A stretch of 64,000 nt of DNA from Marsupella aquatica (lineage: Eukaryota > Plantae > Marchantiophyta). This document shows, piece by piece, positions 1 through 64,000 of this stretch (position 1 is its first letter; each line of letters opens with the position of its first letter). Under the pieces are notes generated by a model that was given only the letters and a program-made list of their open reading frames with translations, was not told the DNA's origin and did not search any database. A program made the translations under genes and the position numbers. The stretch lies in contig OZ316899.1 in the NCBI GenBank assembly GCA_973895155.1, forward strand, positions 5,521,241 to 5,585,240, read 5' to 3'.

Positions 1-1
1 C

Positions 2-454
2 GGACTCTCTTCGCTCAAATCAGATCCATTCCCGCAAATGGAGTTTGCTGGAAATGCTCGTCTGTCTGTGGGTTTTATGCAATCTGTTATAGAGCTTGTC
101 ACACGGCCTCGTGATATTTTTATGGATTGGACTGCTGGGGCTGGAAGCTCTTACATTGCTGGCGACTTCTCTGGACGATTTGTACTCGGGATAGAACACC
201 GGAAAGAATTTATTGAAACCGCTTCAAAGGTTTTCATGGATTTGTTGTCTCCCAAAGAGATTGCAGTGTTACCTCCACCTGTTCCTACTGCCGACAGAAA
301 AAAGAGAGATAAGCTTCGGTCGGTTCTCAATTTTGATTCTGATGATGAATCGAGTGAAGGTGGAGAGGAACAAGGTACAAGAAACTCCGAGGAGGAAAAG
401 GGAGAGCGTCGTGCAACTGCAGATGAAACCGATAGTGATGACTCTTCCGAGTAA
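2..454 (+). CDS. 5'-truncated ORF: C-terminal SAM-binding half of an N4/N6 (beta-class, N6_N4_Mtase-like) DNA methyltransferase, followed by an acidic tail
   Basis: Frame is open from the window edge (GLSSLKSDPFPQMEF...). SVIELVTRPRDIFMDWTAGAGSSYIAGDFSGRFVLGIEHRKEFIETA fits the LIExxTxxGDxVLDPFxGSGTTxxAAxxxGRxxIGIExxxEYxxxA signature. The catalytic DPPY/SPPY motif is not in the window. Confidence 0.65.
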   Translation, partial: GLSSLKSDPFPQMEFAGNARLSVGFMQSVIELVTRPRDIFMDWTAGAGSSYIAGDFSGRFVLGIEHRKEFIETASKVFMDLLSPKEIAVLPPPVPTADRKKRDKLRSVLNFDSDDESSEGGEEQGTRNSEEEKGERRATADETDSDDSSE

Positions 455-517
455 TGTTCATAAACTCGTAAGCTTCTTTCTCCATTCCCGTCAATTCATA
501 ACATTTCTTTTGTTGTT

Positions 518-868
518 TTGGGGAAAGGCGCCTTACAAAATGGACTTTGTTATATCAGGTCAGAGTGGAATGCAAGGAGACGATTCAAACTGCGGAGGAA
601 GATCGCGAGACACAACGTAGAAACACCGGAAAAACCGTTTGTTCTTCCCTCCTATGCAGAGAAAGCCGCAAGGAAAGTAGAAAGTGCAAGGACACTTTGC
701 TGGGAAAACAAAGGTCTTCGGTTACGAAGGGGTGTTGACCGAAAGTTCATTAAACATCCTTATGTTGATGACTTCTCCCGCAGCCAGTACGTAGATGATG
801 AGGCTGTGTCCACGGACAGATCCTAGAGTACAGATTCTGGTTCCGACTCAGAATCTTCGGAACCGTGA
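518..868 (+). CDS. Basic/acidic hypothetical ORF fragment in the same element as the MTase-like ORF
   Basis: ORF 518-826 reads through one TAG into STDSGSDSESSEP* (stop near 868). No recognisable domain. Confidence 0.25.
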
Positions 869-1139
869 GAAGTAGTGGGTAGTTGAGGCTAAATCTTTTA
901 GCAGCGCCCGGCACTTGTAACATCTGTATTATTTCCCTCTGCTGAGGGTCCTTTTAAATTGTTGATTTCTCTCTACTTGTTGATTACTTTTGACTTTTGT
1001 TCTTTACAAGCGCCTGGCGCTCGCCAAATGGAATCTCTAAATGGCCATTTAGTCTTTGTCATTTCCTGTCAACGGTCATCGTCATTGGATACCAACTGCC
1101 ATTTGGATTGTGTTCTTTAGTCAGTCGTCGGAAAGCCGT

Positions 1140-1520
1140 TGGGGACCATAGTTTCGGGACGATGATTCCATAGTTTAGGGACCGGGCGGAAGGGACGACT
1201 ATAGTTTCAGTTTAGGTTTGTTCGGGACGACGAGAGTTGGGGACGTCGATAGTTGAGGACGACGATAGTTTCGGGAGGACGATAGAACGGAACGATAGAA
1301 CGGGACGATAGAACGGGAGGGGAGACTTTGTTTCGGGAGGACGATAGAACGTGACGATAGAACGGGATGATAGTTCGTTTGGGAAGACTTTGTTTCGGGA
1401 AGACGATAGAACGGGACGTTAGAGCAGGGCGATAGAACGGGACGATACCTGTTACCAAGGCGAAGATAGTTTCAGGAGGCAATAGAACGAGACGATGATA
1501 GTTTGATGGTCGTTTCGGAA
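1140..1520. repeat. Degenerate minisatellite built from (C)GATAGAACGGGA / GATAGTTTCGGGA units
   Basis: Many imperfect copies of gatagaacgggac/gatagtttcggga are visible between 1140 and 1520. Confidence 0.8.
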
Positions 1521-1653
1521 CGGTAGTGTACGCGGACCTTTATCTGGCGTCTTAGTCTTCGCGGACCTTTCTTTGACCTTTGTCGGCTATAGCACTCACG
1601 GATGACGTTCTTACGGGAGGAGAGGTTACATATTAGATCGGGATCTTTGAAAC

Positions 1654-2250
1654 ATGGCGAGTCAGTATGAGCCAATGGATTGGGAGGCAGCTTTTCGTCC
1701 TTCTCGTGTGCGTCCGGAAGAGAGCCATTTTAGCTCTTTTGAATCGCGGATGGAGACTGAAGAAACTGAAACTTCCACTTTTTGGAACCGTCATGCTCTC
1801 CGTATGATGAGGCTATTAGTCCTGGAGAGAAGAACATCCCTTGGATTGTCGATTCCCCTGCGCCTCCGTTCTCTAGTCGGTTTTCGTCTCACCCGGGAGT
1901 TCTTGTTGATGGGGTACTCCCAATCGATCGAAGAGTACAAGAAATGTTCGGGCGAGTTGATTTTAAGGACAGTAATATTCCTAATGAACATTTTACGAGG
2001 GCTGTTTGTCGAGGACCTTCAGAGGGATACGTTCGTTTGCGTGGTCTCGGCTTCAAGAAAGATCGGCGGAGAGAAGCAGCAGGAGTGGATGATGATTGAA
2101 ACTCGGAAAGCTAGATGGAAATTTCGTTTTGCTGATCGCTTTAAGCTAGCGCCGGGCGCTGCTAAAGTTTTCGGATTTTGTGCCATTGAAGTCGACCTCA
2201 GCTCTGGCGTTAGAGTTTTCCCGGTTGTCTACTATTTAGGTTTTGGCTAG
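1654..2250 (+). CDS. Hypothetical 198-aa protein
   Basis: Uninterrupted ATG-to-stop ORF in a CpG-rich segment. No domain recognised. Confidence 0.35.
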   Translation: MASQYEPMDWEAAFRPSRVRPEESHFSSFESRMETEETETSTFWNRHALRMMRLLVLERRTSLGLSIPLRLRSLVGFRLTREFLLMGYSQSIEEYKKCSGELILRTVIFLMNILRGLFVEDLQRDTFVCVVSASRKIGGEKQQEWMMIETRKARWKFRFADRFKLAPGAAKVFGFCAIEVDLSSGVRVFPVVYYLGFG

Positions 2251-2700
2251 CGCCGGGCGCTATTGAAACGACAACGGATTTTGTGGGAGGGAATGGATCT
2301 TGACTATGTTGTCTGGGTTTGGACGCATCTTGTCTCCAAGAAACGACTAGTTTTCTAGTTAGTTTTTGGCTAGCGCCGAGCGCTGTTCATGTATTAGTCG
2401 AAAACCTCCGACGGTGTCGACCATGACTTCATGGATGGGATTTTTAGGCCAGATTGTTGATGTTGATAACTGCATTTTGTATCACTTAAGCCGAGAGCGT
2501 TTTCTATTTTGCGATAATATATGCGAATGTTTTTTCCGGCCTTTCTTTTCTACTTGTATTTGTCTTGGATTTTGTGTATCTCAATTGGCAGCCGTCTTTT
2601 ATGTTTCAAAAAATTGTTTCCTTGTTGTTCTTTTATTTATCACGAGGGTTTGGTGATTTTGTTTTCTATTCTTGTACTTTCAAATGGAGATTTTGAGACC

Positions 2701-5081
2701 TTTTTTTAAGATAACTGTTCACGACCATCCAAACACTGTTCACTGGTAACAGCTCCTTTTAACTGGTACCAGAATCTGTTTCCTGTTACTGTTATCTGTT
2801 TGCTGTCGTTTGTAAATTCCCCCCCACGGGAAGGGTGCACAAACAGATCAAAGCCCCAACAGGAACCCAAGACAAAACAGAAGACCAATGCATCACCAAC
2901 ACCTCCTCATCTTGGGCAAGGAAATAACCACCCCAATGACACTCAATAGAGAACAAGAGGAAAACCAGCACCCCAAACACACATCAAATGACATCAATAC
3001 CAGCTTGAGGGCATCTATGCCCCAAGAACCACAATATCATTGGTCACAATGTTCCAACATAACCACAACAAAATCAGAGACCATCAACGGAAGTGAAACA
3101 TGTCCCACCACTTCCAAGCCATCTCTTGCAAAGCCCATCGATACATGATTTGGCACGTAGCAGGCAAGTGCACTTTATGCCCGGGGGGCAGTGCCGACTA
3201 ACAGCAAATAAGTTCTCTGCTACCTCAGACAGAACAAGCCCCAGATCAAACACACGTCTCCCCCCCTCTGAAACATGTGAGTGTTACGCCCTTTCCAGAG
3301 CCTCCAGAGAATTTAATGCAAGACAAATATCTATGCCACTCGGACCGGCATCTAAAAGGGCCATCAGCCCTTGCTCAATTGGCATATCCAATGCCCAATC
3401 TAGTGCACTCAACAAGGTCAATCAGAGACGCCAGTAGCAGACAACATGTGCACATTGGAAAAAAAAGGTGAGGGATAGTTTTGAGCCTCCCGTTGCACAA
3501 CTTGCAGTCTCCGTTGCTAACCTCTATTCTAAGAGCACGGGCCCCAGTGAACAATCCCCCGACAATGATCCTCCATATAAAGGTCTTGCCTCTGATTGGT
3601 AAATCCGATCTCCATAGTCTGGACCAGCTCTCATTCCATCCTCTCTCATCTTGAGTAAGAGACCAGATCTTGTTCAGGCATTCATGATTTGAGGTCTTGG
3701 GCTGCAGGAAGTCATAAACTTGACAATTCAACGGTCCTTCAACGATTCAGTTTGATCAGTCCACCTCCATTGTTTGGCATACAAGAAGTACTCTGACCGA
3801 CAGTAAGTAGCGCTCCATATGAGTTCCAAGAACTTCCGTGCAAGCGTTTGATGCTCTGTAGAGAAGCCTTGCATGTTGTTCCATCTAAGCGGGAGGTCCC
3901 TCCAGCATCCTTCCTCCGTAGACCATCTGTCACCAATCGATCTCATTCCCAGCCGGCCACAGATTGCTACAATTTCTATAGTGGCCAAATTAGGAAGAGA
4001 ATGAAAGCCCACCATGCATCTGAGTATGTCAGTGATGCTCCACCAAACAGGCGGCCCGTCTGTCTAGGCTCAAAGGATAGATGAGCTCTCACTAACTCCC
4101 AGCACCGCCAAAGACCCGTTGTGTAGGGGAGCCCACTAAATGAACGCGGTGTGGAAAATAGCAGCTGGTCTTGGAAGGAGTATCCATTTCTCCTAATGAC
4201 CTTGTAATTCATCCACCCCATCAATCCCAGATTGGCCGCCAACATCTTGGACCATTCCTGCTCCAGCGAGTTCAGCGCCTTAGTGAACCATTGAGAGAGC
4301 AGTGCGTTAGAGTGGCTATGGAAATCCCAAAATCCCAGTCCCCCCTCTACTCGTGGCAATGTCATCCTATCCCAAGCCACCAAAGGAACCTTCTTCCCTC
4401 CTAAATCGTTGTATCTCCATAGAAACTGTCTACTAAGAGCAATAAGCTTCTTGGCCAAACCAGCAGACGCCTTGCAGTACATTACATGGTAGATCGAAAT
4501 AGCAAGCAATACCTGTTTGACTAGTAATGATCTGTCAGTAAAGGAAAGCAACTTGTTGGACCAAACAGCAAGCCTGGCACTAATTTTGTCAAGGCAGAAT
4601 TTGTGCAGTTGTTCCTTGCTCAATCCCACCCCTAATGGAGCACCAAGATATTTTTGCATCTCACCCTTCTAACTGATACAGCAACCCGTGTTGATCAGCC
4701 AAACAGGGACCTCCTCCATATATCACCAAGGGAATCACAACTGATTTCTTCAGATTCAATTGAGCATCGCTGGCCTTCTCGTAACAATCAAGAGCAGTTG
4801 TTGCTTCCTCAAAAGCATTCTCTATGGCAGGGATAAACATCCCCATGTCATCCGCAAACAATTTGTAGCAAATAGTGAGGTCATGCAAGATCTGCAAGCC
4901 ACACAGTCTACCAGCTGCCAGCTGCCAACTCTGCATCAAGAAAATCCATGAGCGGCTACGTAGAAATTATAAACAGTAGCGGTGATAAAGGGCAGCCTTG
5001 TCTTACACCACACTTAAGCTCAAACGTGTTTGATAGTAAGCCGTTCACCAAGGTAGGTGAAGAGGCTTGAGTCAACAGCGC
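2701..5081 (-). mobile_element. Decayed L1-clade LINE 3' portion (ORF2 RT plus zf-RVT), interrupted at 5081 by an LTR element
   Basis: Minus-strand translation gives GVRQGCPLSPLLF, LFADD, KYLGAPLG, EGGLG and KTFIWR...CKLC...HLFFPMC, with frameshifts and stops. A short T-run at 2701-2707 is the likely poly(A) tail. Confidence 0.9.
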
Positions 5082-7083
5082 TGTCATGAGGTTTTCTTCC
5101 TAAGGGAGAAATCCTCATGTTTGGCTTGTGCAAAAGAAGAAAAAGAAAAAGGATAAACATGCAACTTTTGCATTTTTATGGATGGATAAGTGATAAATGG
5201 TATTATGAGAGTAGTTTTGAGTCAATGAGAAGTTGGTTGGTGGGTCCTACATGGCTAAATTCCATTGGTGTTCCTTTTTCCAATGAAGTTGAGTTTGACA
5301 AAAATGGACCAATGACAAAGAAATTTTTGCATTTCTTACTATATTTAGTAACGGGAAAATAGAGTGAGTTGGCGAGATTATTTGTCGACCATTGACGTCA
5401 TCAACGGTAATTTGGGTCTAATGGTTGTGATGATGAAGTGACTTTCATTTTTTGCATATTTGGCTTAGTCTTAGCCATTTATTTGTCATTTGATTGTCAT
5501 GGGGCTTATTTTAGAGATAGAGAGTTATTTGAAGGGTTAAAACCCTGATTATTTGTTTGAATGGTGTGGTGGTGGCTTGGGGTTTGAGTATGGAAGGGGT
5601 AGGTCATGCAAGGCATGTTGGCTGCCCCCTACTTGCTCAAACTTAATTATAGTTTAGTATTGTTACAATCAAAACGGTGGCAGTTTTAGATTTGCAAGCA
5701 ACTCAAGAGGAGACAAGTGTTGGTATTGACATGGCTAAGGGTGAAGCCCAAGCTTGAGTATGACAATTCAAGCTAGGAGACAAGTTCGAGCCTTGCCTTG
5801 GTGGTGAGCTGTTGTTTGTGGAGGATAACCAAGTGGTTGAGTTCATAGAGGTGGCAAAAGCTAGTTGGACTGCAAGTTAGGCCTTGACAAGTGTTGGGGA
5901 GGCTTGGAGGGTGGTTGGAGCTCGATTTCAGGTTGGATTGAGATTGGTCCATGGTTTTGCTGTTGTCTGGTCCCTATTTGCTCAACATTCACTTGGATTT
6001 AGTGCCTGGTTTATGGTGGAGAGGTGGCGGGCAATTGTTGCATTGCTAGTGAATTGCTGTCAAGTGCTTGGTTGGTGTGAAGTGGGCTGGAGGAGAAAGT
6101 TGTGAATTCTGATTGGGGAGGCAGGTCAGGGGCTTAAGGGAGAGCTTGGATCGAGGGAAGGAGAGGATCATTCTTCATTCTCACTTTTCTCAGAGTTGAG
6201 AGCTTGGAGGTGGGGAAGAGAGATATTGCCACGATTGTGAGTAAAATAGCCATAACTCCTGTCTTCTAGGTGCCTAATGTTTGAAGGGCCTAGTTGAGAG
6301 TTTGGAGGTAGTTTCTTTGATGGAAGAGGGACCTGGGGAAGTAGATGTGAAGGAATTGGGCTTATGTGTGCTTGGAGGTGTGTTGCCTAACCTTGAGTGC
6401 AACTACCTTGGTAATTGACTTGTTCATTTACCTACCGGTGTAGACTTGTCTTGCCTTGGAGGTCTGTGTAGTTTGGAAGGGGCACCTTTGTTGCAATCCT
6501 TACCTAATATCTAGAACATTGAAGGTAAAGTGGAAATTATTGGCTTCACTCTTGTGCGGAAGCATTGACCAATTTTCCACTCAGTTTGGGAGAAGGAAAC
6601 ATTGAAGGATATATGATAAGTAAGGAGTATGGAAGGGGAAGAGCTCTTCTCCATGGTTGAGGTTTTGCTTGCTTGAGAATTGAAGTTTTTGAAGTTGTTA
6701 TGATGGTGTAGGACAAGTCAAAGTAGATAGGCTAATTCAAAGTCTTGTTTTTGATAGACTTGTTGGAGGGGTTGAGATGCAATCTTATACACATACTATT
6801 TGGTGTTATTTCCTATGAGGGTCTTGATGGAGACCTACTTTTGACTTAGAAAAACCTATAGTTATATTAATTTGATTATTGAGGAGAAGTTGTCCTCAAT
6901 TGTGTAAATGGATGAGTTACTTTGCTTTGGCTATGGATGAGGTGGATAATTTTGTGAAGTTTGATTGATTAGAAGCCTTGTTGCTTAAAGTTGTCTTGTT
7001 GGTAACCGTCTACTAACTCAAGCAGCCATACACCCAGTGTGTTTTTCAAGACCTTTCCCACCTTTTTGCTTATCCTCAGGACA
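5082..7083 (+). mobile_element. 5' LTR (~2.0 kb) of a Ty3/Gypsy retrotransposon
   Basis: Starts TGTCATGAGG and ends CCTCAGGACA (10-bp inverted ends, 1 mismatch). Followed after 3 nt by a PBS, then by gag. Confidence 0.8.
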
Positions 7084-7086
7084 AGT

Positions 7087-7104
7087 TGGCGACCATACTG
7101 GGGA
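7087..7104 (+). promoter_or_regulatory. Primer-binding site, tRNA-Arg-like (Tat/Ogre-type)
   Basis: TGGCGACCATACTGGGGA directly after LTR-CA plus AGT; resembles the TGGCGACTCCRCTGGGGA PBS. Confidence 0.7.
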
Positions 7105-7245
7105 AATGTCTTGAGGCTTGAGATAGAAATTTTGAGTTGTCAACTCTGCTAACCATGTACTAACTATGTGCTAACTTGGTTGTTCTTGTTGACTACTACC
7201 TTGATAAAACTAACATTACTGATACTATGATACTAAGAGAGTAGC

Positions 7246-7430
7246 TTGGCCAGCAAAAAAGTCGGAGTGCTTTGCACCCATATGCTAGCTTGTGCCTAAG
7301 CTCAGCTTGATGATATTAACATTGGTGATGCTAACCCTCAAGTAAGTATCTTGGCCAGCAGAACAGTCAGAGTGCTTTGCACCCATATGCTAGCTTGTGC
7401 CTAAGCTCAACTTGAAGATGCTAACATTGG
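7246..7430 (+). repeat. ~105-bp-period direct duplication in the retroelement leader, plus GCTAAC motif repeats
   Basis: ttggccagca...gagtgctttgcacccatatgctagcttgtgcctaagctca occurs near 7246 and again near 7351. Confidence 0.85.
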
Positions 7431-7810
7431 TGTACTAACGTTGGTGCTAACATGGTTGGAGTTATGATGCTAACCTTGATGTTGTATGATTACTAACTTG
7501 TTTGTGTGTTGGCATTAACATAGGTGCTAACTTGGTTGTTGAGATGATGTTTTGGCACTAACATTTGTGCTAACTCAAATGATGTGTTGTAACTAGTTTG
7601 ACAATTACTTGTTATCGAAAACTTGTTTTGTGAACCTAGTGTGAAAGGTTGTTTGATTATTGTGGATTGAGAGTTACTTGGGACATAATCATTTCCTTTT
7701 TTTGTGAGGTTTGGTCAGCCCAACAAAAGTGGTAGAGAGGCTACAGGGAGAGGACTCAGTCCGTGAGTTGTTAGGTCTTCCATAACCTGTATCACTTAGA
7801 GAGACTTGGC

Positions 7811-9680
7811 TTGTTCACAATGTTGGATGATGATGGCCTTCTTGGTACTTTTGTTAATATGAGGAATGTTCAAGAGCTTTCTGAACTTTTCAAGACTATC
7901 CAAATGGCCATGAAAAGGGAAGAGAGTGATAGAGAAGTTTTTGGAAGAAAAGAAAAAAGTGACAAGGTCTTTGAGGATAGAGTTACCAAGTGTCTTCAGG
8001 CTGTCCTTTCAACAAAAGGAGAGTTTTTGGGTAAGGATGTGACTAGGTACTTGAGGGTTTATTGGAAGCAAGTTGAGGTCTTTAAGATTGACCAGGCAAC
8101 AGCTGTGTTAGAATTTTCTACTCTTGTTGAACCAGAACTGAAAAACACAGTTGCAAACCTAGTTGTAGGTCCCGAGGAGGAGGATGAGTGGACTGGTTTT
8201 GTTAAGAGGATGAAACATCATTTATTGATGTCTGATAGTGAGAGGATGACAGAAGCAACTTTCCTTGATTGGATTTGAAAGAGGGATAAGGGAATAGGAC
8301 CGGAAGAGCTTCTTTTGGAATTCAAAAGAAAGCTTGGGCAGTTGCCCGCTACTGATCTTGAGTTCCTTTCTCTTCAGAAAGGCTTTTTGTTTTTGTGTTC
8401 CGCTGATAAGGAGCTTAGAGATGAGCTTGAGTATGCCATAGTTATTGTTACTCCTCGTAGGAAGTTGAAGCTTTCTTGGGGGCATGTTGAAGAGGCAGTA
8501 GAAATTGTAGCTGAGCGAAGGAGAGATAGAGCTTTGGATGAAGAGGCTGTTGCAAAACCAGCAGCCCCTCTACCCAAATCAGTGAAAGGATGTCTTCTAA
8601 GGATGAGAAGAAGCTTGAGTCATTGGACATATCCAAGATTCTTGAAAGTCTTAATTTGATCACTAAGCAGATGGTTGTTCCAAGAGGAGCACCCGGAGGG
8701 TTTGATAGAGCTGGTCCTAGTAGAACCACTACTTGGCCATGTTTGTGGTGTGATTCTAAAGAGCACCAAAAGAGAGATTGTCAAGAGCTTTTCATTGCTC
8801 TTAAGAACAATCAAGTTAAGTATATAGGTGAGTCAGGCTTGAAGAAGCTTGCTTACTTTGATTCAAGTGAAGAAATACCTTTCAACAATGGTAAGGGTGG
8901 AATGAAAGTCTTGGTTGAAAAGCATTTGAGTCCTTTGGAAGTCAAGATGGTGAAAGCTTTTGAGACAGAAGTCTACACCTTAGGTCTTGAACCTTCTACT
9001 TCATTACCCCCTAGTGAGATTGAGAAGAAGAGGTTGGATGTATTCATCTGAAAACAGGTTGGGATGATCCCGTCTTGATTTCACCCTATGCTGTTGAGGT
9101 TGGTGCTTCTTGGGAAGCAAAAGTAGATGAGACAAGGAGAGAGAGCCCTAGGCTAAGTGCTAATGAGAAAGGAAAGAAGAAGTTCAATTTGCTAATGACT
9201 TGCCTTTACCAAGTGATGGAGAGAGTTCAGGCCCTACCCAGTTGAAGGATGAGGATGCCAAGGCATCCTCAAAGAGTCCAGGTTGGGTGTTAGGCAGAGA
9301 TATTGAGAAGGAAGTCAAGCCTAAGGCCATTGCTCATAAATTTTGGAAGCAAGAAGCAAGAGGGTTCACAAATGAAGAGTTGTTTGGGACTATGAGAAAA
9401 GAAATCCAAGAGTGCATTCTAGCAAAGGCTAGGAAGAAGAGAGTTTACAAAGAAGGGCCACATTCCTTGATAAGTAAGGTTGATGACCAGATGCAAGAGA
9501 GTGATGAAGGGAAACCTTACTTGGCAAATGTGTGGGAAATAAGAACCTTGCCTAATATTCAAGTAAAGGAGGTGAAAGTTGAGAGAAAGGTAGTTGAAAT
9601 GGATGAAGTCAAGAGTAAAGGGGAGGACCATGGTTGCAAAAACATTCTAGACCTTCCACTTCCTTCATGTGGTAGTAGTG
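7811..9680 (+). pseudogene. gag: Degenerate gag polyprotein of the Gypsy element
   Basis: Consecutive ORF fragments 7811-8278, 8315-8659, 8590-9051 and 9200 onward. Contains a CCHC knuckle CLWCDSKEHQKRDC. Truncated near 9680 by another insertion. Confidence 0.75.
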
Positions 9681-11569
9681 TGTCGTCGGGGTGGAGCACA
9701 GGGAAGCAGCAAACCCAAGTCAGGATTATGCATCCGAACCAGTCTTCTCCCTTGATGAGTGTTGTGTTTGGCTCGGGATGAGTGAATAGGCCTTTGTAAC
9801 TACTTAACAATCCTCTTCCAAGGGAACCCTTCTTCAACCCTGGGTTATCAGGCTTCGCACCAATATGAAGTGAACACCACTACAACTCTTCTACTACTAC
9901 TACTGCGTGGAAAGCCCCTCGGATATTCAAGAGACCTATACACCACTGATCAAAAAGGGGCACCAAGGCACGGACTACTTTTCTAAAGGCATGACTATGC
10001 ATAGTTCTTGTGATCCTAACTTTCGGTTTCGGTATCGTGGCTACAGGCTTCCGCACCCAACGTCCTATCATGATTGTATCCGGACCAAGTATAGGGCTGT
10101 GAGTTTGGTCTAGGCTTAGCCTGGACGTCCACTCAGAGTGCTCTACTTCGTCCAAACCTCCCCTGAGCACACCTTCTCCTATCCTGACCACAAGATCACA
10201 AGACGACACTCATTAGTGGAGGTGAACCATTCTGACTGCGTCCGAACCACCCGGGGGATAGGAAAAAGGGGATACTACCTCTTTTCCCTTAGCCACCCCC
10301 AAACAGTGCGTATGCCACCAGAGCAATGTATAAAAGACCCTCGTCCTATGGGTTATTCCACAGGGCGGAGACAAGAGGTGGAGCGTAGGGGTCAATTTCC
10401 AGCTAGACTTCTAAACTCACCTCACCATTGGGGCTCTTCATCCTTACTCTTATCGTAGGCAAGACACATAGTCATCAAGAATAATTGAGCTCGTCCGCTC
10501 TTGACACTGGTCTGGATAGTCTACAATACAGGGGAAAACCTCACTAGAAGAAACTGACCCATTTTGAGACCCTGCCGCTAGTTACTCCAATGAGACCAGT
10601 TAGAATTTATGACTCCTAGATTGTTGGAGTCACTTTAGTTACAAGTTGAGGGCTTAGTTCAGGGGTATTCCTGGGGAAGTCATTTTTATAACTATTGGGG
10701 AAGTTATAACTTTAACTAAGTTAAGCCAACAAGAATGAACTTATATAAGTGACTCCGTGTACAATAGAGCGGAAAATATGTAGTGCAGCTTTAGGGTTTA
10801 ACTCCACAATCTAATGCCATTTGACCCCACCCAACTCATACCATTTGGGATAATCCTAATTTTCTTACCTCCTCTAAACTTTCTTAACTCAGATTTGCAG
10901 CCACTAATTATTATCTTATCACTGCCTTTCCATGACAAAAAATAAACAAGATTTGCACGATAACGCATGGTTTTTCAGTTTGTCAAGACCTTATTTTAAC
11001 ACCTACTTTTATTCAATAAGTACGTCCATGCAATGCTTTGTCTTTATATTTTTTACAAGCAATGCATGCTTGTCAAAATCAATAAGTCCAACCTAAATGT
11101 GACACATATTCACAATATGATCAGGTCTTGAATACCTTACCCTAAAAAATTATACTTTTCATAATGGTCATGTTTACTGATATCTGACCATTTGGCCCCG
11201 TTTTTCACCAAAGGGGGGTGGTTCAAAGTTTTTTCATAACCACTCACCCCACATATAATGTCAGCCTAAGTCCTTTGGTTCTCACAAAGGAAAATGGGGC
11301 TTAGGCAAATCATAGACTTTTGTGAAGTTGGGGGCAAAATACAGGGAGTACTCGGGGGCAAAATACAAGGCGGAACCGGTTTAGGCCCCCCCCCCAACAA
11401 CAGTCGGCCCTTCTCGTCGCGATTTAGGGTGAGGGGAGCCTGGCTGAGCATTTCCCAACACCGATGTGTGTTGCTCAATTTTCCTTCCCGCCAATGTTGC
11501 GCTGCCAAGCTCCATTTTGTTGCGAAGAGTTTAGGGTGTAGGTCACATCGCTTGCACTCTTGAGCTCCA

Positions 11570-12125
11570 TTGCTATGAAGAGAAAGGTGATGGGCGACAT
11601 CTGCTGAGCTCAATTCGTGAGCTGCCTACGTTCATTGCCGAATGCTGCTTCCTTCAATTGCCTGTTGCCTACTATTACAATCGCCTACTGCCTAGGTCCA
11701 TTGCCGAATGTTGCTTCCTTCAATCGCCTGTTGCCTGCTATTACAATTGCCAAATCAATCGTGCACCCAATTGCCTGGAGCTCATTTTCCTGGAGTTAAG
11801 TGTTTAGGCCAGGTGAGTGACCACGACAAAGGAGCCGATCCCCGAGCCAATTGCGACTTTCTTTGTAAGTGCCCAACCTATTGTAGCTAGCATTGTTGCG
11901 CTGCATTGTTGCCGAACTGGAACTCCATTGCTGCGAAGAGTTTACGGTCTAGGTGACATTGCTGCTGAGCTCAATTCGCGAGCTGCCTAGGTTTATTGCC
12001 GAATGCTGCTTCCTTCAATCGCCTGTTGCCTGCTATTACAATCGCCTGCTCAATTGCGCACCTAATCGCCTGGAGCTCATTTCTCCCTGAGCTCATTCGC
12101 CTGGAGCTCATTTGCCTGGAGTTCA
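11570..12125. repeat. Internal tandem/dispersed ~63-bp repeats in the CACTA-1 leader
   Basis: ttgccgaatgctgcttccttcaatcgcctgttgcctgctattacaatcgcc near 11636, 11701 and 11996; cgcctggagctcatt in tandem at 12068-12120. Confidence 0.85.
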
Positions 12126-15048
12126 ATCAACTGCTACTCAAACTACTATTGCTGCAATCGCGAGCTGCTCAATCTGTTGTTCGTCGCAAGTGTGGCGGAG
12201 GACTGAGACGAGGAGCTAGAGAGTTGCAGAGAAACCAAGTGCCAAACACTCCGCTTGCGAGAATACTCTTTTCCGGTCTTGTTGTTTAGGGTTGTCGGGT
12301 TGGGTCAGAGATGTGGAGGATTGAGGCTGCTGTGCGCAAACATGTTTTTCTTTCAAGTGGTGCTACGATTGCTTGGTGACGGAAGGCTGTTGGATGTGTG
12401 TTGTAGCTACTGTGATCAGTGACCTCTAGTTGGGAAGGACTTGCCAGAGCTGCGGCTGGGGAGGACCTGTGGTTGGAGCTACAGTCGATTGGAGGTGGTC
12501 GCAAGCTGGAAACATTTGGAGGGGTTAGTTTTTTGCAGCTTAAACCTATCGGGAGTTTGCGCTTGTGGCGACACTATCCTTTCTGCCACTTCATGAGTTT
12601 GATATGGACACTGTGTATGAATGTTCTTCTCAGGAGGCGCTACGATGACCACTACATTGCCTTACTCTGTTCATTGCAGTAGCACAAATACTCGATTTCA
12701 TACTGAAATTGCCACCCACTTTGTTTTAGTGTGTTTGACTGCTCGCTCTTGCAACTTTGGAGGAGGGAGTCTACAGGCGGGAACTGACACCATGCATTGA
12801 AGGTAGTTGAAGTCACTTGGAGAAATCATTCTTCCCCGCAATTTTGTCTACCTACATAGCTCTAGCATCCACTATTGTATTGCCCTACGGAGTTTTGATG
12901 TTGTTGTCCAGTCTCTTTGCAAAATGTTATATTCCCATCCAAACTGTACATTGTCCCAAGCACTAGAGTCTCAGCTAGGTTGGAATTGCAATCTGGTGGG
13001 TTTTGTCTAACAGGTCGATCATCCTTCCAAACTTGATTGTCTTCTGAGTCTACCCGCTAGGGGGTAAAGAGGCGCTGACCCTGATCTTGTGGACCCTGAT
13101 CTGATATCCACCTTTGTCAGCTGAATCCAAATGATCAAGTCCAAATGCTGATCAGTCTCACTGGGGTTGCCGGTGCAGACATGACTCGCACTGTGTGATT
13201 GTAGTTTTGCTTTGTCAGGACGAATGTGTTTGGCTAAGATGCTAGATTGTGGCTTGTCTTCTTGCTTCCAGCTCGTGTATATTCAATTAATAGAAGTTGG
13301 GAACGAAGTGAAAATTGAATTTCCTTATATTAAGCATCTTGACCTAGAAACTCAATACATAAACTCCAGGAGTCCCTCGGGATATAAAATGAGCCAAATT
13401 GTTTCAAAATTGGGAACCTTTTGGACAGAGACGATGAGTGGAGTGATTGGAAGGTGCTGGAAGGTAAAGAAGTCGAACCTCATTGATGGCGAGGATCTGT
13501 CCATGAGACTTCTTCACCTTCTTCAACTTTCTCAGAAAGTACCTGGACAGCAAAGGAGAAGTACTCAATACGGGGGACATGAAGGACTCTTTGGGAGAAC
13601 ACCTGTCGTGACCTAACGAAGGTGTAGAGAGGCAGAGACTAAAGAACACATAATTGGGGATAACGCTTGCCTTCTTAGTTTCGTGACTATTTTCTCTTGT
13701 TAGGTTTTCATTCACCTGATTCAAACTTTTTGCTCCGGTGGAATCTGTCTTGTGTTTGTTCTAATTGTTTATATCTCAAGAGGGTCGTCAACAAAGCTGA
13801 CAGGAGTCAAAGGTAACTACAAGCTAGCAGATTGGTCGAATGCTCCCAAGTCGAGTTAGAGGAAGGTTACTAAAACTACACCTTCACAACTCTCAAGTCT
13901 GGAAAGTAAAATTCAGCCTGAGACACGCAGCAAGAACTGTTGTCTACTAGGAACTGTTATTTGCTTTGTTGGGGATTGTCATGTGTATGTAACTGCATAC
14001 ACATTCTACCTGAGGGGAGTATGACTGTACACCTAAGGTAGAACCGAGTAGTATCTGTCGCATGACATAATTCCTCTATAATTCTGTATTAATGTTGCCT
14101 AAGTGCTTTGTTGTATTGTTTTTGTTGTAATGACATCACTTGCATTTCATAGTCAGTCTTACTTGGTTGGCTTGGTACTCATTTGCTTTTCGCTCCTTCT
14201 GGCTATTGAATTTGTCTGCTGTCACTGAGTTTTTTGCGTAAGAACTACATGTTCTTCATTTTCTCAATCGTACTCTCTCCCCTATGGAAGACTATCGGCT
14301 TGGGCTGCCAGCCTTCTCTCTTTTTCAATTTGTTATCCCTATGGTCAAACACTACTTGGTTAGTGGTTTTGCTCTATTTTTGTCTGTTTTGCCTTCAAGT
14401 AGGGCATGGATGAATTGAGCTTGGAGGCAACAAAATGGCAAGGCCAAATCTGAATGGTTCCAGAAGTATGTGTGCTGCATTTTGATAAGGACAACCAATT
14501 GTAGAGTTCACTCTTTCTGAATGTTATAGTCTGTTTTGCCTTCAACTGGGCCATCGAGTACTGCCATGTGATCATGTACTTGCTCTATGAAGTTTTGAAT
14601 ATATAACCATTTTCTTTTAGACCATGCAACTTGGGAGTTGCTAAGTGTCACTTGCATCTGAGGGGCTACACCGGGGGCATCATTGGAGGTTCACATCAGT
14701 GGAGGTTCACAGCCAGTCAATTTCATCTCTACTGCAACCTGCAAGGTGAGACTTTCGATCTTTCTGGATGAAAAAGCAGGATTTAAATATGATTGATATA
14801 CATTTCCGTCGAGAACATGGGTTTATCACCAAGCTCTTTGTCTTAGGAAACTCATAAACTCATAATCAAATATGTACTATGCACATTTCATGCTATGCGT
14901 ATACTATGACTATGTGTAGTTGGGACCAAGATAGTGGGTGGACACTGATTAGTTTAGGTTGGTTGCTGTTGGCGAGGCAAGTCGACCTCCTGCTCGCCTT
15001 GCTCATCAAAGGACATGAACAGAGGACATCACAACAAAAGCAACACTT

Positions 15049-15498
15049 ATGGTGAGGACCCGCAACGCTGAACATGTGCGGCTTGCACGCAAGGCAGAGA
15101 TGTTGCACCTTGAGTATGTCAGACTTGGGATCCTTCCAGCCCAGTCTGCATGGTACTTTGAGTACATTGTTGTTTCCAGGAACAACTACAGTCGGCCTCT
15201 ACCTGCTTCAGTACCCTTCCCAACATCCTTGGTATTTGTGTCTCTTGTACATGACCCGCCACAAATTAGGTGCCAAGGGTGTGTGCACAGTTGCCAATAT
15301 GACTGTCCTACCTGTAGGGCTTCTGGCCTAGAATTGGATGACCATTCTCTTGGATGCCAATTTTTGCACAGAGCACAATGTATCATCTGGAACCACTCGC
15401 CATCCTGCAATGTGCCTGGTGATGTCACTTGTCCTGCCCTCCCAGACCCCACCACCGGTGACTTTGGTGTCTACACATGTTTGGATCACATGCTCTAG
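15049..15498 (+). CDS. Cargo ORF-A: 149-aa Cys/His-rich protein with a divergent PHD-like finger
   Basis: Pattern CPTC...LGC...QCIIWNHSPSC...YTCLDH (C4HC2H-like). Intact, and 133/149 aa identical to 39581-40030. Confidence 0.75.
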   Translation: MVRTRNAEHVRLARKAEMLHLEYVRLGILPAQSAWYFEYIVVSRNNYSRPLPASVPFPTSLVFVSLVHDPPQIRCQGCVHSCQYDCPTCRASGLELDDHSLGCQFLHRAQCIIWNHSPSCNVPGDVTCPALPDPTTGDFGVYTCLDHML

Positions 15499-16114
15499 AG
15501 GACCACTTGTCACACCGCATGCACAGACCAGATACCATTGACCTATAGCTTAACACTCTGACTTCAACACAGAGGATATTTACTTAAAATTTTGATGTAT
15601 GAGCAATTTTGGGTCCAGGGTTTAGGGTCAACAGTACATAACTTATCCTATTATGCCTGCACTAAGCAAAATATCCTAATTTAAGAGGCTAGCAAACTCA
15701 CTTAAAAGTCTCTATTGAAAGACTGCTTTCATGACTACTTTAACCTGGTGAATATTGCAACGTTCAATGAATTAATGGGCCATGTGATAACTTGTAAAAT
15801 GTGATTTATGCCTCACTTATTTGTCTCAGCCACTATCATAGCCTATTTAGGATGTATACATTTCAACTCTTATGACACTGCTTCATACCAATCCTCTTTG
15901 AAGAATGCCTGTTTTACATGTCACGACTATTGTATGTGATTCAAATGCATGAAATGTTGTTGCAGATCTCATTTGGTGAATCATAGCCACAATTAAAATT
16001 GAGGTGTTGGTGGAGCAATTGTATTAGGGGATCAGTTTTGTGTGTTGGCTCAACATACCAAAAGTATGTCTGCTCTGCATCCTTGTGTGGCCATTCCAAT
16101 TCATTGCAGTAGCA

Positions 16115-16256
16115 AATGCCTTTGTACCTTAAATGCTAAATATATTTTACTTTCTATGTAGTCTGCTAAATTGTAGAGTCTATCTAAATGCCTTTGTACC
16201 TTAAATGCTAAATGTATATTACTTTTTGTGCAGTCTGCTAAATTGTAGAGTCTATC
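16115..16256 (+). repeat. ~71-bp tandem duplication upstream of ORF-B (copy 1 only)
   Basis: aaatgcctttgtaccttaaatgctaaat...gtctgctaaattgtagagtctatct occurs twice. Confidence 0.85.
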
Positions 16257-16268
16257 TCATGCGCAGGC

Positions 16269-16949
16269 ATGGCACGACCTAAAATTCAAGCCAAAAAGCG
16301 TGTGACAAAGGTGAGAAACACAGGTGTACTTGGGACAAATGCTACTAACTTCTCTGCAAGTCAGATTTTCCAGAAGGCAGCTCATTGTTGTGCCATTTGT
16401 GACGATGGTGGGGGCCTGGTCATTTGTGAGGGCCCTTGCATGAGGCATTTCCACCTCAGCCCAGAGTCTGACCTTGCTGCAGAAAACAACTGTCCAGGGG
16501 TGGGCCTCCCGTCAACACACCAGGGAGACTAGATGTGCACTGATTGTTTGGAGAAGCAGGCTAAGTGTGCACAGTGTGGAAAGTCGGGGTCCTATGAGGG
16601 CTCTGTTGATGCCCCAGCAATTGTTAGGAAATGTCCAGACCGTTTTTGTGTGAGATTTTTCTGTTTTGAGTGTTTGCCTGCTCATGCCACAGCTTGCCCA
16701 CTTCATAGGTGCAAGGCATGTGGTGAGCATGATCATGAGTACTGGACTGACATAGTCCACTGTGCTAGGTGTCCCACCATGTGGCACTATCATTGCCTGA
16801 AAGATCGTCAAGCAGAGGGTTATGCTTGTGACAGAGAAATCTATGATCACTCTGCACATGGTGTTGATTGATGGATATTTTATTGTCATCGCCATGCCAT
16901 TGATCCTACCTCGTGCACTCCTGTGAGAGATCACATATCTTGGCTGTGA
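16269..16949 (+). pseudogene. Cargo ORF-B: EDM2-type composite PHD module, disabled copy
   Basis: Same 681-nt length as 40700-41380. In-frame stops at 16530-32 (TAG for TGG) and 16869-71 (TGA for CGA). Confidence 0.85.
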
Positions 16950-17541
16950 AGCTGAACATTGTACCTGCACAGTGCACCTGATGTGGATGTACTATTTTTT
17001 GAGATTGCAGAGATTCCAATTTTGAAAAGGAGTTGGGTAGGCGAGTTTATATAGGCAGCACTTATCTTGTGCTCTAGCGTCAGTGGCTAGGTACATGCCT
17101 ATAAAAACTTATCCTTACAAGCCTTCTTGGAAGTATTTAGGCTGAGTGGTCATTTTCATAAACAAAATCATCAGACTGCTAAATTAAAACAGGATTTCTA
17201 AGTTGTAAGCGTATAAATTATCAGGCATGCAATTAATCAAATTGCCCTATAAGTTTGTCATTGAACGTATCCTACTTTACAACAAAATATGTATGTGCCA
17301 TGACAAGTTGGTTGCACTTCATTTCACCTTCGATATGGATTTTGTAGTATATATTCAAACAATGTCCAGCATCCGTGCAGGTGCCTAGTACGTATTGTTC
17401 ACATATCCCTTGTACCTATCAAAATCGGACCTGAGCACCAGTGGGCCAGATCAACTCAAAAAGCAGGAATTTTGTTGTCCTTGTATTGTCAGGTGAACCC
17501 ATTCTTCCAAAATTCTCTGTCATCACGTAGGGTGTGTGTAC

Positions 17542-18414
17542 ATGGAGCCTGGGAAACGTAGAAAGTGTGAGCACCCAGCAGTGTTTACAGGGGTCAGAGC
17601 CATTTTGGTCCATGGCCAGCATGGGTTGACCAAAGTGCATTGGCCAACTGTACAGAAATGATTCTCTGAGCTCCATGGCACTGTAGTTCAGGACATCACT
17701 CCAGAGACTACACATGTTGTTGCAGGGACATGGCTATCAGTGATAAAGAAGTGGTCATGGTCCTACATGAATTCTGCAATTACTAAGCAAGGCCTAAAAG
17801 TAGTTGAGGCCTCTTGGATCACAGATTCCATAGCACATAAGATTGTACAGGATACTGAGCAATATGAGCTATGGGAGGATGAAGAAGCTACTGCATCAGC
17901 TTGGTCTGAACAAGAAGTCTGGTAAGCAAAGGCACGGCTTGCTGATCTCCAATATGGACCTGTACTCAACAAAGGACAGAGCTCTACAAGGCTGAAGAGT
18001 ATGTTGGCTGAGGAGACGAAGCAACCAACCCCCATTCTGAAAGGGCTGAGCATGGTATTTGTGGAGGCGGGAATTAGAGAGGTTAAGTGCAAAGTGTACA
18101 AGTCCATAGTGTTTGACCTAGGTGGGACAGTGGAGGAGAATATAACAGAGGACACCACTCATGTCATTACTATGTCATATCCCAAAGCCTGCCGCAAGTT
18201 TGGGAAGGGAGACATTCGCTTTTATGTCATGTCCCATAATGTGTTTGTGGTTTCATATGCTTGGCTTGTGGAATCAGTAGCAGCTGGGAAGCGTCAAAAC
18301 CCAATGGACTATGATCTTTTTGAGGCCTGACCACGGAAGGGTCAGGATCCTTACAGAGAGGACTATGAGACAACAAGTGAGGAATGGGTCATTAGCGATT
18401 CTGAATCAGAGTGA
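17542..18414 (+). pseudogene. Cargo ORF-C: tandem BRCT protein, disabled copy
   Basis: Single frame from ATG 17542 with stops near 17659 (TGA for CGA), 17923 (TAA) and 18328 (TGA for TGG). TTHVV and WITDS/WLVES BRCT motifs; collinear with 41978-42826. Confidence 0.85.
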
Positions 18415-18619
18415 GGAGTAGTAGCATCAGTTTGGACACAAGTTTTTTTGTATAAATGAGATCATTGAAATAAATGTGATCTTTGAACTAATGTACCTTG
18501 TTATGGTTGGTGGCAGTTGGGCTTATTTTACTGTTGGCGGATTGTTGTTTCCTACTGCCTGGGGGTGTCACTGTAAACGTACTGGGTGGGCTCAAATCCG
18601 GCGGCAGAATTTGGTGGGT

Positions 18620-19138
18620 ATGTTGCCTTTCCTAGATCAACAGGCGCTATTACGGCTCCTCCTCCGGGTTGCCATATGGCTGGCCATAGTTAGGACTCTC
18701 CTGCATGGGTTGGTGCTAAAACATTTCTTGGCACTGCCCAAGGATGCAAGAGACGCTAAATCTATCGTGAATGAGGATGCACAGTCCGAAGTGGACATCT
18801 ACTTTTCAGCAGATGAGTTAGACAAGCCCGATGTTGTAGGTGGTTTCTTGTTGCCTGATTTGGCAGATGATATAGTTCTTTCACATGTCTGGCCGAGGGT
18901 TCTTGTGGTGTCCTGTGCACAAGATATCTGCAAATATAGACAAATTAATACACGGTGGAGGGACTTGGTAGCAACTTGCCCCCAGTGGAGGGCATTGCAT
19001 CCACTGCTTGTAGGCACGGATGCAAGACCCCCATGGCATGAGCAGGGTTTAGACCTTGATGATTTAATGTACATGCCTGAGTACCTGAGGTCTGAGTGGC
19101 ATCAAGAACAGGGTTGGTACCCATATCTCACCTGGTAA
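18620..19138 (+). CDS. Cargo ORF-D: F-box-motif protein lacking a recognisable C-terminal substrate domain
   Basis: LLPDLADDIVLSHVWPRVL...ICKYRQINTRWRDLV. The ATG at 18620 is conserved with 43003. Confidence 0.7.
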   Translation: MLPFLDQQALLRLLLRVAIWLAIVRTLLHGLVLKHFLALPKDARDAKSIVNEDAQSEVDIYFSADELDKPDVVGGFLLPDLADDIVLSHVWPRVLVVSCAQDICKYRQINTRWRDLVATCPQWRALHPLLVGTDARPPWHEQGLDLDDLMYMPEYLRSEWHQEQGWYPYLTW

Positions 19139-19484
19139 TAAGGTGAGATATCTGATACCGCTCTCACACCTGTGCCTGTGACTATACATGATTGGACTCT
19201 GATATGGTCATGGGTGTACATGCAGAGGCGGTACATTTGAGGACAGCGGAGGAGGTGGTGACACCCTCCAACATTTAGGAATTTTGTGTCATTCGCTTGA
19301 CAGTAGGTACACTACTTGCAAACCTGTTTTTTTCTTTTGGGGTGGTTTAGGGTTTGTGAGAATTTAGTACACGTTATGTTAACTCTTTTGGCAGATACAG
19401 TCAGGGATATATGGAACACAAATACCACCATTAGGCATCCTTGTTCACTGCTGTCCATGACTGCAGAGCTCCCAGCCTGTTATA

Positions 19485-22400
19485 ATGCACCCTGGTCACC
19501 ACCCTCCCCAGACCCAGCCTAGGGCACAGGCACTGCCTTTGCATCATCCCACAAGGATATCACGCCATGATAATAAGCTTTGGCAGCGTGAAAGGTTACG
19601 AACCAGACTTTCAAGAGCCAGTAGGATGAGATGTCCTTGTGCAATCTGCCAAGGATCCCGTACTAGGGGTCTGAATGAGGTTTGGCGGCATATCGCGGTT
19701 CATGGAAGAGATCCACGACATCGAGTTTGGAATGATCCTGCAGAGGAAGATTCTTCCGACGAGGAGTGGAGGTTAGAATTTGATGCTGCCAATGCTGCAA
19801 GACGGGCAAGTGAGGTTCTGCCTGGTGCATTTGAAAATGTTGTAGCTGGTCTCTGTGGGTTGTCAGCTCTCCAACGAGATGGTGCTCAGGCAGCACCACG
19901 TGACGAAGGAATTCATGTGGAAGAGATGGTGAGAGACATCTTCCAAGACTTGGATGCATTTCACAATGGGCTGGACAACAAAGAGGATACGGTTGTAGAT
20001 GCAAGTGTGCCCCCTGTCGAAGAGCCTGTTGATGAGTTTGAAATAGGGCAGGAAACCCCTGGACATGATGGGATGTTTGGCTCTCCCCTGCAAATACAGG
20101 AAGGCAGGAAGTCTTTGTACCCCGGTAGCAAATGTTCTAAACTAGGATTTGTCATCATGTTCCTGAACATTTGCGGCAACCACAATGTCCCCAACGTTTT
20201 GGTTTCTGAGTTGTTGGCATTCTTGCGAACAACTGTGCTACCAGATGGTAATATTTTGCCCAAGAACACGTACGAGGCAAAAAGATGCATATCTAATCTT
20301 GGATTGAACTACGATTCCATCCATGCCTGTCCTGATGGGCATGTTCTTTTCAGAAAGGAGTATGCAGAATTGTTGACATGCCCTAAGTGTGGGAAGCACA
20401 GGTATCGAAACTCAGGAAAGTCTATGGTTCCCACCAAGGTACTTCGTCATTTTCCACTCATTCCCAGACTTCAGCGGATGTTCAGAAGCCGTGCCATCTC
20501 GGAGATGATGACTTGGGCAATTGACAAGAAAAGTGATGATGGGCTACAACGACATGCTGCAGATTCAAGGCAGTGGAAACTCATAGATGAGATGTATCCC
20601 GAATTTGCTGTTGAGCCCAGGAATGCCAGACTTGGGCTGTCATTGGATGGGGTCAACCCATTTGGAGACAAGAACAACAAATTTTCGTGTTGGCCTGTAA
20701 CTATTTTGAATTATAACCTTCCTCCTTGGATGACTACAAAGCGATTTTTTGTTCTGATGGTCCTACTGATACCAGGGCCAGACAGTGTTGTATTTGCCAG
20801 CATAGATGTGTTTTTGGCTCCCCTAGTGGAGGAATTGAGAAAGCTTTGGGAGGAAGGAGTCCTCACATATGATGTCCTACAGAGGCTTGGGAGGTTAAAC
20901 CCATTCATCCTTAGAGCCATCGTCATTCTGACTATAGCTGACTACCCAGCCCATGGGATGATATCAGGCCAAACAACAAAAGGATATTGTGCTTGTACTA
21001 TCTGTGGGCGCAATGTCACCAGTGAGTACTCCAGAGCCCTGCAGAAAGTGATATACATGGGCCATCGTCATTTTTTGAAGGCAGATCACCCTTATAGAGA
21101 AAGACAGGCACTGATTGCACACTTTGGCAATGAGATTGAGCAACGTGGACCCCCAGCACGAGTGACCAAAGAGGAGATCAGGCAGTGGGGAGCACTGAGG
21201 GATGACTATATCAAACGAGGGGGCAGGGAAGATGGAGTGAGTGATCCAATAAAGCGATATGGTGTAAAAAGACTGAGCATATTGGACTTGGAGCTCAAGT
21301 ATTGGAGGGTAAGCCTCTTGGAGTTGATGCTAATTGGGATACATGTTTTGGTTCAGAGCATGTGCATTCATTTTGAAGAGAGAGACTAAACTTGAGGCAT
21401 TTGCTGACGCTTTTGCATTGCAACGGTGCAGGAGTTTGAGCAAGCAAACATAACATTGATGTTATGCACATTGAGAAGAATATTTGTGAGAGTCTACTCA
21501 GATTCTTGTGTGGAGAGAAAGACACTGGTTCAGTGAGATTGGATCTTGAACAGAGGGGAATGAAACCCCATCTTTGGTTGAGGCCACATGCCCACAGAGC
21601 TTATGTGCTCTTGAAGTACCAAGCGCCCTATGTTTTGACAGACACATAGTGGGAACTATTTGTGCAGAGGTTAAGTTCTTTGAAGGTTCCTTCAAACTAT
21701 GGCAGTGCTTTCAAGAAGCATATCATGACTAGAAAGCTTGGTAGTATGAAAATCCATGACTACCATATGTTGATGCAACAGGTGTTGCCTTTATGTCTGA
21801 GGGGCCTATTGCAGAAGCCTGTTTGTAATGTGATCATGCGACTCAGTGATGTGTTTTGTCGTATTTGTGCGAAGGTTTGGGATGAAACACACTTCCCACA
21901 ACTAACAAAAGATGTCGCTCAGGTGCTGTGTGACCTGGAGATTTATTTTCCCGCATTTTTTGATGTCATGACCCACCTACTTGTCCATGTTGTGGAAGAG
22001 CTACACCAATTTGGGCCTGTGAGTGCTCGTTGGTTGTATCCTTTGGAACGATACATGAAGTTGCTCAAAGGTCACGTGAGAACATATTACAAACCTGAAG
22101 CAAGCATGGCTAAAGGTTACATCAAGGATGAGACTCTGGGATTTCTGACCGAATACATAGCACAATATGAGCATGTGAAGACCAGGTTGTGGAATTCTGA
22201 TGAGGAGGAAGGGGTCATAGGTGAAGTACTGGAAGGGGCTGCAACCACAAAGAACCTGACCACATCTATGAGGGACTTGGCACATGACTTTGTATTGCAC
22301 AACACTGTGGTGATGGAACCCTGGATATAGTGAGTGCATACATGTGCTATAATCCAGTTCATGAGCTTAAATGTTGTGTGCGTGTGATTTTATCCTTCAG

Positions 22401-23212
22401 CCTGTTCATATTTACCCAAGCTAATGCTGTGTGGTTGTTTGTTCAGGGAGTATGAGTCATTGAAGGCGGCCCATCCCACTGTAGGAACAACTTTTCCAGG
22501 TTTCATGGAGTGGATTAGAGTGGCAATTAGAGAGCATCACGAGACCCACCCAGACATGGATGCAAACGTTTACCTACTGTCTAATGCCCCTAGCCTAAAA
22601 GTGAAGACTTACAAACGGATGAGAGCATATGGGAATCACTTTCGAGTGAAGGATGGTGATAGTGCCTACAAGGTGACAAATGACTGTGGGCTCATCATTA
22701 TATTTGAGCAACGGAGCCACAATCACGACAGGGCCTGGATGGAGATGGGATATGTGGGAGAATTAGTTGACATATGGGCTCTGGACTATGGGGCGGTGTC
22801 CAGTCCTGTGATTCTTATGAAAGGTTCATGGGTGCGGCAGGATTGGCTTGGTAATAGGGCTACCATGAAGAGAGACAACGACGGTTTCTTGCTGGCCAAT
22901 TTCAGAGGGAAATTGCCCAAATGGTCTGAGCCATTTATGTTTCCCAGTCAGGTGGAGCAAGCTTTCTTCCTGGATGTGGAAGACTCCCCAGGTTGGCGTG
23001 TAGTGTGTCATAAATAGGCCAGGCAATGTCGGATGGAAGGATCAAACCTTGAGTTTCATTTACACTCTCATAGTGCCTTTGATCGTCGGCGTTCACACCA
23101 AGTGCCTGTAGTTCATGATAGCGGGGACTTCATTCCTGTGACAAGGGTAGATGCATTTGCTGAAGGAGGCGAATTCAGAGATGCAGATACCAACAGTGTG
23201 CCTGTGCCATGA
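19485..23212 (+). pseudogene. tnpD: CACTA transposase TnpD (Tnp2/Transposase_21, DUF4218, DUF4216), 3 exons: 19485-21308, 21432-22329, 22447-23212
   Basis: Motifs CPCxxC, IHACPDG...CPKC, VLRHFPLIPRLQR, GLSLDGVNPF, YNLPPW, DYPA, DVMHIEKN, HDYH and WLYPLERYM. GT-AG introns conserved with copy 2. A 1-nt frameshift near 21441 and stops at 21647 and 23015. Confidence 0.95.
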
Positions 23213-23364
23213 GTAATGTGAATTGTTTGCATGGACAATAGTGAGGGGATGTGTAATAAAGTAATTCTGAAGCAACACAGATGTATGGATGGATGCCTGG
23301 TGATTGTGGTTGCATTGTATTATACGGGGTGACCATAGATGACATGTTTTTGTGGTCCAGTAGG

Positions 23365-26300
23365 ATGGAACAGAGTGACACAGAGATGTGTGAGTATGAA
23401 AGGAAAGCTATGGAACAACGAGCATACGTGAAAGCCAAATTGCAGAACTGGATCTGGAAAAGGATGTGGCTGAATTGTAAGGGAACGATTCTCAACTACA
23501 CCCCTCCGCTGAGTTTGTGTGACATGAATAGTTCAATGTGGCACTGAAATTGTGACTGTATTCTCATATTGGAATGTCGCAGAGCAACAGGTTTTTCAAA
23601 GAAACAAAAGGAGTACGCAAGAAGGGTGACCAACACTATATCTGGGCCTGTGCGTCGGAGTGACAGGTTGAGCAAGAAGGTTGTACCTACAATGCCTGGC
23701 AGAATGTGGAGATGACATGGATGCTGCGCAAGTGGGTGCAGACACTAGACAAGAAGATGCAGATGATGAGTATTTTCCAGAGGAAATGGATGAGGATGGG
23801 GGTTATGAAGATGAATACATTGCAGAGCAGCCCCAAAAGAAACAGGTAAGTAGTTTTCCCAACAAGCTAGGTTTAGAGTTAAAAACTCTTGTTGAGAGGT
23901 TTCATATGTTCAGTACTACACCCTATGTGCCTTGCTTAGTTCCTGACATTGTAGTTGGTGATGTGATGCAGCGTCCTGCCAGTTCTGTTTTGCCTGCAAA
24001 GCTTGTGCATGCACCATACCAGCAGGGGGGGCTGACCTCTAATCAAGGTTGGCGAGGGGTAGTAGTGGTAGATCCCAGGCTGGTGCCCAATACTATGGCA
24101 GGGGGCAAGCTCTAGGTTATGCCCGTGGTAGAGGCAGAGCAGGTCCAAACCCACAGTCTCGTGGGTATGGATGTCCACCTCAACCATGGGGATGTGAGTA
24201 TATATCTATATGCCAGTTATTTGTGAAGGCATGGCACTCTTGAATTTCAGACTGCATATCAATTTTTGACATTGTTTGGGATGTATTGGATTCAGACAAC
24301 ATGAAATTCTGTCCACCTGCCATTGCATGCAGATTCTGCCCAACCTGATTGGGCAAATGCTGGTAATGATCAGTTCCAATGTCCACAAGGATAGACATGG
24401 GTTGAACCAGGTTGGGAGGATGGTGGTGGATCGTGGAATGAACAAGGCTGGGAAGGTGGTGAAGGTAATTGGCAGGGATTTCAAAATACAGTACCTACAA
24501 ACGCTGGAAGAGGGGCAGGTAATGTCTGATCTTGTCAGCAATGGAAGAACTCATTCTATGTGGAGTCCATTGACGTGGGGGGGATTCTGCACATGTATAA
24601 TAATAGAAAATGTATGTTTAGGGTTTAGGTTGTGTCCAGGTTGGACAATCGAACCATCGACTCAAGTATTCACTAATGCCCCTATGCAGATGCAGCACGG
24701 AAGGGGGCCAGGTATGTTGGTGAATGTTCATATGTTTTCCTATAGTTTGTACTATGTTTTCAGTACATATGTTTGCAGCCACATACCTAGAAAGTGACAT
24801 CATCCAGCCCCTGTACTAGGCTGGATAGGTGGTCCAGGGTCACAACAATTCTAGAGTGCAGTCCCTGCACAGGCATCTACAGGCAAAGCTACAGGTATGC
24901 ATGTTTGAAGAATTTTTCTTGAAGTGAAGCATTGAATGTTGGCGTCATCCATTCTGCTGTATGTAGTTCTCAAGCATGAATGGCATTGTATTTTCCCAGG
25001 TGGCTTCAGAACCCCAGGTAGGGTGAATGAAGGGGTGGCCAATACAACACCCAGTACTACCGAGAGCAGTGCACGAGGGGAGGTGACAAAGAAAGGGAAC
25101 GTAAAGTTGAATGAGAGACAATGGGTGGATGCTGAGTGTCCTCGTAAGAACCGTTGGCATGCTGATTTGAAAGCTGAAGTATTGCGTTGGTTAGATGTGA
25201 GTGTTATTAATTTAAAAAAACAACATCCAAAAGATTGGAAGACTATATGTGAAAATGTTGCTGCCAAATGGAATTATGTGGGCAGTGATGATGGCGTGGA
25301 CATAGGTTGCCTAGAGAGTACAGCAGGTAAAATCATTAAGCAAGAAAGGTGGAGAATGCATAAGGCTTGGAAGGAAGGTGGGGAGAAGCCAGATATGCCT
25401 CCACCAGCTAGTTGTGATGAAAAAGTGTGGGCAAGGTTAGTAGCTTATTTTGTAACAGATGCTTCAAAAAAGAAGAGTTCACAGATGACCGAGGCCAGGT
25501 TGAGTGTTCATGTAATACATTACATTAGTTAGAAATGATAGAAAATTATAAATTTTGAACTTTTTCTAATTCAAAGGTGCAGTATAGTTACTTTTTGTAG
25601 CAATTTAGATCAACTGAACACTTTACCTAATGTCATGCTACACCGGAGATTACTTCTTGTTCTGGATATTGAACGACAGCGGAAGTCTTTACCTTTCATC
25701 GGCATCACACTCAAGATATGGATGTAATTCAAGAAGCTATGCAAGAGAATATCTACACAAGAGTTCAGCAACCAGATCAGACAGCACTACTCCAACAAGA
25801 TTAGTTCTCCTACGACAATAGTTAAGATCAGCCGATCTCTGTAATTTTAGTTAAATAGTTAAAGTAGTTAGAAAAGTCTCATACTTTTTCAGGAAATAGC
25901 TCTTATGTAGCAGACCCTCCCCTGAAAGTATCGGCCAAAACCGACATGTCGTTTAGAAGTTATAGCATTTTTAGTTTTGCAGTAGCGTGAGTGCGCAAAG
26001 GCGCAACGACGCTAGTGCTCCAAAGCGCAAAGGCGCAACGGCATTTCCGACACTTAAAAAATTTTCCGGAACAGTGTATTTTTTATCCGATAGCACTTTT
26101 CACTGATTTTATTAAGGCACATAGACATCTCAGAAAAGTCTAAAATTTTGCCAGCATGTAGCATGTATGTAAATCTTCCACCTAGGAAAGTTTCACCCCA
26201 TTTTGACCCTTATATTAGAAATTAATATTCTGATAAACTCACTATTTATTAGTTTTACCACAAAAGTGCAAAAAACACTTTTACTCCAGTTTACACTAGA

Positions 26301-28870
26301 GATAACTTTTGGTTAGTTTTTCATTCCAGCAACATTCTAGTGAACCTTGAGTACTCTTATAGCATATTTTCATATTTTTTACTTTAGTTTATGACCCTTA
26401 AGATGTGACAGGGCATGTCCTTTCATTATCTTTTTTCCCCTTTAGTTCCTGCCAGCCTATATGTAGTTGAATTTATGTCACTTTTAGTGTGAAGAAATTT
26501 CATGAGCGCTCAGTTGCAAGATTGCAACTTTGTTACCTCCATTTGTAGCAAGCACTCCATTGCATATGAGTACTTAATACAAAGGAATTCTTCCCCCTTC
26601 AAGTCTAAATGAATGAGAAGTTTGGACCCTTGAAGTAAAATTATTGTGATTGTTAAATCTTTTGAGTATGTGGAAATAGATTCCTTGTTGGTGATGTTTC
26701 ACATATTCCTTAGTTTTTGATGCATAGTTTTTGGCGTGTCATTGCTTGTGCACGGGATGCAAAGATTGTTACTTACCAATTACTTATGGCTTCAAATTTG
26801 ATTATGATGGTGTCTCTTATTTGTGGCACAAAGTACCGATTGGATACAGAAGTGATTGATTACTAGTCTCCACTCAGTACCTTGGAAGGAAAAGTTGAGA
26901 CATGTTGACGGCATTTTAGTAATCATCTTAGTATCGTAATTCTTTCCAAAAATGTTCTTGCGGATATACCACCTAAATCATATCAAATGAAGTTATGTTG
27001 AGAAGTCACCTTGGTTGTTTCCTAACTCCCTCACCATACCTCAAGGTTTTCATTGTGTTTTATTAATTTTTTTCCATTTGTTAATTTTATTTTTAATGTC
27101 AAGCAGACATTTAAAACTATGCCTTGATGAGCAACCATAGTAAAAGGCTCAACTTTGTGTTTTTGTTACTTTATTCATTCATAAGTGCTAAATCATAGAA
27201 AATCATTCCTTTCATGTTCTTCCATGGGAACGAATACCGAGTTTTGGATCTTAAATGTTCATTTATGTCCCTAGTGTGATACTACAGTTCAGAACCCTAA
27301 TCTGACAGGAAGGATCGGCACTGCACCGACAGCAAAACGTTTGGTAAGAATCAATGGCCTAGCTATGTAATTTATGCTACACTATGTACTGTTTTTTAGT
27401 GTAAACCCATGCATGTAAACTTTGTTTTTTAGTGTACGTTCCCTGAATAATAATGATAACTTGTGTTTGCCATGCATGCGCAGAAAGCCCAATTGGGGCA
27501 AAGCCCTTCAAAAGAAGAGTTGAGGGCTGAAATTGTGAACACCCGGGCTCAAGAGGGTGCATCTGAATCCTCCAAGCATGTAAGTTATATGAGTTCTGAT
27601 TGGTAATTGAATGACCTGCGTTGAATTTCAGGTGTACACTGTATATAACATTGATTGTGCATATATTGCCCAACATTTCATATGGAGTGATTGAACCTAT
27701 ACCCCTGTGTCATGTAGGGAGGTGGATCTTCACTTACAGAGATAAGTGGTCGTTTGAAGGCTGTCGAAACATGTCTTCCAAAGATCAATGAACGTTTGAA
27801 TTCATTGACTGACTTGTTCCATGTGAACTTCAAGACATTAATGGAAGTTGTTGTGTCGGTGAGAGATAAAATTGATTCCAATTCTGCAGGAATTCCACCA
27901 TCACCACTTGAGGTGGCAAAGTCGATGCACTCTTCTGGCATGCCAACGACATCTAGGCTTGAAGGTAAGGCCTTTACAACTGTGTGGGATATGATTAGTA
28001 AATGTATAGTTTGAATTGACATAGTTTGTTGAATGTGTTATTTTCAGTAACATATATTGTGGTTGTGTCCATAGAGAATAAGACAGGTGCTGCAGAGAAG
28101 AAGTATGAGAACCTGGCAAATACTCGCTGTAATTTGGAGGCAACAAAGTTGCAGTCTGTACAAGCAACTTGTTTGACAGAGGGCAGTCAACCATGTTTGG
28201 ATGAGGATGACATTGGCAAGGGAGTGGATGATATCAATGTTGGGGCAAATGAGGATATCAGCAAGCATGACAATGATACCATTGAGCCAGATTCATGCTA
28301 TGTAGATCTTGACTCCATTGCAGAGATAAATGATTTGCAGAATGTATCATTCTCAATGACAGGTGTGCCTCTTGTTGAGATAAATCCAACCAAAGAGTTA
28401 GTTGGTATGACACTCCCAAGTGGTGAACCTGCTGCTGTGACAGTCCTAACAGAGGAACCTATTGAGCCTAGCTTCACTACTGTGAAGAGAGGAAGCATGC
28501 GCACACGAAGCAAGTCTGCTGGTGGGAGCAGAGCCACGTCAAAGGTTTCATACAACCTCCAAGAACGGTGCTGGCAGAAAGATCTAAGGTGGAAGTAGGG
28601 AAAGCACCTAATGCTGAGGGACAAAGTGGCTTGTTAGCTGTTGATGAGAGTGGAACACGAGTAGGATTTGGTAGAGTGCAGGTTGGTTCCACAATGTTCC
28701 ATGGCAAGCGGATTCCCCCAGGTTATTCAGTAGTGTTAGTCACATTACTAGTGAAACCTAAAGTTGTCCTTCCCATTACAAATACAAATGATGATCCTCC
28801 TCAAAAGACACTTGGAGATGCTGCAGGTTCTTTGGTATTATGGCCAAGCAAGTTCATAGAGAATCCATAA
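23365..28870 (+). pseudogene. Multi-exon CACTA TnpA-like (ORF2) gene, interrupted by a solo LTR
   Basis: N-terminal EYERKAMEQR helix; G/R/W-rich exons; core KNRWHADLKAEVLRWLD...W..LV.YF...KKKSSQMTEAR; C-terminal FHGKRIPPGYSVV...DDPPQKTLGDAAGSLVLWP (Tnp1/En-Spm-type). Confidence 0.8.
25511..27286. mobile_element. Solo LTR (1776 bp) inserted in a TnpA exon
   Basis: TGTAATAC...GATACTACA ends and a perfect 5-bp TSD GTTCA (25506-10, 27287-91). Removal restores MTEARLSVQNPNLTGR..., collinear with copy 2 MSNARGKVKHLSQAGR. Confidence 0.92.
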
Positions 28871-29374
28871 CAATGTCATGCCATTATTTGTTTGTAGTGT
28901 GAGTCATGTTATGTAAATTTTAGATGTCAAGAAGGAGTACAAGAATCATGTCCTCTTGGAGATTCATAGTATCATGCATGTGCTTTCAGTTATCTCATCA
29001 TGCAGTCATCAATTATGAGCTCCTGTTTTGTCTGAATTACATTGATCACATTGTAAACTATTCCATTGGAATTCAAATGATCTACTAACATTTTTGAGCA
29101 AGATTGTGATTCTGTTTAATTCTTATTAATGTTTTGTGTAGGATCTCCTTATATGATGCTTTGTTTCATGTGAATGTCATTCATGCTATGTTCATTTCTT
29201 GTATTCAATGTGTTATATTTCTAAAGTTAGAACATTAGGTTTCTATGTATTGTAATGTGGAGTGCTCTCTCTCCTTATGAACTGTCCCTCTGTGTTCATT
29301 AGTCATGGTTACAACTTGCATGTGAACCTTATTAGTTATAAACATGAGTATATAGAGTCCCAAATGGTTCTGTT

Positions 29375-29700
29375 GTGTGACCCGGGCCAGGGTCTCCATT
29401 GGTCTCTCCTGTGACACTAAATGGTCACACGCTAGTCGTTGTTGAATGCGAGCAAGTCATGTATGTGACTTACCATGTGACTCGTCAAAGTCATATTGCA
29501 GTCACGTAGAAACAAGGCTAGACTCCACAATAAAGTCACAATCAGTCACAAATGGGTATCAAGCAAGTCACAAAGCCCAGTATCAATAGTGACTTCCATT
29601 TTTTGGTCTCAACTTTTGCAACTCCAAGGGTTACAGCGTGGGTCAAGTCACGTTGAGTCACAATGAAGTCACATGAGCCAAAATGAGTCACATATTGCGG
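29375..29700. repeat. CACTA-1 subterminal repeats (AGTCAC/GTGAC motifs)
   Basis: More than 10 GTCAC/GTGAC copies in both orientations next to the right TIR. Confidence 0.75.
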
Positions 29701-31360
29701 TCTCAGTTCACCTCGGATTCTTCTAGTGCCTCCGCCTGTTGTCACTATTGTTAGCGTCCAAACCCTACTTCCTCAACGACATTCTCTATTGCGAATTCAA
29801 TAAAGACTGACTTATCAGAACGAGAAAAGAACATTACACAACAATGCGATTCTGCTTGCAAAAATGTGTACCATATAACTGAGCAATGCTCTCCCCCCTT
29901 TTCCCGTGATAGGCCAAGGGTTTAAATACTTTACAATCTGTCCTAAGAATGGGGCAATGGCCCCTGTCGCTCTACCAAGCGATGTGCTTTCCTAACCTAA
30001 TTCTATCCGCCACTCTTTCACTCCTCTGGCACAATAGGTGGCCGCCTTATTTCTCTTTCATGGGCAGCCTCCCACGCGGCTACCTCCGGATCCCTTGGTG
30101 CCATTGCCGTAATCCGGCGGCAAGTCCATCGAAGTTGTTGGAGCTCATTCGGCTGTCTCAAGCGTTGTTCCTCCCATTCCCCTGGCGTCTCACCCGCGAC
30201 TACCCACCAATTGCGGTATTCTTGGTAAGTGTTAGGACCCTATTTGTCCTCAAGCTTGATTTTGTTGTCCACAGTGTCATGATTGGGTTGGTATACCATA
30301 AGGTACGCCCGAGTTGACATTGGTGGTCCTCCGCATCTAATTATGGGGTCGTTCCCCTTCAAGAATTTGGAGCTTATTAATAAATTGTACATCCGCACGG
30401 CTGCTGGCCCTGCCCGGCTCCAGGCCCCGCCTGGCTAAACACCTTCCACATATAATCATCCCTATACACTTCATCTTGCCATTAAGATCCACATCAACTT
30501 TGTCTCCTCATCCGGATTGATCCACCACCTCAATTAAAGAGCACGCAAAACAGTACCACCGGAAGTAGCGTGGGTCCGCAAGCAAACACCCGAAAGGATA
30601 TCGATTTGTAAGGGCATTTATCCATCCTTGAAGTTGAGCCAAAAGACTTAATGGTGGGTTGGCCTTGTGCTAGGGCAGTCGCATCCTAACCCGGGGATCA
30701 TGCTGTCATATTGAATGATATACAACTATAGGGTTGGTCTCAATGTGTAGACCAACCCGTCATTGTCTACAAGCGCCCGAAATAATTCATTTGGTGTGGT
30801 GTCCAAAAGATTGCAGGTCCAAAGTAATTTCCTAATCTATAATTATGTACAATCCTTACTACACCTCCCGTTTTATAGTAACAAACGAGTGGATGAGCTT
30901 CGTAGACCTCCCCGTCCTACACTCGTCCCATTTCTCTCTTTGTTGTGCCATCCGGCCATTTGGAGAAAAGTAACTAGGCAGGGCAGAGTATATGTGACGT
31001 CGTCGGTACGGCGGGTAATGAGTAATTCGGTCTAACCGCGCTTAGCATGCGCGTTAGGGGTATCTTAGGCCTTTATTATTAGCATAACGAGAGTATTTAG
31101 GTAGCCATTATGAGTAGGAAATCATTAGTCAATAAGGGGAATTCATGTTCGGGCTGGCGGCGGGTTGCCATTCGCACGCCCGGGTTGCGAGCGTGTAATG
31201 GGCCCTTTTTCCCCCTCCCTCGGGTCCATATAACAAACTCTGGGAGGAGGCCACTGACACGAGCTGACCCGGACTGGAGAAGGGGCCGGTACACTACGAG
31301 CATGAAAGGATCGACCTATAAGCGACGAGGAGGCATCGGGCAATTGATGAGCTCTCAGGG

Positions 31361-31367
31361 TATAAAA
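31361..31367 (+). promoter_or_regulatory. TATA box of the family-R ORF (copy B equivalent at 58655)
   Basis: gggTATAAAAgggg is conserved in both copies and lies ~105 bp upstream of ATG 31466. Confidence 0.6.
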
Positions 31368-31465
31368 GGGGGCCGATCCTTTGCAGTGCACCAGCTCTCC
31401 AGTCCACGCGCCAGCTTCAATCCCAGCTCTCTCACTTTTCCTTAGTCACCTGCTATCTCCTGTGA

Positions 31466-33846
31466 ATGTTGCACACAATCCTTTCCAGTTCGGACATACG
31501 ATTCTGGACTCAGTTCCTGTCTATCGGAGGATACTTGGCTGACTCATTGAAACACGCCAACCCGCACCGATACAAGATCGAACGCGAATACGAGAGAGCC
31601 ATCCGCCTAGCAGGACAACACCACTATCTCCTTAACTTTGATTACCCATCCCAGAGCGAGCTTTACCGACCTGAAGAAGTATCAGGGTACTTCTTCGACG
31701 GAGGCAAATACATCGGCTTCTGGGAGGCATTGCTTTGGCTTCCGGACGAGGTCTTCAATACTCCGGGCACGATCGACTTGCAGCGGCACCACTTTGACCA
31801 CATCCCCGCTCGGGTCCGGGCTATCATCAATGGCGAGTTCAACACTACCCGGTCGACAGGACCACCTTCACTTGCGTCGGAAAACCTCCACCGGCACCTG
31901 TAAAACTTCATGGCAACTCTACCATCAATGACCAGTGCCGGCCAACCCGTGCTCGTACCCGCACCTACACCTCCTTGACCTCAGCCAAGCCGGTCCCCGC
32001 CACCGGTTCCACCACCTCTCCAAGTACGATCTGTGGTGAATGCGGTAAATATTAGCTCTGAAGACGAGGAGGCTCACCCTCCTCTGAATCGACGGCCACG
32101 GGGTACGAACAACCTAGCACCACTCCAGCAAGCCTGAGGGGATAACACGGTAACGCTAGCGGCCCCGACACCAATACTCACCGCAGTTGCGCTACCACCA
32201 CCTGACCGAGAGGATGGAGAGATGTCCCCTTCTTCTAGTCACCCCGAGAATCAGTCTCGGGGTAGGAAGAGGAAGGAGCCCGTAGCCGTATCAGGGTTGC
32301 CTTTGGCCACGGTTGCGGTAGCCAAGCTGACCATGCATTGCATGGGGGACAATGTTCACAAGAACATCCTCCACCCCAAGCATGCATGCTATCTGAAGAC
32401 CCAAGGGTTTGAGCACCTCGCCTCTCTCCTTGGAACGGAAGCAGGTATTACAGGCAGGATATGATGGAGTTCATTCAGAACTTCGACGAGGCCCGTCAAC
32501 AAACCCGAGCGCACGGGAGAGTGATGTGTCTCGATGAGGCACGTCTGAAGATGATTTTCGGCTTACTCGAGGGGATAAACCGGGTAGAGTCGCGGGCTCC
32601 TGTGGGCAAGGGAGCTAAATACCAGTCATCTAGCTTCCCGACCGAAGGGGTAGTGGACAATGGGTTCTTAATGAGGACGTGCCTCATCCCGGAGGTAGCA
32701 GAATGCCTAGAGTTGCAGCGGTATGCCCTCCACATGATGGAACCCAGAGGAGAAATATCGGCCGCTTAGGTCATCCAGGTGGAGAACTATCGGCCCAAGA
32801 AGTGGGCGTTCTTCTTCGTCAAGAAGTTCCACGAGGAGATGGAGCGGAGAAGGAAGACTTTGTACCTTGGTGGGAGGGCGTACTTCGCTAGCCACATCAA
32901 AATCATCATCAAGTGGTACGCTCGCTTCGACCGCCAGAGCTTCCCACGTCTCAACGAGCCCGAGCTGACCCCGCCAAAATGGGTGTTCCCAGCCCAGGTA
33001 AGGCGACCGCAGCCCGAGGCCCGAAGTCTAGCAGCTGCAAGTCCTGCTACCCCGGCCCCGCAACCCATTGCTGTCGCCCCGCCAGGCATACCCATTGACG
33101 TTATCGCAACCTTAGACGCGATCAATCGAGACAATGCCATCGAAGCCGGGCCGGATGAAGCCGTACCCAAAGCAGATGCCACGGTAGCCGGGGAGATTCC
33201 GCCACCCCCCGTGGTGGTGCAGGAGAACCACCCACCTCCAGTGGAACTAGCCCCTTCGACCGACTTACCTCAAGGGCTGGATGTGTCCACTCCTACTCCC
33301 GCACGGGTTGGAGTCTGCCCGTGCCCGAATCCAGAGGGACACAGTCTAGACCATCCGGAACTCTTTGCGCCAGGCACATTTCTGAACGGGTTGTTGGGAG
33401 ATTTCTCGCAACAGATCTCTCGGGACACCGGGGAATACATGGCCCGGAGGGTGGCCTACTTCTTCAACCAGGAGTAGGTTGCGGCAGTAAGGGCAGGACA
33501 TGCGCAGGCAGAGACCGCGTAGAGAATAGAGCGATATCGGGTTGAGTCTGCCTACCTGAAGGACGAAGTGGCAACCCTGGAGGCTGAACTCCAACAACTA
33601 CGGCCTCAGGTAACGGCCACAGAGGACCAGGTCGCCGAGGCTAGAGCCCAAGTAGCGTTAGCAGTACAGGCCGAGCTCGGAAAGGACGCCGAGATCGCGC
33701 GGCTTCGGACCAAGATTGACGGTTTGCAGGGGCAAACCGTTTGTTGGCAAAAGGATCTGGAGGAAGCCGACTCCAGGTCTCAGCGGGACACAACCGAGAT
33801 TGACACCCTTAAGGCAGAGGTGGCGCGGCTTCAAGGAGAAGTCACC
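31466..33846 (+). pseudogene. Family-R long ORF (continues at ~53567-53780): unique N-domain, Pro-rich linker, plant-mobile-domain-like core, C-terminal coiled coil
   Basis: ORF fragments 31466, 32222, 32461, 32779 and 33568 join into one ~870-aa frame with several stops and one frameshift near 32428. Confidence 0.75.
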
Positions 33847-35117
33847 TGTGGACCGGCTCAATATAGGGTATGTAAGGAACTTGTCAATTTTTTTGTTGTT
33901 TGTACAAGGAATAGTAAGAAAGTTGTTGTAGTGTTAGCAAAGTACTTAGGGTTTGCAACCCTAAGTCACTAGGGAAGGCTAGTAGGAAATCATGGAAGGG
34001 AGAAAATGTGTTGTTCTCAGCAAATGTAAAGGGATAAGTAATGTGATTTTGGTAGGCAGCAAATGTTCCACCCTTAGTTAGGATAGGCGACTAAGTCGGG
34101 ACCGGAAAATGACCCGACACCTAACATCTTATTTTTGGCTGATATTTCTCCCATGGGTGCTGGGAGGTCCCTAGGGAACCCTGAAAAAGTATGAAGTCAA
34201 GTGGGGTCTCAACCTAGAAGTTGTGAGTATTTTGACAGAAATTAAAATAACCAACTAGCGGGCCCCGGATAAAATAGCCAAGGGGTAAATTTTGTGGGTT
34301 CGAGGTTAGAATTGAGTTTAGTATAGACCATAATATCCCTAGATTGTCTCAAAAATAATTTGTCACCTTTTGTTACTTTTTGGGAACACCTCAAAGATTG
34401 GGAATAGTAATGCGCTTTAATAGATATGGTCAAACTTATGTATTTTTAGAAAAGTCGGTATGTAGTTTTTATAGAGTTTGATAAATTTAGGAGGGAGTCC
34501 TATGTCCAAGGATTCCAGAAATGTGCTCAGAAGTACGTTTGGACGTTTGAGTGAATTATGGCATGGCCTTCAAGAGGGGCCAGTATAACTGTTTCTCCTG
34601 AGAGGAAAACGAAATTTTTCTAAGTGTCAAAACGCATCGACGCGGCGGCGACGCGGCGGCGACCAGACTAGCACGAGGTCAGGCAAGCACGACATGGGCA
34701 GGAATGCACGAGGTGGGCTAATTGAAGGGCTGGTGCTCATCAAAATAGGCCACTCTTGATCTGAATAGGCAGGTGAGGGATTGAATTGAGCTAGCTGCTG
34801 CTGAGAAGGACTTGACCCAGCTGCTACTGTGAAATTGAATTGTGAGCTATGGCTGTTGGTTGGAATAGGGAGGCTGGCTTTGAATTGGGAAGGTTGCTTG
34901 CTGCTATGGCAACGACACAATAGATTAGAGGTGCTGCTATTAATCAGGCATGAGATGCTCACGAGAATTGGCTGGCTGCTGCCTTGATGCTACTGAATTG
35001 ATGGATGCTACTGCTAGCTGTGAAATTGCAGAGGTGGGCAACTACGAAATTGAGAAGAGAGACCTGCTTGGCTAAGTGATTGGAATAGAGCTAGTTGTTG
35101 AGAAGGAATCAAGCTAT

Positions 35118-35186
35118 GGCTGCTGCTGCTGTGCTTCAAATCAGCTGCTATGCTTCAAATCTGCTACTGTGCTTCGAATCAGTTGC
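35118..35186. repeat. GCTGCTGTGCTTC(A/G)AATC minisatellite, target site of CACTA-2 (continues at 51733-51770)
   Basis: The repeat register continues across the excised CACTA. Confidence 0.8.
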
Positions 35187-38100
35187 CACTAGTAGAAACC
35201 GGGGCAATTTAGACCATACCTTATAGGACTATGCCCACTAAGTTCTTTTTCCATACTTAAAACAACTCGCACCCATTGCACCGGTTTTGTTGAAGACTAG
35301 AAAAGACTATGAGAGTTTTATGGTTCACTAAAAGACTATGAGAAGTAACCTTGCTACTTTGTGAAGGGTGAATAGTCTAGCACATCATGGGTAATGTTCA
35401 CTCTATGTTGAGGAGGGGTAATTCTCCTTCATCTTTGAGCCGAAAGCACCGACGTCTATCGAGTGCCAAAGAACTGCTGGAGATCGAGCGAATTCACACT
35501 CTCAGATGTGGGTCGTGTCAAATTGTTTCCTCCATTGATGGCAGCCTTCTGTGAGATTGATTTATACTGTGTGGCTATCTGGGAGTTTTGTCGACTCATT
35601 TGACACCGATACTCCCGTGATTTCCTCATACATAGTGCCACTGCCCCCCCGCATTGTGTTCAATCCCTATAGCTTATAGCTGCACCACTCTTGGTGGCCC
35701 TTGCTCATGCCTTGGTTTTTTTTCTTTTTCCCATTACAGTATACACCCCCTTCTTACTAATCAGGTGGATTAATTTAGTACTAGACAATGCTTTGACACT
35801 TTACACTTACACTATGCTGACCTACTGCGCCTTCTAGTGCTTATTCCCTAGTTGTTACTTGTTGCATGGACCACTAGAAGAACGGCTTCGCAATCTTTGC
35901 CTGATCTGATGACCCTGGTTGAGTAACTCTTTGTTATTGCCTCCTTTGGGTGTTGAGGTTTTATGATGCCATTTGGCCTACTGGTTCCCCCATCCGTGGG
36001 GTTCACGCGGAATAAATGTAAAATTTCAAACAAAAAAATAAATCTATAAAGAGGGTGATAGCAAGGGGCATAACTCATTAAATGTCCTTATTTGTGACCA
36101 AAAAGGTTTTGGGTTTAATGAAGTGGGGTTCATGGAGGTTGGACCATGGAGGGATGGTCAAGATATTCTTGGCCATTACTAAATCCATCTATAAAAGGTC
36201 AAGATGCACAAAGGTAGATTTGTACCGGTCCTTTTTCATACATTAGAGCTAGGTCACATTCTTGCACCGGGAATATTGCATTTTAGGACCGGATATAATG
36301 TTGGGCAACCTTAATCCTGATTACGGCGTGCAATAAAATGTCACTACCGACCATGTATGTGCAAATATGACCATTCATTGCCTAAGTTGGCCATGCAGTA
36401 ACACTTTGTAGCTTTGTCCCACTTTGGGTGACACTCAACGGCTCACTCAAACGGTAAGGCTGAGTGGCTTCCCCTAATTCGGTTTCAGGCACTAAACTTC
36501 ACTTTGGGAGTCTCTTTGGAGTTTTCGCCATTGTCATTGAACTTAGAACGTGAGGGGTGGAGTGTTCGGGGTTTTACGTAGGGTTTTCCTTTCAGTGTTG
36601 CCCACTTTTTGCGACCATTGCGGAGTGAACTTCCCGCGCGTTATGTGCTTGTTTATGCTCTCAAGGAGCAGTGTTCAGGCAGTTGCAGTGATCTAACCTT
36701 GCGCTTGCAGTCTACTCATAGACCTGCATTCCTGCTCGATCTCCTTTAGGGACATTTAGTTTTTGGCTGGTAGGGCGAAGAAGGTTGTGGTTGCTGCAAC
36801 GTTCGTGAGGAGCTTGTCGGAGTTTGAGGAGTCGGAGGTTGGGGTTTCTTCAAGGTTTTGGGTGACAATCTCGGTCACAGTTGTGGTATAGACCCTTTTG
36901 CTGCACCCATAACGAGCATCGGGAGGCCGTGAGGCTCATTGGGAGGTCCTTCAGTTGTCAAGCTGCCGTTGAGCTGGTGAAGTTGCATGCGGGTTGCATC
37001 TGTTCTGCGGACACAGTCAATGTGGGAATCCATATTTTCATAGTGCTTGTTCTTGCAAACTGGGAGCCGAGAGTTTGGAGTCGGGAGCTAAGAAGGGTAT
37101 TGTTAGGCTTCAATTACTCTGTGGTTTTCTCCAGCTCCATGGTACAGTTTCAATGTTAATGCTTTGTCCTTGTGCTGGTCTAGGTAGCGCGAGCTTCTAC
37201 CTATTGCGCCCTCTTGCTGTAAGCGTATTGAGCTGCCAACTGAGTGATTCATACCTGTAGCTGCTTACGCGTGATCAAGAGATTGAACAAATGCCTAGTG
37301 CTGTCCAGCAGGAGAAAACTCTTTTTGGTCACGATCGGGCGTTGGAATATAACTAAGTGCGGCAGAGCAACACGGGGAGCTGTAGAGTTGCAGACAAGAC
37401 GCAACTACAGAGGAGGCATTGGGAAGGACACAACGGTGCGGTGAAGGTACAAGGACCGTGGACCCTAACTTGTTTGCTGCCTTGGGAGGATCCGGAGAGC
37501 CCGAGGCGACATGCTTCATTGAGCCTGAGCTAGCTGAATCCAATCCAGGAGTTGTTGCGCTAAGGTGAGACTTTGAGTTTAGGGTTGCTTCAGTGTCCGA
37601 GTAGGTTTTCTCTTTGCGTCGGCAGCTAGAAGGTAAGCTCGGGGGCTTTACAAAGGGTTAGTGTTGCGGACTTTCCCTCCTGGACGTTGTGTGTCTTCAT
37701 TTGCAACTTGTTTGTGGACCTGTGATCCTGAGACTGTCAAAATTGTTGTGGCCGCACTGACAACTTGATGACGCGTTTTGTGGATGCATCGTTAGTAATC
37801 GCGAGTACAGCTCTCCAACAATTGCACTTACCATTTTTGACCACCTTGCATGATGTCCATCCGTGGGCTGGACCCCAAGAAGTAGATTTCGGTAGATTTC
37901 GGTAGATTTTGTCTCTGCCCCCGGTCCTCGTTTTGTGCAATGTCCGCCTGGCACTTGGTTCTTGATCCCTACATTATCGTCTGCCGCTCGGCTGCTTGCG
38001 GAAGGGATCAAACAGATTGGAGGTGCTTGGTCTTTTCATTTTGAGTGTCAGAGTTTAGGAGGACAGCTTGCACCATCGCCGACAAGAATGACCTGCTTGC

Positions 38101-39580
38101 AGAACAAGAGGGACGAGCGTGAGCTGCTTGCAAAATAGGAGATTGACCGCGAGCACGAGCTGCTTGAAAAATAGGAGACTGAGGGCAACCTGCTTCTTTG
38201 TTGCTACTCTGGTTGCGCTGCTACATTGGTTGTTGATCTTCACCCACCCACTTGCCTACTCAATTGACAGAGTACAGCTTTGTCTCTGCGTCTGTTATTG
38301 CTGTCTTTGTCCCTCCCCTTGAAATTGTGGGCCTTAAAAGGTCAGTAAGTTGGCTTATGTAGTTTTTATGTCCCTCCGCTATGTCAATGCGTGTTTCATT
38401 GCATCAGGGCATCAGTCGCTGTTTGCCTATAACCGGACTGTTCATTCTCTGTCCACTCATTTGATGTAATTCTTCCCATTGCCGCCCAATGCTATGGCGC
38501 CCATGCTACAATTTGTGGTTTTTGTCTAAGCACAAATCCTCTCTGTGCCTGGTCTCTGTGTCCCGTCATTGGGATTGATTGTGTAGACGTTTCCTCTTCT
38601 CCCAGTCCTTGTCATCCACCAGCCAAAGCACATTGGATTGTTTTCAAAGGAGGGCTGTGTAGTTTGGAGGGTTTGATCTATGCAGCGGATTTGAGCAGAT
38701 TGGCGGTTGTTAGTTTCTTCTTGTAAAACCTGTCTGTCTTTTCTGCTTTTGGCCATGCTCCTTCACTTCTTGCTGCAAGCTCAATGTGCTTCAGCTATGG
38801 CAATATTCACTTACCCTATCCCAACGGCACTACCGTGAGCTGTAGGACAGCCAACAGAAGCAGATTGTATCGATTGCATGTAAGTCAGGGTATTTTATGT
38901 ATTGCGGAACAACTGTCCAAGTTTGCTGCAATGGCCGGTCTTGCGCAGCTGAATGAGCCAATTTCATTTTCCCTGTGCACTTCTATTTCTCAAAGAATTC
39001 CCTGGTCATGCTCATTTCCCCCAGAGTTAGAAAACAAAGAAGAAGAGCTAACTAATTGTAATTCCAATCCATATCCTGATCGGTCAAGGATTGTTCACTA
39101 CATTGGCCTTGTCATTGGCCGAGGTCACCAAATTTTGCTTGGTTTCATTCCTGTGGAGCACTGCTGTGATGGATTTGTCGTAGCATTCTGCAAACTCTCA
39201 CGGTTTGCTTATGGCCATTATTTGCAATTTGCTGCTACTAATATGTCTTCTTCTGAGCAGCATACACCAGAAGTAAGCAATAGTGGAGGTTTAACTGCAC
39301 ATCAACACATCTAGTGAACTACCTCTCTGCTGCTCACTGGAGGGTGAGACTTTCACTCTTTCTGGATATTGTAGTTTGTAAGCAAGTTGATTAGGAGTGT
39401 TTCATGCTATGTTTACACTGTGACCCCTAGCTGGAACCAATGGAATGACACAGTGAGTGGGAACTGATAATTTAAGGTTGGTTGCTGTTGGTGAGGCAAG
39501 TACAGCTCCTGCTCACCTTGCTGATCGAAGGTGCTTATCAGAGGACGTGAACACACGACATCTCCACAAAAGCAACACTT

Positions 39581-40030
39581 ATGGTGAGGACCCGCAACGC
39601 TGAACATGTGCGGCTTGCACGCAAGGCAGAGATGTTGCGCCTTGAGTATGTCAGACTTGGGATCCTTCCAGCCCAGTCTGCATGGTACTTTGAGTACCCA
39701 GTTGTTGCCAGGAACAACTACAGCCGGCCTGTACCTGCTTCTCCACCCTTCCCAACATCCTTGGTATTTCTGTCTCTCATACATGACCCGCCACAAATTA
39801 GGGCCCAAGGGTGTGTGCACAGTTGCCAATATGACTGTCCTGCCTGTAGGGCTTCTGGCCTAGAGTTGGATGACCGTTCTCTTGGATGTCGGTTTTTTCA
39901 CAGAGCACAATGTATCATCTGGAACCACTCGCCATCCTGCAGTGTGCCTGGCGATGTCACTTGTCCTGCCCTCCCAGACCCCACCACCGGTCACTTTGGT
40001 GTCTACACATGTTTGGATCACACGCGCTAG
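39581..40030 (+). CDS. Cargo ORF-A: PHD-like Cys/His protein
   Basis: Intact 149 aa; paralogue of 15049-15498. Confidence 0.75.
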   Translation: MVRTRNAEHVRLARKAEMLRLEYVRLGILPAQSAWYFEYPVVARNNYSRPVPASPPFPTSLVFLSLIHDPPQIRAQGCVHSCQYDCPACRASGLELDDRSLGCRFFHRAQCIIWNHSPSCSVPGDVTCPALPDPTTGHFGVYTCLDHTR

Positions 40031-40699
40031 AGGACCACTTGTCACACCGCATGCACAAACCAGAGACCATTGACCTATAACTTAACACTTAGACTTGAAC
40101 AGAGAGGATATTTACTTAAGATTTTGAATTATGACCAATTTTGGGTCCAGGGTTTAGGGTCAACAGTACATAACTTATCCTATTATGGCTGCACTAAGTA
40201 CAATATCCTAATTTAAGAGGCTAGCAAGCTCACTTAAAAGTCTCCTTTCAAAGACTGGAATTAATGGGCCATGTGATAACCTGGAAAAAGTGATTTCTGC
40301 CTAACTTATTTGTCTCATTCACTATCATAGCCTATTTAGGATGTATAAATTACAACCCTGATCACAGTGCTTGATACCAATCCTGTTCAAAAAATGCCTG
40401 TTTTACATGTCACGACTGTTATATGTGATTCAAATGCATTAAATCTTGTTGCAGATCTCCTTTGGTGAATCATAGCCACAAAATTGAGGTGTAGATGGAG
40501 CTATTGTACGAGGGGATCAGTTTTTAGTGTGGGCTCAACAAACCAAAAAGTATGTCTACTCTGCACATGTGTGTGAACATTTCATTGCAGTAGCAATTGC
40601 CACTCTAGTCTATATGCTACACTGTACTTTTTGTACACTGCACTAAATTGTATTGTCCGTGCACTCTGCTAAATTGTACTATCTGTCTCATGCGTAGGC

Positions 40700-41380
40700 A
40701 TGGCACGCCCTAAAATCCGAGCCAAGAAGCGGGGGACAGAGGTGAGCAACACAGGTGTAGTTGGGCCAGATGGTAGTAACTTCTCCGCAAGTCAGATTTT
40801 CCAGAAGGCAGCTCATTGTTGTGCCATTTGTGACGATGGTGGTGGCTTAGCCATATGTGAGGGCCCTTGCATGAGGCATTTCCACCTCAACCCGGAGTCT
40901 GACCTTGCTGCAGAAAACAACTGTCCAGGGGTGGGCCTCCCGTCAGCACACCAGGGAGGCTGGATGTGCACTGATTGTTTGGAGAAGCAGGCTAAGTGTG
41001 CACAGTGTGGGAAGTTGGGGTCTTATGAGGGCTCTGTTGATGCTCCACCACTTGTTAGGAAATGCCCTGACAGATATTGTGTGAGGTTCTTTTGTTTTTC
41101 ATGTTTGCCCGATCTTGCCACAGCTTGCCCACTTCATAAGTGCAAGGCATGTGGTCAGCACGATGAAGATTTCTGGGTGGACATAGTCCACTGTGTTAGG
41201 TGTCCCACCATGTGGCACTTTCATTGTTTGAAGGAGCGTCAAGCAGAAGGCTATGCTTGTGACAGACACATCTATGATCACTCTGCACATGGTGTTGATC
41301 GATGGATCTTCTATTGTCATCGCCATGCCATAGATCCTACTTTGCACACTCCCATGAGAGATCACATTTCTTGGCTTTGA
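40700..41380 (+). CDS. Cargo ORF-B: stand-alone EDM2/NSD-type composite PHD finger protein (226 aa) with basic N-terminal NLS-like segment
   Basis: CAICDDGGGLAICEGPCMRHFH...C...WMCTDC; CAQCGKLGS...CPLHKCKAC...CVRCPTMWHFHCL...IFYCHRHAIDPTLHTPMRDHI. Motif order and tail match the EDM2 PHD region as I recall it. Confidence 0.85.
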   Translation: MARPKIRAKKRGTEVSNTGVVGPDGSNFSASQIFQKAAHCCAICDDGGGLAICEGPCMRHFHLNPESDLAAENNCPGVGLPSAHQGGWMCTDCLEKQAKCAQCGKLGSYEGSVDAPPLVRKCPDRYCVRFFCFSCLPDLATACPLHKCKACGQHDEDFWVDIVHCVRCPTMWHFHCLKERQAEGYACDRHIYDHSAHGVDRWIFYCHRHAIDPTLHTPMRDHISWL

Positions 41381-41977
41381 ACCTGAATAATATACATGCA
41401 TAGTGCACCTGATGTGGATACCTTGGAGATTGCAGACATTCCAATTTTGAGAAGAGGACCTCTGTAGGAGAGGATGCTTAGGCAACAAGTACCCTAAGTT
41501 CATTACTTGTTCCTGGGTACATGCCTTCAAAAACTGCCCTTAAGCCTTCTAGGAACTTTTTTAACTCTGCAATCATTTTGATCACGACTTACATGACACT
41601 GCTTAAATTAAATCAGGACTTCTCATTATGAGCATATAAGTTACAAGGCTATTTAATTTGCGAGAATTCCCTTAAAGTGTACCAACATTTTGTATTCTCA
41701 TTGAATGTCTGCCCATTTACAACATCTGTATGTGGCATCACAAAACAATTGCACTTGTCACCTTCAATATTGTGAAGGCACATATTCAAACTATGAGGTG
41801 CATGCTTGCAGGTGTCTAGTACGTTTGTCCCAATATTTCTCCCGTTTGGAATCGGAGCAGAGACTCACCAGACGACTGGACTGGACCAAGTTATAAACGC
41901 AGCATTTTAAGGGCCCTCCGATTATCAGGTGAACGCATTATCTTCCGGTCTGCAGTGATTAGGTGGCCCGTGTGTAC

Positions 41978-42826
41978 ATGGCCTCTAGAAAACGTACAAA
42001 GGTTGACCACCCGCCTCTGTTGGCTGGAATCAAAGCCATTTTGATTCCTGGCCACTATGGGTTCACCCAAGTGAGTTGGCCAATCGTACAAAAACGATTC
42101 TCAGAGTTCCATGGGACTGAAGTCAAGGACATCACTCCACAGACTACACATGTTGTTGCGGGGACATGGCTGGATGTGATGAACAAGTGGTCATGGTCCT
42201 TCATTGATTCTGCCATTACCAACCAAGGTCTAAAAGTAGTTGAAGTCTCTTGGCTGACCGATTCTGTTAAACATAGGTGTGTACAGAGTACTGAGCAATA
42301 TGAGTTGTGGGAGAGTGAGGAGGCCACTGCAGAGGCTTTGGCTGAAAAGGAAGCCTATGAAGCACCGGCAGAGAAACCCAACTTTGCTTCTGTCCAATAT
42401 GGACCTGTTGTCAACATAGGACACCATCCTATGCGTGCAGATGCTATATTGAATGAGCATGGCAAGGAGAGAAATACCATTATGAAGGGGTTCAGTGTGG
42501 TATTTGCAGAAGAAGGAATTGGGGAGACTAAGTGCAGACTGTACAAGTCTATAGTTGTTGAGCTAGGTGGGACAGTGGAGGAGAGTCTAACAGAAACCTC
42601 CACTCATGTTGTAGGTCTGTCATACATGAAAATATGCAGAAAATTCTTTAAGACAACAGTGCGTGATTTTGTCATGAACAACAATCTTTGGGTGCTTTCC
42701 CCTGATTGGCTTCTAGAATCAGCAGCTAGAGGGAAGCGACAGAATGCTTGGGACTTTGATATTTTTGAGGCCTGGCCCTCCAAGATTCAGCGGAGATGTA
42801 TGCTTAGCAAAGGTGGGAGAGAGTGA
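41978..42826 (+). CDS. Cargo ORF-C: two BRCT domains resembling the Pol X/Pol lambda type
   Basis: BRCT1 ...TPQTTHVVA...VVEVSWLTDSV; BRCT2 GFSVVFAEEGIGETKCRLYKSIVVELGGTVEESLTETSTHVV...LSPDWLLESAARGKR. N-terminal RKRTK NLS-like. Confidence 0.85.
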   Translation: MASRKRTKVDHPPLLAGIKAILIPGHYGFTQVSWPIVQKRFSEFHGTEVKDITPQTTHVVAGTWLDVMNKWSWSFIDSAITNQGLKVVEVSWLTDSVKHRCVQSTEQYELWESEEATAEALAEKEAYEAPAEKPNFASVQYGPVVNIGHHPMRADAILNEHGKERNTIMKGFSVVFAEEGIGETKCRLYKSIVVELGGTVEESLTETSTHVVGLSYMKICRKFFKTTVRDFVMNNNLWVLSPDWLLESAARGKRQNAWDFDIFEAWPSKIQRRCMLSKGGRE

Positions 42827-43002
42827 GGAGTAGGAGTCCCTCATATTTTTGTATAAAACACAATTTTGTAATAAATGTGATCCTTGAACTAACTCATCTT
42901 GTCATGGTTGGTCGTAGTTGAAGTGATTGTTGTTTCCTGCTGCGTGGGGTGTGACTGTGAATCTACTTGCTGGGCTCTGTTTGGCTGAAGACTTTGGTGG
43001 GT

Positions 43003-43536
43003 ATGCTGCCTCTTCCAGACCGTCAGGCCCTATGTAGGGTCCTCCTACGGGTTGCATCGTGCATGGCTACTGCTTGGGCTTACTTGTGTGGATTGGTAAC
43101 CAGACAGAGTGTAGCTCCATCCGAGATAATGCCTGCAGACCTTGGATGTGTTGTGAATGCTGTGGTGAATGAGGATGCACAGTCGGAAGAGGACATTTAC
43201 TTTTCAGCAGATGAGTTAGACAAGCACGATGCTGTAGGTGGTTCCTTGTTGCCTGATTTGGCAGATGATATAGTTCTTACACATGTCTGGCCGAGGGTTC
43301 TTGTGGTGTCTGGCGCACAAGATATCTGCAAATATAGACTAATTAGTACCCAGTGGAGGGACTTGGTAGCAACATGTGCACCATGGAGGGCACTGCTGCC
43401 ATTGCTTGTAGGCACGGATCGAAGACCACCATGGCATGAGCAGGGTTTAGACCTTGATGACTTAATGTACATGCCTGAGTACCTCAGGGCTGAGTGGCAT
43501 CGACAACAGGATTGGTATCCGTATTTGATGTGGTAG
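43003..43536 (+). CDS. Cargo ORF-D: F-box-motif protein
   Basis: LLPDLADDIVLTHVWPRVL...ICKYRLISTQWRDLV. The C-terminal ~110 aa are nearly identical to copy 1. Confidence 0.7.
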   Translation: MLPLPDRQALCRVLLRVASCMATAWAYLCGLVTRQSVAPSEIMPADLGCVVNAVVNEDAQSEEDIYFSADELDKHDAVGGSLLPDLADDIVLTHVWPRVLVVSGAQDICKYRLISTQWRDLVATCAPWRALLPLLVGTDRRPPWHEQGLDLDDLMYMPEYLRAEWHRQQDWYPYLMW

Positions 43537-43862
43537 TAAGATGAGGACATCTCACACCGGTCTCGCACCTGGCACCTGTGTCTATGACTATACATGATTG
43601 GACTCTGATATGGTCATGGATGTACGTGCAGAGGCAGTACATGTGAGGACAGCGGAGGAGTTGACACCCTCAAACATTTAGGAATTTTGTCTCATTCACT
43701 TGAGAATAGGTACATGACTCAGGCACCTATATTTTTTGTTTTTTGGTTTTTTTGGAACGTTACGTATTTTGGCAAGTACAGTCGGGGGTGAAATCCTTAA
43801 CAGGAAGTGTATTTTTCACTTGCATAATAAAATGACAGGGTGCTGAGTGCGTGTGTATAGTG

Positions 43863-46800
43863 ATGGCTCCAAGGTTGCCTCTTCACAACCCATTTAGGAT
43901 TAGGCATCATGATTCTAAATTGTGGATGCGTGAACAAGCCCGGGCCGCCCAAGGTAGGAGTAGGAGGATGAGATGCCCATGCACACAGTGCCAAGGATTC
44001 AAGTCGTTGAGTTTGAACACTGTGCACCTTCACCTGCTGCGGCATGAAAGGCACCCTCGGTGGAGGGTTTGGAATGTACCAGCAGAAGAAGACTCCTCTG
44101 ATGAAGAGTGGAGAGCTGACTTTGTGGATTCTAATACAGCTAGGCGTAGAGACTACGTAGAGCAGGACATAGACTGTGCAGAGGATGGTCCTGGGGTCCA
44201 ACATGAGAACGTGGATGACCAAGATGGAGATGCAGAGGCAATCACTGAGGACGGTGGGATGGATGTCCCAAGAATGGTTCAAGAGATTTTTGAAGACCTT
44301 GATGCTTTTTACGACACAGTGGAATCAGAAGAGGACAATGAACCGCAGCCACACATTGGCGACGGCCAAGCTCAACCTGACTTTGACATTGGGGAAGGTG
44401 CAGCAGAGAGGGAGTGGGTGTTTGGGGGCCCAAAACACATCAAAGAAGCTTGCATTCCTATCTACGAGGGGTCGAACTGCTCCAAGCTGGGTTTTGTCGT
44501 GTTGTTGTTGAACATCTGTGGCAATCACAATGTTCCCAATATATTTGTGACAAAGTTGTTGACCTTCCTGCGCCGAAATGTGTTACCAGATGGTAATTCA
44601 ATTCCAAAAAATATGTACGAGGCTAGGAAATTGATGTCTAACCTTGGGCTGAACTATGTGTCTATTGACGCATGCCCTGATGGGTGTGTTCTCTTTCGCA
44701 AAGAGCATGCAGATAAATTGACATGCCCTCATTGTGGTAAGCACAGGTACAAGAATGTAGGGAACTATACACACCCTGCCAAGGTTCTTCGTCATTTTCC
44801 TCTCATTCCTAGACTACAACGTCTGTTTAGATGCCCTGCCATTTCCAAGCTGATGACATGGACTCCTGATAACAAGAGCAGTGATGGCCTGCAGCGTCAC
44901 ATTGGAGATTCCAACCATTGGAAATTTGTTGATGAGAGGTGGCCACAGTTTGCTGCAGAGAAGCGGAACTTTCGATTTGGTCTATCACTGGATGGAGTAA
45001 ACCCATTTGGAGACAAAAACAACCGTTATTCATGTTGGCCGGTTACGCTGCTAAATTACAACCTTCCCCCATGGATGACTACAAAGAGGTTTTTTGTCAT
45101 GATGGTGCTGTTAATCCCTGGACCAGCTTCTGTGACCGAGCAATTCATAGATATCATGTTGGCTCCAGCAGTGGAAGAGTGGAAGACTTTGTGGATAGAA
45201 GGGGTGTTAACCCATGATGTTCTGAAGGGGCTTCTTCGACCCAGCCCCTTTAGACTGCATGCAATTTGTTTGCTGGATATAGCAGATTACCCAGGCCATG
45301 GCATCATATCTGGACGAGTGACAAAGGGCTATGTGGGGTGCACACCATGTGGGAAAAATGTGACAAGTGAGTGGTTGCATGCCCTGCACAGTATGAAATT
45401 TCAGGGGCATAGAAGGTATCTGCCTGTTGATCATCCTTACAGGCACACACGGTCTCAAATTGCACACTTCAACAACAAAACAGAGCTTCGTGGCCCACCA
45501 TAGAGGGTCACCAGAGAGCAAGTCCTGAGGTGGGCAGCCAGGAAGGCTGATTGGGACAAGAGAAGTGCCACTGATCGAGAACCTGAGGATCCAGTGGTGA
45601 AACACGGTGTGAAAAGACAGACCTTGATGGACTTGGAGTTGGAGTACTGGAGGGTAATGTACTTAGCCTCCAGCCCCTGTATGATTGCAATTTTAGATTG
45701 GAGCAATGGTGGATTGATGTTGGTTACAATCCTCCTCTGTGGTTAATTAGTGTTTCTATTGTTGAATTCTTTGCTTTGTGGAGTGCAGGAATTCGAGCCC
45801 AGCAAACACAATGTGGACGTCATGCACATTGAGAAAAATATTTGTGAGAGCTTGCTGAAGTTCTTGTCGGGTGAGAAAGATACAGGAGCAGTTCGAGCTG
45901 ATATGCAACAGAAGGGGATTCGCCCTCACCTTTGGTTGAAGCCCCATGCAAGCAATCCCAATGTACTTCTCAAGTTCCAAGCTCCCTATGTGTGCACACA
46001 GGATGAATGGAAGACATTCTTGTATAGATTGAGCTGTCTGAAAGTGCCCTCTGGCTATGCTGGTGCCTTCAAGAAGCATATTACAAAGAATAAACTTGGC
46101 AGTATGAAAACACATGACTACCATGTGTTGATGCAGCACATTCTGCCCCTATGCCTCAGAGGTCTCATGCAGAAACCAGTCCGTAATGTCATTCTTCGAC
46201 TGTGCAATGTATTTCGCCATATATGTGTGAAAGTGTGGGATCCCCAAGGATTGGAGCAGTTGAAGCAGGATGCTGCTTATGTCCTCTGTGACTTGGAGAT
46301 ATACTTCCCCCCTGCTTTCTTTGATGTTATGACTCATCTCCTAATCCATGTGGTAGAAGAGCTAGGGCAGTATGGGCCAGTCAGTACCAGATGGATGTAC
46401 CCTATGGAGCGATACATGAAGTTGTTGAAAGGTCATGTGAGAACATACTACAGGCCAGAGGCTTCCATGGCATTGGGGTACATTAAGGATGAGACGTTGG
46501 GATTCCTAACAGAGTACATGGCTGGGTCTGGTGAAGCTATGACAAGAGTTTGGAAATCTGGTGAAGATGATGGAGTGAGTGGCGAGGTTGTTGAAGGTGT
46601 GGGACGTGCTGTTCAGCTGCCTGTTGCGATTCGAGACAAGGCTCATTCATATGTGCTGGCAAACACAGAGCCTATGCAACCATGGTGGAGGTGAGTGATT
46701 GAATTGACTTGCCTTTGTTGTGATGCTTCTTGTCTGTTCCAAGGGTGATCTTAGGTTGTCATGTGTTGTTTAGACCTAACTATGCCTGTACCTCATAATG

Positions 46801-47563
46801 CAGGGAATATGATATGCAAAAAGCTGCACACTCTGGGCAGCAGGATCCCTTCCCACAGTTTGAGCAGTGGATTCGGGTGACAATTCGAGAGCATAGTAGA
46901 CATCACCCAGATATGGAGAAGGATTTGTATCTTCTATCTGTGCCACCACGATTGTCTATTCTGACCTACAAACGGATGAGAGCTTATGGAAATCATTATC
47001 GAGTGAGGGATGAGCAGGGTGACCATTGTGTATCATTTGATTGTGGTTTGATTTCTGTGTTTGAGCAGAGAACCTCTGAAGAACAGAGGGGGTGGATGAA
47101 GATGGGTTACGTGGGGGAGTTGACCGACATTTGGGTGTTGAATTATGGTAACACAAGTGTCCCAGTGATATTGATGAAGGGATCATGGGTGAAATCAGAG
47201 TGGCAGAGACCAAGGGCCACCATGAAGCGTGATCATGATGGGTTCTTGTTGGCCAATTTTAGGTCCAGAGTACCAGAATGGTCTAAGCCTTTTGTTTTCC
47301 CTAGCCAAGTTGAACAGGCTTTCTTTGCAGATGTGGAGGAGTCACATGGCTGGAGGGTGGTATGCCATAGCCAAGCACGGAACAGGCGGATGGATGGAAG
47401 TAAAGTAGAGTTCAGTTTGGATGACCATGCTGCATTCGAGCATCCTAGTCATGAGACTGTACTTCCAACTCGGGCAGGGACTGACTACATCCCCTTAACA
47501 TTGAGAGAGACATATGATGAACCTGGGCAAATGGAATATGATGAGGTTGATGATTTGCAATAG
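43863..47563 (+). pseudogene. tnpD: TnpD transposase, exons 43863-45653, 45789-46690 and 46804-47563; one premature stop
   Basis: Same Tnp2 motifs as copy 1. In-frame TAG at 45501-03, probably from CAG. Confidence 0.95.
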
Positions 47564-47740
47564 GCAACAGCTGGCGATTGGCAAGTATGAGGTTGAGGAT
47601 GACTACCTGCACAGAGTCACATAACGGGAATTGCTGCCTGGAATGATGTTTAGGATAGTTGGATATGCATGAAATTGATTGATACTTTGAATTTAGTGTG
47701 CTAATTCTCCCTGTTTGGTTGTGGGTGCTATGCAGAAGCT

Positions 47741-50700
47741 ATGGGGGAAGAGGGTGATGACATGGAGACAGACATGGGGCTTGGAGAGTGGGGTGAAGAG
47801 GAAAGATTGGATATGGATGGAGACCCAGATGCAGGGGGCTCACAGAAAAATGCACCTGTGCAAGATGCACAGGGCCCTCATCAAGTCCCAGGTAGGTGGG
47901 CAGCTAGAGAGAAATCACATAATCCATACCCTAGAAGGAGCCAGAGTTATTGGCAAGGGACGCCTGATAATTATGATGATGACTATGATGGAGCAGAAGA
48001 TGGATGGGATGAATATGAACACCCAGAGCGTGGTAGAGACGGGTACAGAGGGCAATGGAAAGGTGAGGAGGATGATTGGACAAGTAAGTGCCTTGTGCTA
48101 GTGATTTTGTGATGATAGTAGAGATTTAGCTCAATATGCACTTATCTGATGTGTAGCTAGGGCAAAGAGTTTATCTTACAGGTCCATGAGTGTGGCATGT
48201 ACCTGTTGGTATGCAGACTCTGATTGGGACAATCACGAAAACAACAAAGGCCATCCACGTTCAGATAGGAGGCAATCATTCACAGGCGGGAGAAACGCCC
48301 CTAATTCATCAAGACAAAGCAATAGGACAGGTGGTCCAGAACCATCTATGCGCCAAGGGAGAGGTAACTTGGTCATTGCAGAATTGCTCTGAAGTCCACT
48401 GTATATTTGGCAGCGGGATTTATGATTCATACTTACCTAATGTAAGTGACTGTAAATGGATCCTGTAAATGTGCAGGGACTCCAGGGAGGTTTGGACAAT
48501 GCAATCCAGGCCGTGGGGGGAGATCAGGCCGTGGAGGGACCCCAGGCCGTGGGGGGACACCAGGCCGTGGAGGGACACCTAGTAGCGCTTCAGGGAGTAC
48601 CAAGGCAGGAGACAGTAACAAATTTGGTAAAGTAGAAGTGAATTCCGAAGGTTGGATAACTCCCACATGTGATGGTAAGAACCGTTGGCATTCTGACCTA
48701 AGAGGAGAAGTATTGCGTTGGTTAGATTTGAGCATTACAGAGTTTAGGAGTCAGAACAAAGCTGATTGGGCTGCTATCTGCAAGGACATTCTTGAACGGT
48801 GGGAGTATGTTGGTAATGATGGTAAGGGCCCAGTTGAAGATTGCATATCAGATTATGCAATGAGGATTTTGAAACAAGAGAGGCATAGGTTAAAAAGGAT
48901 GTGGATAGACAATGGTTCTAACAGGAGAATGCCACCACCCCCATCATTGGAACTGGATCAATGGACACGGTTAATCAAAGGGTTCATGTCGGAGGCTGGA
49001 CAGAGCAAGAGTGAACTGATGTCAAATGCTCGAGGCAAAGTGAAACACCTTTCACAGGCTGGGAGAGGAAGTTATGCTCCAGTGAAAGAACAATTGGTAA
49101 GGCAGTGACATGCCTGATAGTAAGCCTCAAACTTATCATCTTGCTACCATTATTATATTTTCATTGACAATCAACACTTGGTTTCATTCATATGTATGTT
49201 GATGTGGACTGCAGAAGAAATTGACAGGTGAAGAACCATCAGCACAAGAAGTGAGAGAGGAGTTCATGAAACAAAGGAGTGAGGTGACAAGTGTAACTTC
49301 CAAACAGGTGATTATGTTGTAATTCTGTATGTTCTGTGACTATTTGGCCTTGAGCATCAGAAAGAAATGTAGTAGGAAGTAAGCAACCAGTTCTTGGGGA
49401 CAGTTATCTGAGATATGTAAGCTGTGTTATGACAGGGAACTGTTACAACTCTCACAGAGATGTGTGAACGGTTGAAGTCATTAGAGTGTGGACTCCCTCG
49501 AGTGGAAAGTAAATTGGCTGATCGTTTGGATATTGTGGAGGCATCTGTAGCGAACCTTCTTGCATCAGTGGAATCTAATTTCAAGCTTGTGATTGAAAAA
49601 TTGGGTGGTTCCCAACCAAACAATGAGGGCAACATTGTACAAAGTGTGCCCTTGTTAACAAAAAAGGGAATTGGCAAATCTGACACAGGTATGGAAATGA
49701 CACCGGCCCATTGTTCATTGGGAATGTTCAAATGTTAGAAGTAAGTTTTCATGAATTGAGTGAATGGTTTGAATGCAGGAAGAGTGGAGGCAGAGAAGGA
49801 CCCTGTAATCAGTAAGCAGAAGGGCAAGAAGGTTGCTGAGACAGGTAACCTGCTATGATCCAATACATTACATTTGAAAAGTGCATGGAGTTTTGTGAAG
49901 CTTAAGCCGGTTGGAGGTAATCTTTTCTGTAAGAACTGGTTGGATGAATTGGGATCTGAAGTGACATCATGATTGATGTATCAGGTGATTCAAAGAGCAA
50001 TAATGAAGAAGATGTGCCCAGTGCCTCAGTGACCATAGCCAAGGAGGTATCAGGTAAGCTGATGCTTTAAATTCCTCTATATGAATGTTGAGCAACAATT
50101 CAGTGGTTAATAGATTCAACCTGAATATTGTGGTGTGTTTATTGATCAACAGAAGCAGACATGGAGCATATGGCAATGGCAAAGAAGGGGAAGAAGGCTG
50201 TTCATAATGGTAAGGAGATAGTGACAACTTTGTGGTTGGTGACATGTACATTTAGCACATGTGATGAGTGATTGACTTATGTTGGACATGACACTGAATT
50301 GTAGTTGATGCAGAGTTGACAGACTCTCAACCAAGTGGGAGTAGGGTGAAGCGACGTCGAAACTTGGGAGCAACATTGGATGCAAGTAAGATTGTAGATG
50401 CTTCAATTGAAGCAAGTACAATGTTGGCAGATACTGAGATGATGTCGCAGGGAAATCCTGCTACACAATCAGAAGTGTCAAATATGGATGCAGATTCTTT
50501 GAAGAAGAGTGTAGCCAATTCTCGATCACCAGCACAAAACACTCGTGCCAAAGTCATGACTCGCAACCAAGGTATGAATAATGTCATGTATAAGCCACCC
50601 AGGAAAGCCAAGAAAAACAGCCAGGGTAAGGTGGAGGTGATAGCCACAGCAGAGCCAGTCCATAATCTTCTATCATGGGAGGATGACTCGCAGGTATGTG

Positions 50701-50909
50701 TGGGTACAGGCATTTTGTGACCGGATCATGCAAAATTCCATGGCAAAGTGGTCCCGGATGACCATGTAGTAGTGTTGTTGACTACAGTGATTGTATCTGA
50801 TTGTAATTTGCCATTTCCGAATAGAGACGATGATCCACCTCAGGAAATAATTGCAGATGCAGTAGGATCTCTTGTGCTCTGGCCATCAGAGTGTGTTAGT
50901 CTGCAGTGA
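47741..50909 (+). pseudogene. Multi-exon TnpA-like gene
   Basis: Exons include 47741-48083, 48217-48363, 48477-49096 and ~50314-50909. KNRWHSDLRGEVLRWLD core and DDPPQEIIADAVGSLVLWP tail; in-frame TGA at 50718. Confidence 0.8.
48506..48580 (+). repeat. 18-bp coding tandem repeat x4 encoding (PGRGGT)n
   Basis: caggccgtgg(g/a)gggac repeated four times. Confidence 0.9.
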
Positions 50910-53900
50910 CTGAATGCAAGTGTAGATAGCATCATGTGAATTGTGTCACATTTTGACATTGCCTTGGAAAGATCCAAGAAATATCTGTACCAATTTTTCC
51001 ATTTGGTAAAGAGGATGAAGGAGACGTTGTGTGTGACATTGATATTTCTGAATTCTGTATGTATGAAACAAGTGATTGATGTCAAACTATGGCTCTATGG
51101 TGATTGTCTATGATACTTGAATCTATTTTATCATTTCAGTATTAGTGTGTATGGTATAGAGGAATACTTTGTGACCTTCTTTGTAGTCTATGAAGTTTGA
51201 ATCTGTGAATTCATATTAGTGTACATGGTATAGAAGATGGCTTTCTGAAACTATGTATTCTAATGTTAACATGATGAATGGTGAACTTATAGAGTGAGTT
51301 CATTCCAAGTACACAATAAAACATGAATGCAATATGTTATTTGTGCACAAGAGTGGGTTCATTCCAAGTAGTATAGTGGGTTCATCACTCATATCCAGTT
51401 GACATAAAAGACTTATACATACCCCACAAAGTATATTTAAAGACTACCCTCCATAACCTTTTTAGTCGTTCCCAACGACTCATCATCGCAGCCCATAAAA
51501 GACTAAAACCGACTCACCAAAGCTACCCACACAAAGACTAAAATAGACTGAAAATCCAGTCTATTAAACGACTTATAAACCAGTTCTATAAAGGACTCAG
51601 TTGATTATAGTAACAAAACATACGACTCGCAGTCCTATAAAGGACTAGAGTCCTTCCCAGTCGTTTCCAAGTCCTATACGGTACTGAATAGTCGTTTAAT
51701 GGGGTCTAAATACCCCCCGGTTTCTACTAGTGTGCTATGCTTCGAATCTGCTGCTGTGCTGTTGTGCTGCAAGCTGCGAATTGGTGGGCTATGGCTGTTG
51801 CAAAATTCTGCTGCGATTTTGAATCACTTGCAAGGCTGGATGGCTATGGAGGTGGACTGAGAAGGGTGTTGTAGACCTGGTTGAGCTATCAATTGACCTG
51901 CTGTCATTCGATCCAATAGAGAATGCTGTCGTTTCAGATTGAATTCAAGAGAGAGGAAAATGCTGCAAAAATTGGTGTCCTTATCAATCTTCTTCATAAG
52001 AAATGTGAGTATAATGAGAGTACTCTCCCCTCATGACACGTGGAATCCCCATAAGGGGCGTGTAAGGTTCAAGTGTAATCGGGTCGCCGCTTACACCCGC
52101 TTTACACCAAAAACAGGCCTTGGGAGAATGGGCATAACTTTGGCTAGGGGTATCCGTTGGGGTCCAAATTTTTTTGTGCTGAGTTAGGTGAAGGTGGAAA
52201 CCCAGAAAAATAATCACTCAAATATATTTTTAGCGGAGGCCACGAGGGGGTCCCCATAGCTTGCAAACAGGAGTCGGCATGGGGGAAGTAAGACCAGGTT
52301 TTTAGGCCGACACTTCTTGCACCCGTGTCACCCAAGTTAGGATACATGGAGAAGAGAGTACCTCAGGGTAAAGGTGCAAGGCCGTTAGGGTAAGGAAAGT
52401 AAGTTGATAGGTCGGGGTAGTAAGTAAGGACTAGTAAATAAGGAGCCAACTTTGACATGACACAACTTGAGACTCACTCACTCTTTTTGCGAGCTTTCAA
52501 GTGGGTTGGGAAGATGGTGAGGAGGACCATAAGTGAGAGTAGGTTTGGAGGTCAAAGCATGCAACTCATGTGTGGCATATTCCAGGGCTTGGAAGGAGTC
52601 AAGCAATAGGTTGTAGAGTGAACTACAAACTATAGAGTTGGACTTTGTGTGTTAGGAGGACTTGGGGGAGGAGTAGTTGGACCCCAGGTCAAGCTTGGTG
52701 TGGTGTGGAAAGAGAATAGTATATAAGGAGATAGTTTTCCTTTGTTAGGGACCGGGAGTCTCATCTCTTAAGTGGAATCTCTACCTTGCCAAGGTAGGGC
52801 TAAGCTTGAGAAGGGAGAGGTGGTCCATGCTTAGTGTGGAGAATGTGTAGTGAACTTTTGTTGTAAAGGTGATGCAATAAAAAGAGACTTGCCAATCTTC
52901 ATTGTGACCATTAAGTGTGAGTGCATTTGAAGTATATGAGAGCAAGAGAAGAGTCCATGCTATGATGTAATCTTGGTCTAAGCTTGAAGGGGATGTGCTA
53001 GTACAAAACCAAGGCCAAGAGGCAAGGTTAAGGTAGAGCACTACTTTGAGACTTAGAGAGGATTATAGCTTGAGGGTGGAAAGTATTTTGCTTGGTGTGT
53101 GGTGTTAACAAGAAGTAAGAACAAGAGGAAGAGTCCTTAGATAGAGGAGCCTTCTCTAGAGCTCAAAGGGGATGTGTGGACCCAAACCAAGGCCAGGGGG
53201 GCAAGATTGAGGGGTAACACTACTTTGAGGGTCTTGAGGAGACTTAAGCTTGAAGAGGAAAATACTTTGGTTCTTGGGTGTTTGTGTGAGACTCTTCTCT
53301 AAGGTGACAGCTTGGAGCGGAGATCCCCCTTGCTGATCCTTGGAGTAGAGGAGAGGGGAAGGGTGTGAGTACAAAAGTAGTCAAGGGGACTACCTCTCTA
53401 GAAGTGGAGAGTTGAAACTACTTATGTATGGAGTGATTAGTCATTGTAGGCACATTTCAGAAGTTTTGTCAATCCTTTGTGACCGTGGTATGATATGGAG
53501 CAGGTATTAGGTAGTCTTTTGGGGAGAAAAGCCGCTTAAGTTCCTTGACAAGTGTTTGACACCACAAAACAGGCCTAGTTGGTGGACAAGCTGACGAGCG
53601 ACACCCAGCAACTGGAGGAGGCATGCCAGGAGGCCGTGGAAGAGGCGAACGCGGCAAAGCGGGAAAACAAATCTCTGATGGACCAGGTCTAGCTACTCAA
53701 GCAGGACGCCGACAGGCTCAGAAGGCAGCGGGATAGCCGCTCCCACTCAGGCAGCTCTGGCAAGCGTGCCAGGCATTAGCGACGGAGTAGGATTAGAGTA
53801 GAGTTAGGAATAGCTAAATTAGGCTATAGGGACAAGCACCTGCCCTAGTTAAAGCAGCACTGCCATGCTGTACAACCTGCGTAGATTAGGATCTTCTAAT

Positions 53901-54675
53901 AAGACAAGCTATTTTCTGGCCTGACAGCCAGCTTAGTTAGGACCTTAGTTAGCAAATCTTTGGGTGCGAGGGCACTCCGTTCCTCGGCCCTTAGTATTTA
54001 GTGCACCCCTTGGTAGAGGCAGGGGGGTTTTTAGTCTCAGTGTTGGACATCCGCGGTATGTGCGGGGAGTCCCGACCTCTGGGAGTGAAAGAGTACCGAG
54101 AGGAGGGTGTGGGACTAAGCTCGCTGGGCAAGTGCGGAGCCGGGCTCCGTTGTAGTGTACACCCTTGGCCTTGGACCTGTTCATTCCAGAGCTTTCGGGT
54201 CAACTAAGTGTGCGCATATGTCTCCTATGTAGTAAAATTCTTCCCCATTATTTCCTTCGTGTAAATCAAGATTGTATGCTTGCATGTATGTGTATGTATG
54301 AATCTTGTGTATAGGTGCCAACGCTTGGCCGAATGCACTCCCAAGTCGGGCACAGGGTGCGACTTGCGGGTAGTGGTTGCGAGCCCGGGTTGAGTACCCA
54401 TATCATCGAATCCGGATCGAAGGCGGACAACATGAAGGCTTAGAAGCCCGTAAGCCGGGGTTGATCCTGTTGTCGACTGAGGTACGTTCCGGCGGCGGAA
54501 CACAAACCATACCTAGGAGGTGTCCGTATATGACCATAGGCGCACTTAGCGCTAGTTTACGTGAGTTAGGTGCATTCCGTGCATCCCTCCCTGCCTGAAT
54601 CCTCATTTTGACGAAGGATGTGCCTGTCTAAGCCAAAGCCCGGGTTAAGGCCTAGGCTGACGACATGACAATATA

Positions 54676-57033
54676 CTTCCCACAGTTGGTGTGGATTTCT
54701 CTTGCCGCCCAGGACTTCATCACTACTGCTACTAAATCAAAGACTTTTCTATGTACTACCAAACTATAGAACCAATGGAGTTTCCGCACCGGACAGTTGG
54801 GATGGGTGGTATTTCCATCTGTCATGAGGGCCACATAATGGGGGTGGCCAACGTGCTCCCGCTCCAGTTCAGACAGCAAGATTTGTGTGACTCTGTTGTT
54901 GGCCCTTCCTCCCAATCTAAAATACAAGTTTGTGGGTTGGGTGAACCCAATGGCTCCCGACCATTCAAAGAATGGAAGCATAAATCTGATCCGGACCGGG
55001 ATGTCATACCAAATCCGATCGTAGTCCTTCGGACAAATGGTCCTCTTGTTAATCCCTACTGCGGCCAAAATAACACGGAGGGTTTCCAACCCCATAGCTT
55101 CATCAACTTCAATAGCATTTCAAGATGCTATCTTCTGCCCTATGAATAGTTTCCACAAGTTTACACTCACCTTCTTGAGTTGTTCCAGCCTCCTCTTGTG
55201 CACCGAATTTGCCAGTGCATCCTTCAATAACTTAGCTGCCGTGGCAGCCTCATGCCGTAGGCTCTGTACTTCTAGGTCCTAGGCCTCGTAAGTGTCCGTC
55301 GGAATCCGGACCACCTTACTGCATTGCTGGACAAGCTCCTTACTTGCTACTTCCTGTAGCCATCTCTTCCTCTCCTTTTCTCTTCTTTCTCCTTCTTCTT
55401 CCAACGTAGCAACGTATGCCTGCTTCTCCTCTAATTGTCCTTGTAGCTCTTGATTGACTCTCCTTACTTCTTGGAGATTCTCCTCACACTCCAAAGCCCC
55501 CAGTCTAGCTAACGCCTCTTTCTCTACAAGCTCTTCCATTCTTTTCCCCTGCACCATCAGCTGGTCGGACAGTTGGAGTGCCAATTGTTCTCCTTCCCCT
55601 ACTCTTTGCTCCAACTCTTCAATTACCCTTTGCAACTCATCAGCCTTTTGCTGGGACACAGAACCGCACTTTGCATGTTGGGTGGTTACCTCCTTTAACT
55701 CCTCTTCGGCGATCGACAAGAGGTGACTCCATTCTTCCTCCTTGTCAGCCAGCAGCTCTTGCATCTTCTTTCTCTCCTTTAGGGCCTTTCCTAACTTGAC
55801 CTTTAGGGCCTGTGTCCCAACCTTCTCTGTCCAGACCACCTCCAGGGCTTGCTGCAGGGCTGTGGTTGTTTCCTCATTTTTCTCCCTCGCTTTGTCGAGC
55901 AATCCCTCTGAGTCCTCCAGCTGTTTCAATGCAAGCTTGTTAGATTTGGACTTCTTATGTACCTTTACGAGGAGTCGCTCAACCTTCTCTTTTGCTACCC
56001 TCAACCTCTCCATGTCCCACATCTTGCCTTTAGATTCCAAGACTGCTATCCTTGCCATTGCCTTGCTCTCCTTCAAATCCCTCAACCAGTAACGTAGATC
56101 CCTGGCGTTGGGGATTGGCTTCCTATGAACGCCAGACGTTGGGTGGGAGTCCTCAACTCTGCCAGATTGGTGGTATCTGGAAGTTCGAACAACGTGGGTT
56201 GTTGGAAGGTGGCATTCCTCCCTTCTTCTTCTTCTTCTTCTTCATCTTTGTCTTCATTTTCCTCCAGGAGGGTTACTGCCCTCCGTTTCCTCTTGAGGCT
56301 CTTGAGACATTGCTCGGCCTGCTCACTCAAGTTTTGTAAGGCTTCTGCTCCTCCCTCACTCTCTACATCCGAGTTTTGAGGTGCTTTGCCCTCCCTTCCT
56401 CCTTGTCAGTCTCAAAATCCTCTTCATTGTATTTTGGTGGATCCACATTAACATTAGTTGTGGATCCCAACTCCGCCCTTACTAGTACTATCTCTTGGGC
56501 TTCTTCTTGATCTTCTGAGTCTGATTCGCTTGAGTCCAAATTGTCCGGTGGAGCTCTACTAACCGTCTCCAGGATCTCAAAAACATTGTGTACTACAACT
56601 CCTAGTTGATACGGTAATAGTGACGGGAACTTTGGACAGCCCTTTGCATTGATCACAGCGGATACACTTGCCTTCCATAGTTGAAGTGGATGGAGGGATC
56701 CCACGAATAGGGCCCTTGCGATGGCAATTCTTGGTAGTGTGGCATGATGGTACCCGCTCTTAACCATCACCCACTTGGTGCAAAACTCTATGAAGTTGCG
56801 ATACTCCTTCTGCTGGATGGCGCCATACTGTATATTTCCCCAACTTATCTGGACCTCCGCCTATTGCAAGAAGCTCTGTGGTAAAGTGGTCAGATGGTTA
56901 AATAACACTTTAACCTCTAAAGACCTGAATTCATTCCCTGTAAGAGTTAATGAAAAGCGAATTGGTACTGAAAAGAGCAAATAAAAGGTTGATTCGGCAT
57001 AACCTCGCTAGGGATTTCTCTCTCTCCAGAGGA
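54676..57033 (-). pseudogene. Element-X long ORF(s): globular region, acidic linker, long coiled coil and C-terminal domain
   Basis: Fragments 56363-56770, 56082-56330, 55279-56085 (E/K/Q heptads) and 54652-55095. The last continues to ~30876 after removing family-R copy A. Confidence 0.6.
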
Positions 57034-57843
57034 TTGATAGTAATCAATGCACAAAAACTAATAATTAAAGAAAGACATGGAAAAGGACTAGTAAGAATGT
57101 CTTATCAATTGACTCATGAGAAGAGATGATGGAAAATGACGATCCCCAGTGAATCAACAAGATTCTGGATTTTTAAGATTCAGAATGCAACAAAGCTCAT
57201 AACATGGTCAAATTAGAATAGACATCAAACATTAACTAGAAATTTACACGGAGATCTAGATATCAAACCAAGAATACTTTAGGGTCAACAAGTGGTGACG
57301 GTACTAGAATGTCTGAATTGGTATCTTCTCACACAAGGATTTCTAGATTGTCAAATTGATAACTTCTCAATCAAATTTAGATAATTACTCATGGAAAGCA
57401 AACATTCCAGTTCAACTACTGAAACAGTAGGAGTTCAATGCTACCTAGAATCCATATGAGTAATTCAAATAAGAATCTAACTTCAAAGTATGATGACAAA
57501 ATTTCTAAGTATTAACTTCTCAACAGGAGAAGGAGTCTGCAGTTCTACTCACAACAGGTCAAGGCTCAACAGGAGCACCTGAGGAGGAGCTTCTATGCTT
57601 CTAACAAAAACTGAGAACTAAGGGAAAATGGATCTGTCTTCCTCCTAAGGTGCACAAAGGAAAGATCCCAAAAGTCACAAAGTATCACTTCCGATTTTCA
57701 TGGAAAAAAATAACTGTCAATAAAAATCCAGAAATGAGAACAAAGGAAAATCCAGAAATGGATGTAAGGCAAAATCCAGATTCTGATTTCCGGTTCTACT
57801 ACTAAATCCGGATTTAGATCCTAGTCGGATCCGGAAATGCTAA

Positions 57844-60800
57844 CTAACTAACTAAAACTACTAAGCTACTGAGTGGGCTATCATCTTCTACATCTACTCT
57901 AACTGACGCATGTGTAAGATCAACTGGACTAACAGGTTTCAGAGAAGGAGGTGTCCCTAAACTTGCAGTAGCCTCCAGGTCCTTCAGATCAAAATGTGAA
58001 CCACGTGCTAGACTGATAGTCGGAGGTGACACTGACGGAAAATGGAACTCAACCTTATCAAATCCGGGTGGGGTGCCTCCTACTTCATTTTCAACTCGAA
58101 GCACTGGAGAAGTTCCGGAGTCCGGAATCCGGATTCTGGCAGGGGTCAACATGGACTTCACATCCAAAATTACTTTCTCCATCTGATCAAACGCTCCTGC
58201 GATCTTCTTGGCAAAGCGGTTATTGCACTCAATAACCTTGACAAGGGTGCCTGGGTTGGCTGTCACTAAATACTTATCTATCAGGTTGTGTGACGTCACC
58301 GGTACGGTGGCTAATGAATGATTTGGCCTAACCACGCTTAGCACGTGCAATAGAGGTATCTTAGGCCGTAATTATTAGCATAACAAGAGTATTTAGGTAG
58401 CCATTATGAGTAGGAAATCATTAGTCAATAAGGGGCATTCGTGTTTGGGCTGGCGGCGGGTCGCCATTCGCACGCCCGGGTTGCAAGCGTGTAATGGGCC
58501 CTCCCTTTCCCCCTTAGGTCCGTATAACAAACTTTGGGAGGCGGCCACTGACACGCGCTGACCCGGACTGGCGGAGTGGCCGGTACACTGCAAGCATGAA
58601 AGGCTCGGCCTATAAGTGATGAGGAGGCGACGGGCGATCGACGAGCTCTCAGGGTATAAAAAGGGGGCCGATCCTTTGCAGTGCACCAGTTCTTCAGTCC
58701 ACGCGCCAGCTTCGACCCTAGTTCTCTCGCTTATCCTTATTCGCCTTCCATCTCCTCTGAATATCGCACACGATCCTTTCCAGTTTGGCCATACAATTTT
58801 GGACGCAGTTCCTGTCTATCGGAGGGCACTGCTGGCTCGTTGAAACACGCCAACCCGCGACGATACAAGATCAAACTCGAGTACGAGAGAGCCATCCGCC
58901 TAGCAGGCCGCCATCACTATCTCCTTAACTTTGATTACCCGTCCTAGAGCAAGCTTTACCGATCCAAAGAAATATCAGGGAACTTCTTCAACGGAGGCAA
59001 ATATATCGGCTTCTGGGAGGCATTGCTTCAGCTCCCGGACAAGGTCTTCAATATCTCGGGCACGATCAACTTACAACGGCACCACTTTGACCACATCCCC
59101 GCTCGGGTCTGGGACATCATCAACAGCGAGTCCAGGGCTACCCAATCTACAAGGGCGTCTACACTTGCATCAAAAAACCTCTATCGGCACCTACAGAATT
59201 TCATGGCAACTACATCATCGACCACCGGTGCCAGCCCAGCCATGCCCGTACCCGCACTAGTCCAGGCTCAGGCTTAGGCTCAGCCTCAGCCTTAGCCTCA
59301 ACCTAGCCGATCCCCACCGTCGGTCGCCCCGCCAGTACAAGTACGTTCCATCGTCAATGTTGTGGACCTCAGTGACGATGAAGACGATACCTTACCCCTG
59401 CTCAGGTGGCCTAGAGGAGCAAGCACCCAGGGAGCCGACACTACATCGCCCCTTCCCCAGGCCCGGACCCGAGTAGCGGCTCCAGCGGATAACACGGTGA
59501 TTGTAGCCCCAATACTAACGGCGGTGGCACTACCCATACTCGATTGGGAGGATGGGGAGGTGTCACCCTCCCGGAGCCATCACGGGAGCCAGTCTTGGGG
59601 AAAGAAGAGGAAGGAACCCGCAGCTGTATCCGGGCTACCCATGGCCACGGTAGCCGCGGGCAAGGTAACAATGCACCGCATGGGGGAAAACGTGCATAAG
59701 AACATCCTCCACCCCAAACATGCGGTGTACTTGAAGACTCAGGGGTTTGAGCACCTCGTCTCTCTCCCCTGGAACACCTGCAGATATTACGGGGAGGACA
59801 TGATGGAGTTCGTCAAGAATTATGACGATGTCCGTCAACATACTCGGCTACGGGGGAGGATATGTCCCTCACCGAGGAGCGGCTCAGGATGATCTTCGGG
59901 CTACCCAAGGGCGATCACCGAGTCGAATCACGGGCTCCCAGCGGCAAGGGAGCCAAGTACCAATCCTTGAGTTTTCCCTCCGAGGGGCTAGTGGACAATG
60001 GGTTTGTGATGAGGACCTGCCTCATCCCCGAGATAGTTGAGCGGCTGGAGTTCCAGAGGTACGCCCTCCACATGATGGAACCCCGGGGCGAGATCTCCGC
60101 TGCCCAGGTTATCCAGGTTGAGAACTATCAACCTAGGAAGTGGGCTTTGTACTTCGCTAAGAAGTTCCATGAAGAGATGGAGCGGCAAAGGAAGTTGCTA
60201 TACATCGGCGGGAAGGCGTATTTTGCGAGCCACATCGAGATCATTCTCGAGTGGTACGCCCGGTTTGATCAACGAACCCTTCCCTGGGTCAACATAACTA
60301 AGTTGGTCCCGACTAAGTGGATCTTCCCGGCCTTCGAGAGATGGCCTCAACCCGAGGCCTCACCCATCCAACCTCCACAGGTAGCGGTAGCCGTGGCCGA
60401 AGAAGTACCAGAAGAGGCAGTGATCGCAACCTTAGATGCAATCAACCAGGTCGGGCCTGGTGCAGAAGTTGGGGTGGTGGAGGCCTTGCCCGAGCCCGAG
60501 GGTCCAAAAGACCCACCAATGGCTATTCCAGAGGACAGCCCGATGTGGAGGACACTCCAGCCCCTTCCAACACTACATCCCCAGGGCTGGATGTCACTAT
60601 CCCGGCTCCCACGCGAGTTAACGTCTGCCCGAGCCCAACTCCAGACGGGCATAACCTGGACCACCCGGAACTCTTCGTACCGGGTACATTTCTAAATGGG
60701 CTTTTGGGAGATTTCTCCCAACAGATAGCCCAAGATACTGGGGAGTTCATGGCTCGGAAGGTAGCCTACTTCTTCAATCAGGAGTTGGTTACCGTAATAA

Positions 60801-63432
60801 AGGCAGGTCAGGCTCAGTCGGAGGCTCTTCAGTGGATAGAGCGGTACCGGGTTGAGTCTGTGTACCTAAAGGATGAAGTTGAGGCTCAAGAGGCTGAGCT
60901 TCTGCAACTACGACCCAAGGTTGCAGCCGCCGATGAGTTGTTAGCAAATGCGCATGCCCTTACCACCTTAGCCGAACAGGCCAAAGCCAAAAAGGAGGCG
61001 GAGATTGCACAGCTCCGGACCCAGGTTGACAGTTTGAAGAACCAAACTGTCATTTGGTAGAAAGACCTAGAGGAGACCAAAGAGCGGGCCCAGCGTGACA
61101 CTGCGGAGATTGCCACCGTGCAGGCTGAAGTGGCACGGATTCAAGCCAAAGCCAAGAAACAAACCCAAATGGTGGACAAGCTGACGAGCAACGCCCAGCA
61201 ACTGGAAGAGGCATGCCAGGAGGCAGCTGAGGAGACGGCGAAGCGAGAAAAAGAATCTCTGCTGGGCCAAGTCCAGCTCCTCAAGGCGGACAACGATAGA
61301 CTCTGTAGGCAGCGGGATGGCCGCTCCCACTCGGACGGCTCTGGCAAGCGCACCAGACATTAGCGGAGGGTTAGGCTTAGAATAGACTTAGGAGTAGCTA
61401 AAACAGGCTGGTAGGACAAGTGTCGGCCAGAAGATAGCGGCGCTGACACATTAGCCAGTCTGTGTAGAATAGGTTAGACTAATAGGACAAGCAGGCACCA
61501 GCTTAGCAAGGATATAAGTTAGCATAGATTCGGGCACGAGGCCAGGCCGGTCCTCAGCCCTTAGTATTTAGCGCCCCCCAGTAGAGGCAAGGGGAGGGGG
61601 ATTTTAGACTCAGAGGTTGGCCATTCGCAGTACGCGCGGGGAGTCCCAAACTCGGTGAAGTACCGAAGTGCTAATGGGAGGGTATACGACTAAGCTTGCT
61701 AGGCGAGTGCGGAGCCGGGCTCCGTTGTAGTGTATACTCCTCGGCCTTGGGCCCGTTTGCTCACAAGGTGTCGGTCAACCAATCGTAAAGTGTATGATCA
61801 TAAATGAATGAAATCCTTTCTCCTTAATTCCTTCATGTAAATCGAGATTTCTGTTATGTATGAACGCATGTATGAGTCTCGTGTGCAAGTATCAACGTTG
61901 GGCTGAACACGTTATGCTAACCGTGCACAAGGTGCCGGATACGGGTACGGGGTTGCGAGCCCGGGTTGAGCCCTTGTACTAATGGATCCGGATTGAAGGC
62001 GGTAACACAAAGGCTTTGAAGTCCGTGAGCCGGGGTCAACCCCGTGTTGACTAAGGTACGTTCTGGCGGCAGAACACAAACTATACCTAGGAGGTGTCTG
62101 TACATAACAGTAAGCGCACTTAGCGCTAGTTTGCGTGAGTTAGGAGCATTTTGTGCGTCCCTCCCTGCCCGAACCCTCATATTTATGAAGGATGTGCCTG
62201 TCTAAGCCAAAGCCCGGGTTCAGGTCTAGGCTGACAACGTGACAGGTTGGCCTCCAACAAGCCAAGGGCTGGTACATGAATAGCCTCCTGAACACTGGTA
62301 ACTACAACATTCAATAATTTCTGGATCTTCAGGTGTTTCTCCAACTTCTTCTGTGCAGCATCCAACTGGTCCACCAAAGAGTCAATCTTCTGTCTGTAAT
62401 TGAAGGCTTGATCCTCCAAGTCCCAGATCCGCTTCTTAGCTTGACTCTTAATCACCATGTCTAGAGTGGAAACAATAACAACCGGACTGCAGTTGAGCAT
62501 CTCAGCAACCGTCCCAACCAGATCCTCAAGTTGCTTCGCTTTTCCGGTTGCACTCTCCACGAAAGTCTGGACATGCTCCAGCTCTGCTGATGCCGTCCAC
62601 TTTGAACAGGGGGTCACGCCCGGAAGACTTCCTCTACTTTTCGGTCTCCGGATAGGTTCCGGATCTTCAACAAGATCCGGTTCCGGACTCTACACAAATC
62701 TCTTTTGCGTCCTGGGGGGTCGCACTTCCACAACCGGTTCTTCTTCTGATTCAGTCCCCTCATATGGCTGTCGATCCGGATCTCCAAGTTGAGCCAACAT
62801 GGCTTGATTCTCATACTCCTTTGCTTCTTCATTTGTAAGGATCCGGTCCATCGCGTAAATATTGGCTAGATAGCAAGAAAGGGATGTGGGGGTCTTCAAA
62901 TGAAGATTCCGGACCTGGTTGGCTATAACTTCCTCCAAAACTTTGGCCCAGGAAAGAAGTGGGAGAAAAAAGGACAGAACGTCGTAAAACTCCTCATTAC
63001 AGCATTGAGACACCTTCCAGCCATCTTTCGGGTCAACTTCTCCATCAAAATAGTTATCCTCAAAGTCATTCTTGGAGGTCAAGAAGCCTTCTCCCTTCAA
63101 AGGCACATCCAAAAGCGACGAGATAACTGTTGCAGTCCACTTTTCTGGTTTGGCTTGAATCAAATCCGGAAATTCCGAAGCAAGGGTTGTACGATTCCGG
63201 ACCTCTTTCACAAATACTGCACTCTGGTATCCCCATGGCAACTCCATCAACTTTTCACAACCCATGTCTCAAGGTTCTTCTGCAAGCGGTCCTTCCGTGC
63301 CAAATCCGTGGGAATCTCCGATCGTAGTGGCTTTTCATTCACAACGACTGTGCGCTCCTTGGTCGTCCGCTTTGGTAGCGTCCGGATTCCAGATTTTTTC
63401 AGGGCAAAATCCAGGTCCTTTCTCTTCACCAT
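57844..63432 (-). pseudogene. Element-Z ORF (bryophyte TE-associated 'PW...PEKWT...DPKDGW..C' family plus coiled coil), split by the R-B insertion
   Basis: LMELPW, KPEKWT and VDPKDGWKVSQC motifs. The reading frame rejoins as LLEAN|LIDKYLVT across 62249/58283. Confidence 0.7.
58289..62244 (+). mobile_element. Family-R solo-LTR-like element, copy B (3956 bp), containing the degenerate long ORF at ~58761-61363
   Basis: TGTGACGT...ACGTGACA ends and a perfect 5-bp TSD GGTTG. No internal terminal direct repeat, PBS or gag/pol. Confidence 0.92.
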
Positions 63433-64000
63433 GATTAGGAGATGGAGAGAAAGAATCCAATTAAAATCCCTTCAAAATCCAGAGTTCCCAAATCCAGAAA
63501 TCTCGATCAAGTCGCAAACTTCCCCTCTCAATCGAACGATCACCCACTTCCCCCGTAACCAACTTCCTTTCAACTAATGCCTCAAAATGGCAGCCTCGTC
63601 CGGCTCTAATCTCTCCTGTGATTACTTGCAAAAGATTTCCACAGCAATTCGGTGGTGTGAGGAATGCTCGGTCTGGCGGGGTCTTAAGAACTCGGTTGCC
63701 AACTTCCGGTCTCCGGTCAAACGTCAGACTTATGGTTTTAATATTCATTCTCCCACGCCTTCTCGCATGGCGCAACGGTGCCGTTACTTAAGAGTTTCAA
63801 AAAGTGTGCTATCCGGATAGTTCCGGATTTGATATTGCAAATTAGTTTGTTATGGTCTTTTCCGGTCAAAGGATACTCCGTTACCCACAAAAAGTTGGAT
63901 TTTTTTTTTAAATTGCACTTTTTAATGTCCTTAGTTATAACCATGGTATCACAAGCTCGCTACGCCTGCTTCCTCCAGGGGGTCTACTTGGTATGTGAGA

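Follow-up and report, generated by a model that had tools for sequence, protein, structure and literature searches.

Two CACTA transposons in Marsupella aquatica carry four accessory genes that appear to be the elements' own

En/Spm (CACTA) elements encode TnpD and TnpA, and to our knowledge classical En/Spm carries no Cys/His-rich, triple PHD, twin BRCT or F-box-like gene. MULE and CACTA elements bearing a ULP1 protease also exist. Fungal DNA transposons carry TET/JBP dioxygenase genes (PMC12730594), and VANC of the Mutator-like VANDAL elements and MURB of MuDR are lineage-specific accessory proteins that selection maintains and whose genes lie next to that of the transposase (PMC5735166, PMC10398659, PMC12973397).

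Here, two elements (E1 and E2) were analyzed in a 64,000-nucleotide stretch of the Marsupella aquatica contig OZ316899.1, referred to as the window. They share with En/Spm of maize and other plants the CACTA termini, the 3-bp target site duplication (TSD), subterminal repeats, a transposase of the Transposase_21/DUF4218/DUF4216 type, a gene downstream of it that weakly matches Transposase_24 and co-oriented genes behind a long leader, but differ in having four extra genes between the leader and TnpD: a Cys/His-rich gene (A), a triple PHD gene (B), a twin BRCT gene (C) and an F-box-like gene (D). As accessory proteins beside a transposase that are kept by selection, A to D resemble VANC and MURB, although they belong to another superfamily, consist of other domains and lack sequence similarity to them; moreover, the function of VANC has been shown, whereas the role of A to D is putative. 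With the TET/JBP-bearing and ULP1-bearing elements they have in common that a DNA transposon lineage keeps host-derived cargo related to chromatin or its modification, but the cargo is another one and comprises, in E1 and E2, several genes in fixed order.

Two CACTA elements in the window

A scan for terminal inverted repeats (TIRs) and TSDs, with the ends read, yielded E2 as a complete CACTA transposon of 16,546 bp (35187..51732, + strand) bounded by the TSD TGC (35184-35186 and 51733-51735). Its 5' TIR, CACTAGTAGAAACCGGGG (35187..35204, +), is followed by subterminal motifs of the AAGACT/AGGACT type and is matched at 18/18 nt by the 3' TIR (51715..51732, −), near which lie the subterminal repeats TATAAAGGACT/CATAAAAGACT (51403-51685). 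The earlier note had given E2 as 39581-50909, which is just the inner portion of the element. E1, whose ends were also read, is a second CACTA transposon of 19,187 bp (10542..29728, +) with the TSD CCT (10539-10541 and 29729-29731), a perfect 11/11-nt TIR, CACTAGAAGAA, and GTGACT-type subterminal motifs. CACTA-type TIRs and 3-bp TSDs are therefore present in both copies, and these exact ends agree with the proposal of two TSD-bounded CACTA (En-Spm) elements. The TIRs had been described as different; they both begin with CACTAG and are related variants (CACTAG-AAGAAAC in E1 versus CACTAGTAGAAAC), and it is the subterminal motifs that differ between the elements.

The TnpD-type gene of E2 (43851..47563, +) consists of three ORF blocks separated by short introns (43851-45503 on to about 45653, 45747-46694 and 46799-47563), and that of E1 lies at 19485..23209 (+). 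This transposase type is recognized by PF02992 (194 bits) and PF13960 (96 bits), with PF13952 scoring 23 bits, below its cut-off. The two genes share 58 to 69% amino acid identity at saturated synonymous sites, so the transposases are diverged, as had been claimed. Nonsense codons interrupt both, an in-frame TAG at 45501-45503 in E2, and a TAG at 21647-21649 and a stop at 23015-23017 in E1, which indicates that neither element is autonomous. Downstream, a TnpA-like exon with RGG repeats in E2 (48446..49108, +) and its E1 counterpart (24936..25532, +) show weak C-terminal matches to Transposase_24 (E values of 0.014 and 0.0026, respectively, both below cut-off), the E2 exon being 40% identical to E1 25011-25508 and to L007, a related contig outside the window. 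A conserved 3' coding block follows in E2 (50721..50906, +), with 50% identity to E1 28697-28858 and 48% to L007, where the corresponding called gene carries DUF8039.

Four genes ahead of TnpD

The same four + strand ORFs, intronless and co-oriented, stand in the same order ahead of the Transposase_21/DUF4218/DUF4216 gene in E1 and E2, and all four are intact in E2, both as first noticed. In E1, B and C are pseudogenes, and their decay resembles that of the remainder of the element.

ORF A encodes 149 amino acids (aa) in E2 (39581..40030, +) and in E1 (15049..15498, +), where it is intact and 89% identical. Its N terminus reads MVRTR, followed by an invariant Cys/His set. The "PHD-like" label it had received found no backing, and A matches no known family. 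Two homologues outside the window share 54 to 56% identity, the same start and nine invariant Cys/His residues, and one of them is 150 aa long; at 55% identity, A thus preserves its Cys/His ligands as well as its start and length.

ORF B of E2 (40700..41380, +) encodes 226 aa with a basic N terminus, three consecutive PHD-type zinc fingers (PHD-1st_NSD, PHD_NSD and PHDvar_NSD) and a conserved C-terminal HISWL. As a single sequence it scores 25.8, 21.1 and 17.2 bits against these three NSD-type PHD families in Pfam, each slightly below cut-off, while the family profile matches NSD2 PHD1-3 (residues 647-838) with an E value of 1.4e-11. The Cys/His ligands are invariant across seven sequences and the last finger ends Cys..His, as in the C4HC2H signature of EDM2/NSD1 (PMC3776765). 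B was accordingly upheld as an EDM2-type PHD protein, on the understanding that the profile match is to NSD2 and the likeness to EDM2 comes from the families and from description. It differs from EDM2 and NSD1-3 in being a stand-alone, transposon-encoded module of ~220 aa without a methyltransferase or ELP domain. Six homologues (217 to 245 aa) are stop-free and share start and end motifs. The E1 copy (16269..16949, +) aligns without gaps and has two in-frame stops; hence, the identical lengths reported for A and B in both copies stand for A, whereas for B they hold only for a pseudogene of 226 codons.

For ORF C, the mechanical ORF begins at a GTG (41963), and the ATG at 41978 was taken as the start, giving 282 aa with a basic N terminus and two BRCT domains in E2 (41978..42826, +); the E1 copy (17527..18345, +) carries three in-frame stops and is 58% identical in amino acid sequence. 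Two stretches match BRCT (PF00533, 52.4 bits, above cut-off), and each half matches BRCT chains in the PDB, in line with the proposed tandem BRCT. The C profile gives generic BRCT matches at E values of ~1e-6, which include several among the BRCT proteins BRCA1 (C terminus), Rtt107, TopBP1/Rad4, REV1 and Pol lambda, but C differs from the tandem-BRCT repair scaffolds in being small and stand-alone, with no particular parent and a signature of its own, THV.A..W....WSW. In a weak alignment with BRCA1 (E value of 0.12), the Gly of the BRCT1 phosphoserine pocket is kept, but Tyr and Ser stand where BRCA1 has S1655 and K1702. The canonical pocket is thus apparently not kept, which renders classical phosphopeptide binding by C uncertain. 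A search of 1.84 billion representatives gave 17 matches to C and no close host parent; the sole long match has 931 aa (E value of 1e-3), and the others have 62 to 313 aa.

In ORF D of E2 (43003..43536, +; 177 aa), the N terminus has a hydrophobic helix that is variable, an F-box-like motif follows, and the conserved block at the C terminus reads PLLVGTD..LDDLMYMPEYL; the E1 ORF (18620..19138, +) is intact with 172 aa. For the F-box assignment of the earlier note, the score is below the Pfam threshold (13 versus 20.5 bits). Three of five family members match (best E value, 0.0011), the best PDB match is the F-box of FBXL5 (E value of 0.16), and Atlas F-box clusters gave 0.86-0.91; the structure model, with a pLDDT of 44, is too poor for use.

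Upstream of A, a block conserved between E1 and E2 (39330..39368, +), ending in AGGGTGAGACTTTC..TCTTTCTGGAT, probably serves a non-coding leader exon as its 5' splice donor. We considered that A to D, rather than being four genes, could belong as alternative coding exons to a single transcription unit that is driven from the 5' end of the element, each being spliced to a shared leader exon as are TnpA and TnpD in En/Spm. This is on balance unlikely: in E1 and E2 alike, the conserved GT donor-like block precedes ORF A by ~240 bp, every ORF is co-oriented with TnpD, and none of the ORFs in the 4.2 to 4.5 kb before ORF A matches a family or is similar between E1 and E2, but conserved start (ATG) and stop codons mark out every one of the four ORFs. 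For this last reason, the products would be separate proteins whatever the transcript structure.

Selection, relatives and possible roles

The dN/dS values between E1 and E2 are 0.27 for B (P = 9e-7), 0.58 for C (P = 0.003) and 0.37 for D (P = 9e-5), with out-of-frame controls for this comparison at 0.7 to 1.4; against homologues outside the window, they are 0.23, 0.38 and 0.34 to 0.50, respectively. In deeper pairs, pN is 0.3 to 0.5 versus a pS of ~0.8. No selection signal was seen for A in the E1-E2 pair (dN/dS of 0.67, P = 0.24). By these ratios, B, C and D are under purifying selection. Even where synonymous sites are saturated and amino acid identity is down to 37 to 55%, the ORFs remain full length and their starts and stops conserved.

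The gene order was found again in contigs from other samples, several of which stem from one sequencing project: B>C in L002, C>D in L005, B>C>TnpD>TnpA-like>tail in L007 and C>TnpD in L009 and L010. Neither ratios near 1 nor a restriction of the cassette to two copies was therefore observed, because dN/dS is low for B, C and D and the orders just given recur outside. B and C adjoin TnpD in relatives whose TnpD is 41 to 56% identical, and L007 keeps the PHD>BRCT>TnpD order though its TnpD is just 44 to 56% identical. A and D were found only in closer relatives and are absent from the L007 contig. The description of the cassette as fixed thus had to be given up, and A to D are not a unit; on the evidence of these sequences, B and C are the old core of the CACTA lineage. 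Since relatives elsewhere keep them under selection, A to D appear to be helper genes that belong to the transposon itself. Among the papers searched, we found none that describes a PHD/BRCT-bearing CACTA lineage or links CACTA with BRCT and PHD.

We propose that the lineage owns accessory genes, sited ahead of TnpD and behind a long 5' region that is non-coding. B and C are predicted to be nuclear, given their basic, NLS-like N termini. By analogy with PHD fingers of the NSD/EDM2/AIRE type, B may tether to histone H3 tails; C would be a putative BRCT scaffold that, where the element excises or inserts, contacts phospho-proteins or the double-strand-break repair of the host, and D a putative link from a host protein to an SCF ubiquitin ligase. 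Jointly, they would raise the success of the element in chromatin. That they help in target choice or gap repair is a tentative suggestion, and that they counteract silencing is rather doubtful, the rest of the weight lying on some other role.

The latter idea had been put forward as an anti-silencing toolkit, in which the PHD protein would read repressive marks on the element and host silencing factors would be removed or diverted by the F-box and BRCT proteins, a function comparable to that of VANC in VANDAL elements or to TnpA-mediated Spm demethylation. Consistent with it, B has a reader domain of the EDM2/NSD type, EDM2 affects transposon silencing (PMC3632883), and A to D are selected and element-borne. 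Nevertheless, neither VANC nor another known anti-silencing protein is homologous to them, the D F-box is below threshold and the deep relative L007 lacks two members of the kit; we rate the toolkit as unlikely. More improbable in our view is a portable host-manipulation module shared among CACTA families by recombination, in which the PHD reader and the twin-BRCT scaffold would recruit the F-box adaptor to chromatin and thereby cause, at the element, the degradation or diversion of a silencing or repair factor of the host. Such a module would be the transposon counterpart of viral F-box suppressors.

Ages of the cassette and the transposase

Between E1 and E2, the cassette and its spacers differ by a K of 0.06 to 0.38 (neutral K of the cassette, 0.1 to 0.4), far less than TnpD, whose synonymous sites are saturated. 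The cassette being much less diverged, the module seems, from this comparison, to have been passed between the two CACTA families by recombination or gene conversion rather than co-retained since their split. The argument that diverged transposases with the same cassette imply long retention therefore fails within the window.

The youth of the cassette relative to TnpD would also suit transduplicated host gene fragments, that is, Pack-CACTA style cargo that drifts neutrally and is common to E1 and E2 through recent inter-element copying, as would the B and C pseudogenes of E1 and the ratio of A in the E1-E2 pair. This reading is already disfavored, and we consider it very improbable, since full-length ORFs are kept at the low identities given above, the gene order beside TnpD is kept in distant relatives, and C has no close host parent among the matches found. 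The low dN/dS of B, C and D and the recurring order instead support the view of element-borne conserved genes as opposed to randomly decaying captures. That E1 and E2 are halves of a tandem segmental duplication is hardly conceivable: repeats are spaced similarly, at about 24.4 kb and 27.3 kb, and downstream of each copy lies a second repeat family, but the reading is disfavored by the distinct TSDs, and the TIR variants and subterminal motifs also differ, nucleotide similarity is absent between the 5' regions (4.2 to 4.5 kb from TIR to leader block) and between the immediate flanks, and TnpD is saturated.

Taken together, we regard it as fairly probable that E1 and E2 are TnpD-disabled copies of two related CACTA (En/Spm) families with selected accessory genes, in which the module has passed between families and its proteins would raise success in chromatin. 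The accessory proteins of transposons are understood in few cases (VANC, MURB and TnpA). Here, a CACTA lineage appears to have retained, across deep divergence, a twin-BRCT protein together with a putative histone-reader module, and a sub-lineage to have added F-box-like and Cys/His-rich proteins. The mosaic ages suggest that accessory modules move among transposon families, which bears on how toolkits spread. If A to D act on chromatin, repair or proteolysis of the host, they would give direct access to the ways in which cut-and-paste elements meet silencing or break repair.

Termini and gene content of the two CACTA elements

A search for CACT[AG] termini paired with an inverted counterpart and bordered by a 3-bp duplication yielded two clean elements in the window. 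The first, E1, occupies 10542-29728 (19,187 bp), with 11 perfect terminal bases (CACTAGAAGAA) and CCT/CCT flanks; the second, E2, lies at 35187-51732 (16,546 bp), with 18 perfect terminal bases (CACTAGTAGAAACCGGGG) and TGC/TGC flanks. Direct reading of the ends agreed with the bounds from the scan. The two TSD-bounded elements of the earlier note are therefore borne out, but the interval that it gave, 39581-50909, is the inner part of E2 only. The CACTACAA-type termini at 9878/33933 were rejected as element ends, having no TSD and matching at only 14/20.

Self-comparison of the window aligned 14886-23041 with 39400-47398 and revealed no nucleotide similarity between E1 and E2 in their immediate flanks. 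The 5' regions reaching from the TIR to a short conserved leader block at their inner end (~4.2 kb each) are likewise without nucleotide similarity and unalignable, and the subterminal motifs differ (AAGACT/AGGACT-type in E2, GTGACT-type in E1). Distances from the terminus to the nearest conserved coding block match between the elements, at ~4.5 kb (5') and ~0.87 kb (3') in E1 and ~4.4 kb and ~0.83 kb in E2. Tandem or segmental duplication was rejected, as TSDs, flanks and 5' regions all differ. Because neither flanks nor 5' regions share nucleotide similarity, E1 and E2 are separate insertions, and the CACTA families to which they belong are related but distinct.

In E2, four ORFs lie ahead of the transposase gene TnpD: A (39581-40030, 149 aa, Cys/His-rich, no family), B (40700-41380, 226 aa, matching three PHD families of NSD type), C (41978-42826, 282 aa from ATG, two BRCT domains at 52 bits) and D (43003-43536, 177 aa, with an F-box match of no more than 13 bits). 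TnpD follows in three ORF blocks at 43851-47563 (Transposase_21 at 194 bits, DUF4218 and DUF4216), then a TnpA-like exon at 48446-49108 with a weak Transposase_24 match, which opens with GRGGTP repeats (RGG box), and a conserved 3' block at 50721-50906. Short GT..AG introns were found in TnpD and none in the four upstream ORFs. The gene order of E1 is that of E2, as the earlier note had described. Of the E1 ORFs, A has remained intact at 149 aa and D at 172 aa, and B and C carry two and three in-frame stops, respectively. Neither element has an intact transposase gene: E2 TnpD has a TAG at 45501-45503, where E1 has GCA, and E1 TnpD is interrupted by a TAG at 21647-21649 and, further on, by a stop at 23015-23017, positions at which E2 reads through.

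Several other features were recorded. At 47741-48112, between TnpD and the TnpA-like exon of E2, is an acidic ORF in which several GW/WG-type motifs occur. Part of the D-TnpD spacer, which is non-coding, is conserved (43565-43653): it is 73% identical over 106 nt to the region downstream of the D gene in the outside contig L005, and its 5' end is 87% identical in E1 and E2. This conserved part may function as a promoter or leader for TnpD. Tandem and dispersed GCCTGGAGCTCATTT-type repeats, with units of ~107 nt and 15-30 nt, occur at 11559-12138 in the 5' region of E1 and are absent from E2. Outside both elements, a 62-nt unit rich in GACGATAGAACGG occurs three times in tandem at 1268-1453. 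A second repeat family (71-85% identity) is present as a full ~4 kb copy downstream of E2 (58289-62244), a 5' part downstream of E1 (30993-33835) and a 3' part at 53567-54670. It has a TTGTAGTG motif close to its 3' end and ORFs without a Pfam family (59362-61060 and 32779-33477), and may be an LTR or other element. Neither the Rfam nor the tRNA scan gave a match in the window.

Conservation and resemblances of ORFs A to D

E1 and E2 were compared by the Nei-Gojobori method with out-of-frame controls and a binomial test. The dN/dS ratio was 0.27 for B (out-of-frame 0.69-1.41, p 9e-7), 0.37 for D (0.74-0.98, p 9e-5) and 0.58 for C (0.80-1.40, p 0.003). This is the per-ORF check proposed in the earlier note. 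For A the ratio was 0.67 (0.52-0.79, p 0.24), an uninformative value from only 26 differences. At the codon level against outside contigs, dN/dS was 0.23 for B (E2 against contig L001), 0.38 for C (E2 against L005) and 0.39-0.50 for D; deeper pairs gave pS of ~0.8 versus pN of 0.3-0.5, and no stop codon was present in the six B and four C sequences compared. On this evidence, B, C and D code for proteins and evolve under purifying selection.

Homologues outside the window numbered five for B (38-82% identity, 217-245 aa), two for A (54-56%, 150 and 200 aa, start unchanged) and three for D (51-55%). An exhaustive HMMER search with C matched 17 proteins in 1.84 billion, of 62-313 aa except for one of 931 aa (E 1e-3); the full-length matches, 264-313 aa long, are stand-alone twin-BRCT proteins. 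First and last residues are conserved in the alignments, B opening with MARPK and closing with HISWL. The conserved block of D reads LLxDLPDDLV..VWPRVL..AQDIC.YRLIS.QWR.LV..W.AL.PLLVGTD..LDDLMYMPEYL. The A alignment starts with MVRTR and holds nine invariant Cys/His, and A is conserved at the protein level. The start of ORF A (39581-39592 and 15049-15060), ATG|GTGAGG, is also a good 5' splice-site match overlapping this invariant N-terminus, which may be coincidence or a dual signal.

The family profile of B matches NSD2 across PHD1-PHD3 (E 1.4e-11), as well as NSD3, and its first finger matches AIRE PHD1. In its last finger the closing ligands are Cys..His, as in the C4HC2H signature given as typical of EDM2/NSD1 (PMC3776765). 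The C profile matches many BRCT domains (Rtt107, REV1, Rad4/TopBP1, BRCA1 and Pol lambda) at ~1e-6 with no clear parent, and in a weak alignment the phosphoserine-pocket residues of BRCA1 are not kept. Basic N-terminal stretches of B (MARPKIRAKKRG) and C (MASRKRTKV) resemble nuclear localisation signals and may act as such. The F-box that the earlier note saw in D was matched only below threshold; its "PHD-like" label for A was dropped, as A has no Pfam, PDB-profile or Atlas match. For D and A, AlphaFold gave models (mean pLDDT 44) too poor for fold comparison.

Linkage to CACTA genes and age of the cassette

Parts of the cassette recur beyond the two copies in the window, with B/C, C/D and C/TnpD linked in outside contigs. 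L002 carries B (54% identical) and then a BRCT ORF (25%, E 4e-10); L005 carries C (54%) and then D, full length at 172 aa (1728-2243); and a further contig has a D homologue followed by a 463-aa cut gene. The 13.4-kb metagenome contig L007 holds B (37%), C (28%), TnpD (44-56%), the TnpA-like block (40%) and the tail block (48%) in unchanged order, and in L009/L010, from another project, C adjoins TnpD (41%). On account of this linkage, PHD plus twin BRCT looks like the ancient core of the CACTA lineage. Only closer relatives yielded A and D; both went undetected in L007, whose C-TnpD gap has no ORF, and the four-gene cassette can no longer be called fixed. L009, L010 and L011 (three runs of one project) begin at an identical base 624 nt upstream of one BRCT gene, which could be a repeat boundary or transcript end.

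Divergence between E1 and E2 is mosaic. K is 0.06 in ORF A, 0.14 in the A-B spacer, 0.08 and 0.16 in the 5' and 3' halves of B, 0.38 in the B-C spacer, 0.27 in the C-D spacer and 0.33 in the D-TnpD spacer, versus saturated synonymous sites in TnpD (dS > 2.6 or undefined). The four ORFs themselves have dS values of 0.08 (A), 0.29 (B), 0.54 (C) and 0.44 (D). Because K of 0.06-0.38 stands against a saturated TnpD and unalignable 5' regions, the cassette, non-coding spacers included, has a much younger common ancestor than the transposase, TIRs and subterminal repeats. The earlier note had reasoned from diverged transposases and a shared cassette to long retention. Within the window this fails, since a cassette younger than the transposase is no evidence of retention since the families split; support for long retention comes from L007 and L009 rather than from the E1/E2 pair. 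The simplest reading is that CACTA families resident together swapped the 5' module through recombination or gene conversion, perhaps on more than one occasion.

Possible roles of the cassette

A donor-like block upstream of ORF A is conserved in both copies and suggests a putative spliced leader, by analogy with En/Spm; A to D may each have an mRNA of their own or arise by splicing of a single precursor. The products would form a nuclear protein set serving the element, with a histone-tail reader and a BRCT scaffold, joined in one sub-lineage by a putative SCF adaptor. Assistance in choosing targets or repairing breaks is a tentative suggestion for its function, and anti-silencing, favored by the earlier note, seems to us slightly less likely; the rest of the probability falls to other functions. 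Our literature search found no paper linking CACTA with BRCT and PHD, and none on BRCT accessory genes or proteins of DNA transposons. A to D are element-borne, ordered and selected genes, and E1 and E2 are thus DNA transposons with accessory genes.
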